A stretch of DNA of 64,000 bases, taken from sequence record NC_061449.1. The stretch is one strand, 5' to 3'. The notes under the pieces were generated by a model, which saw only the letters and a program-made list of their open reading frames with translations, did no database searches and was not told where the DNA came from. Shown piece after piece: positions 1-64,000 of this stretch; positions within the stretch are counted from its first letter, which is position 1; each line of letters starts with the position of its first letter. The position numbers and the translations under genes were made by a program.

Positions 1-648
1 ATTGTACTTCACTCTGACAGGTACATCGTACCCATCAAGCAAGCCGTGACGTTGATATACTTCGAGGCGAAGTACCGGGGAACTGACCTGACAGCGTTCC
101 ATGATGTTCAGGTCAATTTTATCTGCATAGATGAACGGTCGTTCGCGCTTACACATGATATAATCTATCTCGTGTAAATTAAAGAGTGTGAAGTTCATAT
201 AGCCAATAATGAACTCAGCAATCAAACGGAACGATTCACTCATGTCCTGCCGAAACTGTTGTGTGAGAATCTGGTCAACATAGGGCCTGATAGCCATACG
301 CATCTCATACCAACTCTCACAAAACAGCGCGGGGAAGTCTTCAGGGTGATGGGCCATGAGACCCAGCACACCATTTTCTGTATCTGCGAAAGAGCTTAAA
401 ATGTCCGCAGCGTCAATGTCCGTTTCGACACCACAGCCTGTTGAAATAAATCGACGTTCAATCTCTCTCAACCAAGACTCTGATGCAGATAGGTATTGAA
501 GTAGTGTTTCTCTGGCGGCAGCCGTGAACTCATGCCTGTTGGAATCTAAAACTTCTCCAAGCATGAAGGCTTTCGCTTTGTAGAAATCACAATAGCGTTC
601 GGCAGTAAAGCGTCGAAACCCTATGTTATTCCTCAAATAGCCCATCAT
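1..648 (-). CDS. hypothetical protein, runs off the window (3' end missing)
   Basis: Hand-translated open frame MMGYLRNNIGFRRF... from ATG 648, overlapping the upstream stop (ATGA) and open to position 1; absent from the ORF track because it has no stop. Confidence 0.75.
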   Translation of the reverse strand, partial: MMGYLRNNIGFRRFTAERYCDFYKAKAFMLGEVLDSNRHEFTAAARETLLQYLSASESWLREIERRFISTGCGVETDIDAADILSSFADTENGVLGLMAHHPEDFPALFCESWYEMRMAIRPYVDQILTQQFRQDMSESFRLIAEFIIGYMNFTLFNLHEIDYIMCKRERPFIYADKIDLNIMERCQVSSPVLRLEVYQRHGLLDGYDVPVRVKYN

Positions 649-1163
649 CGCAATGCCCTCAAATCATTCAACTCCGTATTGCCTTGAGCATTAGGGGTTG
701 TATAAAGAGAACTGGATATGCTCTGCAAACGCAGACCGAGTTTCTCAAGTTCTTGCTGGTTTCCGCCCAACTTCTCAAGAACCTCTCGCATCAACTCGAC
801 AGACCCTTGATGGTCGCGGGACTGTTGAGAGATGATTCGTTCGAAGCGCTGCATGGCACGAAGAACAGAGTTCAAGCCCTCTTTCATATCCAAATTATCA
901 ACTGGCGCAGAATCAGAGATTGACTGTATCATCCGCATCATCTGTGCCAAGTCGGCTTGCAGCAATTCACCATCAGGGTTGATGGTCGATGCTGCTGCTT
1001 CCAGCTCTGCGTTCCGCTCTTTCAATTGCTCCAGTTCTTCAAGCTGAGGCAGTAGCTTCCACCAAACGTAGGCACCGCCCGCGATCAGTAGAACAACAGA
1101 GAAGACAGTCGCATAGTTGGACGCGAGCAACTTGTCTAAAATATCCGCCCACATTATATTCAA
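645..1163 (-). CDS. membrane-anchored coiled-coil protein (lysis/spanin- or holin-like, unproven)
   Basis: 172 aa; N-terminal TM (YATVFSVVLLIAGGAYVWW) followed by heptad-rich helices; coupled to both neighbours. Confidence 0.7.
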   Translation of the reverse strand: MNIMWADILDKLLASNYATVFSVVLLIAGGAYVWWKLLPQLEELEQLKERNAELEAAASTINPDGELLQADLAQMMRMIQSISDSAPVDNLDMKEGLNSVLRAMQRFERIISQQSRDHQGSVELMREVLEKLGGNQQELEKLGLRLQSISSSLYTTPNAQGNTELNDLRALR

Positions 1164-1444
1164 CCCTTACAGGTGTTATCGTTCAGGTCAACGATGACCC
1201 GTTCGGCACCTGGTTCGTTTACGTCAGTGGTTTTGTACGTGTGCGCCATCCGAGGCTTGAACTCTAAGCAGCTTTGTCCGTAACGTCCATCGACAACACA
1301 AATGGCAGACAAGCAGCTAACATCTTCCTTGAGTATTAAATTTTCAGGAGACTGGTTAACACTCCTAACAGCAGTGATCACGAAACCAACCACAGCGAGA
1401 GCAATGACAACCACAATGGCAATCCTAATTCGCTTGGCTTGCAT
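1160..1444 (-). CDS. small N-terminally anchored exported protein with 4 Cys
   Basis: 94 aa; KRIR then hydrophobic IAIVVVIALAVVGFVITAV; GAGGT RBS; GCTAATTT motif upstream. Confidence 0.75.
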   Translation of the reverse strand: MQAKRIRIAIVVVIALAVVGFVITAVRSVNQSPENLILKEDVSCLSAICVVDGRYGQSCLEFKPRMAHTYKTTDVNEPGAERVIVDLNDNTCKG

Positions 1445-1480
1445 TTCGGGTTCTACCTCATGGGTCCTTTTATATGTCTG

Positions 1481-1488
1481 AAATTAGC
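1481..1488 (-). promoter_or_regulatory. GCTAATTT motif, putative late promoter
   Basis: In the 65-nt gap, 37 nt upstream of ATG 1444. Confidence 0.55.
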
Positions 1489-1509
1489 GAACCACTTACG
1501 TATTGGAGG

Positions 1510-2535
1510 CTATTCCTCCAATACGCCGCTAATCTCCGAAAACATATTCTTGTACACTAAAGAACCATTCAGCTTGTCCAGTCTCTCAGGCAGAACGTAG
1601 AGGTGAGGCGATGTGCGCATGTTAGCCCACGTCTTCTCGTTACGATCCAGACCTCCAAGCATAGGTACGATAACCATACTCAGGTTCTTGTTTGCCTTGA
1701 CGAAACCAATGTCAATATGTTTCCTGTTTATGCTTCTGAACAACTTGTTGATTGCGTCCAAACCAACAGGTCGATTAAATTCCGTATCACTAACAGTATT
1801 GACAAGGCTGATAAGAAAACCTTTATCTTTGCTTTCAATGTCGAATAGGTCAGACTTTAAATCACCAACAGTGGACGCAGCGAAGTACGACACGTCATGC
1901 CCATAGTCTTTGAGACAAGCACCGAGCGCACGAGCTGATTCGATGTGCGCTACGTTGTCATCTCGTAGAATGTAAACAGGAGCATCAGCTTGGTACGTGC
2001 GTTGCGTCATCATATTGATAAGATCGCAAGAGGACTTACCGACAGTTGCTAATCCCTTATTTGCTATTACGAATTTGTCCTTATATTGTTCGTAAACATT
2101 TGGTGGCATGAACTTCATATAGTCATCGTCCAGACTAAGTATCATTCGAGGCTTAGATAGCTGGACGACTAGTTGCATACTGCGAAGCGATGCCTTGTAT
2201 TCTGTATCTGAAAGCACACGGCTTATAGGCAGATACTGCACGACAACGAAACGGTCATCAATTGAATCAACGACCGAACGTATCAACGTGCTACCGAGTG
2301 TCGGACCCGCAGAGAACTGAGTAACGATCATCAGGCTATTCTCAACCAAAGGAGCTGTTGAGGACATTGTGATGCCGTTACCCACTTGCTGCGTAGAGCG
2401 CTCCCACGTTAAGGTTGGCTCGCCTCCGCTATCGGCATATACATTAATTGCGCTACACCAGAGACAGGCTCCAAGAATGTAAGCAGCAATACGTTGTCTG
2501 GATCGGCTTCGGCTGGATTGACAGTTTCCGGCCAT
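1510..2535 (-). CDS. secreted protein, weakly resembling a periplasmic solute-binding fold
   Basis: 341 aa; AGAGGAG RBS 8 nt before ATG; signal-peptide-like N-terminus ending VYA|DS; alternating alpha/beta pattern. Confidence 0.65.
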   Translation of the reverse strand: MAGNCQSSRSRSRQRIAAYILGACLWCSAINVYADSGGEPTLTWERSTQQVGNGITMSSTAPLVENSLMIVTQFSAGPTLGSTLIRSVVDSIDDRFVVVQYLPISRVLSDTEYKASLRSMQLVVQLSKPRMILSLDDDYMKFMPPNVYEQYKDKFVIANKGLATVGKSSCDLINMMTQRTYQADAPVYILRDDNVAHIESARALGACLKDYGHDVSYFAASTVGDLKSDLFDIESKDKGFLISLVNTVSDTEFNRPVGLDAINKLFRSINRKHIDIGFVKANKNLSMVIVPMLGGLDRNEKTWANMRTSPHLYVLPERLDKLNGSLVYKNMFSEISGVLEE

Positions 2536-3233
2536 AGAACTTCTCCTCTATCGTCAGTGACGTAAGGAATGCCTGCGCCCTTGCCCAATCCATGCCGCAA
2601 GGCCCATACGGTGTCGGCATTCTGCTGCACAAACACTAACCCTTTCACCGACGCTTCATCAGTCGCCTGCTCAAGCACCTCGACACGGGCAGAAAGAAGC
2701 TGAGCCTCAGACTGTAGGTTACGAATAGCAGAAAGGTTAGAGTTAACACGCGCGTTCATGTTGTTGAACATGGTGAAGAACGAGTTGTTCATCGCCGTGC
2801 GGACGCCGTCCGTATAGGACTTAGGAATAAGTTCATCGCTGTCAAACGTTGTTACGCCTTTACGAGCCAGAACTTTACCAGTAAGACGTCCACCGCTTGC
2901 GCTGATAATCTGAGGGGCAGGCAGATCAGCTTCATCCCAGATTTGAACAGTGGTCATCACCGTATTGTAGTCAGTTTCCTCTTGCCACGTATTCTTGTAC
3001 GGCGCAGTAGCCGTCTTAGACTTACGCCGCATGACTTTCTTATATCCTGCATTTGCGCCATCTGCAATGATCCAGAGACCGTTAAGCGGGAATACGTGAG
3101 TGACCGGTTCGACGAAGGAGAGAATGATTGTAACATCCGCTCCTACCTTGTACGCAATATCATTCGACGCCGACAGACCTTGCTGTTGTGCAAGACTAAT
3201 CAACGTGTCCACGTAGTTAGTCAACTGGCTCAT
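2409..3233 (-). CDS. tail-fibre-associated protein with coiled coil
   Basis: 274 aa; AGGAG RBS; central coiled coil; C-terminal W-x-L-x-HGLG..P-Y-V-x-D..LTF..P.SG.A motif typical of phage fibre proteins. Confidence 0.7.
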   Translation of the reverse strand: MSQLTNYVDTLISLAQQQGLSASNDIAYKVGADVTIILSFVEPVTHVFPLNGLWIIADGANAGYKKVMRRKSKTATAPYKNTWQEETDYNTVMTTVQIWDEADLPAPQIISASGGRLTGKVLARKGVTTFDSDELIPKSYTDGVRTAMNNSFFTMFNNMNARVNSNLSAIRNLQSEAQLLSARVEVLEQATDEASVKGLVFVQQNADTVWALRHGLGKGAGIPYVTDDRGEVLWPETVNPAEADPDNVLLLTFLEPVSGVAQLMYMPIAEASQP

Positions 3234-3693
3234 CCGAGACTCCTAAGGATTGAAGAACAATGGAACTTTTATCGGAGAAGGCCTTAGCAATAAGTTTGGC
3301 AGCAGCCTTATCGACAACGAGTGTGCTGATTTTTCCTTTGGTATTACACACAATAGTTTGCGGTGCATACTGTGCTAGTGCCAAAGCGAATAGCAGATGG
3401 TTGCCTAGGTCACCAGTAATTGAAACGTCTACGTCAAGCTCAGGCACGTAGACATTCTGGTTAATCTCAGCAACAAACTGCGCCAGCGCAACAGGGTCGA
3501 ACTCAGGAGGCGCTGTATCATAACCCTCAACTAAGTCAATCTGACCGGTCTCAGGATAGAACTGAAAAGCAGACGGGTCGCTAATGATTCTACCGAATAG
3601 CTCGTCGCTAACTTCGATGCAATCATCGTCTGTCTTCTCGCGTACACGACCAACAATGCTGTTAGTCGCGCGATTGATTTTAATTATCGGCAT
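3217..3693 (-). CDS. putative fibre assembly chaperone / hypothetical
   Basis: Start moved to ATG 3693 (MPIIKI), immediately after the upstream stop; directly follows a collagen fibre gene. Confidence 0.6.
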   Translation of the reverse strand: MPIIKINRATNSIVGRVREKTDDDCIEVSDELFGRIISDPSAFQFYPETGQIDLVEGYDTAPPEFDPVALAQFVAEINQNVYVPELDVDVSITGDLGNHLLFALALAQYAPQTIVCNTKGKISTLVVDKAAAKLIAKAFSDKSSIVLQSLGVSDEPVD

Positions 3694-3694
3694 G

Positions 3695-4516
3695 TTAATC
3701 ACCCACCGCAGTATACCAGAAGTCCCAGCCGGCAGTGTTTGTGCCAGTAGACTTGATGGTGAAACCACCTAACAAGGCGTTCTCATTCATCGCGCTCGTA
3801 CCATCCAGATTGTAGAGCTGGTAGGTCTTCGCTTGGTTGAGTGCAGCGTTCACGAAGGTAATCTGAATGCTGATACAACGGTTGATGAATGCCGTGTTGA
3901 ATACGACGTGAATAGTATCAGTAGTTGACGCGTTCACGACTCGACCCATGTTATGAGTAAAGCCAGTGTTCATATCGCGGTTACTACCAATCCACGCGTT
4001 AGGGATAACTGCACCGGTCACAGGGTTGAGTGCTTGTGATACACGATACTCGTCGATAGCTGCATCACGCCCAGGACTACCTGTAGGGCCAGTGGCACCT
4101 GTAGGGCCAACAGCACCCGTGTTACCAGTAGCGCCGACAGGTCCTGTATTACCAGTAGGTCCGTTACGACCGCGCGGGCCACGAGGACCCGGGCAGCCAT
4201 CTTCACCGTCACGACCATCACGTCCGTCAGCGCCAGGCAGACCACGCAGACCATCTTTACCCTGCTTACCTTCACGACCAGATTTAAGCTGGTCAGCAGT
4301 CGGAAGTCCTAAGACGCTAGACTGACTTCCATCAGGCCAGACGATAGTGAGAGTGCCTGTAGTTGTATCAAACTCAGCACCCTGAGAGCCGGGAATCTTT
4401 GCAGCCTCTGTTGGGTCTATGAACTCAACAGCGGACGCCGTCTTCTTACCTAACACCTTGCCGACGGGGTACGAGCCACCGTCGATAAGAGCAGGGCTAA
4501 TCTTCGTAAGAGACAT
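3695..4516 (-). CDS. collagen-like fibre protein with C-terminal gp53-like/H-lectin-like domain
   Basis: 273 aa; about 30 Gly-X-Y triplets; N-terminal FDTTTGTLTI..GLPT motif shared with three paralogues. Confidence 0.85.
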   Translation of the reverse strand: MSLTKISPALIDGGSYPVGKVLGKKTASAVEFIDPTEAAKIPGSQGAEFDTTTGTLTIVWPDGSQSSVLGLPTADQLKSGREGKQGKDGLRGLPGADGRDGRDGEDGCPGPRGPRGRNGPTGNTGPVGATGNTGAVGPTGATGPTGSPGRDAAIDEYRVSQALNPVTGAVIPNAWIGSNRDMNTGFTHNMGRVVNASTTDTIHVVFNTAFINRCISIQITFVNAALNQAKTYQLYNLDGTSAMNENALLGGFTIKSTGTNTAGWDFWYTAVGD

Positions 4517-4527
4517 GGGCTAAACTC

Positions 4528-4731
4528 CTAACCAGTCAGTGTTGTCCAATCAGGTTGTCCCGATTGTCCGGCTTCTGGGTTTTTGACTTTCGTGTTATTG
4601 ATTGTCATACGAACCCAACGCACACTTCCGTCTGCGTCTTGAAACCGAACCTTCGTTCCACCGTATGCTAAATTAGCTACCCACCTGTCTCTTGAAGGGT
4701 CTTTGAAAGCTAAACGTGCATATGCTGGCAT
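4528..4731 (-). CDS. small hypothetical fibre-cluster protein
   Basis: 67 aa, fills the gap exactly; loosely resembles the N-terminus of 7652..9673. Confidence 0.7.
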   Translation of the reverse strand: MPAYARLAFKDPSRDRWVANLAYGGTKVRFQDADGSVRWVRMTINNTKVKNPEAGQSGQPDWTTLTG

Positions 4732-4734
4732 CGC

Positions 4735-7608
4735 TTAATCCTCAATCTCGTCAGGTTCCCAGCACAGGATAGGCCTGCGCCACACTTGGAATACGCCTTG
4801 TGGACTTGCAAGTCCGTCGAAGCAATCCATAGTTGTACCGCCACTGTTTCCACTCTGCATGAGAGTTGTGAGTCCGGCAGTCCACGATGCGCGTCCACCA
4901 GAGTCAGCCTCGAACAGTCCTTCCCATACCATGTCGAAAGCACCTTTCCATGCGTTGAAGTGATGCGAAGAATACGCACCGTCTTCTGTCGTACATAGAA
5001 CCATGTACTGATAATCTTTCACGCACGGAATGTTGTAGTTGTTACCGCGAGGCATTGTCGTACTGTTGCCGTTGTAGATACACTCCCAACCAGTGCGGTC
5101 TGATGCACCTGTCGTCATGAACAGAGGACGACGAATGATCATCATAATCCCGTTCTCTGTGCCGTGATTGTTCGACTTCTGGCAGAATGCGTTATGTCTA
5201 AAAGCACGGTCAGTTGTGAACGTCGTCGAGTTCGAGAAGTCACGGGTATAGTAGTTCGCTCCCCACTTAGGCAGATACTCTGCTGGTGGTACGAAGAAGT
5301 GACGTTCAGCAAGTTCAATCTCACCGTAACGGTCATACGCAAATACGATGTACTCATACCCAGGTGCTATGGTAATGTTGTGGCCTTGAGTGCCTACGCC
5401 GTTCCATTTCCACACAACCTGCCAGTCGTTTGAGTCACGCGTTGCTTCTTCGGTAATGAGCTGATACTTACGCTCATAGATGTGCCACACTTTCCCTTCT
5501 TCTGTGGTGTTGATGTATAGTGAGTTCGGGTCGTTGATGTTCCCGTTCTCAGTACCGCAGTAAATCTTATGCGACGCACCCGCAGAGTTATAGATAGTGC
5601 CGGACCCGATTGAACCAAACATATCCCAGTTCATCATCAGGTGAGAGGTACACATTTCGTTCTGACCGCTACCATCTGACGTTGTAATCAGATATTCGCA
5701 AAGGTCTTTAAACGGGTACTTAACATAGCGGTTGTTAGCTTTGTTTACAACGTGTACCCAGTCGTGCGATTGAATCTTCGGTACAGGGAAGCAAGGGTTA
5801 GTGACAGAAACAACGAAGGTTTTTGTCTCATACATAGGCAGCTTCTTGAAACGATTATCTCTGATCGTAACGCTATGCTGCATACCCATTGTTGAAGCAC
5901 CGTCTTGACTGCCGAGAACTTTGTAGTAACGCAAGTGACTGCTCTTGGTGTTTTCAAACAGACCGTTGAGCGCCATACTCATGTTACCTTCACGGTCAGT
6001 CCCTGTGACGTAAGGGAAGCCGTTCGTATCGAAGTCATAACCAACAGAGAAGTAGCTGTCAGTGTCAGAAGACTTAGCACCGCGATACATTTCGTTCCAC
6101 GCGTTACCCTCACCGATTCCCGGTTCACCGAACAGCGAGTAGGCAGCACGGTAAACATACTGCGAACCAGCGTAGACGCGACGTGATGCACCGATGCGAT
6201 ACATCGCTTGAGGCAAGCCACCTTGAAGTCGGTTAACGTCAGCAGTATCATAGGACACAACGTAGACGTAATGGTCAGAACCAATCGAGTTCAAGAATGC
6301 AGCGCAAGCAGCAGCATTAGCAACGCCTGGGTTAGTGCCCTCAGCAGATGCGTGAATGTCGAAGCGTTGACGTTCCACAAGCGCAAGGTCAGACTTACGA
6401 ATCTTATAGACGTTCCAGCCACGTTGATCTGTGTAGCGAGTACCGTTGAAGATTGTATAGCCTGTATCGCCTGTGTCGAGATAGCGCTGATAGCCTACAA
6501 CGTGCGAGAAGATTCTGCTACGTGCTGCAAGCGACTGCGCGTTCTCGTTCGACCAATTGACCGACACATCACCTGCTGCCATACGTGCTTGCCAATCATC
6601 AGGCTTGTACGGGTAGGTGGTAACATCGAAGTCTACCTGATAGGCTGAACCAGGTTCGACGCAGCATTTGTCTTTGTAGATGACAGGAGGATCGATGACA
6701 ACATCGTCAGGGATATCAACTTGACCGCAGTAGAATTGCTTCCACGTTCCAGGCTGGCCACCAATAGAGCCAGGACCTGACTGAGTTGTTCCTGTGAACT
6801 GATACGCAGCAGCGAGATGATAAGTCTGCTGGTTGTGCAACTGAGGCACGTTCGTCCAGCTAATGTGATTGCCAAACGTGTTCACGCTCTTGGTCTTCGC
6901 ATTAGGTGTAGCGACAACATACGCTTGACCGTTACTGCGTATACCGAGCGGGTTGAAGATCGCATTGAAGTTAACGTTACCTTCATATGCTCCCTTCTGC
7001 AATACAATCAGGTTCACACCGTTACGATGCGCTTCACGTAAAGCAGTAAGCATCGCAGTAGGCATACTCTGGTTAGGCGCAGACAGCAGCAGCATAACCG
7101 AGCTGAACTGTTTGAAATATTTATAGGTGCCGTCATATCCGTAAGCACCTGCATTGATTTCTTGCCAGCTATGCGCAAGCATATCGAGAGGGATACGCTG
7201 CATGTAGCTAACAAGCTGTCCCCATGATTCCATTGCTACATCATCATTCACTGGCGCAAGGTCAGAGATGACAAGCATTGTACTACCGAGAGTGACGTTC
7301 GAGTTATAGCCGCGTTGCGTAAGCAGATGACGCAGCACACCCATGTTGTTGATGTTCTTGTTTCGGTAGTTACCCAGCCAACCATAGTTGCCGTCAACCA
7401 TAGGGCTACCGTCACGAACAAAACGACCGTTCATATAGACAGCACCAAAGCCGCACACGAACGCTTGAGCATGACCATCAACTACAAACGAAGTGAAGCG
7501 AGTACCATCAACGGCCATAGCATCTACGCTTGCTTGGGAGCCATCGCCTGGGCTGCCACTAAATACGGGAGTAATGCCTCGCGCATATAAGCAACTTTGT
7601 TGCAGCAT
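4735..7608 (-). CDS. tail fibre / receptor-binding protein with ILEI/PANDER (GG-lectin-like) domain
   Basis: 957 aa; RGWNVY...RFDIH...VYVVSYD...IGAS...YRAAYSLFGEPG matches the ILEI pattern (about 6030-6430); repeated W-x-x-x-W/Y..YxYxV modules at the C-terminus. Confidence 0.7.
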   Translation of the reverse strand: MLQQSCLYARGITPVFSGSPGDGSQASVDAMAVDGTRFTSFVVDGHAQAFVCGFGAVYMNGRFVRDGSPMVDGNYGWLGNYRNKNINNMGVLRHLLTQRGYNSNVTLGSTMLVISDLAPVNDDVAMESWGQLVSYMQRIPLDMLAHSWQEINAGAYGYDGTYKYFKQFSSVMLLLSAPNQSMPTAMLTALREAHRNGVNLIVLQKGAYEGNVNFNAIFNPLGIRSNGQAYVVATPNAKTKSVNTFGNHISWTNVPQLHNQQTYHLAAAYQFTGTTQSGPGSIGGQPGTWKQFYCGQVDIPDDVVIDPPVIYKDKCCVEPGSAYQVDFDVTTYPYKPDDWQARMAAGDVSVNWSNENAQSLAARSRIFSHVVGYQRYLDTGDTGYTIFNGTRYTDQRGWNVYKIRKSDLALVERQRFDIHASAEGTNPGVANAAACAAFLNSIGSDHYVYVVSYDTADVNRLQGGLPQAMYRIGASRRVYAGSQYVYRAAYSLFGEPGIGEGNAWNEMYRGAKSSDTDSYFSVGYDFDTNGFPYVTGTDREGNMSMALNGLFENTKSSHLRYYKVLGSQDGASTMGMQHSVTIRDNRFKKLPMYETKTFVVSVTNPCFPVPKIQSHDWVHVVNKANNRYVKYPFKDLCEYLITTSDGSGQNEMCTSHLMMNWDMFGSIGSGTIYNSAGASHKIYCGTENGNINDPNSLYINTTEEGKVWHIYERKYQLITEEATRDSNDWQVVWKWNGVGTQGHNITIAPGYEYIVFAYDRYGEIELAERHFFVPPAEYLPKWGANYYTRDFSNSTTFTTDRAFRHNAFCQKSNNHGTENGIMMIIRRPLFMTTGASDRTGWECIYNGNSTTMPRGNNYNIPCVKDYQYMVLCTTEDGAYSSHHFNAWKGAFDMVWEGLFEADSGGRASWTAGLTTLMQSGNSGGTTMDCFDGLASPQGVFQVWRRPILCWEPDEIED

Positions 7609-7626
7609 GTTATGTCCTTAGATCGA

Positions 7627-7650
7627 TAAGAGGGGCCGAAGCCCCTTCTT
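7627..7650 (-). terminator. hairpin with UUCG loop, possible intrinsic terminator
   Basis: AGGGGC-TTCG-GCCCCT on the minus strand between two genes; weak U tract. Confidence 0.55.
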
Positions 7651-7651
7651 G

Positions 7652-9673
7652 TTATGCAAAGACTACGTTCGTGATCGCAATGTAATCCAGTTCTACACCG
7701 TCACCTCTATCAGAACTTGAGTAGAGGTATAGCCAAATTTCCTCACCTGCAGGAACATTGACGTTAATCGTGTACGACTGCATGGCTGTAGTGTTCAACG
7801 GATGGAACGCACTTCCGTTAGGGTCAGAACGTTCGTACCAACTAATGCCACTATGCCACGAACCCTGTTTACCAGAGTATCGAATAGCAACAGTGATTTG
7901 CTTGATACGACGGGTGAAGAAGTTATTCCACTTAATCCAACCTCTGGAGCCTCCCCAGAGAACACCATAGTCACCATCAGCAGCGCGTACTTGCGACCAG
8001 AAGTTACCAAAGCCACGACCACCTGTGTGTTCAATCTCGTAGCAGTACCACGGGAACGGGTCTGCTTCTGGAGGCTGCGCATTGCCGCCTTCGATTGTCA
8101 CACAACGATATGGAACAGTGAAGTCACTCACATTGATATGTGGTGGCTGAATCGGACAGTACACGTAGTACGACCAATCACATCCGATAGGCGCTGTCGC
8201 TCGCACTGTGATGTTAGAGCGAAGCACATGCTCAGGGTATTTCCAAAATTCGAGTGTGCCAGTCTTGCCCGCAGCAACGATAGAGGTATCGAGTACGTTC
8301 ATGTTCTGGTCAAACACTTCGAACTTGGTATCAAACGAGTTCGCTACGCAGACAACAAGCCCCGCGCGAATATCTGTCTGAGTTCCTAACGCAAAATTAT
8401 CTTCTGTGGTTGGATGACCGGCAGAGTATACGCTGTAACTCTGACATGGGTGCATGTATTCACGAGCACCACGTTCACCTGGGCAGTAGAGACTGTAGAA
8501 GCAACTCGCAAGCGATGCAGCATTGCCGAAGTCTTTGCTGACCACACGAACCATAATGTCACACGCAACGCCTTTAGGGTCAAAGTAGAAATACAGATAG
8601 CCTTCGCCTGTCTTAGCGTCGAGCGTTGTGGCAATACGTTGACCGCCTTGGTAGACCTCAATGAAGTCGAACGTTTCCCACGACGTGTAATCGAGATACA
8701 TCCAACCTGCAATCCAACCGATAAAGTGATAGTATTCGAAAGCGTTAGCGTTCTGAATACGTTCAGCAATAGGCCAGACTGTTGCGTGACATGGTGCAGG
8801 GAAGATTGGGCTGCCGATATAGTCAGGATGAATGACGTCAGGGAAGTTGATAACGTCATACGATGCCTGACTATCGAGCGCTAACCCACCACGGTCAGAC
8901 GGTGCAGCAAGACGAGGCGGATATACTTCGAGACTCCAGCCGTACCCTTGAGTTGTACGCACACGCACCATGATACGCATATCAGAAGCGTCAGGGTCGA
9001 ACTGGAATTTAATTCGAGAACGCCCTGTCAACTTGCCACACGTTGAAGCAACACGCGCACCCATGTGATATACATCGACGCTCGCACCGCCAGGCGCATA
9101 CGACGCAATCATCAGCTCGACATAACCTTCTATGGCTGGCATTGCATAGTACGTTTCAGTGATCACAGCACCACGTCCGTGAACAGACGCATATGGTACG
9201 TTGGGGTTAGCGTAAGTGCCTAATCCTGCGCGAGAAGCAACCCCAGTAGGGTCGTAGGATTCGATGGCCTTGATGCCGGGTCTGTTGATAGAACGACCAG
9301 TAGGAGGAGCGAAAGAGTTAACAAGACCGAAGCCAGTGCGACCAGCATCAGGCAAGTCAAACCCCGCAGGATAGCCGGTAAGTATGTCATACTTCTCACG
9401 ACCGCCACTCCCTATGCCATTGCCTGAGCCTTTGGTTGTTGACGTAGGACCGCCGCCACACGCGCCCGTTTCGAGATTCGAACACGGGTCATCGTATGTG
9501 GGGTCAAACGAGTCATCAATGAGATGCCAACGCTTGCCCCACTGGTTACGCACACTGAACTTCTCGGGAGTTAAAGGCGTCCAGTCTCCCTGATGTGTGC
9601 GTATGAACATAGGCGTGTCCACACAGTCATGCCAACCGTTATTCGCAGCATTACGAACGCGAAAACGAGACAT
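7652..9673 (-). CDS. Cys-rich virion fibre/adhesin protein with repeated beta-sandwich modules
   Basis: 673 aa; three related modules (V/I-D/E-V-Y..G.R.A.T) and an aromatic-rich C-terminal carbohydrate-binding-like domain. Confidence 0.7.
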   Translation of the reverse strand: MSRFRVRNAANNGWHDCVDTPMFIRTHQGDWTPLTPEKFSVRNQWGKRWHLIDDSFDPTYDDPCSNLETGACGGGPTSTTKGSGNGIGSGGREKYDILTGYPAGFDLPDAGRTGFGLVNSFAPPTGRSINRPGIKAIESYDPTGVASRAGLGTYANPNVPYASVHGRGAVITETYYAMPAIEGYVELMIASYAPGGASVDVYHMGARVASTCGKLTGRSRIKFQFDPDASDMRIMVRVRTTQGYGWSLEVYPPRLAAPSDRGGLALDSQASYDVINFPDVIHPDYIGSPIFPAPCHATVWPIAERIQNANAFEYYHFIGWIAGWMYLDYTSWETFDFIEVYQGGQRIATTLDAKTGEGYLYFYFDPKGVACDIMVRVVSKDFGNAASLASCFYSLYCPGERGAREYMHPCQSYSVYSAGHPTTEDNFALGTQTDIRAGLVVCVANSFDTKFEVFDQNMNVLDTSIVAAGKTGTLEFWKYPEHVLRSNITVRATAPIGCDWSYYVYCPIQPPHINVSDFTVPYRCVTIEGGNAQPPEADPFPWYCYEIEHTGGRGFGNFWSQVRAADGDYGVLWGGSRGWIKWNNFFTRRIKQITVAIRYSGKQGSWHSGISWYERSDPNGSAFHPLNTTAMQSYTINVNVPAGEEIWLYLYSSSDRGDGVELDYIAITNVVFA

Positions 9674-9682
9674 GCTTTCTCC

Positions 9683-10174
9683 TTAAGGACGGACCCAGAT
9701 GGCTCCGGGACTGATCTCTTGATCGATAGCAGGGTCAGTATCTTGCACGAAGACTTGTACTGTGCCTGGGTTACCCGGAGCGCCAGTAGGGCCAGTCGGA
9801 CCTGTAGGGCCAGCAGGACCACGATTGCCTACGTAACCTTGTTTGCCTTGCTGCCCATCAGTACCACGAGGACCCGGACAACCGTCTGTGCCTCGACGAC
9901 CATCATTACCCATCAGGCCGTCGATACCATCACGACCGGCAGGACCAACTCCACCAGCAGGACCGTAGCCAATGCTGTGAATAGTAGGCAGACCCGCGAT
10001 TTGCAGCTTGCCGATATTAGGGATATTGATTGCCAACACACCAGTAAGCGCATCGAACGCTCCGCTTAGAGTGCTATCGTCTTCTGACGTGTCAACAGTA
10101 ATACCACCTTGTGTCGCTACGACAGGACCAGAAGCATTGGCCCCGACGAGCGATATATCAACCTTAGATACCAT
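9683..10174 (-). CDS. collagen-like protein
   Basis: 163 aa; Gly-X-Y run containing GCPG; FDALTGVLAI..GLPT motif. Confidence 0.85.
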   Translation of the reverse strand: MVSKVDISLVGANASGPVVATQGGITVDTSEDDSTLSGAFDALTGVLAINIPNIGKLQIAGLPTIHSIGYGPAGGVGPAGRDGIDGLMGNDGRRGTDGCPGPRGTDGQQGKQGYVGNRGPAGPTGPTGPTGAPGNPGTVQVFVQDTDPAIDQEISPGAIWVRP

Positions 10175-10183
10175 GATTACTCC

Positions 10184-10816
10184 TTACGGCCAGGTTGTGC
10201 CTTGATCTTTTGTAGGGTCTACCCATATCGTCCCGGCTGCAACATTTCCGGGCTGGGTAGCACTCACAATAATAGACAGACGACCCGCAGGGCCCGCTGC
10301 GCCTGTAGGACCTGTAGGGCCTGTAGCGCCAGTTGCACCTGTAGGACCAGTGCCACCACGAGGACCAGTAGGCCCGGTAGGCCCCATAGGACCTGTTCGA
10401 CCGTCTGGTCCAGTAGGACCGACAGGACCGGGTAGACCATCACGTCCATCAGGACCGGGTAGACCCTGCTCACCGTCAGGACCGACGTCACCGTCACAAC
10501 CAGGCTCACCCGGATTACCATCTCGTCCATCGCGACCATCTTTACCATCAGCGCCTGTCTCACCTCTACTGCCCGGACGTCCCTCTGGAATATCAGACGC
10601 TGTAGGGAAACCGCCGACTTTTACTGTCTGTCCGTTAGCGAACTTGAGAGTAAGAATACCCGAAGTCGCATCGAACGATGAATCAGCAGTAAGCTCTGCG
10701 GGCACATCAGAATCAGCAGGGTCTATTGCAAGCACACCAGACTGAGCGCGAATCGCAGTAGCGGTGGTCGTCGAACCAGCCTGAATGAGACCGGTCTTAA
10801 CTTTAATCAGACTCAT
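10184..10816 (-). CDS. collagen-like protein
   Basis: 210 aa; about 33 Gly-X-Y triplets, GPT-rich; [14 protein letters not shown] motif. Confidence 0.85.
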
Positions 10817-12258
10817 TACTTTTTCTCCGCTTTCGCAACGATATCCGTGTTGTGTACGAGTACATCGCCGACGAAGTAACAGTCAAATGGATCGACGTCT
10901 ATATCGACTGTCTTCACATGAGCATCTACTCGGCGGAACTCGTAAATTGACACAGGTCCTTTGCGGCCTAAAACAGTTTGTCCTGCTTGAACATCACGCG
11001 CAGGAACATAGCGCCACACGCTGTCATCGTAAATCAAGACAGGGTGCTCGTGCGTGAACTTCTGACCGTTGATAACGAAGTAATGATCTTCTTCACCATA
11101 TTTAAGAGCAGTCACAGTAGCGTTTACCAGATTGCCTTTCAGACTCTGAGAAGACCACTGACGGAAGTTCTTCGGTTGATTAGAGAAGCCCAGCAGACTA
11201 TCACCGACGAGAACGTCTTCGACAGCTTTAGGTCCTGTAATCGTTTCTACCTCAGAACCAAACACGATACAACCAGAAGTTGCAGTGTTTGTAGGGTTAC
11301 GCGCTACGACTGTCAAAGCAGAACTCACAGTAACAGTTGGACGCGACGTTTGACCAAGGTCAGTTACTACGCAACGAATAGTGCCTTTGATTGTACGGTC
11401 AGCACCGAGTCCAAGACGCAGATAGAAGTTAACGATACACGTTGAGGATGTTGTAGCGTCAAGCGTTACACCCTCAGTAGTTGTGATAGACCACTGATAC
11501 TTATATGGGCCTACACCTCCACGCGCGTTAACAGGCAGATACGCAAGCGAAGTAAACACATCAGAACCCTGTACTGCACGTTGACCAACCATGTACAGAC
11601 TAGAGACTGACGCAGCAAGAGGTGTTATCGTAGGCAGAGGCGGAGCTGGGGTAACGTTGCTCGTAGGATATAACCAAACAAACACTTTACCGTCTGTAGG
11701 CTGTGTACTCGACAGCACGGCAGTGGTGATAGGCGCTGGTCCTGTAGGACCTGTTGCACCTGAGATACAGCTCGGACCATCGTTCCCACGAGGACCTATT
11801 GGACCCGTAGGACCCGTAGGACCATCTGGCCCCGTAGGACCGTCAGGACCCATGCGACCAGTATCGCCTGGAGGTCCGTCTTCACCGTCACGTCCAGGGT
11901 CACCTACAGGACCAGTCTTGCCTCTATTGCCAATCTTACCAGGACAGCCTTGACGACCTGTTTCACCGTCACGACCATCTCGTCCATCACGACCGGGAGA
12001 ACCCGGAGCGCCTCGACGCCCAGGTTTCCCTTCGCCAAACATAGCGATTGTCGGGAGTCCGGGAACGTTTATCACATCCCCGTTCTTCTTGATGAACACT
12101 AACACACCTGTCTTGCTGTTAAATCTTACGCTTGCGAGTTGTGTAAGAGCAGCAGTATCAGAGGATTCGAACTGAGCGCTACCACCAACACCAACCAGCG
12201 ACTTACCTTCATCGTTGGCGGTTGTTTCGATTTGCGAAAGTTTTAACTGTGTTGTCAT
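10816..12258 (-). CDS. collagen-like fibre protein with Ig-like domain and C-terminal Hint domain
   Basis: 480 aa; Gly-X-Y region, Ig-like segment, then CIVFGSEV...FTHEHPV...[10 protein letters not shown]|T. Confidence 0.85.
10849..11271 (-). other. Hint (intein-like) autoprocessing domain, 141 aa, no endonuclease
   Basis: Cys1 (res 330), block-B T-x-x-H (THEH), block-F D (VDIDV), terminal His-Asn followed by Thr+1. Confidence 0.85.
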
Positions 12259-14591
12259 TTCGGTTCAACCTTAATGCACAAGTTACCAGACAGCTTCGAA
12301 CCGTAGCTTGTGATCTGCGAATCAGTGATACGCACCTTAGCCACAATGTCGATGAAGCCTTGAGGCTGGTTCTCAATGAGCACGGTATACATCTGCGTCA
12401 GGCTAACGTTTGAATAGGCAATCACTTCTGTCAGACTCGCATCAGACGTGACGACGTTGAACCCTGCACTACCTGTACCCTTGAGGCCACGGCCATATTC
12501 AGCTTCGGCTGTTCCCGGAACTTTAAACGACAGGACGTACTCGATATGCTCTTTACCGCTGGTGGCTGCGAAGCCAGGACCCAGTTGACACTGGAAGTCA
12601 GCGGTACACGTAAGCATAACACCCTTGGTGAAGTCGATACGTTGAACGATGGTAAGTTCTTCAGAGTCTTCTACTACCTGCTGGATGTTGTACATGTTCT
12701 TTGGATCAGCTTCTTCGGCGAGAGCCTGAGTGTTGCTGATCGTAATCTCAGGCCACGTACCTTTAATCTGAATACCTTCACCCTGAATGATCTCAGGTGC
12801 AGCGATAGGCACGTCGATAGGAGGCAGACCCTGACGTTTGAACATGTAGCCGGTCGGTGTAGGGATAGCGTCAATGATGACACCATCAACTGAACTGTCT
12901 TTCGAACCCACCGCCATAACGTTCTCGAAGATTGTGATCTCAACGAGTGTATCAGCAGGGATAGGCGAAAGCGTTTTCAGTGTGTTGCCCGCGACCGTAA
13001 ACTCTTGCGTGTGAACTGTCAGACCACTCATTGCTACAATACAGTGCGACTTGTTCAGTGGTGTAGTCGGCAGAGTAAATGTATCAGCATCATAAGGCAG
13101 GCGATACTGAGCAACACGAATACGAGTAGACCAGTTGGCGCGTTCTTCATAGCGAGCTACATAGAATGTGTACTTCTGACCAGAAGGAATTGCTTCGGTC
13201 AGTGTGACGCTGTTACCGTTCGTGAGTTTATACACGGTGGTAGGCTGCCACGTAGAGCCGACAACACAGAACACCATGTCAACGCTATCAATCGGCTTAT
13301 TACCGAGTTTGAACAGCGCAGTCTGACCGTCACCAACACCTTCGTATGTTTCAAACAGGACAACGTGACCTTGCGACGGTTCGATGCGGAACTGACGCAT
13401 ATCAAGCTGCATACGCTGTTCAGGATAAGACGAAAGCAAAAGCTGATCGTCCACAACGCTATACGCAGTGCGAGGTTGAAGCACACCAGAAGTACCGAGC
13501 AGCAAGTCAGTCGAGCTATCGAGAATCTCGGACAGCGTGTAACGTAACTTGTCAGGAGTTGCTGTAGTCACAACAGAACTAAACAGCATCTTGCCCGGTG
13601 GAACGAATAGCGTACCTTGTGTCTGACGTGTGCTGCCAGCGACAGGACCCCAGTACGGCTGCAAGTCTTTGCCTCTGTACAATGCCCATGCTTCCGGTAC
13701 ATCGTTATTCAGCGGCCACGGAATGCCAGCAGACGGAGTTGTCGGGTTAGTGATGCGTCGCCACACAGCAATCGAAGTCTGAGCACTAACGAAAGGAATC
13801 GCGCTGTCCATATTGACAAGCTGACCGTTCGTGTACTTGAAGTGGCGACAAGCACCTGCACCTGTACCTGAGATTGTTTGAACAAGCACAATCTCGTTCG
13901 CTTTAAGACTAGTAATTGACGCAATCTTAAAGGTGTTCGCATTAATGAATCCAGCAGCAGTAATCTGTCCGCTGAAAATACGGTCGTGCTCACTGAAAGC
14001 CCAGTAATACGAGCCTTGACCGTAGCGATACGCAGTACCTGGAGAGCGTGTGCCGTCAGAGTTAACGTGCAGGTCAAGAACAGACACGGCGTTGAACACG
14101 TTGTCGTTCAAGCTCGGAAGATTTTGCAGCGTTGCTACACTCGGTATTGAAGTGTAGTCCGCCAGCTTAACAGCAAGAATCTTTTGAATGTCCTGCTGGA
14201 TATGTACGAGAAGACTAACACGGCTGATAGAGTTCGGCACAGCAATGATAGGCTCTTCCAAGACAACGTGACCGAAAGGTCTGTTATCTGAGAGCATGAT
14301 CAACAGCTCACCTACTCGTTTAAGCGTTTCACCTTCAACGTATTTGACTTTAATATCAAAGACGAAGCGAGCGCTGTTCTCGGTAAGAACCTGAACATAT
14401 GACAATGCGCCCGACGCAAGCTCGTTGCCAAGTAACTGCTCTGGAACCACTGATGGGTTTGAGCCTACAAAGTCACCTGCTTTGAATGCCACGGGTTGAA
14501 CTGCAAGTCCACTAGCATTCGCGTTCGCAACGGCCTGTTCTCCCTGAGGCGTTAGACGCAGAGCGTTAACGTAGATAGATTCAGTGGCCAT
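12255..14591 (-). CDS. baseplate/tail-fibre attachment protein with N-terminal tail-collar-fibre-like domain
   Basis: Start ATG 14591 with AGGAG RBS; N-terminus LTPQGEQAVA..AFKAGD..VGELLI..FGH resembles the DUF3751 tail-collar domain; internal repeated beta modules. Confidence 0.7.
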   Translation of the reverse strand: MATESIYVNALRLTPQGEQAVANANASGLAVQPVAFKAGDFVGSNPSVVPEQLLGNELASGALSYVQVLTENSARFVFDIKVKYVEGETLKRVGELLIMLSDNRPFGHVVLEEPIIAVPNSISRVSLLVHIQQDIQKILAVKLADYTSIPSVATLQNLPSLNDNVFNAVSVLDLHVNSDGTRSPGTAYRYGQGSYYWAFSEHDRIFSGQITAAGFINANTFKIASITSLKANEIVLVQTISGTGAGACRHFKYTNGQLVNMDSAIPFVSAQTSIAVWRRITNPTTPSAGIPWPLNNDVPEAWALYRGKDLQPYWGPVAGSTRQTQGTLFVPPGKMLFSSVVTTATPDKLRYTLSEILDSSTDLLLGTSGVLQPRTAYSVVDDQLLLSSYPEQRMQLDMRQFRIEPSQGHVVLFETYEGVGDGQTALFKLGNKPIDSVDMVFCVVGSTWQPTTVYKLTNGNSVTLTEAIPSGQKYTFYVARYEERANWSTRIRVAQYRLPYDADTFTLPTTPLNKSHCIVAMSGLTVHTQEFTVAGNTLKTLSPIPADTLVEITIFENVMAVGSKDSSVDGVIIDAIPTPTGYMFKRQGLPPIDVPIAAPEIIQGEGIQIKGTWPEITISNTQALAEEADPKNMYNIQQVVEDSEELTIVQRIDFTKGVMLTCTADFQCQLGPGFAATSGKEHIEYVLSFKVPGTAEAEYGRGLKGTGSAGFNVVTSDASLTEVIAYSNVSLTQMYTVLIENQPQGFIDIVAKVRITDSQITSYGSKLSGNLCIKVEPK

Positions 14592-14620
14592 CAAAGAACT
14601 CCTTGGGTTTTAACTGTCAT

Positions 14621-14628
14621 AAATTAGC
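14621..14628 (-). promoter_or_regulatory. GCTAATTT motif, putative late promoter
   Basis: Lies between a terminator and the RBS; the same 8-mer occurs in five other intergenic gaps. Confidence 0.6.
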
Positions 14629-14631
14629 AAG

Positions 14632-14674
14632 AAACAAAAAGGGAGCCAGGAACATGTCGCTCCGGACTCCCTTT
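14632..14674 (-). terminator. intrinsic terminator
   Basis: GGGAG...CTCCC stem followed by TTTTTGTTT, just after the stop at 14678. Confidence 0.7.
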
Positions 14675-14677
14675 ATT

Positions 14678-17600
14678 TTACTGGTAACGCACAGTGATAA
14701 CAGAGGAACCGAACGCTCGCGCATTGGTACGATAGATCAAGACGTTCTCTGTCAGGTTATCATACACAATTTTGCCAACGATAGGACCTTTCTTACCGTT
14801 ATCTCCAGTGACAGGCCACTGAGCACCATCAAACCCAAGCCACCCTTTGTTCACTGTTCCAGAACTGTCCGCGGCTGCTGCAAACACAGCTTGTCCGTAT
14901 GACTGTCTGACAACGAAGTAACCGTACTCGTCTTGTTTTGTGGACAACACGAACTGGCCACCTGTCTTAGAACGTAAACGTGTCGGCAACTGAGCAAGTG
15001 CGATACTCACACCAGTAATACCGAAAGGTGCAACACCGAATCGAGGATAGGACGACATGGCTTTCATGAAGTGCGTCTGCGTAAGCGTCTGCTGTCCTTC
15101 AATGTAGATAGCCTTAACACCAAAGTCCGTGTCGTTAAGCAACAGGCCGATAGTCAGGCGACCAGTCTGAGCATTGATAGAGATGCCCTGCACGTCTACC
15201 ACGTCACCCTTACTGTTCGTAATCTGCCACAGGCACTTAGCGCTCACATCATCTTTCACGAACGTACCAGTGCGACCAAGCAATGCGTTCATCTGCATTG
15301 AACTATCGTCACGCACATTCGTGTAGCCACCTACTGTCAGGTCTTGTGGGAAACCAATGCCTGGGCATGTGATCTCTTGCACGAGACTAATAGTGGTGCG
15401 CTGCTCGGTGATGATACATTCAACCTTAACCTTCTGCGGGTCTTTCGATGCAGGGAAACGGAACGTACCGTCTTGCGCAAGCGTAAACCCACTGACAGAT
15501 TCAATCACGTTCCACTGGAACTTCACACTATTCGCATCAGGCAAGCGGCTTGAACCAGTTGCACCAGAGCGTCGTGTGTAGAATGCAGTGAAGCGGTAAT
15601 CAGTGTTAGGGCTGATATTGCCGGGAGGGTTTTCGATATACCCGTTAAGAATCGTGTTCTGCGTTTGAAGCTGAATCGTGCGCGTACCGATAATTGTTTC
15701 ATCAGCAAGCGACTGCGGGTTCTGCTTGGTGAACACAGCATGAAGGTTAATAACACCGTCAGACAATTGGGTCTGTCCAATAAACAAATGACCGTTCAGA
15801 GGATTGACAGACACACCATCAACGTTAGTCTCGTCACCGATAGACCAGATAGCGTCAGTCGTCGTGAGTTCTGCATCGGGATCGATGATGACACGCAGAC
15901 CGTAAGGCACGTACCAGCGTCCGTTCTCGTAACCGATAGTAGGGTTACGATCAGATACATCCCACACAACGTCAGGACCAGTGATGCCAATCTGACGGAG
16001 ATACGTGTTCGCCTGAACAAGATAGACAAGCAACGTCTTCTCAATCTGATACTGGTCGCACGTATAGCGAGCGCGAATCAGCACAGCACCATTAACGTTC
16101 TTGCTAGGTGTGAGTGAACCTTCTGCATCAATCTCGGCCACTATGTCGGTAGTAGGCACAAGCATCTGCGTATTGTTCGGACCTGGCTGCACGTAATAGT
16201 TCTGCACCACCAGCCACTCTGAATCGACTTCGAGATCAAACGTCTTCGGCGTTTCCTCCGCATACGAACCGTCGAGTGTACGCATCACGCCACCAGTCTT
16301 ATACGTGTTGACCAGAGTGTATGACTCGGACAGCACGTCAGCACTGATTTGCGTTGCACCCTCAATACGGCTGTTAATGATGTTGTTGATACTCTGCTTA
16401 GGCTGAGGAGCCACCGTCACGTCAATCTTATTGCTCACTCGGAAGAATGAAGCAATAACCTGCGTAGCGGTGCTGTAGTCGTACTTGCTCTTGCCTGTTT
16501 GCAGAATAGCACCGTCAAAGTATGCTTTGTTCAGGTCAGCGATACTGCCGATAGCATTGAACATAGGCAGCTTACTGACACCCATCGAACGGAAGTCTTT
16601 GTAGTCAGTAGGTGTGCGACCCTCAACGATTTCAACAACCGCCATCCCACTGTATCGACCAGGCGAGAACTGGAGGAACTTGTAATCGTCTTCGTCTTTC
16701 TCAGGCCAGTTACCAACCCACTCAGCAGCGGTCACATACTCCTGACTACCATCAACATAGGTCGCAAGCAGACGAACGAACGTGCGTGACTTCTCGTACA
16801 ACAAGTCAGGACATTCGATAGTAATACTGTCCACCAGCGAGCGCGTAGGTATCAATTGCAAATCACGGTAGTTAGTGAGATGCGTACCTTCGAACTCATA
16901 CTCCATGCTGATACGCGCAGAACCATGCAGGTCACCCTGATAGTAAAGCACATACTCTTTCACACTGCGTCCCATGATTGGGTCATACACAGTGTTATTG
17001 CTTTGGCTAACAGTCAGCGTTACCCAGCGAGCATAATCAGGATGGTCAGGGTCGAACTGACTCGGGTCCTGCCCTTGTTCAACTGCTTGTTGTTGCAATC
17101 GGATTGTACGCTGTCTCGCTTCCTCAATAGCAGACGCAGACGGAACGTACTCAACCGTAACAGCAGCCGCAGCAGCATAAGACAAGCCGTTGTTCCATAG
17201 ACAGACCACAGGCATCATAAGTGTGGAGCCGCTACTGATAGTAGGAGAGGATCGCAGGTCAACTGACTTAGGAATCATAATCGTGTCGTTAACGAGAATG
17301 ATTCGGTTGAACGTTACGGTAGAGCTACCGTCAATGAAGGTGAAGTTCAGCGCATACTTCAACGCATCACCGCTAACCAGAGGGGCTTCGAACTCACCTG
17401 TCTGCGTATCGACACGAGGGATAGCATTGACCGCTGTTGCTTTGTCTTCACTACTGAACCAGATGCCAAACACTTCGATGTAAGCAACCACGATCGAAGG
17501 GTCACGCGCATTAATCTGGGCCTGAGTAGCAGACGCTAGTACATACAGTGCCATTGCTTTCGGGCGAACAATGTCGCGCTCAACCACAGTCTCAGGTACA

Positions 17601-19213
17601 ACGAGGTCAATCGTTGCCAGCTTAATATCAGGCGCTTTCAGCACGACCTGTTTGACTGCTTCGATAGGTGTGACTTCACCGAACACAGCATACACAGAAG
17701 TCAGATAGTCAGATCGCATGACCTTAGACTTCAACACGTTCTCAACTATCTCAGTATGCTCGCTGGTGGTACGTGCCTGTGCAGTGCCCAGCTTCGAAGT
17801 GCCGTCGTTGTACGTCACAGCATACTTGATAGAGACTTCTTCTCCCTGAGGGATTTCGTCGTCGAGGATGATGCGCAGTTCTGTAGGCACCAAGTCTTTG
17901 ACGCTGCGATTAACATCAAACTCCTGCGTCTTGGACATATCAAACTGTCCTTGGAACGCAACGCTAATGTCAACCTTAGAGTCTGCATCGACGCTAGGCA
18001 GATTGAGTGTCGTACCGTTGAACGTACCGAGAGTTGTGGACAGCGCAATCATGCCACTATCGGTCAGCTCTTTCATAGAGCCAGTGGACAGATACTTACC
18101 GTACACTCGGACTTTAGCACTCGCATTGCCGTACAGCGTAGGGCATTCAATTATCAGTTCATCTGGGTCAGGCTCGACACCCATAGGATAGATGCGCGAC
18201 TCTAACGCCTGCTTTGTGCCGTTGTAGCTTAGGGTGAGGTTGATAACAGAGATCGCAAGCGGTTCGTTGAAGCGCACTGCGTTACCGTCACGCTCTGCAA
18301 TCCATGAAGAGTCTTCTACCCACACTTCGACAGTCTGCTCGGTATTGTCGCTGTACTTAATGACAGCGCCGAACGTAGTCCACTCACCGCCTCTGATGAA
18401 CTCAGGTTGAATGAACGCGATAGACTTCTGCAACGGCGCACCTACCATGAAGCGTCGAACAGGCTCAACGACAACGTGCGCACCGAGATACAGTTTAGCA
18501 CTCAGATTGATTGCAGCGTATACGCCTTCTAATACTTCTTCGATGGGTGCCCACTGATAGAACAAGTCAGCAATGCGACGGTAGAACATCGCAGAACGCG
18601 CAGTGTATTGCTGGGCGTCGTTGTTGACAGGCTCAAAGCCGATGTGGTTGTTGAACCAATCTTCTGCCTCTTGCTGTGTCATGCCTACTTCTTGCAGTGC
18701 ACTAACAACGTCTTTCTCTGCGTCTTTCGTGATCGTCAGGTCAAGGCCACCATCAATCAGTTGCGCGTCAACTTCGAGATTAACCTTGTTCGTTTTGTAC
18801 CACGTACCACCGTCTTGAATCAGAGTACCAAGCGGGGTAGGCACGAACGTCTGATAGTCAGCAGTGTACAGGCGAGAAGCATCGAACTGCCCGCCCAACA
18901 ACATTCCCACGAACTTAGGCCACTGAGTTGTACCAGATACTTGCTGCCAGTCAGGTAAGCAGTCGATAACACGTTTCAATGAGGGCAAACGATACTGCAT
19001 CAGGTCGCGCGTGATGTTGATACCGAGCTGGCGAATACTCGCCTCAGCCAGCTCGTCGTTTGTGTCTGCATTGATACGACGAAGATTCAACAGTTGCTCA
19101 ATCACTGTGAGGTTCTGTTCGTCGTTGTGCCCATCGAGCATCTCGAACAACTCTGCCCATGCTGGGTTGGCTTCAACGAAGTCAATGTTAAAGGCTAGAG
19201 TGTTTGATTTCAC
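14678..19213 (-). CDS. large baseplate wedge protein with multiple Ig-like repeats
   Basis: 1511 aa; directly after the gp6-like gene; repeated Ig-like strands (A.Y.DG......W); C-terminal domain similar to that of 62067..64000. Confidence 0.7.
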   Translation of the reverse strand: MKSNTLAFNIDFVEANPAWAELFEMLDGHNDEQNLTVIEQLLNLRRINADTNDELAEASIRQLGINITRDLMQYRLPSLKRVIDCLPDWQQVSGTTQWPKFVGMLLGGQFDASRLYTADYQTFVPTPLGTLIQDGGTWYKTNKVNLEVDAQLIDGGLDLTITKDAEKDVVSALQEVGMTQQEAEDWFNNHIGFEPVNNDAQQYTARSAMFYRRIADLFYQWAPIEEVLEGVYAAINLSAKLYLGAHVVVEPVRRFMVGAPLQKSIAFIQPEFIRGGEWTTFGAVIKYSDNTEQTVEVWVEDSSWIAERDGNAVRFNEPLAISVINLTLSYNGTKQALESRIYPMGVEPDPDELIIECPTLYGNASAKVRVYGKYLSTGSMKELTDSGMIALSTTLGTFNGTTLNLPSVDADSKVDISVAFQGQFDMSKTQEFDVNRSVKDLVPTELRIILDDEIPQGEEVSIKYAVTYNDGTSKLGTAQARTTSEHTEIVENVLKSKVMRSDYLTSVYAVFGEVTPIEAVKQVVLKAPDIKLATIDLVVPETVVERDIVRPKAMALYVLASATQAQINARDPSIVVAYIEVFGIWFSSEDKATAVNAIPRVDTQTGEFEAPLVSGDALKYALNFTFIDGSSTVTFNRIILVNDTIMIPKSVDLRSSPTISSGSTLMMPVVCLWNNGLSYAAAAAVTVEYVPSASAIEEARQRTIRLQQQAVEQGQDPSQFDPDHPDYARWVTLTVSQSNNTVYDPIMGRSVKEYVLYYQGDLHGSARISMEYEFEGTHLTNYRDLQLIPTRSLVDSITIECPDLLYEKSRTFVRLLATYVDGSQEYVTAAEWVGNWPEKDEDDYKFLQFSPGRYSGMAVVEIVEGRTPTDYKDFRSMGVSKLPMFNAIGSIADLNKAYFDGAILQTGKSKYDYSTATQVIASFFRVSNKIDVTVAPQPKQSINNIINSRIEGATQISADVLSESYTLVNTYKTGGVMRTLDGSYAEETPKTFDLEVDSEWLVVQNYYVQPGPNNTQMLVPTTDIVAEIDAEGSLTPSKNVNGAVLIRARYTCDQYQIEKTLLVYLVQANTYLRQIGITGPDVVWDVSDRNPTIGYENGRWYVPYGLRVIIDPDAELTTTDAIWSIGDETNVDGVSVNPLNGHLFIGQTQLSDGVINLHAVFTKQNPQSLADETIIGTRTIQLQTQNTILNGYIENPPGNISPNTDYRFTAFYTRRSGATGSSRLPDANSVKFQWNVIESVSGFTLAQDGTFRFPASKDPQKVKVECIITEQRTTISLVQEITCPGIGFPQDLTVGGYTNVRDDSSMQMNALLGRTGTFVKDDVSAKCLWQITNSKGDVVDVQGISINAQTGRLTIGLLLNDTDFGVKAIYIEGQQTLTQTHFMKAMSSYPRFGVAPFGITGVSIALAQLPTRLRSKTGGQFVLSTKQDEYGYFVVRQSYGQAVFAAAADSSGTVNKGWLGFDGAQWPVTGDNGKKGPIVGKIVYDNLTENVLIYRTNARAFGSSVITVRYQ

Positions 19214-20673
19214 TGGTTCATTTTCCTTTCGCTGTACAGAATGTTGATGCGAAGGTTACGCAGTGCAACGTATTCGAGTACCGTGTTCGGGATAATATCC
19301 TGCACAGGGCTTTCGATGTTGCAGTAGTCTACTTCTGGTCTGCGTACAGGCTGATCAGGGTCGGTCCAATCATACAGCACACGGTCTGTAATGTCAGACA
19401 GCGCAAGACGTTTGCCTAGCAGACCCGGACGACGCTCAAACAGTTTAAGCACGGACTGTTCGAGGGTAGCCTTGTTTGAATCACGATCACCAGGCGCGTC
19501 AGCATACAGTGACACGTTCAGCGTACAGTCAATCTGTAGCTTGTCTGGGTTCCACGATTGAACATCGAGCGGGCTATTGAACTGAGCAAGCCAATTAAGG
19601 AACTTAGTCCATTGTGCAGACGAGGGATTAGGGTTGATGCCGCCCCACGTGCTCGTATTACGTGGCAACACAGCAACACGTACAACGCCTTGCCACTCTT
19701 TATCGTTCGGCGCAATTTCTGCCTGACCTTGAACAACAACGTCAGCAACGTCAGGATAAAGCGCGATAGCAGCTTTCCATTCGTCGCGGCGAATCAGTTT
19801 CTTACGACTGCGACCAACGATAGGACTGTAGTTACGATAGTAGTCAACAGGCGTTTCGTCAGAGCCGCCTAAAGCAGCGCTCACTGTCTTGCCTTGAAGC
19901 TGTGGGTTAGACAGGCATTGCACTTTCAGACCGATACTGTCAGTGTTACCGCTCGCGCCTAAAGACTTAATGCCCTGAACACGCAGCGTATAGCCTGCTG
20001 GTGGTTGTGCTCCCCACTGTTCCCCGCCAAACTGAATCTCAACGTCACCGTCATCCGTTGTCACATCGAGGAAGATTTGCTGATCAGCATATGCCTCGAA
20101 CAAACACTTGGTGAAACGCTGGAACTCAATCTTCGTGCCAGTAGGATGTTCGAACCACACACGCAGGTCATCAGTCAGTTGGAAATTCTGTGTACCCAAA
20201 CGAATCGACATGTAATCTACAGTGTTCGGTACGACCTGACTGAATGTGAACACTTCACCGATGATGAAGTCAACGTTCTTCACTTCACCCGGTTCCCATT
20301 GAGTTACTTCTGCAAGCAACGCATTGAAGTTACCGATAGTGAAAGGCGTGTACTTGTCATAAGATTGTTTTACAGAGCTTAGGTTAGCAACGGACGCAGT
20401 CACGGTTGATACTGACTTACGCCCTATATCAACACCCAAGTAACGAGCATTAGCAAGCACGGAGCTATTGCGTCGTGCAAGTCGGCTGAATGCTTCACGC
20501 GCTGCAATTAAAGACGCATAGGCATTCGTCACACCAAGGTCACCTAGTGCATCTGCCAGCAATGCGGTCAGGGAGCTTACCTGTGCGTCTGTCCAGTAGC
20601 TGGACTTATTAATACGATTCAGGAAGTCTTGTGCAAACTCCTCATGAGTCGTGTATGTGTTTAGCATGGACAT
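19210..20673 (-). CDS. baseplate wedge subunit (T4 gp6 / baseplate J-like)
   Basis: 487 aa; REAFSRLARRNSSVLANARYLG, GGSDETPVDYYR and LIRRDEW match gp6-family patterns; synteny with gp25. Confidence 0.85.
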   Translation of the reverse strand: MSMLNTYTTHEEFAQDFLNRINKSSYWTDAQVSSLTALLADALGDLGVTNAYASLIAAREAFSRLARRNSSVLANARYLGVDIGRKSVSTVTASVANLSSVKQSYDKYTPFTIGNFNALLAEVTQWEPGEVKNVDFIIGEVFTFSQVVPNTVDYMSIRLGTQNFQLTDDLRVWFEHPTGTKIEFQRFTKCLFEAYADQQIFLDVTTDDGDVEIQFGGEQWGAQPPAGYTLRVQGIKSLGASGNTDSIGLKVQCLSNPQLQGKTVSAALGGSDETPVDYYRNYSPIVGRSRKKLIRRDEWKAAIALYPDVADVVVQGQAEIAPNDKEWQGVVRVAVLPRNTSTWGGINPNPSSAQWTKFLNWLAQFNSPLDVQSWNPDKLQIDCTLNVSLYADAPGDRDSNKATLEQSVLKLFERRPGLLGKRLALSDITDRVLYDWTDPDQPVRRPEVDYCNIESPVQDIIPNTVLEYVALRNLRINILYSERKMNQ

Positions 20674-20674
20674 G

Positions 20675-21097
20675 TTATTGGCCCTTCATTGCAAACGTAA
20701 TGGATTGTTTGTCTTCGAGCTTAGGACAGCGCCATGTGACTACGCACACGTAGGTCTGTTCGAATTGATCGCTCGCTGTACACGCTGTTTGCACGTTCGT
20801 TACATCCTGCGTCAGCCCGTTATAAGGGTCTTCAAGGGCAAGGCGCATGTATGTTGCAATCCAGTCAGCAGTAGTCTGGTCAAACGGCTCAAATAGGTAT
20901 TTATATACATCTGCACCGAAGTTCTCGCGCCACTTGCGTGAACGTTTACGAGTACCGATTACCATCAGAATCTTCTGGACGATGCTGTCCATGTTCTGCA
21001 CGTTATCACGCGGCTCAAGTTGAATCCACGTATTGATATCACAATAGATGCGCTCACTAATGGGCACGTCTATCAATCGAATCCCGATTCCTGCCAT
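20675..21097 (-). CDS. baseplate gp25-like (GPW/gp25) protein
   Basis: 140 aa; SIVQKILMVIGTRKRSR..FGADVYKYLFEP motif. Confidence 0.85.
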   Translation of the reverse strand: MAGIGIRLIDVPISERIYCDINTWIQLEPRDNVQNMDSIVQKILMVIGTRKRSRKWRENFGADVYKYLFEPFDQTTADWIATYMRLALEDPYNGLTQDVTNVQTACTASDQFEQTYVCVVTWRCPKLEDKQSITFAMKGQ

Positions 21098-21387
21098 TAG
21101 CCAAATCTCACGTTAGAACTTCCGTTTGATGCAGTATCACCGCAACTGTTTGCATCACCTGCACGTTGGGCAGGCTTGCCATTGACACGTACACTTGAAC
21201 CTGAAGTAGCAACACCTGTATGGGGCGGCTTCTTTGGTTTCCAGTGTGGTCGATACTTGTCGCCAGAGCGAACACTTCCTTTGCCATTCACGAGCACATT
21301 AGACGAGGCTTGTGCCGGAACAACAGGGAAATAACCACTGTGACCAGTAGACAGGTCAGTGCCTAAACGAATAGCTTTCTGTCCCAT
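21097..21387 (-). CDS. PAAR-like spike tip protein (T4 gp5.4-like)
   Basis: Start ATG 21387 with AGGAG RBS; 96 aa; RLGTD..TGH, VLVNGK, VRVNGKPAQRAGD..SCG. Confidence 0.9.
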   Translation of the reverse strand: MGQKAIRLGTDLSTGHSGYFPVVPAQASSNVLVNGKGSVRSGDKYRPHWKPKKPPHTGVATSGSSVRVNGKPAQRAGDANSCGDTASNGSSNVRFG

Positions 21388-21409
21388 GATATTCTCCTCT
21401 GTTAGGCAC

Positions 21410-21417
21410 AAATTAGC
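21410..21417 (-). promoter_or_regulatory. GCTAATTT motif, putative late promoter
   Basis: Between the terminator at 21432-21464 and the PAAR RBS. Confidence 0.6.
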
Positions 21418-21431
21418 TTGTTACGCAGTAG

Positions 21432-21464
21432 AAACGAAAACGGGCGACCCGAAGGCCACCCGTT
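21432..21464 (-). terminator. intrinsic terminator
   Basis: GGGTGGCC-TTCG-GGTCGCCC followed by GTTTTCGTTT. Confidence 0.85.
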
Positions 21465-21496
21465 CTCTGTGCTTGGATTTGTGTCGCTTAACTCCC

Positions 21497-21655
21497 TTAC
21501 GCCCGATGCAAGTGCCACATAGCCGAAGCTACGGAGCCGGAGTTAATGACCGAGAGTGAAGCCGCACGCCACGGCAACAGTATGTGACTCTCGGAACCAG
21601 ATAGCAAGCGACCAAGCATCGCAATTGCTATCAGCGACACGAAGAACAAAATCAT
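21497..21655 (-). CDS. small hydrophobic peptide (52 aa)
   Basis: AGGAG RBS 6 nt before ATG 21655; MILFFVSLIAIAMLGRLL hydrophobic N-terminus; terminator just downstream. Confidence 0.55.
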   Translation of the reverse strand: MILFFVSLIAIAMLGRLLSGSESHILLPWRAASLSVINSGSVASAMWHLHRA

Positions 21656-21684
21656 GTTTGCTCCTGTGTCTCTCTGTAAGTAAA

Positions 21685-21698
21685 ACATTTGCAAATGT
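21685..21698. promoter_or_regulatory. perfect 14-bp palindrome ACATTTGCAAATGT, possible operator
   Basis: Seen directly; lies 30 nt upstream of the small ORF and at the edge of the structured region. Confidence 0.4.
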
Positions 21699-21739
21699 CG
21701 ATCAAGTTACTTCGAGTTGCCATTCGCCCGACTTCACTA

Positions 21740-22746
21740 TGGTTTCAACTCTCTTTCTCTCTTTACCGCCTGGGTTGCGGTCGAACCGCACACAAGAGCG
21801 TCACATAAAAGGCACACGGCGGAAAAGTGAAAAGTTCCGTGCGTCTTAAATGCAACAGCTCCAGCGAAGGAGGTGGCCCATCGGTGATCTGCGGTGGTTG
21901 ATACACTCTTTAACAATCGCTCTTGTTGTGCATTAAATCGTGGTAGGAACGCGATTGACCGCTAACAAGTCCTATACGATATTTCACTACCCGGAAAAGT
22001 GGGCAAGCTATGGCAGCACGTCAACGGCAGCATGGCGCGGACACACTCCATTGAACATTGTTAAGGGCAATGCTCAACAGGCTGTGAACAGCTTTGACCA
22101 AACGTAGAGTCGCTCGTCGCCCAACATCACTTGAGTATCTCGTCTACGTTCTTTTACTCCCTGAATACCATACAAGGAATACGGCACCCATGAGGGTCTG
22201 CGGATGTTTATCACTCTCAGACTCTTGCAGTTCAATCCTGTACGCAGTGTGTTGAGTCGTCCGCTGGATGACACACTACATACCCTCACCGTGCTGTACA
22301 TCGGTAGGAAAGAGCTGGTGGAAAGTTGTCATGAAAAGACTGCTAGCTGGTAGGCTTGCCTCTCTTCCCAATGTACACTTGCGCCAGCTAATGTACATCA
22401 GGCAGCGTAGGCTGCAATACTGCTGTCCCTGAAAGATTGACCACAGCGTTGAGACTTCGCTCCATCAATCTACGTGCCTAGAGGCGGTTGCCGTGCGTAT
22501 GTCTGAAAAGAATGTAAAACACTGGGCCTTGTGGGCGTCAGCAGCAGAGCAACGGTCTATCACGTGGGTGCCGGGGTTATCCTCACGATTACAGAGCGTA
22601 AGCTCAAACCGGCTGGAGGCTCACATGCTGCCCAGAAATACAGCGCATGAGTTTGATGGATCAGCAAGATGCCACCCGCGAAGAAAGCATCTTACCGCAA
22701 CAGTTAGATATTACTATCTGCAATTTTTATTTACAGATTTTTTTTT
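21740..22746 (+). ncRNA. candidate large (~1 kb) structured non-coding RNA
   Basis: No credible ORF in an otherwise gene-dense genome; more than 10 nested helices of 6-13 bp; G.U pairs and a GNRA loop favour the plus strand; ends at a T9 run. Boundaries and strand are approximate. Confidence 0.6.
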
Positions 22747-24508
22747 AAAACGCTTTACGTTCAACATTTGAATATAAAGTTTCATACGGCTCAGAGTACA
22801 GTTCAGGACCGCGTTGAGCGCGTACAGTCACGTAACCAGTGTGACGGTTGAACGCAGTGATTTCGACTGTAGGCTGTTTAGGCTTGATGGTCGCATAAAT
22901 CGGAGCGTTAAGCGTAGGTTCGTCTGTCTGAATCTTATTTACAGATTGCAGCGCAGCACCAGACAGCGTTGGCAGCTTGAATCGCAGTTCAGCGCGTTTC
23001 TGGCCGAACGCAGCACGAATCATACCGTTTTCCAACTGCACACCGTTCTGCTTGAGATACGCAGCGATGCGACGACCGATACCGGTAAGTTGATCGCGAG
23101 TGCGAGGGTCGAACGTACCTTCGAAGCTGATTGCTTCTGTAGGTTGACGCACAGACAGGTGCAGACCAGTATTGAAGTAGCCTTCGGTCAGCAGACGCAG
23201 GATCTCTTTAACGACCTCTTTCGTGTTCTGATTGATAGCAGCAATGCGCAGTTCTGGCACGTCTACTTTCACAGGGTCACGCAGTTCGGTCTGATTGTCC
23301 ATGTAGCCGAGAGACACATGCTTCGCGTTGGTGTATGTATGCTGCAACACACCAGTAGCGCGAATCAACACAGAGCCGCTTTTAGCGAGGTCATACAGTT
23401 CATCGCTGGTGGTTGTGCTGAACAGGTAGTAGTCTGTAGGCACTGCCATGCGATTGACAGCTTCGACCGCTTTCGTCTGCACTTCTTTCACAGTCTTGCC
23501 GAAGACAACACGACTACGGTTCGGCTGAGATGCAGACACAGGGAAGAACGCACCGTAGACAGCCTGAACGTTCTTCTTAATAGGCTGCTCAGACTGAACC
23601 TTCTTGCCACCCGCCAGTGGAGGCAGCTTAACACCCACCAGCTTGCCTTTAACGATGTGCTTGTTCTCTTTGACAGGCTTGAGCGAGTCAACGAGTTTAG
23701 CCAGCGATGCACCATCAAGAATCTTCTCAAGCGGAACAACAAGGTTCTGCGGCAGATAGTGTTTCTTGCGATACGTGTAGATGACGGTATCTTTCTTGAT
23801 CTGCAAAGGCGTTGCCATGTTGCGGCCAACTACGCCTACAGGCTGGAACGTGTTTACTTTGTCGTCAGCAATTGCACCGAACTGCTTGGTGAACTCAGTC
23901 TGCCCAATGATGTTAGCAACACGCAGATGACCACGAACGATAAACACGATCTTCGGTTCGTCTTTCAAGCGCAGCTCGTAACGGTCACGGTTCAGATAAA
24001 CCATGCTGTACTTGTCGCCCTTCTCCAGTTCAAGGTCATACTCGTCGTTAGCATCATCGACAACGACTTTCTTACCCTGATAAGTAGAGTAGGTACGAGC
24101 ACCAGCAGACTCAGAGGCAATCTCCATTGCCTTGCCTGTGTTAGACAGTGACGCGGCAAAGTCACGCACGGCTGGCATCAGGTCGAATGAAGACGATACT
24201 GCGTATGGTTCGCGCTTGTCGCCGAGGTGCAGATGCACAGCACTTGTGCTGGACATGAAGACGCTAGTACCTACATCTTCGTGCTTACCTGCAAAGTTCA
24301 TGCCACTAATACGTTCGATGACATTTGCATTCAGTGATTCGAAGCGAACATCGCTACCAGCAGCGAAGTCAAAGATTTCACCGTGACGCCAAGCATAGGC
24401 CACGTTGTTCGAACTAAGTCCGACAAACGCATCACCAATCTGACTGACGGTTAACGGCATGATACTCAGATCACGAATGATCGAGGACTGCTTTTTAATG
24501 AGGTTCAT
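22745..24508 (-). CDS. hypothetical protein, probable head-internal protein
   Basis: 587 aa; S-x-S-A motifs (MSSTSA, IASESA) followed by the shared Y-x-x-Y-x-G domain. Confidence 0.8.
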   Translation of the reverse strand: MNLIKKQSSIIRDLSIMPLTVSQIGDAFVGLSSNNVAYAWRHGEIFDFAAGSDVRFESLNANVIERISGMNFAGKHEDVGTSVFMSSTSAVHLHLGDKREPYAVSSSFDLMPAVRDFAASLSNTGKAMEIASESAGARTYSTYQGKKVVVDDANDEYDLELEKGDKYSMVYLNRDRYELRLKDEPKIVFIVRGHLRVANIIGQTEFTKQFGAIADDKVNTFQPVGVVGRNMATPLQIKKDTVIYTYRKKHYLPQNLVVPLEKILDGASLAKLVDSLKPVKENKHIVKGKLVGVKLPPLAGGKKVQSEQPIKKNVQAVYGAFFPVSASQPNRSRVVFGKTVKEVQTKAVEAVNRMAVPTDYYLFSTTTSDELYDLAKSGSVLIRATGVLQHTYTNAKHVSLGYMDNQTELRDPVKVDVPELRIAAINQNTKEVVKEILRLLTEGYFNTGLHLSVRQPTEAISFEGTFDPRTRDQLTGIGRRIAAYLKQNGVQLENGMIRAAFGQKRAELRFKLPTLSGAALQSVNKIQTDEPTLNAPIYATIKPKQPTVEITAFNRHTGYVTVRAQRGPELYSEPYETLYSNVERKAF

Positions 24509-24516
24509 ATAAATCC

Positions 24517-24951
24517 CTAATACGAAACAATGCGGAAGGCGTTCTGCTTGAGCAGATTGAGATTGCCCAGCATCAAGCTATACGCAAGAGTGCCGTGCTG
24601 TTCGAGCAGACTGTCAGGTACAAGTGACCCGAAGTAAAGTGCCTTGTCTGGCCGAGTGTTAATCTCTTCACCAGTAGACTTCATTGCGTCAGGGACAACG
24701 AAGCACCACGGTTCAGCAACGTACTTACCTTTGACGTACTGAATCCTATAACCAACAGCCATGTGTTGGTCTTTGGTCGGGCGATACGAAAAAACATCCG
24801 TATTCTGGTTGCGAGACTTGCGCACAGCGAACAGCGACATAGTGAGGAATCGCTGTTCGAACTGTGGGATGAACGCATTGTCTTCGCATATCTTTTTCAG
24901 CACCGCCTCTTGTCGAGCTTTTGGCATCGACGAGAACAGGTTTAGATTCAT
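24517..24951 (-). CDS. hypothetical protein
   Basis: 144 aa; coupled to tmk (ATGA overlap). Confidence 0.75.
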   Translation of the reverse strand: MNLNLFSSMPKARQEAVLKKICEDNAFIPQFEQRFLTMSLFAVRKSRNQNTDVFSYRPTKDQHMAVGYRIQYVKGKYVAEPWCFVVPDAMKSTGEEINTRPDKALYFGSLVPDSLLEQHGTLAYSLMLGNLNLLKQNAFRIVSY

Positions 24952-25562
24952 GACAGCTTGGCGAGAATTTGACGAACAACATCAGACACCGAATTAACCT
25001 CAGTGTCGATAACTAAATCAAAGCCTCCAGGCACTTCGAGATAGCGCTGGTTGTATTGCTCAAACACTTCTTTGGTCTGACGCTTTTCGATACGGTCTTC
25101 ACCGCCGATGCGAATCTTCCGACGCTCAACAGAAGTTTCATAGCCACACGTCAGCAGCACTGTCAGGCGATTCTCAGGAGCAAGCGCTTCCCAAGTATGC
25201 TGATAGATGTGTGCGTTAACGTCTGACTCACCTGCCTGATAAACGTAAGTGGAAGGGTAGCCGCGATCAGCAATAATGATCGTGTCTGGTTCGTTGGCGA
25301 GAATGCGCTCATACGCAGTCATCGTTGAAGAACGTGCAGCGAGGAACAGCAGCAGTTCGGTACGCGGGTCCATACCCTCGTTAAGAGGATTTGAATTGGA
25401 TAGCAGAACATCACGAATGTGTTCGGCAAGCGGCGTACCGCCAGGCTCACGCAAGCGCAGAGTTTTCGCACCACGTTGCGTCAGTATTTCAGACAGAGCA
25501 GTACATACAGTAGATTTACCGCTACCTTCGGGGCCTTCGACTAAGAGATAGGTTGAGTTCAT
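24948..25562 (-). CDS. tmk: thymidylate kinase
   Basis: P-loop VEGPEGSGKST, LREPGGT, LLFLAAR, IIADRGYPSTYVYQ, DRIE lid. Confidence 0.95.
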   Translation of the reverse strand: MNSTYLLVEGPEGSGKSTVCTALSEILTQRGAKTLRLREPGGTPLAEHIRDVLLSNSNPLNEGMDPRTELLLFLAARSSTMTAYERILANEPDTIIIADRGYPSTYVYQAGESDVNAHIYQHTWEALAPENRLTVLLTCGYETSVERRKIRIGGEDRIEKRQTKEVFEQYNQRYLEVPGGFDLVIDTEVNSVSDVVRQILAKLS

Positions 25563-25571
25563 AATGAGTCC

Positions 25572-26063
25572 TTAGGCAAATCGCCCACCACGCCATGCGG
25601 CCTTAATGAGCAATTTTGCCACGATTTCGTTCTTCATTGTCTTTCGCTTGGCATTGCTTCTGACAAATGCAGAGCCGAACTTATTCACGACAAGCAGACC
25701 ACAACCGAGTTTTTTGATACGCTCGATAATGCGCTCACCGTGAGAATCAAACAGTTGTTCATCAATGATGAAGTACATACGCATACAGTAAGGCAAATAC
25801 TTATGCCACTTCTTATCAGTATTGAAGTCAGCCCAGCAGCTTTTCACCTCAGTGATAATCATATCGCATTTGGTGTTTAGGCAGAACACGTCAGCCCTTA
25901 AGTTACCGTGCTTAATCAAACCGAGTTCAACGTGACACGAATAGCGTTTGTCAATCCAGTAGCGTTGTGCAGCTTCGGTGAGAAATGCCGTCTTATCAGG
26001 GCGGCTCATTGATTTAAAAACAGCAGTCTGAATAGGTTCAGCTTTGCGCCGCTTATAGGCCAT
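25572..26063 (-). CDS. MmcB-family PD-(D/E)xK nuclease / DNA repair protein
   Basis: E-L-G-L...RADV...ITEVKSCWADFNTDKKWHKYLPYC..MYF. Confidence 0.85.
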   Translation of the reverse strand: MAYKRRKAEPIQTAVFKSMSRPDKTAFLTEAAQRYWIDKRYSCHVELGLIKHGNLRADVFCLNTKCDMIITEVKSCWADFNTDKKWHKYLPYCMRMYFIIDEQLFDSHGERIIERIKKLGCGLLVVNKFGSAFVRSNAKRKTMKNEIVAKLLIKAAWRGGRFA

Positions 26064-26511
26064 ACGAGTCGATAATGTCCAGGGCTTGCTCTACGATAGG
26101 ACGAAGTTTCTTGTCCACTTTACGCAGAGCCTTATCTGCTTTGAACCATTTGCGCTCACGCGTCAGGGCTTCATCGTATTCAGTCAGCATCGTTTTGACT
26201 TTCATGATGAACCATTCAACGTGTTGCTCACGGCCGGTTTTGCCTTTAACGTAACGCATGATATCTACGAAGTCTTTCGGCTTACCGAGAACACCAGCTT
26301 CTTCCATTGCTTCTTTGAGAGCACTGTCAAGGGGCGTCATTCCTTTTTCGACTCCGCCTTTAGGCAGACCCCAATTGCCAGCGTGGGTGGTACGAATCAA
26401 AAGCAACTCGACTGTACCATCCTTTTTCTTTCTGTATGGAATGACGCCTGACTGCTTACGAGGTTTCTTCTCGTGTGGCAGTTTGGCAGACAATGATACG
26501 TTGATCATCAT
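26053..26511 (-). CDS. NUDIX hydrolase (Ap4A/DIPP-like subfamily)
   Basis: SGVIPYR...WGLPKGGVEKGMTPLDSALKEAMEEAGV Nudix box; RERKWF. Confidence 0.93.
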   Translation of the reverse strand: MMINVSLSAKLPHEKKPRKQSGVIPYRKKKDGTVELLLIRTTHAGNWGLPKGGVEKGMTPLDSALKEAMEEAGVLGKPKDFVDIMRYVKGKTGREQHVEWFIMKVKTMLTEYDEALTRERKWFKADKALRKVDKKLRPIVEQALDIIDSYGL

Positions 26512-27008
26512 AACGAGTCGAGTCCCCGTGGCAGGTCAACATCCCATGAACCAGCATTGTCTTTCCACAGACCTTGATCCTGCAACTCTTTATAGGCTTC
26601 ATAAAGAGACACGCGGGCCTGAGGCGAAAGCTCGTTCACAAATCCAGGCATGTTGTATGAATACGAACAGCCAGGGAAGTATTGTAGACGGCAGGACTCG
26701 TATGTGTCAAACACAATACGACCTTCTGCGTCAGTCACAACAGAATGTGAAGCCATACCACCTTGACCGAGAACAACAATCTCATAGTCAGGATGTTTGT
26801 TGTAGACACGTTGAATAAACTCGGCTGCTTCTGCAAACGGTCTGGCTACTTGCGCAGCTCGATGGCAGTTCTGCTCCACGGCCGATTCAGCGAGAGCGCG
26901 AGCGCCAGTCAAATTCATAGCCGAGGCAAAGATAAGAGTTGTGAGCGCTTTTGGCTCAACAGCAGTGGGGAAAAACTTTGTGCCCCACGCTTGAGATAAC
27001 GAAAGCAT
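26508..27008 (-). CDS. hypothetical protein
   Basis: 166 aa; AGGAG RBS; GCTAATTT upstream; N-terminal MLSLSQA. Confidence 0.8.
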   Translation of the reverse strand: MLSLSQAWGTKFFPTAVEPKALTTLIFASAMNLTGARALAESAVEQNCHRAAQVARPFAEAAEFIQRVYNKHPDYEIVVLGQGGMASHSVVTDAEGRIVFDTYESCRLQYFPGCSYSYNMPGFVNELSPQARVSLYEAYKELQDQGLWKDNAGSWDVDLPRGLDSL

Positions 27009-27037
27009 GGACGTCTCCTTATACGATAGTCTCAGCT

Positions 27038-27045
27038 AAATTAGC
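27038..27045 (-). promoter_or_regulatory. GCTAATTT motif, putative late promoter
   Basis: In the 38-nt gap, 30 nt upstream of ATG 27008. Confidence 0.6.
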
Positions 27046-27046
27046 G

Positions 27047-27337
27047 TCAGTCATCCCGACATGTAAGGACTTGCTTGCGAATCTGTGTAAACTCGCGAGG
27101 CGCAGGACCTGAAACAACAATAGCGAGTGTAGCAGGGCGCTTTGGCTCTTTCAGAGTCACGTTACAGCCAGCATGAGACAGTGCTGCGAAGGCGCCCTCA
27201 GCACATGGACCACTAACCACAAGACTATGCGAATAGAAAGGCTTGTACTTCTTAGCCATAAATCGGGATATTGCACCATGTATAGCTCGGCACTGCAAAT
27301 CGGTAGGCACAGAGCCGCACCAAATAGCATAGATCAT
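27047..27337 (-). CDS. hypothetical protein
   Basis: 96 aa; AGGAG RBS; overlaps the upstream stop. Confidence 0.7.
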   Translation of the reverse strand: MIYAIWCGSVPTDLQCRAIHGAISRFMAKKYKPFYSHSLVVSGPCAEGAFAALSHAGCNVTLKEPKRPATLAIVVSGPAPREFTQIRKQVLTCRDD

Positions 27338-28059
27338 TTCGTGTTCTCCTTAATCAAAAGGAGACCATTGAAGATACCGAACTTATCAGTGAAATCGCCG
27401 AGGACGTTATGGAGAGAACCACTATCACCAGGAGCACCGTAAGGATTAAAACCTGTGACGTTGATTTGCAGATGCGATGAACTGACGGTATCGCGTCCCT
27501 TTTCCGACAAAAAGATGGTATTGCCAGAAAAACGCTGCTTATCAGTAATGAGCACACCCATGTTAGACCACGTAGCGGAAGAGGTTTCCAACACAAAGAC
27601 AGACGCTTCGAAAAAGTTGCATCCCAGCTCTGGCTTGATATCTTCAATGTAGTGTGCATCTTCATGGTCAGCAACAACAACGTCCACCGTAATGAAATCA
27701 ATCGCATCACGACGGTTGCGCAACCAGATTTGCATACAGCGTTCAAAGTAGTCAGCCAACGCACAGCAGATGCAGCTATAGTTCGACGGGTCTTTCTTGG
27801 CGCGTGGTATGGCTGTAATGCTGCGGTCATTGAATTTCCAGCTAATGTGATCAGTTACAAGGATATCGCCTTGCATCTCGACGTCTTCGTCGTTGATGTA
27901 AAACAGTTTGGTGCGTTGCATAGCGATGTTGGACATGACGTGGAGGGCACTGCCCTGTAAGCCCAGCGGATGCTGAATCATAACACGAGCAGTAACCACG
28001 CGAGGTACGCCACCATCAAGATATGCGAAGTTCATGGTGCGATGTAATACAGTGCGCAT
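27334..28059 (-). CDS. hypothetical protein
   Basis: 241 aa; AAGGA RBS. Confidence 0.75.
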   Translation of the reverse strand: MRTVLHRTMNFAYLDGGVPRVVTARVMIQHPLGLQGSALHVMSNIAMQRTKLFYINDEDVEMQGDILVTDHISWKFNDRSITAIPRAKKDPSNYSCICCALADYFERCMQIWLRNRRDAIDFITVDVVVADHEDAHYIEDIKPELGCNFFEASVFVLETSSATWSNMGVLITDKQRFSGNTIFLSEKGRDTVSSSHLQINVTGFNPYGAPGDSGSLHNVLGDFTDKFGIFNGLLLIKENTK

Positions 28060-28069
28060 GATGCGTCCT

Positions 28070-28858
28070 TTAGTTCAGGTTGATTGTCTGTCCATTTACA
28101 GTTACTTCCTGACCTGCATCAATGCTAACAGCACCTTTAACATCAAGCACGTCATCGCCTTTAATTTTGGTAACGCGACTGCCTCCTATCTCAACAGTCT
28201 GGTTGCCTGTGATCTTCGTATACTGATTGCCACCGTCACCCTTAGGCGTACCTTTAAACTTGACACGCTTCTTCGGGTCAGGCTTGAGATTCTTAGGCGT
28301 CATCGTAGGGTCATTCAGAATGTAGTCGGGAATATCATTCTTCGTGCCTGTGATAATCAACTGTTGGTTGCCAACAATCGTCTGGTTAACATCACCCATG
28401 ATTGTCATGTGGAAGTCACCCGACGTAACGAGGAAATGCTCGTTAGTCATGCGGTCGATAATCAACTGCGTACCAGTAGATAGTCTGACGCCTATGCGAT
28501 GCGGATAGTTAACGAGAAACTCAGGCAGAATGTCTGCTTTCGTCATACGCACGTTCGTTGTGTACATACCCTCATGCAGTTGGCCAGTAGGGAACTTAAC
28601 ACTTACCTTAGCACCGCGAGTAGGGATGAATGACGTACCAAACACAACGCCAGTTGAACCACCTTTCAGCCCTTCGAGATGACCGACAGCAGGACGAATC
28701 CACGGAATCATCTCGTCGGCTATGTCATCCGTCAGTCCCATGACACGAGCACGAATCTGACCTATTTGCTGAGGATCGTTATTGTCTATAACGATTGCCT
28801 CATACTCCATTTGAGGGTCAATGCCCTTCTTGGAGTTAACTGTATTGAGTGGAATCAT
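28070..28858 (-). CDS. baseplate spike (gp5/gpV-like: OB fold plus beta-helix, no lysozyme domain)
   Basis: VIDNNDPQQIGQIRARV..L..IPW..P..GAKVSVKF..G; C-terminal 8-residue beta-helix repeats. Confidence 0.9.
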   Translation of the reverse strand: MIPLNTVNSKKGIDPQMEYEAIVIDNNDPQQIGQIRARVMGLTDDIADEMIPWIRPAVGHLEGLKGGSTGVVFGTSFIPTRGAKVSVKFPTGQLHEGMYTTNVRMTKADILPEFLVNYPHRIGVRLSTGTQLIIDRMTNEHFLVTSGDFHMTIMGDVNQTIVGNQQLIITGTKNDIPDYILNDPTMTPKNLKPDPKKRVKFKGTPKGDGGNQYTKITGNQTVEIGGSRVTKIKGDDVLDVKGAVSIDAGQEVTVNGQTINLN

Positions 28859-30750
28859 TTGTTCACCCGTGGTAAATACATTTCAAGTTTCTCACCGTCA
28901 GGCGTACCGTGCTTGCTTGAGCCATCGACAGTACCGTCACCGAGAGAGCACAAGAAGTTACGCAGGTTCTCTTCCTGTTGACGAATGAGTTGCGCTAGGT
29001 TAGTGCTCGGACCCAACAGCTTACTGATAGACAGTGCATCGAGGCACTTGTCAGGCAGAGCATCAGTCAGCATACGGTTCATATCGTCGATCTTATTCGA
29101 GACACAACGCTGATTGATTTGAGGACCATCAAGATACTCTGCGGGAATATCACCGTTAGCTATCAGGCTGTTCACGTCACTGGTGAATCCACCGAGCATA
29201 TTTTCCATAGCATCTATGCGCGAAGCGAGGCTACCGAGTATGCTGCCTTTATAGTTGATTGCCAGATTGACACTCAGCTTCTCAAGGCTGTTCAACGCGT
29301 TGCAGATACCAGTCAGGTACTTGGCCATGTTGAACTCTTGCATCAGGCTATTCAGATAGTCAGCACCTTCACCGTACTTAGCAGCCAACTCAGGGAACTT
29401 GAACATCTCGCTATCAGTCTGGAACTGGTCGAGCATCACATCAAGCTGTAGGTTGTGTTGCTGTGCAATCCAGTCGATAGGGTTCGAACCGTCGAGCGCC
29501 TGTTTGATGTTAGCGTTAATCTGGAACGGACGCAGCACGTTAGCGACAGTAGACAGTGGCGTCTGAATGATGTTTGCGCCACCGCCGATGTTTGACGTAC
29601 CTTCTACAGGGGTGAAGTTGCGGCTAAGCAGAAACGCTTCACTGTACATTCCACCGACGAACACGCGAGTACGACCAATGACAAGCCACTTGCCTGATAC
29701 CTTGATATCGGTCTCAACCTGACGCTGACCGTTGATAACACCGGCAGACACATCAACAATATCGAACAAGTCTACTTCTGGGCAGCCGCCGAGTATAAGT
29801 GCGCGGGCAGTCTCTGTGTACGTCATCGATTGACGTTTGTTCGAGTAGAACGCATGAAGATATTTATCGTGCAGGTTAATATCATTCGAGGGCCGAGCAT
29901 ACTGCTTGCGCGTACCTGCAATATCACCGCGAGTGTCACTGTTAATGTTCAGAGGGTCCGTGCTCTTAACAGACACGGACGAAAGCTCATTGGTTTTTCC
30001 CTCAGAGTCTGTCCACAGTAACTTCTCACCGTAGTTCGACATGCCATTGAACACACCGCTCATGGACTTAGGACGAAACTCATGCAGGTTATACAGAGGA
30101 CTATCGCCTGTCGGTTTGTGGTTGAACAGCCAGTATGCTTTCGGGTCGCTCTCGAATAGCTTGTTAATGTCACGCACCACCATGCGCTTATCGGCAGTGA
30201 TAAACATCTTAGGCAGCGCTTCTTCGGACACCCACATGTGCTGTTCGATTTCATGCGCGAACTTCTTCGGACTACACGCAGCAGACACCCAGCTCATTAT
30301 GTCTGAGGTCTGTATGTCTCCGAAGTCTGGTGTTAGACCGCCGAACGATGCAACTTGTTTGAGGGCATCGATAGAAGTACCGCGTATGCTAAAACTGCGG
30401 GTATCGAAGATGAAGGTGGGTGCGTCGAGAATACACAGCACATTAAGCATTGGTGTATTACCTTCACCGTACTCCCTTACTGCGAAGACAGAGAACGTAA
30501 GCGTTGACGCTGATTCTTGATCAGGGCCCATCACCATAGTTATCTTAGTGCCGTCTACAATCGCGTGGGTGGATCGTAGTACGTTCGTCTGGTCGGAGAA
30601 TACGATCAGAGCGCAGGGTACAGCAAAGGTGTTTTCGTAGACGTGAACAGAACGAATCAAGTTAGGCATAGACGGCGGTGCTTTGCCGTCTAACAGTAGC
30701 CCAAAATAACCTTGATCCTTCACGCCACCAGAAGATGCGTGATCAGACAT
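28855..30750 (-). CDS. baseplate hub / tail protein (gp27/VgrG N-terminal-like) with helical C-terminal extension
   Basis: 631 aa; directly upstream of the spike gene; SGKWLVIGRTRVF..GMYSEAFLLSR hub-like end. Confidence 0.7.
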   Translation of the reverse strand: MSDHASSGGVKDQGYFGLLLDGKAPPSMPNLIRSVHVYENTFAVPCALIVFSDQTNVLRSTHAIVDGTKITMVMGPDQESASTLTFSVFAVREYGEGNTPMLNVLCILDAPTFIFDTRSFSIRGTSIDALKQVASFGGLTPDFGDIQTSDIMSWVSAACSPKKFAHEIEQHMWVSEEALPKMFITADKRMVVRDINKLFESDPKAYWLFNHKPTGDSPLYNLHEFRPKSMSGVFNGMSNYGEKLLWTDSEGKTNELSSVSVKSTDPLNINSDTRGDIAGTRKQYARPSNDINLHDKYLHAFYSNKRQSMTYTETARALILGGCPEVDLFDIVDVSAGVINGQRQVETDIKVSGKWLVIGRTRVFVGGMYSEAFLLSRNFTPVEGTSNIGGGANIIQTPLSTVANVLRPFQINANIKQALDGSNPIDWIAQQHNLQLDVMLDQFQTDSEMFKFPELAAKYGEGADYLNSLMQEFNMAKYLTGICNALNSLEKLSVNLAINYKGSILGSLASRIDAMENMLGGFTSDVNSLIANGDIPAEYLDGPQINQRCVSNKIDDMNRMLTDALPDKCLDALSISKLLGPSTNLAQLIRQQEENLRNFLCSLGDGTVDGSSKHGTPDGEKLEMYLPRVNK

Positions 30751-30752
30751 GA

Positions 30753-31175
30753 TTAGCCCTCAGCATCAAGCTCAATCGCAATGGCTTTCAGTTTGGCAGC
30801 GAGCAGCTTAATGTCAGCAGACTTCGCTTGCATATTGAAACCACCGCGACCTGGCTTGATTTCAGAATCGTTTTTGGTGTTGTACCACTTACGCACTTCC
30901 ACGACACGGTTACCAGCATCATCAGTAGCGAGGTCAACAGACAGGAAGCCGTGCGCACCAATCTGAATACGAAACATCTCAGGCTCAGAAGTCTCTACAC
31001 GAGTTTTCTTCTTTGCCTTAACAGGCTTCTCTTCTTTCTTAGGTTTCTTCGCTCTGGCCGCTTTCAATTCAGCAGCCTGTTCAGCGAGAGGCTTGTCGTG
31101 CTTCTTTTTCTTTTTCAAGCTGTCTTTGATCTTCTTCGCTTTCGCGCCTACGATTTTGCCATTAACCATTGCCAT
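30753..31175 (-). CDS. PC4/p15-like ssDNA-binding protein with Lys-rich N-terminus
   Basis: LSVDL....GNRVVEVRKWY......KPGRGGFNM matches the PC4 pattern. Confidence 0.75.
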   Translation of the reverse strand: MAMVNGKIVGAKAKKIKDSLKKKKKHDKPLAEQAAELKAARAKKPKKEEKPVKAKKKTRVETSEPEMFRIQIGAHGFLSVDLATDDAGNRVVEVRKWYNTKNDSEIKPGRGGFNMQAKSADIKLLAAKLKAIAIELDAEG

Positions 31176-31468
31176 TAGATTTGCGTCCTCTTAACTTGTT
31201 TTATTGCAGCAGACGGACGCTTCATGGGTATTGCCATAAGCATACCAGCTTGCATCTCAGATGGATGCAGCAGAGCATTAGCAATAAGCAGTAACACCCA
31301 GTTAGCGTTCGAACCATATTTAACGTGCGACAAGAGTTGAGGATTGCCCTCCATAGAAGCGTCGATGCGCACAGGGTTATCGTAGATAGCCGTGTCAACA
31401 TCATCAAACACTTTCATGGTCAAAGGGTCAATTCCCCACTTGTCAATCACTGCGATTGTTTCAGCCAT
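31175..31468 (-). CDS. LysM-like baseplate protein (gp53/tail X-like)
   Basis: PQLLSHVKYGSNANWVLLLIAN.L.HP.EMQAGMLMAIP. Confidence 0.8.
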   Translation of the reverse strand: MAETIAVIDKWGIDPLTMKVFDDVDTAIYDNPVRIDASMEGNPQLLSHVKYGSNANWVLLLIANALLHPSEMQAGMLMAIPMKRPSAAIKQVKRTQI

Positions 31469-32274
31469 TTCTTCAAGTCCTCTCGCGTTACTGCGAAGTA
31501 GCTACTGACCTGCAGGATGAAGTCAACGCTGATAGGGTTTCCCGTCCCGTCTTCCCATACGTTATCGAAGTTAGCGCTAACGCTATCAATGACGCAAGGA
31601 CTCATTGAGAAGAAATTACCAATATCAACGAAGAACGCTTCACTGTCCTCTAGGACATTACCTATTGCGGCGTTAGCAGCATCAGCACTAGCGCCACTTG
31701 CGGCTAATGTCATCGTTTCCATGCTGACTGCCTTTAAAGGGCTTGGGCCCGGAGGCAGCAACAGACCACCTTTCTCAGATGGTGCACACAGAGACAGTAA
31801 CGCGATGGTCGTGTCAACAACTTCGGTCTTCGTGTCAGAGTAAGCATCGACGAAGATAGGGAGGTCGATTGAAAGATAACTCGGTCCTCCCCATACGCGA
31901 GCACTCGCCAGCTTGTGCATTGAACTTGCACCAGCGAAGCGCAGAGCTTTATCAGCAGCACCAGCATTGTTTCCTACGAATCTACCCGCAGCACCAATAG
32001 CATCCTTAACTCTGCTGCCACCGACAGTTGACAAAGCATCACCGCCTCTCTCTGCGAGGTCTGCAAGCGTAGTGTTAGCGAACGGTGCATCCCATTGCGA
32101 AGACAGGCTGAACGAGAAGTCTGGGGGAATGAATCCAGTGAACGTGATTGTGCCACTTTTGTTATAGATCTTAACGCGATACATGTTGTCAACAGAGATA
32201 ACATCATCGCGTGATCGTGTAGTACCAACAGAAGTGGCTTGCCCGCCGTCAGCAGGCATGAGATAGTTAGCCAC
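31447..32274 (-). CDS. tail tube initiator / baseplate protein (gp48-like)
   Basis: 275 aa; VWGGPS...CVIDSVSANFD...GNPISVDFILQV; position between tape-measure-like and LysM-like genes. Confidence 0.65.
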   Translation of the reverse strand: MANYLMPADGGQATSVGTTRSRDDVISVDNMYRVKIYNKSGTITFTGFIPPDFSFSLSSQWDAPFANTTLADLAERGGDALSTVGGSRVKDAIGAAGRFVGNNAGAADKALRFAGASSMHKLASARVWGGPSYLSIDLPIFVDAYSDTKTEVVDTTIALLSLCAPSEKGGLLLPPGPSPLKAVSMETMTLAASGASADAANAAIGNVLEDSEAFFVDIGNFFSMSPCVIDSVSANFDNVWEDGTGNPISVDFILQVSSYFAVTREDLKKWLKQSQ

Positions 32275-32286
32275 ACAAACTCCTTA

Positions 32287-34950
32287 TCACATGTAGCCCA
32301 TAGTAATCATGTTCAGCATCGGGTCGTCCATGAAGACTGGGATCGAATCGAGTGAGTGAGCATTACTAGGACTAGAGCTATTTGAACCTTTCGTGCTAGG
32401 GCGAGATACTGCAACGCCTTTAGGTTGATTAGCAGTCTGCGTCGGTGGAGGCGTCGGTGCAACTGGTTCAGGTACTTCTGTGCGAGCAATGTCACCAGGA
32501 GTTACGAGTGGCACGCGCTCAACAGGAGCTTCCGGCTGCACAACAGGCGTGATACGATTGGTATCTTGTGTCATCTCTTTAGGAAGAACATCCGTAGACG
32601 GTTTCTTCGTAAATGTCTCAGCCATGACTTCTTTGCGGACTTGTTTATCAAGTTCCTCAGAGAATGGCGTTCGACTATCGGCGACACCAGAACCACCAGA
32701 AGCAGCAACAACGTCCTTAGAAGACTGTCGCTCAGGAGAAGGAGATTGGTCTGTATTTACAGCTTTCTTCCTATCTGCTTCTGCGACCTTGAGCAATACA
32801 TCCTTCTCGTTCTGCGCTCGTGTAGCAACGGACTGTCGCGTTTGAGCATCAGACGATTTGAAGTATTTGTCAGTCGTCGCGGCTTTGTAGTCCTGAATCG
32901 TCTTAATCAACTCTTCATCGGACATGCCGTTAACGTCTTTGCCTTGCAGTGCGTTCGAGATAACACTGGTGCCCGCCCCGTACTGAACTGCGGTACTGTA
33001 CAGCAGCTCCTTCACACCTGCACCACGCTTCGTCAGGTCAACACCCACTTCGTTCTGCATCTTCGCAGCGAGAGGCGCATAGTGAGTACGCGTGATATAG
33101 TCAGACTGCGCTTTATCGAAGTCCGCACCCTGTGTCGCTGCAACGTCTTTGTACACAGAGTTGAACTGTGCTGTCCCCGGAGCAAGACCACCGAAACGCT
33201 GCAAGAAAGGCTTACCTTCAGGGCTGTTCAGGAAGTTCATCATACTGCCGTTGTTCGTAGCGAGCTGGTGCTTACCGTAAGACACACCGCCGTAGTCACC
33301 GCGACCGGTAGATACAGTGCCGACTCCACGACCTCCAGATTCGAACTGCTCTGATACCGCACCAAGACCACCTTCAGCAATTGCTTTGTTGGCGATATCG
33401 GTTACTTGCTTGCTATCATAGCGACGGGAAGGTTGTGCTCGCATCGGACCTTGATACGTACCTCCACCACCGCCACCCATTCCCATCAGACCCATGAAGC
33501 TGAAAGGTGAGATAGTCGGGCTTGGGAACTTGGCTTTGTTCTCATTCTCTGCTGTAGTGTCGTTGTACTCGTCCATCTTCTCTTTGCGGTCTTTCTCACC
33601 GTCAGCGAGCATCGTGTCTGTTTCGTCAGTAATCTTATCAGCAACGTATTCACCGATAGAGTTACCGAAGTAGTCACCCAAGATGCCACCCAGCAAGCCA
33701 CCAAGAGCAGCACCAGCAGCAGTGCCAACAACAGGAACGACTGAGCCTAACGTACCACCAATCCACGCACCAGCAACAGCACCTGTAGTGCCACCAGCAG
33801 TACCGCCAATAGCGCCACCAGTTGCTTTCTTCTTCTCATGCGCTTTCTCTTGGTCAGTCAGTGTTTCGTCTGCATCGATGTGTTGCATATCGTTTGCAAG
33901 CGACAGACCATTACCAAGAGCAGGACCTACAACAGGAATCTTCTTCGCAGCACCAGCAAGTAGCAGTGAAGCGCCAGCTACAGCAGCGTCTTGTACTTCT
34001 GACGGAGGCTTGGGTGCATCACCCTTAGCAGCTTCTTCTGCGCGTTGTATCTCTGGTTGCTGTGCGACAGGTGCAGGCGCATCAGGCTGGTTAACAGGAG
34101 CACCTGCACCTGCATTGTCTGCGTTGTCTTGCTCGAACTTCTCTTGCGATTCGTTCTTTAACCACAGACCGCCAACAGTAGCAGCAGCGATAGTGCCTAA
34201 TCCCAACAGAGCACCCAGCTTGCCTCTTAATCTACGTCTAGGTAGGTTACGTCCCGGACCGCGACGTGATCCTGCACCACGACCGTAACGTCTGCCACGG
34301 CGATTACGACGACCGGTACGACGACGGCGATTATCATTGCCATTACCACCGAAATCAGGACCGCCATTATCATTTTCATCAGCGCCTCCATCGTCGTTAG
34401 CACTGCCGGTTCCTGGGCCACCAGCACCAGGCTGATTGCCATGAGGGTCAGACTTCGCTTTGTTTTTCGCTTTGAACGCTTCTGACTTTTCCCACTCAAG
34501 CCAGTCTTCGAGGGCTTTCTGCGTCTTTGTTGAGACTGCATTGCCCTCTTTGATTGCCTTAACAATATCGTCGCCTGACTTCTCGCCTGCAATAAACAGG
34601 TCTTCAAGCGCAGATTCGACTTCTCGTGGATTTGGTTGTTGCGCTACAGCACGAGGGGAAGCGGCTGGTGCATCGTTATCACTTACATAACGCACACGTT
34701 GGTTGGCCATCTTCTCGCGCATTGCTTTCGCTGCACGGTTCTTAGCGCGTGACCCAGGACCGACGAATACAACTTCATCGTCATACATCTCTGGGTCGTA
34801 GTCGCGGTCGTAATCCGCAGACGGAGAATCGTTAGCGGCTTTACGTTTGCGACGCGCTTTAGGCATACCGGCAACAGAAGGGCTAACGCTGTCTGCGTGT
34901 TCGATCATAAGTTCGAGAGCAGACAACTCTTTCTCTTGTGGCTTAGCCAT
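32287..34950 (-). CDS. tape-measure-like tail protein with glycine zipper and VgrG3-like lysozyme domain
   Basis: 887 aa; Arg-rich patch, TM-like segments, GxxxG zipper; SEQFESG..G.VSTG.GD.GGVSYGKHQL (about 32790-33370). Confidence 0.75.
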   Translation of the reverse strand: MAKPQEKELSALELMIEHADSVSPSVAGMPKARRKRKAANDSPSADYDRDYDPEMYDDEVVFVGPGSRAKNRAAKAMREKMANQRVRYVSDNDAPAASPRAVAQQPNPREVESALEDLFIAGEKSGDDIVKAIKEGNAVSTKTQKALEDWLEWEKSEAFKAKNKAKSDPHGNQPGAGGPGTGSANDDGGADENDNGGPDFGGNGNDNRRRRTGRRNRRGRRYGRGAGSRRGPGRNLPRRRLRGKLGALLGLGTIAAATVGGLWLKNESQEKFEQDNADNAGAGAPVNQPDAPAPVAQQPEIQRAEEAAKGDAPKPPSEVQDAAVAGASLLLAGAAKKIPVVGPALGNGLSLANDMQHIDADETLTDQEKAHEKKKATGGAIGGTAGGTTGAVAGAWIGGTLGSVVPVVGTAAGAALGGLLGGILGDYFGNSIGEYVADKITDETDTMLADGEKDRKEKMDEYNDTTAENENKAKFPSPTISPFSFMGLMGMGGGGGGTYQGPMRAQPSRRYDSKQVTDIANKAIAEGGLGAVSEQFESGGRGVGTVSTGRGDYGGVSYGKHQLATNNGSMMNFLNSPEGKPFLQRFGGLAPGTAQFNSVYKDVAATQGADFDKAQSDYITRTHYAPLAAKMQNEVGVDLTKRGAGVKELLYSTAVQYGAGTSVISNALQGKDVNGMSDEELIKTIQDYKAATTDKYFKSSDAQTRQSVATRAQNEKDVLLKVAEADRKKAVNTDQSPSPERQSSKDVVAASGGSGVADSRTPFSEELDKQVRKEVMAETFTKKPSTDVLPKEMTQDTNRITPVVQPEAPVERVPLVTPGDIARTEVPEPVAPTPPPTQTANQPKGVAVSRPSTKGSNSSSPSNAHSLDSIPVFMDDPMLNMITMGYM

Positions 34951-34952
34951 TA

Positions 34953-35795
34953 TTAACCTCTTCGACCTTTCTGAGCCGCTTTAGCAAGCGCTCGCTGCTC
35001 TTCGGCTTTGTTCTTATCGTGAACGTAAGCACTGTGCCAGTAAAGCAGTTTGTTGATCGTTATATCGTCCGGCACATAGATGTTCTTAGCCGACGCAAGG
35101 TCGAGCGTCATGTTCATCATAGAGGTGTCGGAGAATACACGGAAGTAACCGAGAATATCAATTGGACTTTTGTATGTATACGTGCGGAAACAACGGTTAC
35201 ACTTATGCGTGGTCTCCAGTTCACAGCTCACGTATACATAATTGCTCGCTTCAAGCAATTCAACAGGGTCAGCATACTCAAGCGTTTGCGCAAGAGGAAT
35301 ATCACTGTCGATATACATTGCATTCATAACCTGAGTGCGATCTTCTGTCTCTGCCAGCAGCTCGGCGTCAATCCACCTCTGAACAGTAGGATGGCGCAAG
35401 CCTTGTGGAAGGTCGCGCCATTTGTGCGTTACTATCTTTTGTCGCATAACCTCTTCGGTGTTGAGCAGGTTACATTCTACTTCTACGAATTTGCGACCTC
35501 TTGGCCTGTCGTAATAACGCTCTCCACGCATATCAACGAAGAACGTTTGTGTGCAACGCCACTCGTAAAGGCGGTGCGACTGCGGCCAACTATTTCTGTC
35601 GATCATCGCCAGCATATAACGAAAGTCTTCGAGGTACATATCTCGAACACGAACGTTGGTGAATCGCTGCAACGTATCAACAAAGAGTTCAGGCAGTTTG
35701 TGTTTCTGTGCGTTGTACAGACTTGACATTGCATCAGCGGTTATCTGCATGATGCGAACGTCTGACCTGCCTGAGGGGAGATATATCTCTAACAT
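34953..35795 (-). CDS. baseplate hub assembly / tail chaperone protein (gp26-like paralogue 2)
   Basis: LPSG start; C..C motif (CNRC) near the C-terminus; adjacent to its paralogue. Confidence 0.55.
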   Translation of the reverse strand: MLEIYLPSGRSDVRIMQITADAMSSLYNAQKHKLPELFVDTLQRFTNVRVRDMYLEDFRYMLAMIDRNSWPQSHRLYEWRCTQTFFVDMRGERYYDRPRGRKFVEVECNLLNTEEVMRQKIVTHKWRDLPQGLRHPTVQRWIDAELLAETEDRTQVMNAMYIDSDIPLAQTLEYADPVELLEASNYVYVSCELETTHKCNRCFRTYTYKSPIDILGYFRVFSDTSMMNMTLDLASAKNIYVPDDITINKLLYWHSAYVHDKNKAEEQRALAKAAQKGRRG

Positions 35796-36478
35796 CAGTT
35801 AACGAAGATCGAAGGGTTGAGATCCCATGCGCGTGTGCTGTGACGACCACAGCTCGGACACAGGAGTTCAATATCAGTCAGCAGACCGTGACGCGATGCA
35901 CGTACCCACTCAGACAGCTCTAACCAAAGTGTCAGGTCAGTCTGTTCTTCGAGCAATGCAACGTTGCCGTCAAAGTTAGGTCCCATATGCGCTACGTGCC
36001 AACTGAACATATCCTCAGACGAACGCTCATAGTGTCGCATACGAGGCAGGTCGAATCGCTCGTGCTCTGCATTAAGCATAGCCACAGTCATGGACGTTTC
36101 GTCAATCACACCGATGTTGTTGGTGGCACACGGGAACGTATTGATAACGCCACCATCTGGGCGCAAATCATTAACGATACCATCGGAATATTCAAACAGC
36201 GGTTTATTGCAGCGCCAATGAGTACGCAGCGGTAGTACCGTGTTCATCCACATACGCTGTTGAAAAACGAGTGCGAACGCATCAGGTACAGTCAGTTCTT
36301 CGAGCGAGATGCTCAGGCACGGGGCCAGTGCATCAAGCAGAATGTACTTCATATCCTTCGCATCAATTGCCTTAGCGATAGCGCGGTTCTCTTTGCCTGC
36401 AAAACGACGCATCTCAAAAACATCAGGCAGCTCTGCTTTATAGCCACGCGAAGGTAAACTCGCTGTTTGAATTTCCAT
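35795..36478 (-). CDS. baseplate hub assembly protein (T4 gp26-like)
   Basis: SLPSRGY...EMRRF..KE..I..A...L....SI.LEELT..D; C-terminal CPSCG. Confidence 0.7.
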   Translation of the reverse strand: MEIQTASLPSRGYKAELPDVFEMRRFAGKENRAIAKAIDAKDMKYILLDALAPCLSISLEELTVPDAFALVFQQRMWMNTVLPLRTHWRCNKPLFEYSDGIVNDLRPDGGVINTFPCATNNIGVIDETSMTVAMLNAEHERFDLPRMRHYERSSEDMFSWHVAHMGPNFDGNVALLEEQTDLTLWLELSEWVRASRHGLLTDIELLCPSCGRHSTRAWDLNPSIFVN

Positions 36479-36488
36479 AGTTCTTATC

Positions 36489-37001
36489 TCACATCATTGG
36501 ACGGGAAACATCAAGAGCCATCTGCACAGACCACATAGCTCGACCACCGGTACCGTTAAGCGTAATGCTTTGACCACCGATAGGCCAGCAGTTGCGTAGC
36601 TGTTGTTCGCCAACCATTTGCCCTTGGTTGTCGTATAGCTCAATGATAAGGTTTTTCTTATACACGGACGGCAGTCTAAAACCACCAGTGTATGGGTTCT
36701 GAATCAAGTTCTGCCACGCAGTGAAATACTTCATCACCGCGAGCTTCTGGTCGATGCCAAACAGCAATGCGAATCCGTCAACGCTCGAACCATGAGGCCA
36801 GTTGATAGTAACCGTAGCCACTTCTTTTGATTTCGATTGATAGACGGAGAATGGCAGGTCAACTTCTTCACACGCAAACGGGCTTAACGATACATTACCA
36901 ATTACAGGAAAATCTCGCACACGCCACTTGTCTTGCATGAAGGGGTCGTCAAGGCCAGGAGCAGAAGAATCATTCAGATCGTCAAGCGTCGGCAGCGGCA
37001 T
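36489..37001 (-). CDS. tail tube protein paralogue (T4 gp19-like)
   Basis: 170 aa; YFTAWQNLI.NP......YKKNLIIELYD..G.......NCWP. Confidence 0.8.
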   Translation of the reverse strand: MPLPTLDDLNDSSAPGLDDPFMQDKWRVRDFPVIGNVSLSPFACEEVDLPFSVYQSKSKEVATVTINWPHGSSVDGFALLFGIDQKLAVMKYFTAWQNLIQNPYTGGFRLPSVYKKNLIIELYDNQGQMVGEQQLRNCWPIGGQSITLNGTGGRAMWSVQMALDVSRPMM

Positions 37002-37003
37002 GA

Positions 37004-37678
37004 TTAGTCCTCTACAATAACAAGCACCGGTCTAACTGCATCGTCGAACTTGAGGAACGTAGCACCAACCAGATAGCCACCATTCTCTACTTGTTTCACA
37101 ACGGCTTTCTCGTAGTCCGTTTCCCACTTCTCACGTTGATTAGGCTTGTAGCCTTCAAACGTTTCTGACGCGTCGTAGTAGTTATACGTGCCACCAGTTG
37201 GCATTGGGATTCGAGCAAGGAACTCAATACGACCAGCGTTCTTAAACTTGGCCTTACGTAGTTCTTGAGTCAGCTTAGTGTTCTCAGCTTTAGAGCCAGG
37301 AACAGCTTTGAATGGTTTCTTCGGTTGTGGTTCTTTAGGCGCAGCAGGAAGTTTCTCACGCGCTGGAGTGTTCTTGTCACTCGCTTTCTTAATGCGAATG
37401 CCGGACACTGTACCAGTGAACGGGCGACTACGGCCAAGCAACGAACGTGCTGTAGCGGCATCGACTTCAAACACTACTGACGGGTCATCCTTATGCAGCA
37501 CATAGAACTTGTTGCGCTTTGCTGCCAAGATACCGAATACATCTTTTTCCTCGATATCGGCCTCATGCTCCTTGTTCTCAATGCTTACCTTGCGCTTACC
37601 TTCGAAGCGATACCAGTCGCAGTCTTGAATCCCTACGATAGGTGTCTTACGTGCGCTTTCGCTCAGTAGAATAAGCAT
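37004..37678 (-). CDS. hypothetical protein, probable head-internal protein
   Basis: 224 aa; N-terminal LLSESA then the shared W-Y-R-F-E-G domain. Confidence 0.8.
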   Translation of the reverse strand: MLILLSESARKTPIVGIQDCDWYRFEGKRKVSIENKEHEADIEEKDVFGILAAKRNKFYVLHKDDPSVVFEVDAATARSLLGRSRPFTGTVSGIRIKKASDKNTPAREKLPAAPKEPQPKKPFKAVPGSKAENTKLTQELRKAKFKNAGRIEFLARIPMPTGGTYNYYDASETFEGYKPNQREKWETDYEKAVVKQVENGGYLVGATFLKFDDAVRPVLVIVED

Positions 37679-37693
37679 AGTCTCTCCAAAACG

Positions 37694-37722
37694 AAAAAGG
37701 GCCAGAACGAATCTTGGCCCTT
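37694..37722 (-). terminator. intrinsic terminator after the tube gene
   Basis: GGGCCAAGA-TTCG-TTCTGGCCC followed by TTTTT. Confidence 0.85.
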
Positions 37723-37729
37723 GTGTTTC

Positions 37730-38242
37730 TTACGATGCGAGTTCGGCGTAGTCGAAGGACCATTCGATTGATACCGGAACAGCCTGCGCAGCACCAGAGA
37801 ACTGCAAATCAGGAACCTGCTTCGGCCACACACCGTAGATGTTGTACTCAGCAACTACAGAACCGTCCATATCGAAGATACGGAAGATTGCTTTGGTCGC
37901 GTAGTCAGCTTTACGTGCGCCCAGCTGGGTTTGAGTAGCACGAACGAACTCATGCCATTCTTCCAGTTGTTTGTACACCGCCATTTCAGAGTTTTCGTTG
38001 TACTCTGTGGACAGCGCGTGAGAGAAGATCTTACGACCAGCGTAGTTGAGCTGGTGGCCGAACGCTTCTTTCAGAACTTCTTCCAGAGTAGAACCTGGCT
38101 TAACACCGGTCTTACAGAACAGGCGCAGAGTACGCGCGTAATCCGTACCACCGACAGGCGGGTTAGGAATCAGGAACTCGAAGTTGTCATCGAGTAACGG
38201 ATCTTTCGTAGACGCAAATTCGTCAAGAGTTACCTTTGGCAT
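37730..38242 (-). CDS. major tail tube protein (T4 gp19-like)
   Basis: 170 aa; directly after the sheath; LEEWHEF...DY...IFDMDG..V.EYNIYGVWP..V.DLQF. Confidence 0.88.
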   Translation of the reverse strand: MPKVTLDEFASTKDPLLDDNFEFLIPNPPVGGTDYARTLRLFCKTGVKPGSTLEEVLKEAFGHQLNYAGRKIFSHALSTEYNENSEMAVYKQLEEWHEFVRATQTQLGARKADYATKAIFRIFDMDGSVVAEYNIYGVWPKQVPDLQFSGAAQAVPVSIEWSFDYAELAS

Positions 38243-38253
38243 CTAAAAGCTCC

Positions 38254-39939
38254 TTAGAGTGCACCAGAGTTGATCAGTTGCAGCGCGTACTGGATATCAC
38301 CGACTGGCGGTACGATAGCAGTTACGTGAATGCGTTTAGTGTAGCGAGTCGGGTCAAGGAACACGTCGATGATCAGATCGCCACGCGCTTCGTCTTCTGC
38401 GGTGTTGTTCTTGTAGTCGCACTGGACTGCATACCAACGCAAACCACGGCCGGTCTTAATCGGTTCGAGGATTGCTTCCATCGCAGACTTCTGGCGCTGT
38501 TTCAGAATGTCGTCGTTCGGTTCGAAGACAGCACTCAGGTTATTAGCGCGGGCAGAAGCATGAAGCATTGCAAGCAGACGACGGATGCCGATATCTTGCA
38601 GCGGGCTCTTAGTGGTGTACGTTGTATCAGCACCCCACATGAAGATACCTTCGCCTTCGAATACAGCAATCGGGTTAATCTGGTTATCCACCAGAATGTC
38701 ACGGTCGCCCTGCTTGAAGCGATAGCGCACGTCAGTAGCGAAGTCGAGCTTACCGCGTTGCAGACCACCAGGCGCTAACCACGATGCTACTTGGTCAGCA
38801 GTCAACATGCAGTACGCCATACAGACAGACGCTGGCACGTAGTAGTCACGCGCATTGTCATTGTCACGGGCCTTAACGTCTGAGTTAGCCAACGCAGACC
38901 AAGAACCGATGATGGAGAACTCTGCTTGCTGATAAGGCTTGTTGCCGCGACGATACGCAACAGAGCTATCACGCGCTTGCAGACTAACAGGCACACCGTG
39001 AGTAGCGATACAGTCCATGCGGCTCTCAGCCAGTTCATCGATCTTGTTCGCAATCACAGGATGCTCAAGGCCACCAGAACACAGGATGCCAGCTTGAACA
39101 TCTTCCCAGTCGCGGTAGTTATCCCACGCACTGAGAACAGCAGACAGACTCTGATTAGCGATAGTCGCATCAGAATGGTCTACGTCGATAACAGCACCAT
39201 CGCTGCCGCCAGTGAACTGACCGTTCGGAGCAGTCGGGTTCGTTGGGTCAGCAGGGCCACCGCCGATAGAGTTGATGACCACGAAGTTCGGGTCTTCCAG
39301 CAGCTTGTAGTGGTTTTCGTTCAGCTTAACGCGAATGTACTTAGAGTTAACGTTGATCACGTCTTCAATGAAGAACTGATTTCCCGCTTCGTCTTTGTAG
39401 TAACGCGTAGTCACAGTGTGCGACTCAAGAGGAGTCAGGTAACCGACACGATACACTTTGATGATAGACTTAATGCCCAGCGCATCTGTCACGTCAGGTT
39501 CAAACGTGATGTACATGTCGTTCGCCGCTGCGTACTGGGACATTGCGTAGATCAGGCAGATATCGCGATCAGAGAAAGCAATCTGCTCAGGGTCAACAAG
39601 TCCAGCGTCACCCAGAGGGCGGCAGGTGGCGAAGTTGTTATAAGTTGTGATATACACACCTGCGTATTTCACGGAGAGAGCGACACGCGTAATGTTCAGC
39701 TTGGTTGCTTTCGTCATCAGAAGTTTTGCGTTCTGGACGTTGTTAGCGTACTGCCCCGTTGCTGGACCAAAAATTGCGTCAATCTCATCCTTAGAGGTAA
39801 CAGTTGTGTTAACACCCACAGGTCCGCGAGGGAACGGCAGCACCAGAGTACACATGCCATACTGCACAAGTGACGCTTGGTTGCTACGGTCATTCTCCTG
39901 CGAATAGACCCCCGGAGAGGGGTGATTAGGTTGTAACAT
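38254..39939 (-). CDS. contractile tail sheath protein
   Basis: 561 aa; PSPGVYSQEND, FTGGSDG, WLAPGG.QRG, QINPI..F.GEG..MWG..T, IRRLL. Confidence 0.95.
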   Translation of the reverse strand: MLQPNHPSPGVYSQENDRSNQASLVQYGMCTLVLPFPRGPVGVNTTVTSKDEIDAIFGPATGQYANNVQNAKLLMTKATKLNITRVALSVKYAGVYITTYNNFATCRPLGDAGLVDPEQIAFSDRDICLIYAMSQYAAANDMYITFEPDVTDALGIKSIIKVYRVGYLTPLESHTVTTRYYKDEAGNQFFIEDVINVNSKYIRVKLNENHYKLLEDPNFVVINSIGGGPADPTNPTAPNGQFTGGSDGAVIDVDHSDATIANQSLSAVLSAWDNYRDWEDVQAGILCSGGLEHPVIANKIDELAESRMDCIATHGVPVSLQARDSSVAYRRGNKPYQQAEFSIIGSWSALANSDVKARDNDNARDYYVPASVCMAYCMLTADQVASWLAPGGLQRGKLDFATDVRYRFKQGDRDILVDNQINPIAVFEGEGIFMWGADTTYTTKSPLQDIGIRRLLAMLHASARANNLSAVFEPNDDILKQRQKSAMEAILEPIKTGRGLRWYAVQCDYKNNTAEDEARGDLIIDVFLDPTRYTKRIHVTAIVPPVGDIQYALQLINSGAL

Positions 39940-39981
39940 CGTGAATCTCCATAAGAATGGGCATCGTGTAACGACTGTATG

Positions 39982-39989
39982 AAATTAGC
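39982..39989 (-). promoter_or_regulatory. GCTAATTT motif, putative late promoter for sheath/tube
   Basis: In the gap, 43 nt upstream of the sheath ATG. Confidence 0.6.
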
Positions 39990-39995
39990 GAATTG

Positions 39996-40340
39996 TCAGT
40001 AACAAACCAGATTAACTCGCTGATCCACGTCACTTACCAGAACGGATTGTGCCATCTTACCTGTCAGGGTGAATTGCCCTTCGATAATCATTTGACCACC
40101 AGCGAACTGGAGAATGATTGGCTCTGCGGTGTCAATGTACAGCAGACCCTTAATCTCAGGCAGCGCATAACCTTTAGGTCCGACAATGATACTCTGCATT
40201 TGATACTCACCGTCTAGGGGAATACCAACAGCATGTGATTGTCGTTTAAGAATAGAGTTCTGGTTAGAAGTGACAGCGCGTACACGACTATCAATGACCA
40301 GAGTACGGTCGAGCTTACGATACTTCTCGCGTGTGTACAT
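39996..40340 (-). CDS. hypothetical protein
   Basis: 114 aa; coupled to the upstream gene. Confidence 0.7.
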   Translation of the reverse strand: MYTREKYRKLDRTLVIDSRVRAVTSNQNSILKRQSHAVGIPLDGEYQMQSIIVGPKGYALPEIKGLLYIDTAEPIILQFAGGQMIIEGQFTLTGKMAQSVLVSDVDQRVNLVCY

Positions 40341-41029
40341 TAGTCTACTTCCTCCTCATCCTGTTCAGCGGCAGCAGCGGCGCGTGGACCTAAGTCCATG
40401 TCGATTTCAACGTTCTCGGTGATTTCACCGTAGTTGTTAATCTTAGCCTGCTCCATGTTGAAACCAATCTTCGAATGAATCGTGATTGGAATCTCAAGTT
40501 CGAAACTACCCGGCGTACTACCGTCGTCGAGGTCATCAATGTTAGGCATAGGCAGAGAGTCATCCAGCTTAACACGCGCAGTCCACTTAGCTGTAGGCAT
40601 CTCAATAGAGAAGCTCATAAGGTCAGTGAGTCCTGCGATCATCGCCTGCTGAATAAACAACAGCGCTTGGTCGATGTTCATGAACTTAACAAACAACGAA
40701 CCAGTGAGCGTTACAGGGAAATAGTAGTTCGTTACAACGATAGCGTTCGTATCGTCTTTGCCTAACGCCCAGCCACTACCATGACGTGCAATGTTCTTTA
40801 CGTTGACAGACTCGTCTCGGTTAAATGCAATGTTCGGCAGCTTGAACCAACCGTACGGATAGTCAGTGCTTTGATTGTTCGTTGCACGAATACCCTGCTT
40901 CGGGTTATTATGCACAGACCAAACAAAACGCTTTAACCCGAACCCCTGACGGAATTGACGCTGAAAGCCAAAGATAGTTGCCCGCAGCGATGTACTGCTA
41001 CTGAGCATACCTGCAATGTTTGCACTCAT
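40340..41029 (-). CDS. putative neck / tail-completion protein
   Basis: Start moved to ATG 41029 (GGAG RBS, downstream of a terminator); lies between the capsid and sheath genes. Confidence 0.55.
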   Translation of the reverse strand: MSANIAGMLSSSTSLRATIFGFQRQFRQGFGLKRFVWSVHNNPKQGIRATNNQSTDYPYGWFKLPNIAFNRDESVNVKNIARHGSGWALGKDDTNAIVVTNYYFPVTLTGSLFVKFMNIDQALLFIQQAMIAGLTDLMSFSIEMPTAKWTARVKLDDSLPMPNIDDLDDGSTPGSFELEIPITIHSKIGFNMEQAKINNYGEITENVEIDMDLGPRAAAAAEQDEEEVD

Positions 41030-41048
41030 TTGCGGTGCTCCAGATACG

Positions 41049-41077
41049 AAAAAGGGCAGCCTATTGGCCACCCTTTT
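41049..41077 (-). terminator. intrinsic terminator closing the capsid operon
   Basis: AAAAGGGTGGCC-AATA-GGCTGCCCTTTTT. Confidence 0.8.
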
Positions 41078-41096
41078 GGTTACCCGTAATCGGGTG

Positions 41097-41471
41097 TTAG
41101 TCAAGTCGTAAGCGAATCAGTGAAGCGCTAGACGATTCGGAATCAACTTCATCGTCTGCGTCTTCTTCGTCTTCAACATCTTCATCAGAGTTGAGACTGA
41201 TAACTTCGTCGTCGTACAACGAGTTTTCTTCCTCGGCATTAAGCTCTAAAGCAGCAGACAACGCGGCGACGGATTCAGCCATACCGGATGCGCCACTCAC
41301 AGAGTTTACCAAGCAAGAAGCCTGGAAGTTATCAGCGAGTTCGCATTCGAGAAAGTCCTCAGTGTCTGGTGCAACAGCCGCTTGAGCAAGCAAGCGAGCA
41401 GCATCAGTCCACTGTCCGTCACGCGCTGCGACGATTGCCAGTGCAGCTAAGGAACCAGATAAAGTCTTCAT
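41097..41471 (-). CDS. small acidic head protein
   Basis: 124 aa; GAGG RBS; acidic C-terminal half with VDSESSS. Confidence 0.75.
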   Translation of the reverse strand: MKTLSGSLAALAIVAARDGQWTDAARLLAQAAVAPDTEDFLECELADNFQASCLVNSVSGASGMAESVAALSAALELNAEEENSLYDDEVISLNSDEDVEDEEDADDEVDSESSSASLIRLRLD

Positions 41472-41524
41472 GCTTGGTCCTCAGTAGTGAGGGCAGCAAT
41501 AAGCTACCCTCGTTGCACAGTCAA

Positions 41525-42622
41525 TTAGCCACGGACGGCTTTCGCCACGGAACGCACGTTCGCCAGAGTGAAGGAGAAGGTGCTAGACAGCAACCAACCG
41601 CGGTCGGTGTTGCCCTGGTTCGCGCCGGAAGTCGGGGTAGACTGGGTGCCGCCACGAGTGGTGTACACTGCGTGGTAGTCCTGGTCGGCCAGAACATACA
41701 GTTCGCCGTCCTGCAGAACGCGGTGCTCTGGAGCGCGGAAGCCGTCAGTTACCAGTTCCAGACCCAGCAGAGTACCCAGACGACCAGTAGTGATCAGGTC
41801 GTATTTGCTTACCGGGTCCAGAGCAGAGGAGAACTGATCGTTACCAACGATATCGTTCCAGTAGTCCTGCGCCATCACAGCGGTGCTGACAGGCAGCGGC
41901 CATGAAGACACAGAATTTTTCAGAGTGGACAGCAGACGCGGAGTCAGGTCGCCGTGTACCCAGGTGATAGGGTTAGCGATGCCAACAGCCTGATCACAAG
42001 CGCGTTTCCACAGACGGTCTTCTGCAACCATGATAGAAGACAGGCCGTCTTGCTGTGCGCGATCCAGCAGGTCGCCGTTGATCTGATCCAGATCCATTTT
42101 GCTAACGCGGATGTTGGATTTCAGTTCGAACTCAGCAGGCGTGAACACACGACCGCGGAACTGACGGTAACCGTAGTCGGTAGGACCGGTTGCCATGATC
42201 GCTTCTGCCTGGTGGATTTTCAGTTCGATACGAGCGATATCGCCCTGACGAACAGTAGCGCCTTTACACACTTTGCGCAGCAGGCCAGCACGTTCAGCAC
42301 GGTCTTCGATAGATGCAACGATGGATGCACCCAGAGAAGCCCACTTCTCACCGCTGCTATCAGCAACAGCTTCCTGGAACAGCTCGATCTTCTCAGCTTC
42401 TGTCAGCGGGTTCGAAGCAGAGGTAGAGTGAACCAGTTCGCCGGTCTGGAAGCTGTTCATCAGCTTGCTGATTTGACCCAGCAGATCTTTTTGCGAGTAG
42501 GCGTTGATTTCGCCGGTGCTTTCGCTCAGTGCCAGATCACCTTTCCCGCCAAAACGCAGGTCTTCGATAGGTGCACCAGTACGCAGAGTTACTTTAGCGC
42601 CGCGCATTAAGGAATTGTTCAT
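41525..42622 (-). CDS. major capsid protein (HK97 fold)
   Basis: 365 aa; very strong codon bias; follows the scaffold and decoration genes; FELKSNIRVSKMDL..I.GDLL, G.LGTLLGLELVTD pattern. Confidence 0.85.
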   Translation of the reverse strand: MNNSLMRGAKVTLRTGAPIEDLRFGGKGDLALSESTGEINAYSQKDLLGQISKLMNSFQTGELVHSTSASNPLTEAEKIELFQEAVADSSGEKWASLGASIVASIEDRAERAGLLRKVCKGATVRQGDIARIELKIHQAEAIMATGPTDYGYRQFRGRVFTPAEFELKSNIRVSKMDLDQINGDLLDRAQQDGLSSIMVAEDRLWKRACDQAVGIANPITWVHGDLTPRLLSTLKNSVSSWPLPVSTAVMAQDYWNDIVGNDQFSSALDPVSKYDLITTGRLGTLLGLELVTDGFRAPEHRVLQDGELYVLADQDYHAVYTTRGGTQSTPTSGANQGNTDRGWLLSSTFSFTLANVRSVAKAVRG

Positions 42623-42681
42623 TAGTTGCTCCTGAGAATAATCTCGTAAGTTTCAGTTCAAACAGTTACGGTGCGCGACGA

Positions 42682-43389
42682 TTAGGCGCCGTAAGAGGAA
42701 GACATTTCGACGATCAGGTAACCACGTTCAGTGGTAGGTGCCTGTTTGATCACGCAGCCTTTCAGCACAGTACCGGTTCCGCCGATAGTCAGCATACCGT
42801 TCGGGCCGAGAGTTGGGTGAATCACGTTGTCAGCAGACCAGTCAGCAGTCGGGTCAAACATAGAGGTAGCGATGTTACCCAGTTTGATGTAGCCACAACG
42901 GCCTTCAACGTTAGAAGCCAGACCACCGATAGGAGCATCAGCAGTGTAAGAACGCGCTTCGGTCACAGACAGTTCGTAAGCATACTGGATGCGAACTTTC
43001 TTGCCCTGGTCGTCAGCGTGGAAGTACAGGTCAGCACCCTGAACACCAACAGCACCAGCTTCGGAAGGAGCTGCGTTAGCTTCCTGATCCGCTTTAACGC
43101 CGTCGATTTTAACCAGCAGTGCGCCAGCGTCAGGAACGCGGGAAGCAGTGAATTTTTTGGTCGCGTCGATAACGAACTCTTCAACACGGTTCATGTGCGC
43201 AGGCGGCATAGAGCGAGCCAGAGCGAAACCGGCGAATACTTCGTTAGCAGCACCAGTAGACAGACGCAGGAAAGAGTGACCGCCTTCGCGAGCCCAAACC
43301 AGTGCGACGCCTTCTTCGTGGATTACTTCGCCCGGCAGCAGGTCAGCTTCCTGGGTCTGTACGATATCGGTAGCGTTTTGAAACAACAT
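42682..43389 (-). CDS. head decoration / cement protein
   Basis: Start moved to ATG 43389 (GGAG RBS); strong codon bias; directly upstream of the MCP. Confidence 0.6.
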   Translation of the reverse strand: MLFQNATDIVQTQEADLLPGEVIHEEGVALVWAREGGHSFLRLSTGAANEVFAGFALARSMPPAHMNRVEEFVIDATKKFTASRVPDAGALLVKIDGVKADQEANAAPSEAGAVGVQGADLYFHADDQGKKVRIQYAYELSVTEARSYTADAPIGGLASNVEGRCGYIKLGNIATSMFDPTADWSADNVIHPTLGPNGMLTIGGTGTVLKGCVIKQAPTTERGYLIVEMSSSYGA

Positions 43390-43441
43390 AATCAGTTTCT
43401 CCAATAAGAGAGATTAGGAATTAAACTGTCACAGGCCGCAA

Positions 43442-45472
43442 TTACATGCGGCGCAGGCGAGCAAGTTTATCTTCATACGAGGAGCCAGTGGAAGCTGAAC
43501 TCTGGGATTCAACAGTGTCGTTACCCTGAGTAAGCAGTTCAGCAGCGGATGCCGGAGCTTTAGGCTGCGCGGTTACAACCTGCTGTTGAACGACCGATGC
43601 GCGTTCAGCACTCACGGTGCCGGCGGCTGCGTCGATTGACTCAGAGATTTCGTTCTGGGCGACTTCGGACTTGCTCATGAGGTCCATCGCTTTTGACAGC
43701 GAAGTAGTCAGGAAGTCTTTGCCGTGTGCAATAAACGCACGTTCAACCAGAGCGCGAGGCTCTTTGATACCAGCAGCAGACAGTGAGCTGCACAGGCTAT
43801 CGACGATTGGGTTGCGTACATCGCCCCAGAAGTTTTTCGTAACACCCAGCTGGGATGCAGACAGGGCAGCGATGAAGCGTTCAGTATAAGCTGAGGTTGC
43901 TTCTTCGATAGTGCCGGTAACGTTCGCGGTAGCTTCGCTAACACGCGCGTCAGACTGCGCAGCCAGAAGTTTTTCGACAGGCATTTCGATCTGATACGGC
44001 ATAAAGCCGAATGCTTCACAAGTACCAGTCACACCAGTCTGATTCAGAGAGTGTGATACTGCACGAATGAAATTATCAGTTGCGAAGGATTTCACCGCAT
44101 TTTCTTCGCCAACTGCATTAGATACAGAAGCGAGAGTAGCGCGAGCAATCGGATGACCGTCGTAATACATGTGAACGGTTTCCAGCTTGCCAGTTGCGCG
44201 GCTCAGAGCTACCAGAGCAGGGTCCAGTGTGCCGTGTTGAGCTTGCGCGGTAGACAGGCTGTCGAAGGTGCGAGAGACAACGCCGCTTTCAGAATCAATG
44301 TCGTCCTCGTCATCGAGGTCGAGATCGTCTTCTTCCAGATCTTCTTCGTCGTCGAACTCGTCGTCTTCGTCAGAGCTGGATTCAGAGTCGATATCCTCTT
44401 CATCGTCCAGGTCTTCTTCGTCGAGGTCTTCTTCGTCGAGATCTTCTTCGTCGTCCTCGTCAGAGCTGGATTCAGAATCGAAGTCTTCGTCTTCTTCGAG
44501 GTCTTCATCATCTTCCAGATCTTCGTCGTCAATGTCGTCCAGATCGTCTTCATCCAGATCTTCATCGTCGAGGTCGTCTTCGTCGTCGATATCATCGTCT
44601 TCATCATTAGATGATTCAGAATCGAAGTCTTCGTCGTCCGAATCATCTTCGTCGTCGAGGTCGTCTTCTTCAATGATATCAATGTCGCTATCGTCGTCGC
44701 CGGACTGAGATTCAATCGGCTCGTCGACCAGAGCGGCAGAACAGTGCGCACAGAACACAGGCTCTTCGTCAGAGCTTACAGTGAATGGCTGTTCGCAGTT
44801 AGCGGAGCAGCTATAGATGTGCGCTTCGACTTCACCGTCAGCAGAGGACAGCGCGGCCAGAGCTTCTGGAGCTTCCTGCGCTTCGCAATTCTCTACAGCT
44901 TGACCGGTGTACGGGTCGAAGTTTACGGCAGTAGCAGCGTTAAAGCTACCAGTACCAGACAGCGCAGTGAACGCGTGTGCGTTGCTCAGTGCCAGAGCGA
45001 AGTTGCGTTTAGCAGCTTCGGCAGTTTCACCAGTAGCAACCAGACCAGCGTGTTCAATTTGTTCGTCAGCAGAAGCGGACTCGGCCAGGAATTGAGTTAC
45101 GCGGTCGTCAGTGATTTCTGACAGGTCAGCAGAGCACGATGGGCAGCAGCCCTGAACCAGTGCAGCAGAGTCAGAGATAACGTGGCTACCACAACCATCA
45201 AGACAGATGGTGTAATGAGCTTTCACGTCACCGGCAGCAGACTGCGACTGGACTTCGGCGCGCTCAACCAAATCAGGATGCTCTTCCAGCAGTTCTTCAC
45301 CGCCTTTCGGATTGTAGAGGTCTGTGCCACTCTGCGAAGCAAAGCCTACACCATCAGAGGACCCGAAAATCATCAGGTTCTGACCGAGTGCAGTGCGGCG
45401 AAAGTTCTCTACTGCCTGATTATGGTTTTGACCGACACACAGGATACCCGCGAGTTGGGTAATCTTTGGCAT
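43442..45472 (-). CDS. prohead core / scaffold protein with two Zn-ribbon-like modules and an acidic linker
   Basis: Start ATG 45472 (GAGG RBS); Cys4 modules; ~145-aa D/E tract; ten S-x-S motifs; C-terminal LARLRRM. Confidence 0.7.
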   Translation of the reverse strand: MPKITQLAGILCVGQNHNQAVENFRRTALGQNLMIFGSSDGVGFASQSGTDLYNPKGGEELLEEHPDLVERAEVQSQSAAGDVKAHYTICLDGCGSHVISDSAALVQGCCPSCSADLSEITDDRVTQFLAESASADEQIEHAGLVATGETAEAAKRNFALALSNAHAFTALSGTGSFNAATAVNFDPYTGQAVENCEAQEAPEALAALSSADGEVEAHIYSCSANCEQPFTVSSDEEPVFCAHCSAALVDEPIESQSGDDDSDIDIIEEDDLDDEDDSDDEDFDSESSNDEDDDIDDEDDLDDEDLDEDDLDDIDDEDLEDDEDLEEDEDFDSESSSDEDDEEDLDEEDLDEEDLDDEEDIDSESSSDEDDEFDDEEDLEEDDLDLDDEDDIDSESGVVSRTFDSLSTAQAQHGTLDPALVALSRATGKLETVHMYYDGHPIARATLASVSNAVGEENAVKSFATDNFIRAVSHSLNQTGVTGTCEAFGFMPYQIEMPVEKLLAAQSDARVSEATANVTGTIEEATSAYTERFIAALSASQLGVTKNFWGDVRNPIVDSLCSSLSAAGIKEPRALVERAFIAHGKDFLTTSLSKAMDLMSKSEVAQNEISESIDAAAGTVSAERASVVQQQVVTAQPKAPASAAELLTQGNDTVESQSSASTGSSYEDKLARLRRM
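44270..44705 (-). repeat. low-complexity D/E tract with four imperfect DSES units
   Basis: Repeated GAC/GAT/GAA codons; F/I-DSES-S/G recurs four times. Confidence 0.9.
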
Positions 45473-45550
45473 GGTTAAAACCCTCATAGAATTTATAGTC
45501 GTTGAATCGACAGGTTGAAATTAACGATTGCAGAAAAAATTCAGGTATTT

Positions 45551-46684
45551 TTAAATTTTTCTGCTATCAATGTCAGTTTGTGGAATATATCTGTTTTCGA
45601 AGTATTTCGCTACTACCTCGACGCCGTTTAGCGTATAAACGTTGCGTAAGCTATATCCCCAAACCATCAGTTCAGCAAGCGTTGCGAAGTGCTCTGCGGG
45701 TACTGATTTAATGGTCAACGCGTTCATAGAATCCGGGTGGATTTTCTTGCCGCGAATGGCCTGATCAAACTTCATGCGTTCTACGTTACGTAGCATCGTA
45801 TGGTCCACAAAGTGGGCTAATTCATGCGTAATAACGTGCGCCATACTCAGGCTATTATAGCCGCCGAGTAGCTGCACTAACTGTGCAGGATGGATTGATA
45901 TCGCACCGTACAGGAAACCGTGTACGCGGTATGTTGCAATGTGACTACCACCACTATCCGAGTTAGCTTTCAGCAGGCCAACATACAGACGTTTGAATGG
46001 TAGTTCAAAGTTCAGGCCGATGCCGGGCATAACGTTTTCCTGAATATCTTTAAGTACATAGTCAGGAGGGCTAATACCGTTCTTCTCAAGCGTGACACCA
46101 GGAACACGCAAGTCATCCATGCCCAATATTTCGAGATGCACACGACCACACTTAGGAACAGGCTTGACAGCGTAGTTATTGGGCGTACCACCAGGATATA
46201 TTGCTGGTGCGTACTGCAATGGTTTGAAATTACCAAAATCAGGCATATCCATTAGACGACGCTGTGCAGCTTTCATCGAGTCAGGAGTGTCTTCGCCTGG
46301 GCGATCGTCATTCCCCGTTGCCAATGGCTTAGGTTTAGACTCAGGCTCTGGTGATTTCTCAAGTTTAACAGGCTTTGGTTCTGGTGCTGGTGGCGCAGGC
46401 TTCTTCTGCTTCTCCTCGTAAGGAGTGAAGTCGAAGTCCGGCTTAAAGAGAGCGTCAGGTTTCGCAGTGAATGGGCGACTGTTCTGAACGAGCTTGTCAC
46501 CGTCTTCTCCACTGATTGCATATGCCTGATCGTATTTAGGATGGGCAATGTAGTACAGGTCATCGCTTACTTTGAGAAGGCCAATGACCTCACGCGATTC
46601 CATATGGACACCGTTTGAGATCATTGCCGCCTGACCCAGATAGCGATAGTACGTGTAGTCCCCTATAGCTAAACCTTCTGGCAT
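45551..46684 (-). CDS. HExxH zinc metallopeptidase-like protein
   Basis: Start ATG 46684 (TGATG overlap, AAGGA RBS); VITHELAHFVDH...EHFA; Pro/Lys-rich linker; N-terminal shared domain. Confidence 0.75.
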   Translation of the reverse strand: MPEGLAIGDYTYYRYLGQAAMISNGVHMESREVIGLLKVSDDLYYIAHPKYDQAYAISGEDGDKLVQNSRPFTAKPDALFKPDFDFTPYEEKQKKPAPPAPEPKPVKLEKSPEPESKPKPLATGNDDRPGEDTPDSMKAAQRRLMDMPDFGNFKPLQYAPAIYPGGTPNNYAVKPVPKCGRVHLEILGMDDLRVPGVTLEKNGISPPDYVLKDIQENVMPGIGLNFELPFKRLYVGLLKANSDSGGSHIATYRVHGFLYGAISIHPAQLVQLLGGYNSLSMAHVITHELAHFVDHTMLRNVERMKFDQAIRGKKIHPDSMNALTIKSVPAEHFATLAELMVWGYSLRNVYTLNGVEVVAKYFENRYIPQTDIDSRKI

Positions 46685-47463
46685 CAGGCCATCCTTAATA
46701 GATGTTCTTTGTACGTTGCAGCACACGCGAACGCTGGGTCATCCACGCTACTACATTCGAAGCCGGTAAGCATCTTACAGTCACGATACACCAGACGGCC
46801 TGTACGCGCATCGAGATAGGTCGGTTTGTTGAACGCTGTGTGCGAACAGAAGTTACGCATCTTAGGCGTTACCAACTGACCGCAGATACTGCACTTATAA
46901 GCACGATACGTTGTGCCTTTGCTGTACGTGTTCAACTCACCACTCAGGATTCGGTCGCAGCGCTCTTTACAACGCGTACGGTCGAATGCCAGCAGCAACG
47001 TCAGACGAGCGTGGTCGCCACGGAAGTTCTTGAGCTTGGACAGGTTGCTGTCGAAGATCATACCCATGGCCTGACGGTAGTCTTTATTGTTGTGCTCGAT
47101 GAACGTCGGCTTACCAATGAACGTCTGATAAGCAAGACGACCTTGGTCAGGGTTGAACGTTAACCACTCTTGCAGACTAAACGCATCACCGTTAGTGTTC
47201 GGCAGCTCAGTGATGTTCACCGGAACAGGAACGATGATATAGTCGCGGATATCGCGTGACGTGTTATACTGCTCGGCTGCTTTCGGCAACCACACGTTCA
47301 CATCAAGGTTAAAGGAGCCTGTCTGAATACCGAAGCGAGAAGCATCCACACGAATAGATTTAGCTGTACGGCTAACATCTTCCTTGTGCATGTCAATCGC
47401 GTTCAATCCGACGAGGCCCATGTCTGACGTATCAAACGATTCAGACTTTACTGACTGGGTCAT
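46684..47463 (-). CDS. prohead (capsid maturation) serine protease-like protein
   Basis: Start ATG 47463 (GGAG RBS); PNTNGDAF, GKPTFIEH, YSKG..CSICG pattern; synteny protease-scaffold-MCP. Confidence 0.7.
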   Translation of the reverse strand: MTQSVKSESFDTSDMGLVGLNAIDMHKEDVSRTAKSIRVDASRFGIQTGSFNLDVNVWLPKAAEQYNTSRDIRDYIIVPVPVNITELPNTNGDAFSLQEWLTFNPDQGRLAYQTFIGKPTFIEHNNKDYRQAMGMIFDSNLSKLKNFRGDHARLTLLLAFDRTRCKERCDRILSGELNTYSKGTTYRAYKCSICGQLVTPKMRNFCSHTAFNKPTYLDARTGRLVYRDCKMLTGFECSSVDDPAFACAATYKEHLLRMA

Positions 47464-47473
47464 CGTGTTCTCC

Positions 47474-47896
47474 CTACTGGAAATTGTTGATGTTATCTGG
47501 ACCGGCATTCGCAAGACGCACACAACCTTCTTCGACTTGAAAGGCGTTGAGTCCGTCCATAGTGCTCAGCCAGTAACGTAGGCGTCCATCTGAAATTACT
47601 GCGTTTTCAACATACGCAGGAACTTCTTTGCCGCTATCTTTCAGCGTGGCGATGACTTCGACGCCAGGATAGAACACGTCAAAGGACTTCGTACTGAAAA
47701 TCGGTTTAATAATATCGGACTCGGACACTGGGTGCTGCGCGTAGCGACTCTGAATCATGTAGATAGCTTCATCTTTATTGATCAGAATCGAGTTGATTGT
47801 ACCACGCAGCTTACATCGCGCACCTGTCCCGATAGTACGTCCGTAATAGAACGAAACAATGTCACCAATGTTATACGCAAAGTGGAACTGCGCCAT
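47474..47896 (-). CDS. hypothetical protein (two small beta-barrel-like halves)
   Basis: Start ATG 47896 with GAGG RBS; YNIGDIV and FYPGVEV repeats. Confidence 0.7.
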   Translation of the reverse strand: MAQFHFAYNIGDIVSFYYGRTIGTGARCKLRGTINSILINKDEAIYMIQSRYAQHPVSESDIIKPIFSTKSFDVFYPGVEVIATLKDSGKEVPAYVENAVISDGRLRYWLSTMDGLNAFQVEEGCVRLANAGPDNINNFQ

Positions 47897-47897
47897 G

Positions 47898-48776
47898 TTA
47901 ACCTCGCAGAGCACCACGAGCCCATGACTTAGCGAGGGCCAGAGTCATACGAGCAGGGTTGTGCAACTTGACTTCACCTTTATGGACGGCAGTGAATGGT
48001 TCATGCGCGTTCTCACTGCGGCCCGAGCGATATGCGGCTTCGTTGAAACCATCGAACAGAGTAACTACCCAGCCAGTAGATTTCTCAGAGCACTCACCAC
48101 ACGCTTTATCCCACGCAATCTTACCGCAAACACGACCACCAGCATTAACTGCATAACTGATTTGCTCAGTGCCTTTATAAATGTCAGGCGACTTGATGGT
48201 CTTGAAGGTGACACGCGACGCAGACTCAGAGCGAGGAATCATCTTCTCTTTCAGAGTTTCAACATCCAGTGATGACCAGAAAGATTCAAACAGTGCTGCA
48301 AACTTCTGTTCGATAGGAAGATTGATAGCGTTGATTTGCGCGATGGTGCTGGAGCTATCGTTGAGTACTCGGTTGATAAAATACCCGCCGATAATCACAG
48401 GCATCTGTGTCCCCTGCGAGCCCGCCGTCAGACCAGACTTCTTGCAGTAGATTTCAGACAGGCCGATAGCCAGACGCGCAAGAGTCATGAACGTCTGCTT
48501 CTCGGTCGAGTTAGCGATCTCTGTGTAGATACGCGCAGCGATAGCAGGGACAACAGTACGCTTTGCTACACTCAGAATATCTTCTGGTGTGATTGACTGG
48601 CCGAGCTTCTTACGCGCAGCCAGTTCGAAGGCGTTAATCAGGCTTGCTTTGTTCGCTGGCGTCAGCGACTCCCCTAACTTGATAGTCGTCTGCTCGGAGC
48701 TGCTCACTATGTTCGGAGCTGGAGCTGTCTTGAGTCTTTTCACTCCCGACGTTGACTTCATTCGCTGTACTGTCAT
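47898..48776 (-). CDS. hypothetical protein, probable head protein
   Basis: 292 aa; AGGA RBS; MKSTSG, IVSSSE and PRSESA motifs. Confidence 0.75.
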   Translation of the reverse strand: MTVQRMKSTSGVKRLKTAPAPNIVSSSEQTTIKLGESLTPANKASLINAFELAARKKLGQSITPEDILSVAKRTVVPAIAARIYTEIANSTEKQTFMTLARLAIGLSEIYCKKSGLTAGSQGTQMPVIIGGYFINRVLNDSSSTIAQINAINLPIEQKFAALFESFWSSLDVETLKEKMIPRSESASRVTFKTIKSPDIYKGTEQISYAVNAGGRVCGKIAWDKACGECSEKSTGWVVTLFDGFNEAAYRSGRSENAHEPFTAVHKGEVKLHNPARMTLALAKSWARGALRG

Positions 48777-49881
48777 TTGTTTGTTCCTGAGTAACAGGCT
48801 GCATGTGACTCAACAGCCCAGAGTTCTGAATTGCCTCATTCAAATCTTCACCACGATGAATGGTGAGTTGAGCGAGGTAGTTGAGAGCAGGTTCAACCAT
48901 ACCGAGATTACGACAGCCCCAATAAGCTGTTTCGTAACATAGGTCTAAATTAATAGAGGTCTGGTCAAACAAGAAACTTTTTGGATTCTGCTTGGCTGCA
49001 TCAATACCCTGAATAGCCATGCCTGTAGCATTGATCATATCGTCGTGACGATAGAAAATGTCGGCGAGCATCGCATAGCACTCAATGCGATCAGGGCGGA
49101 ACGCTACCGCACGATAACAGGCAGCAATCGCTTCCTGTGTGAACCCCTGCTTGAATGTCGCTTTCGCCAGCTCGATGTTAGCGATAGCAACATAGTCAGC
49201 CCAGCGAGCAATGCCAGCAAGACGATCTACTTCACGACGAGCATCGTCCAGCAGGTCAGCACGTTCGTTATAGCTTACCGCATAGCAGAGTTCACGCGCA
49301 TAGTAGAAGCTGCAACGATCATCGTGCGGGTAATCACCCACATCCTTACCAAGCTCAAGCAGATAACCGCGAGGCTTCGTGTGGTCAGGGTAGTGGTCAG
49401 TTGCAAACGGCGCCTCGATGGTACGCAGGTTCTGGCCAGGCTTACGAGAAGACAGGACTTCATGAGCACGATACTTCCAGAAGTAAGAGCGACGACGATA
49501 CGCTTTCATCTGCTGGTAGTGACTATCACCGTTGCGCATCAGAATCCAAACTGCTTCGGCATGTTTAATGTGCTTCGTGTTGCGTAGCGTTTCAACCCAA
49601 TTAGGGTCATCGAAACGTTCGTCGATATCGAGCCACACAACGAGATCATCTTCGGAGAATGGCGTAGCGGCCAGTTCACGACTCGCGCCCAGATTACGTT
49701 CTTCTGACACGTCGAACATATGATACAGGTTAGGGTGCGTGAACGCAGAGATGATGTTTGTGGTTTGGTCTTCGCTGCCCGTGTCTACGATACTGATTGC
49801 ATCAGCACCAGCAACGTGTTCCAACCACTCACGCATATTCTTTTCTTCATTGCGACAGATAGCCGCTACGCAAATTCTCAT
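48634..49881 (-). CDS. GT2-family glycosyltransferase with TPR repeats
   Basis: AICRNEEKNM, IVDTGSEDQT, WLDIDERF (DxD), HEVL, DHYPDH; TPR-like helices in the C-terminal half. Confidence 0.9.
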   Translation of the reverse strand: MRICVAAICRNEEKNMREWLEHVAGADAISIVDTGSEDQTTNIISAFTHPNLYHMFDVSEERNLGASRELAATPFSEDDLVVWLDIDERFDDPNWVETLRNTKHIKHAEAVWILMRNGDSHYQQMKAYRRRSYFWKYRAHEVLSSRKPGQNLRTIEAPFATDHYPDHTKPRGYLLELGKDVGDYPHDDRCSFYYARELCYAVSYNERADLLDDARREVDRLAGIARWADYVAIANIELAKATFKQGFTQEAIAACYRAVAFRPDRIECYAMLADIFYRHDDMINATGMAIQGIDAAKQNPKSFLFDQTSINLDLCYETAYWGCRNLGMVEPALNYLAQLTIHRGEDLNEAIQNSGLLSHMQPVTQEQTNDSTANEVNVGSEKTQDSSSSEHSEQLRADDYQVRGVADASEQSKPD

Positions 49882-49897
49882 ACATGCCTCATTTGGG

Positions 49898-50815
49898 TTA
49901 TACTAAAATGTTACCACTATCCCACCACTGCTTGCCGTAAATATCAGACAGGCGATAGTCAAGGATGAGTGGCTGGTCAAGGTCGACTTGCGTTATGTTA
50001 CGCCCTAAAGCAGGACTCCAGACTGTTTTCTCCTCAGTGTAGAGTCTTATCTCAAGTTCAATGTCGCCTTGTGAGTTCTTCGGCACAAACGGATGTGAGT
50101 AGTCACCATCAAAGCCCACACCGAGCGAGTCATCGAAGTAAGTGTACGCACGGATTTCTTCCGCACTATTAATGATTGTAGGCGCGTACACCTGACGGTT
50201 GTAGTAGGAAGTGTAATCAGCAATGGTTGATTGCATGACAACACGGCGCTTGTAGATTCGCGTTACACCTTTGCTGTCAGTCTCTGCGCGATACTGGTTG
50301 TAGTACCAACTTATTTGCGCAAACTTAACAGGCTTCAATTGCTCTTGGCCCGAAGCGTACTTCATGAAAGGCTTCGCAGTAAAACGGTGGTACGTCTTCT
50401 GCGTGTTCAATCTGTACACCAACATCTGATACGTATACCACTGGTATATATCAAGGGTAATCGTACCGCTATCGGATTGCTGCGTACCGTTAGTCAGGAT
50501 GTAAGCGAAACAGTCAGCGCCAACATAACCGCTTCGTGGACTGTAGATAAACGCGTCGTTGAATGTGTTCAATCGCACAGTGCCTACCATAGGGTCATTG
50601 ACCTTAATAGCAGAAAGGCGCCAACCCCTTTGAGCTGGCACCTTATCAAGCACACCCTCAGTCGGGCTATGCAATGTCACTTCGTCACGAGCGCCTTGTA
50701 AGATCTTTTCGAGCGTTATCTCAGTTTCACCTGAGTTACGCACTCGCACAGTCAAGTTCGGAGCCAGCGGTTTGTAGTTACGCCAGTAGTCGAACGTACA
50801 AGGCAAAGAGAGCAT
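49898..50815 (-). CDS. virion protein with Big_9/cadherin-like Ig domain
   Basis: P..GTVRLN..NDAFIYSPRSGYVGADCFAYILTNG...S..GTITL; start ATG 50815 with GGAG RBS. Confidence 0.7.
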   Translation of the reverse strand: MLSLPCTFDYWRNYKPLAPNLTVRVRNSGETEITLEKILQGARDEVTLHSPTEGVLDKVPAQRGWRLSAIKVNDPMVGTVRLNTFNDAFIYSPRSGYVGADCFAYILTNGTQQSDSGTITLDIYQWYTYQMLVYRLNTQKTYHRFTAKPFMKYASGQEQLKPVKFAQISWYYNQYRAETDSKGVTRIYKRRVVMQSTIADYTSYYNRQVYAPTIINSAEEIRAYTYFDDSLGVGFDGDYSHPFVPKNSQGDIELEIRLYTEEKTVWSPALGRNITQVDLDQPLILDYRLSDIYGKQWWDSGNILV

Positions 50816-50817
50816 AA

Positions 50818-52764
50818 TCACTCCAGTTTGTATTTGCTCTTGAACTCCGCAATGCTCATAACAGGAATGCCCTTGTCAATCGCTTTCTGTAGCTTCGCGG
50901 AACCAGAGCCAGGGTCTTTAGCAATCAGAATCGACGTGTCTGCTTTCATGCCGTCAGAAGCAACGCCACCGAGTTCGACGATACGCTTCATCAGGTCACG
51001 ATCACGCACACCAGTGAACGCTACGTTAACGCCTTTGAGCTTGGAGCTAACCACTTTCACTTTCTTCGGTGCAACGAGAGTCACATCCATTTCAACTGCC
51101 ATGAGATAAGACTTAATCGCAGCGTCAGCAATCTGAGGCGCGAGCTTATCGACACCGTGCATACTGTTGATCTTGACAGTCAGGTCAGCAGTCTTTCCTT
51201 TCTTCAAATAAGATTCGAGGTTAGGCACGGCATCGACAACCTTATCGAACGTTGTGTTAGCACCGCGCATGAAGAATGAAGCAGTAGCTTTAAGCCACGT
51301 ATTCATCGGCACACCGGCTTTCAACGCTTTCAGATCTTTAGCCAACTGACGACCGCGAGAGTCACCAACGATTTCACGCAGTGTTGCCATAGGCGTCATG
51401 AACAGTTGCTGCGGTGTTTTGATACCAGAAGCAACGAGCAGCTTACACGTACTCGGTCCTGTGTTTGCAACGTCCAGCCCTTTCAAGAACGAGCCGAGCA
51501 TACGAGAGTCAGCAGCACTGGTCTTCGTCTTAGCAACGAACTCAACGCCATTGATCTTGTACTGTACGTCAGGCAGCTTAGGCTTCTTAGCAGGCTTGAG
51601 GATTTCCATGATGTACGGAATTACCTTGCCGCTTCGAATCAACTTAACCTTAGCGCCTGGACCAAGAGGTCGCTTAGGCCCCATGACAGCGCCTTTCTTC
51701 TTCGGCTTGAGATAGCCATGCTCAACGTAGAAGCCGTTGTGCGCAGAAGCACGTTCAACCGTAACACCACCGGGCATAACAGTCGGCGGGAAGATTGCAA
51801 CAGGAGCCAGCACACCGTACTTTGACTCTTGATAGATTACGTCTTTGACAGTCACTATAACAGTGTCCGACTCAACGTTCATCTTGAACTTGAAAGCGTG
51901 TTTAGGATTGCTCGCAGTAGCCTTCGGTGTAGGAACATCGCGGGTCATTACGATGCCGTCGAGTTCATACTTTGCCTTAGCGATGCGTTTGTCCAACCAC
52001 GGAATGAGTTCTTCTTCCGACTCAAAACGCATAGGGCCGAAGTGGCGAACTACTTCGAATCCCCATTTCTCTAACAGCTTGAACTGCGAAGACTGTTTGA
52101 GTGTAGCGCCTTTGCCTCCGATGATACCGAAGCACACCATGTGGACGTACTTGAACTCTTTCGCTGTTTCGAAGTTACGCACCAGACCTGACGCAGCATT
52201 ACGCGCAGCTTTGAAGCGGCCACCAGCAGATTCATGCAGCTTAGCCATAAAGGTCTTGTACGGAATCAGCGCTTCACAACGCAACACGACTTGACCCTTC
52301 TCAGAGATTTTCTGAGGGATACGCATAGCAGGTAAATGCTGGGACACGTCTTTACCGTGAGTAGCATCACCACGAGTAAGCGCACGAACAGGTACGCCTT
52401 TCTCGTAAACGATTTCAATACTCAGGCCATCGAGTTTATCAGTCAGAACCCAATCAACGTCTTCGGCAAGAGCTTTAGACAGTTGTTTGCCCCCCAGAAC
52501 GAACTGATCAAGACTTGCCATAGGTACAGGCAGCTTAACGTCCGAATCATCACGCGCACCGACTTTACGCGCCAGCTTAGACTTAGGCCAGCGCTTGTCG
52601 ATGTAGGTGCGGATGTAGTCGTACACAGCGTCCGATATCAGACCTTCTGAGTCAGTGTGAAACGCATCATCAAGATGCGCCACCAGCTTCGTCGCTTGAG
52701 TAAGATTAAGCGTGTCCAGAACCTTATCAGGATTCTTTTCAAGCCGCTTCAAAGAGATTTGCAT
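50818..52764 (-). CDS. ligA: NAD+-dependent DNA ligase
   Basis: ISDAVYD, PMASLD, KLDG, LTRGD..GKDV, ELDGIV, AFKF, OB fold, HhH, C-terminal BRCT; start ATG 52764 with GGAG RBS. Confidence 0.95.
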   Translation of the reverse strand: MQISLKRLEKNPDKVLDTLNLTQATKLVAHLDDAFHTDSEGLISDAVYDYIRTYIDKRWPKSKLARKVGARDDSDVKLPVPMASLDQFVLGGKQLSKALAEDVDWVLTDKLDGLSIEIVYEKGVPVRALTRGDATHGKDVSQHLPAMRIPQKISEKGQVVLRCEALIPYKTFMAKLHESAGGRFKAARNAASGLVRNFETAKEFKYVHMVCFGIIGGKGATLKQSSQFKLLEKWGFEVVRHFGPMRFESEEELIPWLDKRIAKAKYELDGIVMTRDVPTPKATASNPKHAFKFKMNVESDTVIVTVKDVIYQESKYGVLAPVAIFPPTVMPGGVTVERASAHNGFYVEHGYLKPKKKGAVMGPKRPLGPGAKVKLIRSGKVIPYIMEILKPAKKPKLPDVQYKINGVEFVAKTKTSAADSRMLGSFLKGLDVANTGPSTCKLLVASGIKTPQQLFMTPMATLREIVGDSRGRQLAKDLKALKAGVPMNTWLKATASFFMRGANTTFDKVVDAVPNLESYLKKGKTADLTVKINSMHGVDKLAPQIADAAIKSYLMAVEMDVTLVAPKKVKVVSSKLKGVNVAFTGVRDRDLMKRIVELGGVASDGMKADTSILIAKDPGSGSAKLQKAIDKGIPVMSIAEFKSKYKLE

Positions 52765-52803
52765 GATTTTCTCCAATCGTCATTAACACTGGTATTTACA
52801 GTC

Positions 52804-54633
52804 TTAACTGGCGATAGGGTCTTTGTTGACGGGGAAGTCTTCGGTCATATCGAGCACACGATTGAACAGCTTAGGTGCCATGTCTTTCACATGTTCTGCA
52901 TAATCGAAGAGATTCTGCTTACGCGCACGGTTCACACGAACCTGACGTACCTCATCAGGGCTGTTGGTAATGTCGTACAGCGTATAGATGACGATGTTAT
53001 CTGAGGTCGAGTGCGTACTGACTCGGACGATAACCCAATCACGATTGAGCTTCGCATCTGCCTTGAATCTAAGCACGTCACCTTCTTCTGCTTCCTCGGC
53101 GCGATGCTGAGGAGTAGATTTGTTGGCGGCTGCAATCTTCTTAGCAGTCTCTTTCGCTTCCTGCTCTGCGGCAGCAACGTCTGAGTCCGTGTCTTCGTCA
53201 GCTTCGGTTTCGTCTACAGCGTCAGAGGTGTCAGCGGATTCATCTTCCTCTGATTCCTCGTCTTCTCCATCTTCACCTTCGCTATCAGCTCCTTCGTCGT
53301 CAGCGGCGTCATCATCCACAGATTCATCGTCTGCGTCTGAATCGGTGTCCCCATCATCTGCATCATCAACATCTGTATCACTATCGTCAGTGTCTTCTTC
53401 TGCATCAGGGTCTTCCTCTTCTTCGACAGGCTCAGCGGCTTTCTTACCGGCCTTAGCACGAACTTTCTTAGGAGGCACGTCTTCTTCGTCCTCTTCTGGT
53501 TCGTCAATGTCTGACAGGTCCAGAGCAGGTTCATCAATGTCTTGCGAATCATCTCCGCCAAACAGAGAACCTATAGAGTCTTCAATGTTGAACGCATCGC
53601 CAGCGAACGGACTACGCGCAAGAATATCTTCGAGCTTCTGCTCGTCGAGGTCCGCGTCGATTTCGACTTCTTCGATTTCATCATCCAAGACTTCTTCCTC
53701 GATTACGCGAATACGCTTGCCGCGCCTGTCAACACCGTCTTCGTAGACAGTACGCACTTCGGGCTTATCGATCTCGATTTCACCAGAGCGCACTTTCTTA
53801 CGCAGCGAACTAAGCTCAGACTCGCGCTCTCGCTTCTTCCTGTTCGCTTCTTTCTGTAGCTCTTTGCGTTGCTGCTTTTGCTCAAGGATCTTCGCATTGT
53901 TTGCGAGTCGTTGGGCTTCCTGTTCTTCTTCGGCAGAACGTCGACGGGCGCGTCGTACTATGCGGCGATAGGCTTTAACGTCATCAGCAGTCAGAACACC
54001 TTTAGGCCAATCGTTGAACGGCAGGATGTTGGTATCATGCACGACCAAGTCGTATTGAGCGTCATCGACTTTAAGGAACATTCCCTCGGAGTTAATGATG
54101 ATACCGCCTTTGCCTTGCCGCAAGAAGCGCACACCAATCATGTCGTTCTTATACAGCTTGGTCATACCCTTAGAAGTCTTCACAGGGTATTCAGGGCTTG
54201 CAACCATACGCCACTGATAGTTGTCGAAGTTAACTCCGTACACAGATTCAGATGGGACACGACGAGGCGAGAATCGTGCGGCATCGAACTGACTGCGGTT
54301 GAGTTGACGCTCCATCGTTTTGGCACCAGCAGTCTTAGTACGCCCAGAGACCTCACGATTAACAACGTCAGGTACTTTGCGCAACTTCGATGCACGTTCC
54401 ATCAGGAACAGTCCAGTAGACTTATCAAGAGGGAAGTCAACATGCGGCATATCAGGGAAAATCAGAGTGTAGCGTCCGCCATTACGCAGCGGGAGAATAC
54501 CGAAGATATCACCTTCACGAATCATGCGTTTATGAGTTCGCTGGGATACTTCTTTTCCGCGTGAACCTGTATACTTCATCCACGCGTACTTCGATACGGC
54601 ATCTTGATAGGATGCAGATACGGAAAGTACCAT
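52804..54633 (-). CDS. acidic virion/head-internal protein with two copies of the shared domain
   Basis: MVLSVSAS start; coiled coil; long D/E tract; alternative GTG start at 54660. Confidence 0.75.
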   Translation of the reverse strand: MVLSVSASYQDAVSKYAWMKYTGSRGKEVSQRTHKRMIREGDIFGILPLRNGGRYTLIFPDMPHVDFPLDKSTGLFLMERASKLRKVPDVVNREVSGRTKTAGAKTMERQLNRSQFDAARFSPRRVPSESVYGVNFDNYQWRMVASPEYPVKTSKGMTKLYKNDMIGVRFLRQGKGGIIINSEGMFLKVDDAQYDLVVHDTNILPFNDWPKGVLTADDVKAYRRIVRRARRRSAEEEQEAQRLANNAKILEQKQQRKELQKEANRKKRERESELSSLRKKVRSGEIEIDKPEVRTVYEDGVDRRGKRIRVIEEEVLDDEIEEVEIDADLDEQKLEDILARSPFAGDAFNIEDSIGSLFGGDDSQDIDEPALDLSDIDEPEEDEEDVPPKKVRAKAGKKAAEPVEEEEDPDAEEDTDDSDTDVDDADDGDTDSDADDESVDDDAADDEGADSEGEDGEDEESEEDESADTSDAVDETEADEDTDSDVAAAEQEAKETAKKIAAANKSTPQHRAEEAEEGDVLRFKADAKLNRDWVIVRVSTHSTSDNIVIYTLYDITNSPDEVRQVRVNRARKQNLFDYAEHVKDMAPKLFNRVLDMTEDFPVNKDPIAS

Positions 54634-54666
54634 GTTATTGTCTCTATGTTGTACGAACACACGATG

Positions 54667-54674
54667 AAATTAGC
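54667..54674 (-). promoter_or_regulatory. GCTAATTT motif, putative late promoter
   Basis: Directly after the hairpin at 54686-54707 and upstream of the 52804 gene. Confidence 0.6.
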
Positions 54675-54685
54675 TTGCGCGAGGT

Positions 54686-54707
54686 AAAGCGGGGATTAAC
54701 CCCCGCT
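54686..54707 (-). terminator. hairpin overlapping the stop codon, possible terminator
   Basis: AGCGGGG-GTTAAT-CCCCGCT followed by TT. Confidence 0.5.
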
Positions 54708-57700
54708 CAAATATCCTCTAGCGGCACACGACATAGAACCGCAAGATTCTTCGCACACAGTAATCTGCGCCCAAGTCCAATAGCCATTAGGCTGCTGGAT
54801 AGCATAGACCACAGAAGGGTCGAAGCCCCAGACCTGAGTAGCGTTCTGCAACGCACCAAGTTCTGTAGCGAAGTACCCCTCCTCAAGAGGCTTATCAATT
54901 GAACCGTGGTTCGGTTCAACCGTCCATGCTTCAACAACAGGCGCAAGAACAACGTAAGTCCTACTGGTGGATCTGCGCGTCTTCTGAATCTCTACTGGGA
55001 TCGCTTTAGGCGTAACAGGATTACCTGCCTTACGAGCAACAGGAATAACCTTGTCCGTGTTTACCAGACGTCTACCCAGCTCCTCAGTCTTACCGCTCTG
55101 ACTGGATTGAATGAACTGACCTTCAATCAAGTGCGTGTACACGGTAGGAGCGTCTACAGTATGTGGTTCGAATGCCGCATGTACACCAGAGACTGCTTTC
55201 AGGTGATAGAAGTCGCTAGGTGCCGGTGATACTGGGTACTGAACAGGAGCCTTCATCCACTGAGGATCAGACGGCACATAGTGGTAGTACACAGGCGCAG
55301 GCATACGTCGCACAAACGGTATTTCAGGAATGAACAGAACAGCAGGGTGATAGATTGGATCAACGTATTTCGCAACGTGAGCATCTACTTGGTACGTCAC
55401 AGTCGCAGGCATCCACTGAGGTCTTGCCCAACCTACATTGTACACAGCACTAGGTGGAACGTACTGCGCCTCTGTCACATCCTGTCGATACAGGCCACCT
55501 ACGGATTTCTGACTAGGTAATATAGAACCACCATCATACAATCCGAGGATATCTACTTTACGCGGCGCAAGCGCGTCTGTAGGGTAGATACCTTTATCGT
55601 TTGCGAACTTAGGCAGAATCTGATCTGGCATAGCACGAGCAGAAGAACGATAACCAGGGCTACGCAAATCGAAATACTGTGCAGCCACATCCGCGTACGC
55701 AACGAAGTTATTAATAAACGTATCGTTGACAGCAACTAAGTCTGTAGCGAAGTCAGGCAGGAACGTGTCCGCAGCAATATCCGGCACTTCAACAAATAAA
55801 GCACCAAATGAATCAGCGACAAAATCAGTACCGACAGTTGCTTCAAACAGAGGGAAGTCAGCTACTGTATCTTCTTGCCCAACAGTCGGTTCGAACAGCG
55901 GGAAGTCAGTTACTGTATCTTCTTGTCCAACAGTTGCCTCAAACATAGGGAAGTCTGTTACGGTATCTTCTTGTCCAACAGTTAGTTCGAACAGTGGGAA
56001 GTCAGTTACTGTATCTTCTTGTCCAACAGTTAGTTCGAACAGTGGGAACGTATCAGACGTTATGCTTTCGGCCTCACCGACAAAGTCAGCCGTAGGCATT
56101 GTCGTAATAACGTCCTTCTGACCTTGCGTAAGTTCAAACAAATCAAACTTGTCAACCACAATGTCAGAACGTGCGATCAGGTCGAACATGCGGAAGTTAT
56201 CAACAAAGTCCTTATGATCTGTATCGAACTCAGGGCCGGAGATAACCTGCGTATCAGTCGTACCGCCTACTTCAATCGTGCGGACAACTGCTGCATCCGT
56301 ATGTGTCTGACCTTGCTCAAAGTCGAACCACTGGTGCTGCACTTCAAGATCACTGTCAAACTCAGGCTCAAGATTGACACTGTGCGTACTTGTACCGACG
56401 AACGTCTTATCCGTGGCAGTGACGGCTTCGGCCACAGCGTCCAGGTGTGTGACGTCAAACAGTTGCACAGACTCAGTGGCGTATGCAGTATAGGACGGAT
56501 CAACCGTCATATCATACAACCAACCGAACGGTGCATTGCCAAACATCAACGTGTGTGGCTGATCGTGCGACGGCAGACCATAGATCTTGAGCATGGTGTC
56601 TGCACACTCAAACGGACCCAAGACAAGACCCTGCTCCTTGTACACACCACGAGAGTCTAAGCCAGCGACAACACGCACACCATCAACGTCAAGCAACATA
56701 CCAGCAGGGACGGTGAAGTACGTCCAGAAGTTATCTGGAATGTTATCAACAAACAGATCACCGCTGTCGCCCATAACATAACGCTCTGCGCGTTTAGTTG
56801 GAGCTGGAGTGCCGAGCCATTCAGCGTCTGCCCACACATACCACTCATAGCTGAACTGATCAGAATGAAACTTGATCGTGTACTGCTTGTTTTCAGTAGG
56901 TGTAAACTTAATGCTGGACGTTCCGTTCACAGGCACAGTGACAGTCGTACTACCGTCGGCAAACACAGCACCTTCAGGAGAGTCGATAGTCAATGTTAGT
57001 GGGATAGTGCCAGTGTTCTTGAACGTATCGGATTTGACTTCTTTTCCGATAGGCATATACGCCCAGTGTCGGCCGACATCAATCTGCGCTTCGACAATCG
57101 TATAGATACCGAAACCAGAAGTGCCCTTTCCTACACCAACATCAATACGCGACGTGTTGTTTTCATGCAGAATCTCAAAGCCGAGCTTTTGATTATTGCG
57201 AATGAGCACAGGCATCGCTGTCTCTACACCATCCACAAAGATCTTAACGCGGTCATAGTCTTCCTGACCATCGATCAGCACAGAGACAGGCACTGCAACG
57301 TTAATGCCGCTGATAGTAACATCTTCGGTACGATTCCAAGTGTCGTTGTCAACACCAAGAATGTTCTGCCACGAGAAAGCGTTAGGCGTATCATCAGCTT
57401 TCATCTCGAACTGGTAAACAGAACGCCCGATAGAGATAGGGAACGATGTACTGGTGATGTACTCATGGCCAAGCGTGATAGTAACTTCCTGACCATCATA
57501 TACTTTCGACACAGGCACTTTCTTGGTCGTTGTGACTTCTTTACCGTCAACAATATCAGTCGTGGTGACGTCAATCGTGGCCGCAACAGTCACACCAGCA
57601 GGTGCTGTGATAGGCAGTGCAATGTCAGGGTCACCCGCATCGACAATCACTTTGAACGTTACAGACGGACCTAAGTTGATGTTGCTCAGGTCAGGCATGT

Positions 57701-59021
57701 TCACAGTGTAGTCTCGAATGGTCAGATGTTTCAGACCTGTGGTAGGACGTGCTGCGTAATAGAACAGACGGTCGTATGTATCTTCCTGAGTATATGGAGG
57801 TGTCAGGAGTTCAACATAAGGCCAACCAGAACGAGTCTGCGTAGGCGCGTCGGTCGTAGCGAAGTCGAACAGCGCATTGCTACCGTTCGTGTCCATACCA
57901 GAAACTAACTTGCCACCCGCATCCGTCCAAGCAGCAGTCGTGTTAAACACAACAAGATCGTTGGCCACAAGAGGACGAGCAGCAACGTTCTGTACGTTAT
58001 CACGGATGTTGAACTGATAGACGTTTGATCCATCGTGGCCGAAAACAAGCAACGAACTCGGTACGAACTGATACCAGAAAACGTTGGCAGGTGCCGCAGA
58101 GGTATTACCGCCCACCAGCTTGCCGTCAAGAGTTGACAGCACATCGTAACTATCGGAGCCGTTGACGTAGAACTTGTCTGACTTAACAGACGTTTCAACG
58201 AACGAGGCATTCAGGTAATGCGCACGGCCGTCTAGGTCAAACGCAACATAGCTATCGACAGTGTTTGAACCAACACCAGCACGACGACACACAACGCGGT
58301 TGACTGCATAACCAAGTCGTTTAGGCTCACCGAACTGAGTCATTGCTTCATCAAGAATGTCCACTTGCCCAGACTTGTGAAAGACTACAGCGCTGCGTTT
58401 ACCTGTCGAGTCGTAACTGATTTTATAGCCAGCAATATCAACGTTGTACATCGCACCGAACACTTTCGTATTCGACACATCACCGTCAGTATGGACATAG
58501 TACAGGGTACGCGCCACACGGTCATGAACGATTGATATAGGTTTAGTTAGATCAAAGAATGTGGATTCGAAGTCCGAGAACTTCGCCACGCTGCCCTGCT
58601 GCATGTCCTGAACAGTGGGAATACGAACACCACCACCAAGAACAAGACCACCATACGTAGGGTTGACAGCAGCGCCGAGAGGCATAGCGTCCATACCCTG
58701 AGTAACCAGACGATAATCCAGCTCTTTTGTTTGGGGCCTGACAAAGATTCGGGACATAGAATGCACAAGCACCCACAAGTCACCGTCTTTGTAGTAAAGC
58801 AGAACAGGTTGCGTAGCAGAGGCATCGACTGTGACAGTAGCGATTAAGCTAACTGGATAGTCAGAACCAGAACTCGGCGCGATATCCTTTTCAGTTGTTG
58901 CATCAGCAAACGTACCGCCAACCACACGAAACGTCAGCGTGTCAGTGTGACTCTGGATTGTCGCAGTGCCTGACCACGACTGTTCACCCACCGCTGATAC
59001 TACAGGAATCATTTCAGCCAT
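54696..59021 (-). CDS. very large virion structural / fibre protein
   Basis: 1441 aa; beta-rich; NTWNRTEDVTISGINVAVPVSV module typical of tail appendages; 16-aa tandem repeat; C-terminal Cys cluster. Confidence 0.75.
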   Translation of the reverse strand: MAEMIPVVSAVGEQSWSGTATIQSHTDTLTFRVVGGTFADATTEKDIAPSSGSDYPVSLIATVTVDASATQPVLLYYKDGDLWVLVHSMSRIFVRPQTKELDYRLVTQGMDAMPLGAAVNPTYGGLVLGGGVRIPTVQDMQQGSVAKFSDFESTFFDLTKPISIVHDRVARTLYYVHTDGDVSNTKVFGAMYNVDIAGYKISYDSTGKRSAVVFHKSGQVDILDEAMTQFGEPKRLGYAVNRVVCRRAGVGSNTVDSYVAFDLDGRAHYLNASFVETSVKSDKFYVNGSDSYDVLSTLDGKLVGGNTSAAPANVFWYQFVPSSLLVFGHDGSNVYQFNIRDNVQNVAARPLVANDLVVFNTTAAWTDAGGKLVSGMDTNGSNALFDFATTDAPTQTRSGWPYVELLTPPYTQEDTYDRLFYYAARPTTGLKHLTIRDYTVNMPDLSNINLGPSVTFKVIVDAGDPDIALPITAPAGVTVAATIDVTTTDIVDGKEVTTTKKVPVSKVYDGQEVTITLGHEYITSTSFPISIGRSVYQFEMKADDTPNAFSWQNILGVDNDTWNRTEDVTISGINVAVPVSVLIDGQEDYDRVKIFVDGVETAMPVLIRNNQKLGFEILHENNTSRIDVGVGKGTSGFGIYTIVEAQIDVGRHWAYMPIGKEVKSDTFKNTGTIPLTLTIDSPEGAVFADGSTTVTVPVNGTSSIKFTPTENKQYTIKFHSDQFSYEWYVWADAEWLGTPAPTKRAERYVMGDSGDLFVDNIPDNFWTYFTVPAGMLLDVDGVRVVAGLDSRGVYKEQGLVLGPFECADTMLKIYGLPSHDQPHTLMFGNAPFGWLYDMTVDPSYTAYATESVQLFDVTHLDAVAEAVTATDKTFVGTSTHSVNLEPEFDSDLEVQHQWFDFEQGQTHTDAAVVRTIEVGGTTDTQVISGPEFDTDHKDFVDNFRMFDLIARSDIVVDKFDLFELTQGQKDVITTMPTADFVGEAESITSDTFPLFELTVGQEDTVTDFPLFELTVGQEDTVTDFPMFEATVGQEDTVTDFPLFEPTVGQEDTVADFPLFEATVGTDFVADSFGALFVEVPDIAADTFLPDFATDLVAVNDTFINNFVAYADVAAQYFDLRSPGYRSSARAMPDQILPKFANDKGIYPTDALAPRKVDILGLYDGGSILPSQKSVGGLYRQDVTEAQYVPPSAVYNVGWARPQWMPATVTYQVDAHVAKYVDPIYHPAVLFIPEIPFVRRMPAPVYYHYVPSDPQWMKAPVQYPVSPAPSDFYHLKAVSGVHAAFEPHTVDAPTVYTHLIEGQFIQSSQSGKTEELGRRLVNTDKVIPVARKAGNPVTPKAIPVEIQKTRRSTSRTYVVLAPVVEAWTVEPNHGSIDKPLEEGYFATELGALQNATQVWGFDPSVVYAIQQPNGYWTWAQITVCEESCGSMSCAARGYLSGG
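55834..56048 (-). repeat. 48-bp in-frame tandem repeat (~4.5 copies, DFPLFELTVGQEDTVT)
   Basis: Units start at 55852, 55900, 55948, 55996, with a partial unit at 56044. Confidence 0.95.
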
Positions 59022-59045
59022 TGTTCACCTCACGATGCGGAAACT

Positions 59046-59069
59046 AAAAAGGGCGCCCGAAGGCACCCT
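59046..59069 (-). terminator. intrinsic terminator
   Basis: GGGTGCC-TTCG-GGCGCCC followed by TTTTT. Confidence 0.88.
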
Positions 59070-59076
59070 GTGAGGA

Positions 59077-60258
59077 TTAGGCTCCGGCGCCTTCTTGGGC
59101 TTTATAGCCTTTTAAGAAGAAGATACGCATACCGGTGTTGTTCGGACTGTTAGCAGTCAGAGCTTTATAGGTACGCTTCTTCGGCGTGCTGCCGTCGTCT
59201 TCCGTTTCGTTATACACCTGCACGTCGATCTCAGTGCCGTTGGAGATAACGTCAGCAGATGCGTAGCCGACCATATCCATTTCGTACGGGTAGCTATAAC
59301 GCTGCGTGTTGAAGCCCGCAGGCAGACGGAAATCGAAGTGGTTATCTTCGGAGAACGGAACCATCTGATACGGGTTGATAACAGCAGAGCTATCCGCGCT
59401 GTGTACGTGAGCAGGTGCCGGAATAGTAGGAGCATTCACGTCAGACTCACGCACTGTATAACGCATGATCTGGAATGATCCCGGGCTGCTCGCTGCCGGA
59501 CGCACCTCAATGTCGTTGTTAATAGAGCCGCCGCCGTTTACAGAGAACATGCAGAACAGAGGAGCTTTCCCTTCAACAACAACGGTACCATCAGAGTTGA
59601 TAGCGCGTTGTACAACAAGCCACGCAGCGCGGCAGCCGTCGGAATCACGTCCTTCAACAGCGATATGCAGAGCAAAGCCGTGATCAGTGAAAGACAGATG
59701 GTACGTAAACGGAGTCGCTTCCGGGTCAGCCCAGATCAGGCTGTCGTTGTTGGTCTGTCCGGCAGTGTTGGTGGTGGCATTAGTTGGATATGCCATCGTG
59801 CCGCCGTAGTATACAGTGTTGCTTGGACCTGCGATACCACGATGGTAGAAGCATACGTCATTGTCACCAGCCGAACCGCCGTTGATGCCAGAGAAGCGAG
59901 CACCAATCTGACCTGCATACTCAGGAACGCCTGAGGACGTAATAGCAGCAGTGCCTGTTTTTGCCACAGTACCCGTGTCAGAAATCTGCTCAGGCGCAGC
60001 GCAGTATAGATTCGTGCGCTTCTCAGTACCCTTCATGGCGATACGCCAGCGCTGTTTACCTGCACCAGTACCGGCAAGCGGGTCGATGGTATTTGTCGCT
60101 TCCAGTACGAAAGACGAAAGATCAGTCGAAGGAAGAGTAGAAGCGATGGTGCCGTTATAGCTCACCAGAGAGAAGCCGTTAGCCATCATATCCTCTAGGA
60201 TAGAGCGCCACATTTTCAGGTTGCTGGTGAAGCCAGATTTCACAATCAGTTTGTTCAT
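59077..60258 (-). CDS. abundant virion appendage protein (paralogue A)
   Basis: 393 aa; strong codon bias; TDHGFALHI and YPYEMDMVGYASADV motifs shared with the neighbour. Confidence 0.7.
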   Translation of the reverse strand: MNKLIVKSGFTSNLKMWRSILEDMMANGFSLVSYNGTIASTLPSTDLSSFVLEATNTIDPLAGTGAGKQRWRIAMKGTEKRTNLYCAAPEQISDTGTVAKTGTAAITSSGVPEYAGQIGARFSGINGGSAGDNDVCFYHRGIAGPSNTVYYGGTMAYPTNATTNTAGQTNNDSLIWADPEATPFTYHLSFTDHGFALHIAVEGRDSDGCRAAWLVVQRAINSDGTVVVEGKAPLFCMFSVNGGGSINNDIEVRPAASSPGSFQIMRYTVRESDVNAPTIPAPAHVHSADSSAVINPYQMVPFSEDNHFDFRLPAGFNTQRYSYPYEMDMVGYASADVISNGTEIDVQVYNETEDDGSTPKKRTYKALTANSPNNTGMRIFFLKGYKAQEGAGA

Positions 60259-60276
60259 GAGCTGTTATCCCCTTAA

Positions 60277-61263
60277 TTAAGCAGTATCGCCCAGGCCGAT
60301 AGGAAGCATCAGACGCATACCACGGTTGTCTTTACCGTTAGCGTTCATGCCCAGGTATTTGGTTTTGTTTGCTGCTTTCAGAGGGTTCAACTGCACTTCG
60401 GAGCCGGCAGAGAGAACGTCAGCAGACGTATAGCCCAGCATGTCCAGTGTAGCGAAGTACACATAACGCTGAGTGTTGATCATCTGCGGGAACAGAACGA
60501 TAGCGCGGTTACCTTCTGCAATCATAACCTGCTGGAGCGGGTTGATGATTGGTGCAGAGTCAGGCGTAGGCTGCACAGCAGACAGCGGCGCCGTAGCTGA
60601 GTAAATACCATCTTCGATTACAGTGTAGCGCTGAATAGCATCAGCAGAGAACTTATCAGGGTCACCGGCAAGGCCGCCACCGCAAGAGAATACTGCAAAC
60701 AACGGACTCTGATCGCCTGGTTTAGAGTCTGTGGACTGGACGCCGCGCTGAACAACGAACCAGCTAAACGCAGTACCGGTATTATCGAAACCTTCTGCAT
60801 TGATATGCAGAGCGATACCGTGGTCGGTAGTGATGAAGTCATACGTCAGAGGGTACGCAGACACATCAGCAGTCGGGTCCATCTTCCAGTCGTTAGTCAG
60901 ATCGATGAAGAAGTTAGCAATCAAGCCAGACTTAGACATACGTCCGATTTCAACTGTAGCAGAGCGTTTCGCTGCGGTGTAATCGGTGGCGTTCACCTGA
61001 TTGTCAGGCAAAACATTCACAGCCAAAGTTTTAGCGGCGTTGTCCGCAGACAGCAGGATGCCCCACTTTTGGTTTTGATACAGAGGGTCAACCGCCTCAG
61101 ATGCCAGCAAATAGAAAGTCTTGCCAGTAGGTGTTACGGTAGTTCCTGTTTTGCCGTCAACAGCAACAAGCGAGAAGCCAGCAGTAATCATTTTGCCGAC
61201 GAGATCGCGAGTCAGGGCCTCAAGGCCTACGAGCTTAGTGGCGTTAATACGTTGAATAGCCAT
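60277..61263 (-). CDS. abundant virion appendage protein (paralogue B)
   Basis: 328 aa; TDHGIALHI and LDMLGYTSADV motifs. Confidence 0.7.
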   Translation of the reverse strand: MAIQRINATKLVGLEALTRDLVGKMITAGFSLVAVDGKTGTTVTPTGKTFYLLASEAVDPLYQNQKWGILLSADNAAKTLAVNVLPDNQVNATDYTAAKRSATVEIGRMSKSGLIANFFIDLTNDWKMDPTADVSAYPLTYDFITTDHGIALHINAEGFDNTGTAFSWFVVQRGVQSTDSKPGDQSPLFAVFSCGGGLAGDPDKFSADAIQRYTVIEDGIYSATAPLSAVQPTPDSAPIINPLQQVMIAEGNRAIVLFPQMINTQRYVYFATLDMLGYTSADVLSAGSEVQLNPLKAANKTKYLGMNANGKDNRGMRLMLPIGLGDTA

Positions 61264-61270
61264 ACAGTTA

Positions 61271-62056
61271 TCACTCCATTACCAGATAGGTTACAGTGAG
61301 TTTCGGTTTCGACGGTGATGTGCCGATATTCTTCATACGCCAAGAAATAGTGGACGTATTGTCTTTGTTGGACAGGAAAGAGTATCGACGCAGCTTACGA
61401 ACAATAGGACTGCCTTCGCTGTCCACGTCAGTAAACACACCATCATCTTCGAGAAAATTAGCAGTGGAACGGAATATATACGGGTTTCTGTCGTCACGAA
61501 GTGTACTTTGATACGCAGTCAACTCTACGTCAAAAGCGTTCAGTTTAACAGAAAGCAGCATAACAGTTTTGTTCATCGCCAGATCAAAGTCCAGATGCTG
61601 ACCTGGGGTAATATAGTCGGCGGCTTCGTACTCTACAGTCTTACGCACACCAGCACTCTCATTACCGCTCATATCAGCCCAGAACATTGTACCGTTTGCA
61701 CCTGACATGAGGGTCATGCCCGCATATTCAGGCTCAGGTACTTGCTTACTCGGGTCAAGTCCAACAACTGTCAGACCTGTTTCATCCACAGCAGTGACGA
61801 ACGGCGATTCGAACTTGTAGTTGGAACCGCCGAACTTCGCTTCTTCCCACGTCACGTTGTCTGCACCAAGTTGATACATCTTCTTGGTCTCAGTGACGTA
61901 ACATAACATCCCAGGCTTTTTATTGCCTACGGACATTGTGTCACGATCATTGAGTGTAGCCAGACAGCGCATACCCCCTCGAAGATATTTGTCTTCAAGG
62001 AGGTATGGGAGTGCTGCGGATGCTGGTAACAGAAACGAAGTCATGTTAACCGGCAT
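61271..62056 (-). CDS. fibre-associated protein
   Basis: 261 aa; LRGGMRCLATLNDRDTM....KPGMLCYV.ET.KMYQL is a common phage fibre N-terminal motif; AGGAG RBS. Confidence 0.7.
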   Translation of the reverse strand: MPVNMTSFLLPASAALPYLLEDKYLRGGMRCLATLNDRDTMSVGNKKPGMLCYVTETKKMYQLGADNVTWEEAKFGGSNYKFESPFVTAVDETGLTVVGLDPSKQVPEPEYAGMTLMSGANGTMFWADMSGNESAGVRKTVEYEAADYITPGQHLDFDLAMNKTVMLLSVKLNAFDVELTAYQSTLRDDRNPYIFRSTANFLEDDGVFTDVDSEGSPIVRKLRRYSFLSNKDNTSTISWRMKNIGTSPSKPKLTVTYLVME

Positions 62057-62066
62057 CTTATTCTCC

Positions 62067-64000
62067 TTACGCGATACCTGAACCTGGGTTAGAGGAACCG
62101 TAGGTCAGTTTGAACGTATACGCCAAACCATCGAACGGGAAGTCGTTTCGGTAGATAACGTAATCAACACCATTGATGGTCACTTCGGCAGGACCAGCAA
62201 AGTTGAAGTCATCGAACTCTAAAGCGCCATCCCATGAACCAGCAAAGCCCTGCACAGATTCAACGAAGTAACCATAGCCAAGAGACTTAGGCCACGCAAC
62301 GTAGAAGAACACGTTGTTTGAACTTGTACTGGTGTTTCCTGGACAGTTCAGGAGCTGCTGACCTGTAGTGGTCAGAGCTGTTTGCAGACCCTGTACGAAC
62401 TGCGCATCGTAACCGCTGGTGGACTTGATCTTAGAGTGATAGCCGAAGCGAGCACCCAAGTCAGAGGACTGTTGCGGTTTGAGTGTGACGTCTTTCGTCG
62501 CAGTAACCGTCTTACCGTTCTTAACGTAAGTCACGGTGATAGTCACTACAGCGTCAGCAGTAACAGCGTTAGACTTCAACGAACCACCAACAACGCTCAG
62601 GCCGGTTGCAGTACCAGACTTCACAGCTACTGCCCACGTTGTACCGCTATCGGCAGTCACGTCAGGCGTAGTACCGTCAGACAGCGTAGCAGTCGCAGTG
62701 TATGCAGTAGTCACACCTCCGATGATTGACGCAGAGCCGGTGATGGTCACAGAGTCAGGAGTCGGTGGAGCAGGTGTGTTCGTTACCGTCAGGTTAGCAG
62801 TCTGAGATTGACTGTTATACGATGCAGTACCAGTGATGATTGCTGTCTGCGTCGTGCTCACAGTGTTACCGGTGATCGTGTTGTTGCCATTAAACGTGAA
62901 GCCTGTAGTAGAACCAGAGCTACGCGTAATAACAGGCGTCAGGTCGACCGTGGTGTTGTCAGAGAAGGTCAGGCGCAGAATGTAAGTACCAGTCTCACCT
63001 TTGTTCACAGCAGTAGGACCAATCAGCTCGCGCTTAGTGATCGTTGCTGCCTGATTAATCAGAGTGACAACTTTCTCAGGGGCATACGTCTGGCCGTCAA
63101 CAGTTACGTTAGCAGCACGAAGCGTAGCAGTCTGGTTCTGGCTAATCGAGTTAGCAGGTACGGTCAGCTTCACACGAGTTGAAGTAGAACCCACAGACAG
63201 CGTTGCGTATGCAGCGCCTTGAGGCAGTGACCAAGTAGGCAGAGAAGCATACTCATTCACAGCACCAGACAGTCGAGTAACACGAACGAAGTAGTCACCA
63301 GACACTGTACCTTCTGTCACAGAGTCGTTACCGATGATTTCGACTTTGCTCACGTCGTCAGTAGGACCAACAACAGTGAACTGGACGTTACCGGTTTTCG
63401 ATACTGTACCTACAGTGGCAGCCACGTTCAATTGGAACGTCAGGGTACCATAGAAACCGCTGAGTGCTTTCTTAGTACGAATGCGCCAGCCAGTTGTGCC
63501 ACCAGCAACGATCTCAAAGTATTCTTGAGCCGCAGTTGACAGCGTATAAGACAGTTCCCCGCTAGTACCCTCACGAGTAGTAGAGTCAGAGAACGTCAGG
63601 GTGCTATGCAGGTCACGCGTCACACCAGATGCAGTACCGAAGTCAAACACAGGCGATGGAGCAGCCGGTTGTACGGACAGCAGAGTAATGACGATGATGT
63701 TTTTAACCAGCACAGACTTCTGAGCGTTACGCCCATCGTAGGTCGCACGAATCAGAACAGTTGTGTCCTGAGTCACTTCGCCAGCAGACAGCACACCAGT
63801 TTGAGCGATGCTTGCAACTGCGCTACCCTGAATCACAGACCACGTAGGCGAAGCTACCTGACGATCAGTACCGTCAGAGAGAATTTCCCACGCAGTAAAT
63901 TGCGCAGTAGTGTTCTCGTTCATCGAGTCGTTGCCGCGAATCTCAAGCGAGGTCACAGTCGGAGGGTTACCAACGATAGACACAGGCAGAGTTGCAGTTT
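62067..64000 (-). CDS. Ig-like repeat virion protein, 5' end outside the window
   Basis: Frame is open to the window edge (TATLPVSIVGN...); repeated Big_2-like units; C-terminal domain like that of 14678..19213. Confidence 0.85.
   Translation of the reverse strand, partial: TATLPVSIVGNPPTVTSLEIRGNDSMNENTTAQFTAWEILSDGTDRQVASPTWSVIQGSAVASIAQTGVLSAGEVTQDTTVLIRATYDGRNAQKSVLVKNIIVITLLSVQPAAPSPVFDFGTASGVTRDLHSTLTFSDSTTREGTSGELSYTLSTAAQEYFEIVAGGTTGWRIRTKKALSGFYGTLTFQLNVAATVGTVSKTGNVQFTVVGPTDDVSKVEIIGNDSVTEGTVSGDYFVRVTRLSGAVNEYASLPTWSLPQGAAYATLSVGSTSTRVKLTVPANSISQNQTATLRAANVTVDGQTYAPEKVVTLINQAATITKRELIGPTAVNKGETGTYILRLTFSDNTTVDLTPVITRSSGSTTGFTFNGNNTITGNTVSTTQTAIITGTASYNSQSQTANLTVTNTPAPPTPDSVTITGSASIIGGVTTAYTATATLSDGTTPDVTADSGTTWAVAVKSGTATGLSVVGGSLKSNAVTADAVVTITVTYVKNGKTVTATKDVTLKPQQSSDLGARFGYHSKIKSTSGYDAQFVQGLQTALTTTGQQLLNCPGNTSTSSNNVFFYVAWPKSLGYGYFVESVQGFAGSWDGALEFDDFNFAGPAEVTINGVDYVIYRNDFPFDGLAYTFKLTYGSSNPGSGIA

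Follow-up and report, generated by a model that had tools for sequence, protein, structure and literature searches.

Dedicated head maturation proteases that cut after Glu are known from T4 (gp21) and phiKZ (gp175). In T4, the acidic scaffold core protein gp22 carries many protease sites and is the source of acidic internal peptides. The T4 internal proteins bear very short N-terminal targeting peptides with the protease motif at their end, and these proteins are packaged and delivered to the host. To our knowledge, readable cleavage codes have been worked out experimentally only for T4, phiKZ, 201phi2-1 and SPN3US, all of which cut after Glu, and we know of no small-x-small specificity described for proteases of the HK97 gp4, COG3740, XkdF or gp21-fold type. 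Small residues at -3 and -1 are the recognition rule of signal peptidase I. The SPN3US protease gp245 cuts at a P3-x-P1 motif in the major capsid protein (MCP), in the portal, in abundant ejection proteins and in its own chain; the N-terminal propeptides taken off span 20-254 residues (PMC10052503).

We analysed a window of 64,000 nt, the whole stretch of DNA under study, from the Erwinia jumbo phage pEa_SNUABM_17 (Alexandravirus; NC_061449.1). At the sequence level, a hydrophobic-x-Ser-x-Ser-small motif is found here in the protein classes that are processed in SPN3US: scaffold, MCP junction, portal, protease and N-terminal leaders. In contrast to the Glu at P1 in SPN3US (A-x-E, PMC10052503), both key positions are Ser here and Ala in relatives, and Glu occurs only among several residues at the free x position. 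Judged from the sequences, the locus appears to represent a new specificity within the known giant-phage head maturation scheme.

Results and discussion

Head module and motif definition

The gene order protease, gp140, gp139, gp138, MCP is the same in seven enterobacterial-clade genera. In Lu11, HRDY3 and RSL1, the protease gene is likewise upstream of those for scaffold and MCP, and gp140 is missing. The strict motif was defined as [FVLIMWY]-x-S-x-S-[AGST], and conservation of sites outside the scaffold was judged against Y3, Yoloswag and JA11. Features are listed in Table 1.

Table 1. Genes and motif sites discussed in the text, with positions in the window.
Feature	Position	Strand	Remarks
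gp114 internal site IASESA (residues 130-135)	24104..24121	-	conserved; followed by KMPT-N domain, residues 140-201
gp131 leader site LLSESA (residues 4-9)	37652..37669	-	kept in 6 relatives; x = E, A, V or T
gp136 site VNSVSG (residues 55-60)	41292..41309	-	conserved, unlike VDSESS of the same protein
gp137, MCP	41525..42622	-	365 aa, HK97 fold; PHROG 2522
MCP junction site VHSTSA (residues 64-69)	42416..42433	-	predicted cut between S68 and A69
MCP site LALSEST (residues 30-36)	42515..42535	-	inside presumed propeptide; S-x-S 33-35 kept, x varies
gp139, scaffold-like protein	43442..45472	-	676 aa, pI 4.05, 25% Asp+Glu; between protease and MCP
gp139 site VESQSS (residues 654-659)	43496..43513	-	directly precedes 18-residue basic C-terminal tail
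gp139 site FDSLST (residues 403-408)	44249..44266	-	F-D-S-[LI]-S-small in 7/7 genera
gp139 acidic repeat region	44282..44626	-	four [FI]DSES[SG] sites, residues 283, 331, 361, 392
gp139 site 3 IESQSG (residues 253-258)	44699..44716	-	A-T-A in PaBG and Lu11, same columns
gp139 site 2 VQSQSA (residues 74-79)	45236..45253	-	A-V-A-S in Lu11, same alignment columns
gp139 site 1 FASQSG (residues 44-49)	45326..45343	-	S-x-S in 7/7 enterobacterial-clade genera, x varies
gp140	45551..46684	-	KMPT-N domain and HExxH metallopeptidase-like C-terminal part
gp141, head maturation serine protease	46684..47463	-	259 aa; PHROG 18299 'head maturation protease'
gp141 N-terminal site VKSESF (residues 5-10)	47434..47451	-	candidate self-processing site
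PRSESA in 47898-48776 ORF (residues 181-186, long reading)	48219..48236	-	S-x-S conserved
gp147 leader site VLSVSA (residues 2-7)	54613..54630	-	conserved, x varies; followed by KMPT-N domain, residues 16-80

The scaffold-like protein gp139 is the main carrier of the motif

In gp139, two zinc-ribbon modules follow the N-terminal region; behind them come an acidic repeat region, a C-terminal domain of about 250 residues that is conserved (about residues 408-658) and, at the C-terminus, a basic tail. Its position adjoins the MCP in the head module, as for a scaffolding protein. Sequence searches of gp139 against Pfam and PDB gave no match. The protein carries the label 'ATPase' in RefSeq and PHROGs, which is a database mislabel. 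Similar to T4 gp22, gp139 is highly acidic, lies between protease and MCP and has many sites, from which peptides with about 70% Asp+Glu are predicted. It differs from gp22 in its two zinc-ribbon modules and in the 250-residue conserved C-terminal domain, and we detected no sequence or profile relation between the two.

The original prediction that the motif in gp139 exceeds a Ser-rich background is borne out by the counts. The protein contains 11 strict matches against 0.61 expected, and this number was reached in 0/5000 global and 0/5000 local (40-residue) shuffles. For the bare S-x-S, 23 occurrences compare with 8 expected. All motif strings named in that prediction are present where it placed them. 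Nine of its ten scaffold sites fit the strict pattern, while LAESASA is shifted by one residue against the pattern and is found only in Alexandravirus and Y3. Two strict matches come in addition, VISDSA at 98 and IYSCSA at 219, both inside the two CxxC...CxxC zinc-ribbon modules. They are probably structural, and in folded zinc ribbons they would need protection from cutting.

The remaining sites are distributed along the chain. IESQSG marks the transition from the zinc-ribbon domain to the acidic region, and FDSLST the beginning of the conserved C-terminal domain. The acidic region contains a tandem repeat of about 90 nt whose unit encodes the motif, giving FDSESS at 283 and 331, IDSESS at 361 and IDSESG at 392, and the copy number of these sites varies between relatives. 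Cutting here is predicted to release peptides of 30-48 residues with 67-75% Asp+Glu. Because four sites fall into the repeats, the number of independent sites is reduced to about 6-8, which is still far above chance.

When all i,i+2 residue pairs were scanned without bias, S.S came out on top in 6/6 enterobacterial-clade scaffolds, with z between 4.6 and 5.7; the sequences compared are related, and the shuffle counts overstate their independence. The motif positions are constant across the seven genera and the x residues vary. Within gp139, 9/23 S-x-S pairs are conserved in three genera, compared with 2/33 Ser pairs that are spaced differently. For proteins other than gp139, the corresponding numbers are 17/78 and 35/312. 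This pattern argues for a motif that is functional and not compositional.

In the window without gp139, 15 strict matches are found against 8.6 expected, and 15 was reached in 9/300 shuffles. The signal outside gp139 is thus weak, about 1.8 times chance. The expectation that the bare motif would predict the cargo of the head does not hold at this level, and five of the sites on which it drew are not conserved. Conservation, with x varying, was seen for MCP 33-35 and 66-68, the protease, gp131, gp147, gp114 and PRSESA, the last having no hydrophobic residue two places ahead of its first Ser. About half of the proposed non-scaffold sites are not conserved and behave like chance matches. VDSESS (ORF at 41097), MKSTSG, MLSLSQ and MSSTSA are not conserved in Y3, Yoloswag or JA11; MKSTSG moreover needs the long start at 48776, whereas RefSeq starts the ORF at 48488. 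Only two relatives align at the NUDIX site, and it is kept in both. From these comparisons, the motif discriminates through N-terminal or domain-junction position together with conservation.

Exchange of Ser for Ala in related phages

At the scaffold sites 76, 255, 394 and 405, PaBG and/or Lu11 have Ala-x-Ala-Ser or Val-x-Ala-Ser in the same columns, and Lu11 does so at all four. The columns of FDSLST, for example, read V-A-A-S in PaBG and V-Q-A-S in Lu11. A.A is the top residue pair in the scaffolds of PaBG, Lu11 and HRDY3. Ala in place of Ser at the same columns suggests that the size of the side chain is read and not the hydroxyl group. The code was originally proposed to be Ser-specific; the exchange changes this to a small-x-small subsite rule of a protease and argues against modification of the serines.

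A clean split into Ser and Ala clades was considered and rejected. PaBG uses both, with S-x-S-A in its 221-kDa protein and three strict sites in the scaffold. For the NCTB scaffold, S.S is not the top pair, yet eight hydrophobic-x-S-x-S sites are present. In the RSL1 scaffold neither S.S nor A.A is enriched, and the code may therefore stop short of Mieseafarmvirus.

Junction site of the major capsid protein

The MCP matches PDB 6wkk by sequence from about residue 73 onwards. Its AlphaFold2 model (pLDDT 82.5) matches HK97 and encapsulin folds over 270-300 aligned columns. Inside the chain, pLDDT drops below 50 only at residues 68-70. S66-T-S68 lies in this segment, the sole internal one that is disordered in the model, and is followed by an indel-rich linker. 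S.S[SAGT] is found in the junction segment of 52/116 homologues against 7.4 expected. The S-x-S at 66-68 is conserved with varying x and is shifted by one residue in JA11 and fHe-Yen9-02. The junction reads A-T-A-S in Lu11 and HRDY3 and S-x-x-S-A in NCTB.

Cutting between S68 and A69 would leave a mature MCP of 297 aa and 32.4 kDa, a loss of 18.3% of mass. Maturation of the PaBG MCP is accompanied by a mass loss of about 20% (PMC7412058), which matches the removal predicted at the junction site. In contrast to SPN3US with its 111-254 residues, the MCP is small here (365 aa, with a predicted propeptide of 68 aa), and the propeptide predicted for the portal, of about 50 aa, is short. At the columns of the second MCP motif, LALSEST, the switch to Ala-x-Ala is incomplete in the Pseudomonas clade: PaBG retains S-x-S, and in Lu11 and HRDY3 only the second Ser is exchanged for Ala.

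Portal and N-terminal leaders

Among 100 distinct portal homologues, 96 have hydrophobic-x-S-x-S in the N-terminus against 22 expected, and the motif lies at a median of 10 residues ahead of the conserved core.

Of 257 called ORFs with a length of 100 aa or more, 11 have a motif that starts at residues 1-12, where 1.3 would be expected and 1000 shuffles gave no more than 7; one of the 11 ORF calls is spurious. In all ten real proteins the leader motif ends in S-x-S-A. The leaders comprise 7-17 residues, mostly with 2-4 hydrophobic residues. The leader proteins are otherwise unannotated. One of them, gp174, is a helicase-like protein of 1950 aa and orthologue of the 221-kDa protein of PaBG, which starts likewise with a leader ending in S-x-S-A. 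The PaBG protein is a virion protein identified by mass spectrometry (PMC7412058 Table 1).

Three motif-bearing proteins, gp131, gp147 and gp114, have a KMPT-N domain after the site (residues 20-84 in gp131). They score 74.6, 65.4 and 66.8 bits against Pfam PF20294, compared with 98.6 bits for gp140 and a cut-off of 28.9. PaBG gp269, with an A-x-A leader, and an NCTB homologue, with S-x-S-A, are relatives of gp147 and also match KMPT-N. The three KMPT-N sites may have been inherited together within a paralogous family, in which case they are not three independent observations. The PaBG virion protein gp83, whose N-terminus is of the A-x-A type, was considered as a further KMPT-N protein; it has no Pfam match and was left out of the evidence. 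The gp131 gene sits among tail-tube genes, an observation that counts against the head-maturation reading of the motif.

The ten leaders ending in S-x-S-A resemble the capsid-targeting peptides of T4, and targeting is proposed here by analogy. It is a function distinct from cleavage, and the indirect support given by the mass loss of the PaBG MCP goes to cleavage alone. The leader sequences are unrelated to those of T4, and the cargo here includes KMPT-N proteins and the 1950-aa helicase-like protein.

A proposed small-x-small protease as reader of the motif

The best candidate to read the motif is gp141. Its candidate catalytic residues H124 and S181 are invariant in an alignment of 58 homologues, and a conserved Cys/Cys/Cys/His insertion forms a putative zinc site. 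The protein has no match to PDB by sequence and none to a Pfam family at E <= 0.01, including Peptidase_S77 and S78. The AlphaFold2 model (pLDDT 85) has T4 gp21 (5jbl) as its top three hits in PDB, with probabilities of 0.63-0.80 and E of 0.06-0.16. This similarity to the solved gp21 structure is weak (E 0.06, TM 0.34-0.50) and the only specific PDB hit. Against BFVD, 92 hits with E <= 0.001 and down to 1e-8 were obtained, many of them named prohead serine protease, COG3740 or XkdF. The model thus points to a prohead-protease fold, with a weak match to a solved structure and a strong one to predicted structures. The predicted fold is shared with the HK97 gp4, COG3740, XkdF and gp21-assemblin proteases, and the invariant His and Ser may correspond to their catalytic residues. 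gp141 differs from them by its zinc-site insertion, which would not be expected in those families, and by the lack of an S77/S78 match. No sequence match leads from gp141 to the proteases of SPN3US, phiKZ or T4.

At the N-terminus of gp141, S-x-S-F is found in 7/7 genera with x being E, H, Q or K. The residue two before the first Ser is hydrophobic in 6/7 and Gln in fHe-Yen9-02. Annotation places a serine protease in the head module in HRDY3 and in each of the seven enterobacterial-clade genera; Lu11 and RSL1 have a gp141 homologue with 31-38% identity, and the PaBG protease matches gp141 structurally. By annotation, homology or model, a serine protease is thus present in every group member examined.

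The motif is located where cutting by a prohead protease would be expected, as originally proposed: comparative evidence places it in scaffold linkers, the MCP junction, the protease N-terminus, the portal extension and the leaders. We consider it fairly probable that gp141, as head maturation serine protease, recognises its substrates at hydrophobic-x-Ser-x-Ser-small. Cutting itself, the bond cut, the enzyme and the head-targeting role of the leader are what we infer from these patterns. None of the papers searched reports mature N-termini for this phage group; virion proteomics is absent from the Dickeya AD1/JA paper, and the PaBG virion data consist of gel bands and tryptic maps only (PMC7412058).

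The cut would most likely occur after the second Ser, with Ser at P3 and P1, a small P1' and a hydrophobic P5. A cut after the first Ser, with the hydrophobic residue at P3, ranks lower: the residue that would follow the bond is free, the second Ser and the next small residue are conserved, and relatives show Ala or Val as replacements at the conserved columns. In the prohead, gp139 would be cut into a zinc-ribbon domain of about 18 kDa and a C-terminal domain of about 26 kDa, and would also yield very acidic peptides of 30-48 residues. The MCP would lose its 68-residue propeptide inside the prohead, the portal a basic extension of about 50 residues, and gp141 would trim its own N-terminus. 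Leaders of 7-17 residues would come off about ten other proteins, including the three KMPT-N proteins and gp174. As this removal would take place in the prohead, these proteins are predicted to be head-internal or ejected.

The same sites could be cut by the KMPT-N metallopeptidase gp140 (HExxH) in place of gp141, or gp140 could serve only the KMPT-N and leader proteins. gp140 is a candidate for a second peptidase of the head module by its sequence, and its SNUABM_5 orthologue is annotated 'peptidase family M34'. Its gene is found between protease and scaffold in all seven enterobacterial-clade genera, three motif-bearing proteins have a KMPT-N domain directly after the motif, and this domain is typically fused to metallopeptidases (Pfam PF20294 description). 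However, a gp140 gene is missing from the equivalent position in PaBG, Lu11 and HRDY3, yet these phages carry equivalent small-x-small sites, and the PaBG MCP is processed all the same (PMC7412058). The N-terminus of gp140 lacks the motif, and the serine protease is present in every group member examined. We regard gp140 as an unlikely cutter.

It is also improbable, to a similar degree, that the motif is an uncut docking or targeting element for scaffold, portal or protease, with leaders that are retained after maturation. What conservation and N-terminal position demonstrate is function and not cleavage, and in the MCP the LALSEST block is conserved out to RSL1 without a full switch to Ala-x-Ala. 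Against it, the mass loss of the PaBG MCP fits the junction site, the sites are located in disordered linkers, and small-x-small with a free x is typical of protease subsites. The PaBG orthologue of gp139, gp82, is moreover absent among 14 identified Coomassie-stained virion bands, which is weak negative evidence (PMC7412058).

A role of the serines as modification sites without proteolysis, through O-glycosylation by gp144 or through phosphorylation, is very unlikely. A conserved neighbour of the head genes encodes the family-2 glycosyltransferase gp144. In Lu11, HRDY3 and the seven enterobacterial-clade genera it lies a short way upstream of the protease gene, with none seen in the PaBG and RSL1 stretches examined. 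The acidic D-S-E-S-S strings look like sites of acidophilic kinases. However, Ala replaces Ser at several of the motif columns in relatives that also have the glycosyltransferase, the head module contains no kinase gene, and modification would have no obvious purpose in an apparently discarded protein or in seven-residue leaders.

Least credible of all, and close to negligible, is a motif that arises from Ser- and acid-rich low complexity with repeat amplification (gp139 has 10.9% Ser, and four sites lie in the acidic tandem repeats) or leaders that are substrates of the host signal peptidase: local shuffles that preserve composition never reach the observed count, enrichment and conservation are confined to the i,i+2 spacing, and the repeats do not include six or seven of the sites. 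The small P3 and P1, free P2 and interchangeable Ser and Ala resemble the -3/-1 rule as a functional analogy only. Here assembly is cytoplasmic, the enzyme has another fold, the leaders lack the hydrophobic core of at least about 7 residues that Sec signal peptides have behind a positively charged n-region, scaffold and MCP have internal sites, and the carriers include MCP, portal and the 1950-aa gp174, which is not exported.

Implications for the jumbo-phage lineage

Returning to gp141 as the reader of the motif, a wider proposal can be made, which we put forward tentatively and with some doubt. The jumbo-phage lineage of Lu11, PaBG, NCTB and the Dickeya and Erwinia phages, with many metagenomic relatives, would use a small-x-small prohead protease whose Ser-x-Ser/Ala-x-Ala dialect drifts in step across the substrates, and a leader of 7-17 residues ending in the motif would tag the proteins loaded into the head. 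If this is true, the packaged and ejected set, including KMPT-N proteins and gp174, could be read from sequence. A second, chemically different code would give a list of head-internal and ejected jumbo-phage proteins from sequence alone, in a large and poorly annotated group where no function is assigned to about 87% of the relevant PHROG families. The system would also be a natural case of a protease and its substrates shifting specificity together, open to study by comparison alone. Packaging and trimming of gp174 and the KMPT-N proteins would bear on the phage cargo delivered alongside DNA.

The proposed reading would further correct database labels. Besides 'ATPase' for the scaffold-like gp139, this concerns a 71-aa zinc-ribbon protein adjoining the portal gene, which databases label 'DNA ligase'.

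The motif in the scaffold-like protein gp139

The window matches at 100% identity the 263,916-bp genome of Erwinia phage pEa_SNUABM_17 (NC_061449.1), a member of the genus Alexandravirus whose host is Erwinia amylovora. Record positions correspond to window positions plus 62,000. All annotated genes of the window except one lie on the minus strand. In the acidic protein gp139, two zinc-ribbon modules of the CxxC...CxxC type are combined with an acidic repeat region and a conserved C-terminal domain. The protein is labelled 'ATPase' in RefSeq and PHROG, and the GenBank record of PaBG has '60S ribosomal-like protein L2-A' instead. Neither label is backed by a Pfam or PDB match, and the 'ATPase' label is probably a low-complexity artefact.

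gp139 contains 11 matches to the strict motif [FVLIMWY]-x-S-x-S-[AGST]. The original prediction, which read S-x-S as a cleavage and capsid-targeting code of the prohead protease, quoted strings that are all present in the sequence. Nine of the matches were on its list for gp139; LAESASA, the remaining string of the ten listed, does not fit the register, and two additional matches, VISDSA and IYSCSA, sit within the two zinc-ribbon modules. Shuffling gp139 globally or in 40-residue blocks yields a mean of 0.6 matches and at most 5 over 5000 trials, confirming that the motif is over-represented beyond the composition of the protein. Four sites of the type [FI]DSES[SG] lie in the acidic repeat region, where a 90-nt tandem repeat carries the motif, so that these four are not independent; the other sites are still far above expectation. 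For the 56 other window proteins the excess is small, with 15 matches against 8.6 expected, a number reached in 9 of 300 shuffles.

As an unbiased check, all 400 i,i+2 residue pairs were scored against local shuffles for each scaffold orthologue. The six scaffolds tested from the enterobacterial clade (pEa_SNUABM_17, Y3, Yoloswag, JA11, fHe-Yen9-02 and pEa_SNUABM_5; z 4.6-5.7) all have S.S as their top pair, and the three of the Pseudomonas clade (PaBG, Lu11 and HRDY3; z 3.8-5.2) have A.A. In the RSL1 scaffold neither pair stands out. The annotation of the HRDY3 orthologue is split by one break into two adjacent coding sequences.

Motif sites were extracted from an alignment of ten scaffold orthologues. 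At sites 46, 76, 255, 405 and 656 both Ser are kept in all or nearly all seven enterobacterial-clade genera, whose scaffolds share 51-88% identity, while both x positions vary. At the columns of sites 76, 255, 394 and 405, PaBG and/or Lu11 carry A-V-A-S, A-T-A-S, A-T-A-G, V-A-A-S or V-Q-A-S, with Ala-type strings at four of four columns in Lu11 and three of four in PaBG. The Ser specificity originally proposed therefore describes the enterobacterial clade, where S-x-S is the top pair, and has to be widened for relatives with Ala-x-Ala at matching columns. Conservation of Ser pairs depends on their spacing: 9 of 23 S-x-S pairs of gp139 are kept in Y3, Yoloswag and JA11, compared with 2 of 33 pairs at spacings 1, 3, 4 and 5. 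Outside gp139 the corresponding numbers are 17/78 for S-x-S and 35/312 for other Ser spacings.

Genes of the head module in transcription order, followed by the KMPT-N proteins with a conserved motif
Gene	Product	Window position	Strand	Remark
gp144	family-2 glycosyltransferase	48634-49881	-	first gene of the head module
gp143, gp142			-	after gp144, before gp141
gp141	head maturation protease	46684-47463	-	head module
gp140	KMPT-N protein	45551-46684	-	between gp141 and gp139
gp139	acidic scaffold-like protein (676 aa)	43442-45472	-	after gp140
gp138	virion protein	42682-43389	-	between the scaffold and MCP genes
gp137	major capsid protein (MCP)	41525-42622	-	after gp138
gp136			-	last listed gene, after gp137
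gp131	KMPT-N protein	37004-37678	-	motif residues 4-9, KMPT-N residues 20-84
gp147	KMPT-N protein	52804-54633	-	motif residues 2-7, KMPT-N residues 16-80
gp114	KMPT-N protein	22745-24508	-	motif residues 130-135, KMPT-N residues 140-201

Portal and major capsid protein

The portal protein gp006 carries the motif twice, at residues 38 and 49. In a set of 100 distinct N-terminal segments from portal homologues (46-97% identity), hydrophobic-x-S-x-S occurs in 96 against 22 expected and the strict motif in 73 against 9.5, with expectations from shuffles that ignore shared ancestry. The motif precedes the conserved core by a median of 10 residues (interquartile range 8-12) and sits in a basic extension that is otherwise hypervariable.

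In the MCP, S66-T-S68 keeps its S-x-S in seven of seven genera, with a displacement of one residue in JA11 and fHe-Yen9-02, and an indel-rich linker follows it. Lu11 and HRDY3 have A-T-A-S at this position. We scored the segment from the conserved G61 to A85 in 116 MCP homologues (34-94% identity): S.S[SAGT] is found in 52 against 7.4 expected and [SA].[SA][SAGT] in 85 against 47, again relative to shuffles that ignore shared ancestry. The AlphaFold2 model of the MCP (pLDDT 82.5) matches mature HK97-fold proteins across 270-300 columns, and residues 68-70 are its sole internal segment with pLDDT below 50. The only PDB sequence match, 6wkk, aligns from about residue 73. By calculation, a cut between S68 and A69 would leave 297 residues (32.4 kDa, compared with 39.7 kDa uncut) and remove 18.3% of the MCP mass. 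The second MCP site, LALSEST (residues 30-36), lies within a block conserved as far as RSL1; its columns are not fully Ala-x-Ala, as PaBG has S-x-S and Lu11 and HRDY3 replace only the second Ser by Ala.

KMPT-N proteins and N-terminal leaders

Three window proteins with a conserved S-x-S-A, gp131, gp147 and gp114, share the Pfam domain KMPT-N, which starts 4-10 residues past the motif. Together with gp140 they make up four paralogous KMPT-N (PF20294) proteins in the 64-kb window, and the motif sites of the three may represent one ancestral feature of the family. A related KMPT-N protein of PaBG, gp269, starts with an A-x-A leader and an NCTB homologue with an S-x-S-A leader.

The rest of the public record was scanned piece by piece, with the pieces unjoined. 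With the scaffold left aside, 52 strict matches were counted where 27 are expected. The motif starts within the first 12 residues in 11 of the 257 ORFs called with a length of 100 aa or more, compared with 1.3 expected, a maximum of 7 in 1000 shuffles and a maximum of 6 in any later 12-residue bin. One of the 11 is a spurious call. The ten real proteins are gp131, gp147, gp172, gp174, gp182, gp192, gp193, gp194, gp196 and gp249, and each has S-x-S-A at the end of its motif. For the members encoded outside the window, neither a Pfam match nor a PHROG of known function was obtained. gp172 and gp174 are near neighbours in the genome, and gp192, gp193, gp194 and gp196 cluster beside the endolysin gene (record 166325-169345, outside the window). 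gp174 (1950 aa) is labelled 'DNA helicase'. Its PaBG orthologue of 1969 aa, with a leader ending in S-x-S-A at its start, corresponds to band 1 of the PaBG virion proteome, a 221-kDa 'RuvB helicase-like' protein (PMC7412058, Table 1). A leader-bearing protein is thus a demonstrated virion component in a relative. PaBG uses both Ser and Ala in the motif. The leaders may in addition direct their proteins into the head.

The protease and its proposed specificity

No Pfam or PDB sequence match was found for gp141. Of 70 homologues found, 58 were aligned, and H124 and S181 are invariant in all of them. The three top PDB matches of the gp141 model (pLDDT 85) are T4 gp21 (5jbl); they are weak, yet they are the only specific ones. 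Among predicted viral structures the model matches those of PaBG, RSL1 and phage G gp19 and many named prohead serine protease, COG3740 or XkdF. A conserved Cys191/Cys194/Cys206/His208 cluster looks like a zinc-binding insertion: the 58 homologues all have C191 and C206, and at least 90% of them have C194 and H208. The N-terminus of gp141 carries S-x-S-F in seven of seven genera (x = E, H, Q or K), and in six of them the second residue ahead of the first Ser is hydrophobic.

The prohead protease gp245 of SPN3US cleaves behind A-x-E and prefers V at P4 and S at P1'. Besides processing itself, it acts on the MCP, the portal and abundant ejection proteins, and the N-terminal propeptides it removes are 20-254 residues long (PMC10052503). 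The protein classes that bear the motif here, as known from sequence, are those processed in SPN3US, whereas the two constant positions hold Ser (Ala in relatives) instead of A-x-E. The original interpretation is partly supported, with S-x-S as a probable new cleavage specificity within the known scheme of head maturation by a prohead protease. What does not hold is a code readable from the string by itself: the motif becomes predictive only in combination with position, at an N-terminus or domain junction, and conservation. VDSESS in gp136, MKSTSG, MLSLSQ, MSSTSA and LAESASA are unconserved past close relatives and best taken as chance.

Given the conserved Ser pair (Ala in relatives), the free position between and the small residue that follows, we place the cut after the second Ser, so that P3 and P1 would be Ser and P1' small. 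Cutting at the nine conserved or repeat sites would split gp139 into a zinc-ribbon fragment (179 residues), a C-terminal fragment (251 residues), four peptides that are 30-48 residues long and 67-75% Asp+Glu, and small terminal pieces, a predicted fate that resembles that of the T4 core protein. The cut may also fall after the first Ser, with the hydrophobic residue then at P3. As for the enzyme, gp140 lies inside the head module and has an HExxH metallopeptidase-like C-terminal part, which makes it a rival to gp141; it lacks the motif, and it is missing at this locus in PaBG, Lu11 and HRDY3, although equivalent sites are present there. The replacement of Ser by Ala at matching columns is the strongest single argument for this reading. 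It fits a protease pocket that reads side-chain size and speaks against glycosylation or phosphorylation of the motif serines, even though Lu11, HRDY3 and all seven enterobacterial-clade genera have a family-2 glycosyltransferase gene a short way upstream of that for the protease. No such gene appeared in the stretches of PaBG and RSL1 that were examined.

Neighbouring genes and annotation

gp138 has no conserved S-x-S site. Its PaBG orthologue, gp81, is a virion protein present in several gel bands (PMC7412058). Judged by the place of its gene, between those for the scaffold and the MCP, gp138 could be a decoration or cement protein. Outside the window, gp005 (5415-5630 of the fetched record piece), whose gene immediately precedes that of the portal, is labelled 'DNA ligase'; it is a 71-aa zinc-ribbon protein with two strict motif sites among its first 28 residues. 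Some metagenomic portal homologues reach 813-1084 aa and contain intein-associated Pfam domains, PF14528 and PF14890 in two (P0233 and P0279) and PF14890 alone in a third (P0310), indicating that the portal gene hosts inteins in part of the family. For gp143, the RefSeq start at 48488 (196 aa) is probably too far downstream, as a longer ORF (47898-48776) shows 88% identity with AD1 along its entire length and the products annotated in relatives have 244-295 aa.

Follow-up and report, generated by a model that had tools for sequence, protein, structure and literature searches.

The analysed window, a 64,000-nucleotide stretch of sequence record NC_061449.1, comes from the fire-blight Erwinia jumbo phage pEa_SNUABM_17, an Alexandravirus of the "hairy Myoviridae" lineage. 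An open reading frame in this window corresponds to RefSeq gp144, which carries the database name "beta-1,4-glycosyltransferase" and shares its strand and block with the prohead protease, major head protein and tail sheath genes (Table 1). A gene for an NAD-dependent DNA ligase lies two genes away. The order ligase, gp145, glycosyltransferase, gp143, gp142 and prohead protease is kept in relatives whose glycosyltransferases are only 27-44% identical, and the synteny of the enzyme gene is fixed across the whole clade. Four genes for collagen-like proteins share the strand and virion block of gp144 but lie 36 kb from it. Collagen genes are not adjacent to the enzyme gene in this clade, since none of its 12 loci has one within 10 kb.

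Table 1. Coordinates of gp144, its domains and the other genes considered in this study, numbered from the first nucleotide of the window.
Feature	Position	Strand	Remarks
gp100, collagen-like fibre protein	3695..4516	-	collagen segment 4064-4279; Thr at Y in 7 of 24 triplets
gp104, collagen-like fibre protein	9683..10174	-	collagen segment 9758-9946; Thr at Y in 3 of 21 triplets
gp105, collagen-like virion protein	10184..10816	-	collagen segments 10277-10348 and 10358-10582; Thr at Y in 10 of 33 triplets; 6 triplets are GPT
gp106, collagen-like virion protein with C-terminal Hint-like domain	10816..12258	-	collagen segment 11770-12030; Thr at Y in 6 of 29 triplets
Major head protein	41525-42622	-	same strand and block as gp144
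Prohead protease	46684-47463	-	same strand and block as gp144
gp143 (PHROG 31537), conserved downstream neighbour, possible alternative substrate	47898..48776	-	long ORF, overlaps 3′ end of the glycosyltransferase gene
gp144, soluble GT2-TPR glycosyltransferase, whole ORF including stop	48634..49881	-	open frame, 415 aa
gp144 acidic, Ser/Thr-rich disordered C-terminal tail, residues 363-415	48637..48795	-	pLDDT <50; alignment; composition
gp144 TPR-like helical repeat, residues 174-354, 10 helices	48820..49362	-	AlphaFold pLDDT >90; Foldseek and phmmer
gp144 GT-A catalytic domain, residues 1-170	49372..49881	-	21-homologue alignment; PF00535; GmaR match to residues 5-106
gp144 DxD metal/nucleotide-sugar motif, D85-I86-D87, invariant	49621..49629	-	21-homologue alignment
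gp145 (PHROG 36743, Big_9 Ig-like domain), conserved upstream neighbour, possible alternative substrate	49898..50821	-	
Tail sheath genes	59077-61263	-	same strand and block as gp144

Residues 5-126 of gp144 match the Pfam GT2 model PF00535 with an E value of 6e-7 (29.9 bits, cut-off 23.3). An alignment of 21 homologues reveals several invariant elements, including DTGSxD (D33-D38), DxDE (D85, D87 and E88), HEVL (H140-L143) and the residues H163, D166, K169 and R171. The AlphaFold model has a pLDDT of 86 overall and exceeds 90 in the catalytic domain, which matches GT-A enzymes in Foldseek and has the Rossmann-like GT-A fold and DxD motif expected of GT2, a class of inverting enzymes. Pfam finds no TPR in gp144 at E<=0.01; nevertheless, the helical repeat matches the TPRs of OGT, GmaR and consensus designs by Foldseek and phmmer, with consensus-TPR chains in the PDB aligning to residues 236-286 at E values of 4e-8 to 1e-2. 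This domain is presumed to bind the acceptor protein. The C-terminal tail is variable or missing in relatives.

Neither a transmembrane segment nor a membrane anchor was detected in gp144, whose highest 19-residue Kyte-Doolittle hydropathy is 0.97. No second GT2 match occurs in the phage genome, and GT1-family, epimerase and NTP-transferase genes were not found there. The NCBIfam matches of gp144 are to polysaccharide glycosyltransferases only, all below threshold. Thus gp144 is an intact, soluble enzyme and the sole glycosyltransferase found in the genome. The original prediction had placed a GT2/TPR enzyme inside a head/structural operon, and the intact frame, the PF00535 match, the TPR-like model and the strand and block shared with the head genes bear this out. 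It had also described four collagen-like proteins rich in Gly-Pro-Thr. These proteins are real: gp100, gp104, gp105 and gp106 contain 21-33 uninterrupted G-X-Y triplets each, exceed the cut-off for PF01391 as the only such matches in the genome, and match the Scl and Lcl models of NCBIfam. Their richness in GPT is only moderate, as 15 of 107 triplets are GPT and 26 of 107 have Thr at Y.

A Thr-at-Y fraction of approximately 0.25 places these proteins at the 65th percentile of phage collagens. In each collagen segment, Thr is confined almost wholly to the C-terminal half, and the N-terminal half is charged (GRDGRDG). The collagens of PaBG and Lu11, the most distant members of the clade, have a Thr-at-Y fraction of about 0.17, and individual Thr positions are not conserved. 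Both of these phages nonetheless keep the syntenic glycosyltransferase gene together with four collagen genes, and no relative in the clade retains the collagens without the enzyme, a pattern that the original prediction had proposed to examine. This co-occurrence is perfect, but it belongs to one lineage and is phylogenetically non-independent, and hence we do not count it as independent evidence.

A broader association emerges from the wider glycosyltransferase family. Among viral members in IMG/VR, a collagen open reading frame of at least 8 GXY triplets lies within 10 kb of the enzyme gene at 31 of 68 loci. Once these are clustered at 50% identity, the association holds for 18 of 42 viral lineages outside the pEa_SNUABM_17 clade, compared with none of 120 random IMG/VR loci covering 978 kb (Fisher p = 1e-12). 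More than half of these 42 lineages have no collagen gene in the 10 kb, partly because their flanks are short. The linked collagen genes are mostly on the same strand as the glycosyltransferase gene and often adjacent to it, and every non-collagen neighbour family is limited to 6 or fewer of the 42 lineages. Several loci also carry terminase, portal or adaptor genes and thus belong to true phages. In the Actinomycetia phage DSL-LC01, two GPT-rich collagen genes are followed by two genes and then the glycosyltransferase gene. A "tryptophan halogenase"-like gene in the gap between collagens and enzyme was considered as a conserved third component; it does not recur elsewhere.

The same association is found in bacteria. 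Among the matches listed, the closest cellular relatives of gp144 are all from Bacillota, and 45 of 79 of the best-listed Bacillota loci have a Thr-rich collagen open reading frame within 10 kb. One bacterial member (P0072) is encoded directly after a collagen protein of 1049 amino acids. By BLASTP, gp144 aligns with this protein over residues 1-346 (3e-21) and with the DSL-LC01 enzyme over residues 1-335 (7e-21). In the family tree, the Lupandier clade (99% support) is nested among collagen-linked clades. Collagens adjacent to these enzymes have a median Thr-at-Y fraction of 0.50 in viruses and 0.67 in bacteria, against 0.12 in 111 sampled phage collagen loci lacking the glycosyltransferase (p = 4e-6). 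We conclude that genes of this enzyme family are linked to those of Thr-rich collagens, both across unrelated phages and within Bacillota.

Collagen-like proteins bearing sugars have precedents. Bacillus anthracis BclA forms collagen-like surface filaments whose GPT repeats carry O-glycans, and Mimivirus encodes collagen-like proteins together with a modifying enzyme (L230) and has glucose on hydroxylysine. The enzymes and linkages in both cases differ from those proposed here. A closer counterpart is Clostridioides difficile SgtA, a soluble, metal-dependent protein of 358 amino acids with a GT-A domain and four TPRs, which adds beta-O-GlcNAc in vitro to Thr in the collagen repeats of the spore exosporium protein BclA3 (PMC7157674). 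Like SgtA, gp144 is soluble and has a GT-A domain directly followed by a C-terminal TPR domain; its folded core is about 360 residues, and its homology to collagen-adjacent family members extends over this full length. The sgtA gene adjoins its collagen gene, an arrangement shared by most of the bacterial relatives of gp144 and by many of those in phages. SgtA, by contrast, functions in bacterial sporulation; gp144 is encoded by a phage, with the genes of its presumed substrates 36 kb away, and ends in an additional disordered tail of 53 residues. The likeness to SgtA is drawn from that enzyme's published description. A homologue search from the bacterial member P0051 returned more than 7,600 Clostridia proteins, and C. 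difficile was absent from the best 80 loci of the bacterial genome scan. We consider it somewhat probable that gp144 belongs to an SgtA-like group of collagen-associated GT2-TPR protein glycosyltransferases.

Other characterised relatives also act on proteins or peptides. Among solved structures, gp144 is closest in sequence to GmaR (E 2.5e-8 over the GT domain), the flagellin O-GlcNAc transferase and MogR anti-repressor of Listeria monocytogenes (PMC9638930). GmaR shares with gp144 a GT2 domain followed by TPRs and is a protein O-glycosyltransferase, but it has 637 amino acids with linker and anti-repressor domains and takes flagellin as acceptor. These C-terminal domains are absent from gp144, whose chain ends after the TPR-like domain and the disordered tail. 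The best full-length fold matches are SunS and ThuS (PDB 7msn and 7msk; Foldseek E 2e-12, TM ~0.5), which are peptide glycosyltransferases of about 420 amino acids with a GT-A domain and a helical TPR-like domain. They differ in using Cys of small, helical bacteriocin precursors as the acceptor for S-glycosylation; phmmer found no sequence similarity to gp144 at E<=1, and no glycocin locus or precursor neighbours the phage gene. That the nearest characterised relatives of gp144 by sequence, fold and architecture (GmaR, SunS/ThuS and SgtA) are all protein or peptide glycosyltransferases supports a protein acceptor for gp144.

Because this family adjoins Thr-rich collagen genes in many unrelated phages and spore-formers, the most likely targets of gp144 are the phage's own fibres. 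On balance, our comparisons favour O-glycosylation of gp100, gp104, gp105 and gp106 by gp144. The original prediction, that the enzyme acts on the phage's own collagen or appendage proteins rather than on DNA or LPS, is therefore partly supported: the recurrent Thr-rich collagen neighbours, the protein glycosyltransferase relatives and the lack of a transmembrane segment speak for it, but the enzyme is encoded 36 kb away in the head module, and Thr occupies Y at a modest frequency, with poor conservation in PaBG and Lu11. The core of the claim is well supported by comparative genomics, yet unproven.

In the mechanism that we envisage, gp144 would be a cytoplasmic enzyme in which a GT-A domain, predicted from its DxD motif to be metal-dependent, is fused to a TPR-like protein-binding domain. 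Late in infection it would take a nucleotide sugar from the host; judging from SgtA and GmaR, this donor is most plausibly UDP-GlcNAc, though it could be a UDP-hexose. The acceptor protein would be held by the TPR-like domain, and Thr, perhaps also Ser, would be glycosylated in the G-P-T or G-x-T triplets that cluster towards the C-terminal side of each collagen segment. Modification would occur before or during assembly of the four proteins into tail or baseplate fibres. The acceptors and the sugar are inferred, as is the benefit, which may be triple-helix stability, shielding from proteases or defences, or receptor contact.

Other acceptors must be weighed against this assignment. We regard it as fairly unlikely that gp144 instead glycosylates other virion proteins, such as gp143, the Ig-like gp145, capsid or decoration proteins, or sheath-attached hairs. 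The deeply conserved order from ligase to prohead protease is in keeping with such a target, as are the overlap with gp143, which suggests translational coupling, and the moderate Thr content of the phage's collagens. There is also a precedent in mycobacteriophages, where capsid and tail-tube proteins are glycosylated by phage glycosyltransferases (Freeman et al. 2023, PMC10527164, as cited in PMC12619734). According to that citing account, phage-encoded enzymes modify the phage's own virion proteins, as proposed here, but the acceptors are the C-termini of capsid and tail-tube subunits rather than collagen repeats. However, the family-wide neighbour of the enzyme is collagen and not a head protein, homologues of gp143 and gp145 do not recur beside it outside the clade, and the Ser/Thr fraction of these two proteins is only 0.15-0.18. 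Action on the host appears improbable, whether on flagellin or another surface protein or on LPS or amylovoran, for takeover or superinfection exclusion. GmaR is the top sequence match among solved structures, the database names "beta-1,4-glycosyltransferase" and "LOS glucosyltransferase" point to an envelope glycan, and there is a weak match to PHROG 841 (GtrB-like, O-antigen conversion; E 1.8e-5), although only over the GT core. Yet gp144 has neither the transmembrane nor the amphipathic anchor of GtrB- and ArnC-type enzymes, and Foldseek ranks ArnC, TarS and WrtF about seven orders of magnitude below SunS/ThuS, in matches limited to the GT-A core. Moreover, the gene is in a late structural block, and the family is tied to collagen genes rather than envelope loci.

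Glycosylation of a hypermodified base in phage DNA, as protection against restriction, is very improbable. The classic DNA-modifying enzymes, T4 alpha- and beta-glucosyltransferase, are GT-B proteins, whereas the AlphaFold model of gp144 has a GT-A fold. A long thymidylate-synthase-family gene in the genome and the nearby DNA ligase gene are compatible with DNA as substrate, and phage glycosyltransferases often modify DNA (Pyle 2024, as cited in PMC12619734); nevertheless, the TPR domain indicates a protein acceptor, relatives of gp144 adjoin collagen genes rather than DNA-modification genes, and none of the genes considered here was shown to encode a hydroxymethylase. We assign only a very slight chance to glycocin-type S-glycosylation, either of a small peptide or of the single Cys at an X position (G-C-x-G) that is conserved in all four collagen paralogues of pEa_SNUABM_17, PaBG and Lu11. 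Besides this Cys and the full-length fold matches to SunS and ThuS, Cys occurs within GXY repeats in 7 of 45 bacterial collagens linked to the glycosyltransferase, compared with 3 of the 111 sampled phage collagen loci without it (p = 0.007). But Cys is found in GXY at none of 32 viral loci with linked collagens, which leaves S-glycosylation of low probability; in addition, a sequence match to SunS or ThuS is absent, and a disulfide knot between chains is another possible role for the Cys.

If a dedicated phage enzyme does glycosylate the collagen fibres, then fibre mass, stability, antigenicity and receptor binding could not be read from the gene alone, and recombinant fibres or engineered fire-blight biocontrol phages lacking the enzyme could misbehave. 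The enzyme-collagen pair would also offer a simple two-gene system for glycosylation of collagen triple helices that lack hydroxyproline. Our reading also replaces the uninformative name "beta-1,4-glycosyltransferase / LOS glucosyltransferase" with a specific function that can be checked. To our knowledge, phage virion glycosylation has been recognised only recently, its sole known cases being the mycobacteriophage capsid and tail tube. The literature on AD1/JA phages, PaBG and Alexandravirus and a jumbo-phage review do not mention glycosylation, collagen or virion proteomics for this glycosyltransferase, and our literature search found no paper combining phage, collagen-like, glycosyltransferase and TPR. 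More tentatively, SgtA-like GT2-TPR enzymes and Thr-rich collagen fibres may form a widespread and so far undescribed system of virion O-glycosylation. It would span actinophages, phages of Bacillota and the "hairy" jumbo phages of Enterobacterales and Pseudomonas, and in pEa_SNUABM_17 the O-linked sugars on the four fibres would set fibre stability, adsorption or evasion of attack by the host or environment. The glycosyltransferase is present within the fetched piece at only 4 of 118 sampled phage collagen loci, indicating that most phage collagens lack it and that the link is specific to a Thr-rich subset.

The product of gene gp144 of Erwinia phage pEa_SNUABM_17 is quite probably, judging from its sequence and relatives, a protein glycosyltransferase of a collagen-associated family. 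Megablast matches the window at 100% identity to this phage, which belongs to the genus Alexandravirus. The protein scores above the Pfam cut-off for Glycos_transf_2 and aligns end to end with PHROG 13126. As originally predicted, the gene lies among structural genes, in a long minus-strand virion block that includes the major head protein, prohead protease, tail sheath and baseplate genes, with an NAD-dependent DNA ligase gene two genes away.

Features discussed in the text (window coordinates, equal to NC_061449.1 record coordinates minus 62,000, unless stated; record length 263,916 bp)
Feature	Coordinates	Strand	Remarks
gp100	3695-4516	-	collagen-like fibre
gp104	9683-10174	-	collagen-like fibre
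gp105	10184-10816	-	collagen-like fibre
gp106	10816-12258	-	collagen-like fibre
G-C-x-G Cys sites	4190-4198, 9875-9883, 10490-10498, 11945-11953 (approximate)	-	one per collagen segment
gp143, RefSeq	47898-48488	-	196 aa
gp143, longer ORF	47898-48776	-	292 aa
gp144	48634-49881	-	415 aa; RefSeq name 'beta-1,4-glycosyltransferase'
Thymidylate-synthase-family ORF	28198-29298 (record coordinates, outside window)	+	about 366 aa
Halogenase-like gene of phage DSL-LC01	4433-6004 (DSL-LC01 locus coordinates)	+	flavin 'tryptophan halogenase'-like

Four GPT-rich collagens had also been predicted. A six-frame scan confirms four collagen-like ORFs, each with 21-33 uninterrupted G-X-Y triplets; Pfam Collagen matches nothing else in the genome. 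The four are only moderately rich in GPT (15 of 107 pooled triplets, with Thr at Y in 26). All four have a common N-terminal domain of about 75 residues. The first half of each collagen segment is charged (GRDGRDG), and nearly all Thr residues fall in the second half. Directly after the GRDGRDG run each segment carries exactly one Cys, at the X position (G-C-x-G), and this residue is kept in all four collagen paralogues of both PaBG and Lu11, some of which have a second Cys. It could form an interchain disulfide knot or serve as a modification site. The C-terminal third of gp106 ends in a Hint/intein-like segment (C...VLVHNT), which follows the collagen and Ig-like parts.

The 'hairy Myoviridae' group unites the Alexandravirus lineage with Y3, AD1, JA11/29, Yoloswag, PaBG and Lu11 (PMC6143709; PMC7412058). 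The gene order ligase, gp145, glycosyltransferase, gp143, gp142 and prohead protease is retained in a metagenomic relative (44% identity), and the same ligase-to-protease order surrounds the enzyme in PaBG and Lu11 (~27-30% identity). Among the clade relatives examined, none has collagens without the glycosyltransferase or the reverse. This complete co-occurrence, a check that the original prediction had proposed, says little by itself because all of these phages represent one lineage.

Gene neighbourhoods outside the clade are more informative. We collected 80 IMG/VR loci with relatives of the enzyme, 12 within the clade and 68 outside, and counted as collagen neighbours ORFs with at least eight G-X-Y triplets no more than 10 kb away. 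Such an ORF is present at 31 of the 68 non-clade loci; most of these ORFs share the strand of the enzyme gene, and many are its immediate neighbours. When enzymes are clustered at 50% identity, 18 of 42 viral lineages have a collagen neighbour, compared to 0 of 120 loci in a random 14-mer sample of IMG/VR (978 kb; Fisher p = 1e-12), and no other neighbour family occurs in more than six of these lineages. Terminase, portal and adaptor genes at several of the loci indicate that these are real tailed phages. In a maximum-likelihood tree, collagen-linked enzymes occupy all major branches, with the jumbo-phage clade (99% support) nested among them. In Actinomycetia phage DSL-LC01, a tblastn hit outside the clade whose enzyme matches gp144 residues 1-335 (BLASTP, E 7e-21), two collagen genes very rich in GPT open the operon and the glycosyltransferase homologue closes it. 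A halogenase-like gene lies between them; it does not recur at the other loci compared, and its product could be a second fibre-modifying enzyme of this phage.

The association extends to bacteria. The nearest cellular relatives of gp144 among the matches listed all belong to Bacillota, mostly Clostridia (27-32% identity), and a Thr-rich collagen ORF lies within 10 kb at 45 of 79 bacterial loci representing the best matches listed. This 57% is an underestimate because assemblies break at collagen repeats: many contigs (for example L354, L361, L366, L374, L377 and L378) end within such a repeat a few hundred bases upstream of the glycosyltransferase. The enzyme of a common gut bacterium, aligned with gp144 residues 1-346 (E 3e-21), is encoded directly downstream of a 1049-aa collagen protein.

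Collagens beside these enzymes are also enriched in Thr. The median fraction of triplets with Thr at Y is 0.50 in the 18 viral lineages and 0.67 in bacteria, versus 0.12 at 111 glycosyltransferase-free loci (p = 4e-6); the background comprised 118 collagen-encoding IMG/VR loci sampled by a periodic GG pattern, only four of which had the enzyme inside the fetched piece. This enrichment agrees with the acceptor of Clostridioides difficile SgtA, one characterised enzyme that, by its published description, resembles gp144 in architecture. SgtA (358 aa) comprises a GT-A domain and four TPRs and is encoded beside bclA3; in vitro, with UDP-GlcNAc as donor, it attaches beta-O-GlcNAc to Thr residues in BclA3 collagen peptides (PMC7157674). 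The pEa_SNUABM_17 collagens are only at the 65th percentile of the background (about 0.25) and those of PaBG and Lu11 at about 0.17, and the Thr positions are individually not conserved.

By the appearance of its sequence, gp144 looks enzymatically active: DTGSxD, DxDE, HEVL, H163, D166, K169 and R171 are invariant in an alignment of 21 homologues. An AlphaFold2 model (pLDDT 86.3) has a GT-A domain (residues 1-170) followed by ten paired helices (174-354), while residues 363-415 form a disordered tail that is acidic and rich in Ser/Thr; no membrane segment was found in the sequence. Among solved structures, the top sequence match is GmaR (E 2.5e-8), the flagellin O-GlcNAc transferase of Listeria (PMC9638930), and consensus TPR proteins match residues 236-286. 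The sole GT2 match genome-wide is gp144, and searches of the genome found neither a GT1-family enzyme nor a sugar epimerase/dehydratase nor a sugar nucleotidyltransferase. A host nucleotide sugar must be used, and the glycan is probably simple.

A full-length fold search ranks the peptide S-glycosyltransferases ThuS and SunS highest (E 2e-12); GT2 enzymes that act on polysaccharides or lipid carriers score worse by about seven orders of magnitude. Together with the Cys conserved in clade collagens, this match would fit S-glycosylation of that residue, a reading that finds no support in viral collagens linked to the enzyme, where Cys occurs at 0 of 32 loci. A role on phage DNA is unlikely; the unusually long thymidylate-synthase-family ORF is a feature in its favour, and the case for DNA hypermodification depends in part on whether this ORF encodes ThyA or a pyrimidine hydroxymethylase. 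Other virion proteins are plausible acceptors because gp144 is encoded within the head module and the fibre genes lie 36 kb away; among them stand out gp143 and Ig-like gp145, its conserved neighbours.

That distance and the moderate Thr content temper the prediction that the phage glycosylates its own collagens rather than DNA or LPS, while the comparative genomics (collagen linkage across lineages and Thr-rich neighbours) strongly favours it. On balance, the original prediction is supported in part, and the four fibres are slightly favoured as acceptors of gp144; this would represent SgtA-type collagen O-glycosylation transferred into phage virions. The known cases of phage virion glycosylation involve the mycobacteriophage capsid and tail tube (Freeman 2023, as cited in PMC12619734); we found no paper tying a phage glycosyltransferase to collagen-like fibres.

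Several records merit comment. The RefSeq start of gp143 is probably too far downstream: PHROG 31537 covers residues 35-292 of the 292-aa ORF. This ORF extends into the 3′ end of the glycosyltransferase gene, and the downstream gene of the 44%-identical metagenomic relative likewise overlaps, by ~35 nt. The 13.9-kb contig JAVWLC010000025.1, from a 'Raoultibacter sp.' MAG, encodes an enzyme 78% identical to gp144 and is almost certainly a mis-binned Alexandravirus-like phage. The lineage's collagen-fibre N-terminal domain also occurs (54% identity) in PV359490.1 (Salmonella phage Sen-NF, 108 kb) and PV550095.1 (Alcaligenes phage Afa-NA1, 78 kb), and Sen-NF at least has the glycosyltransferase as well (43% identity). 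Both records are far shorter than 250 kb, have different stated hosts, and may be partial or mixed assemblies.
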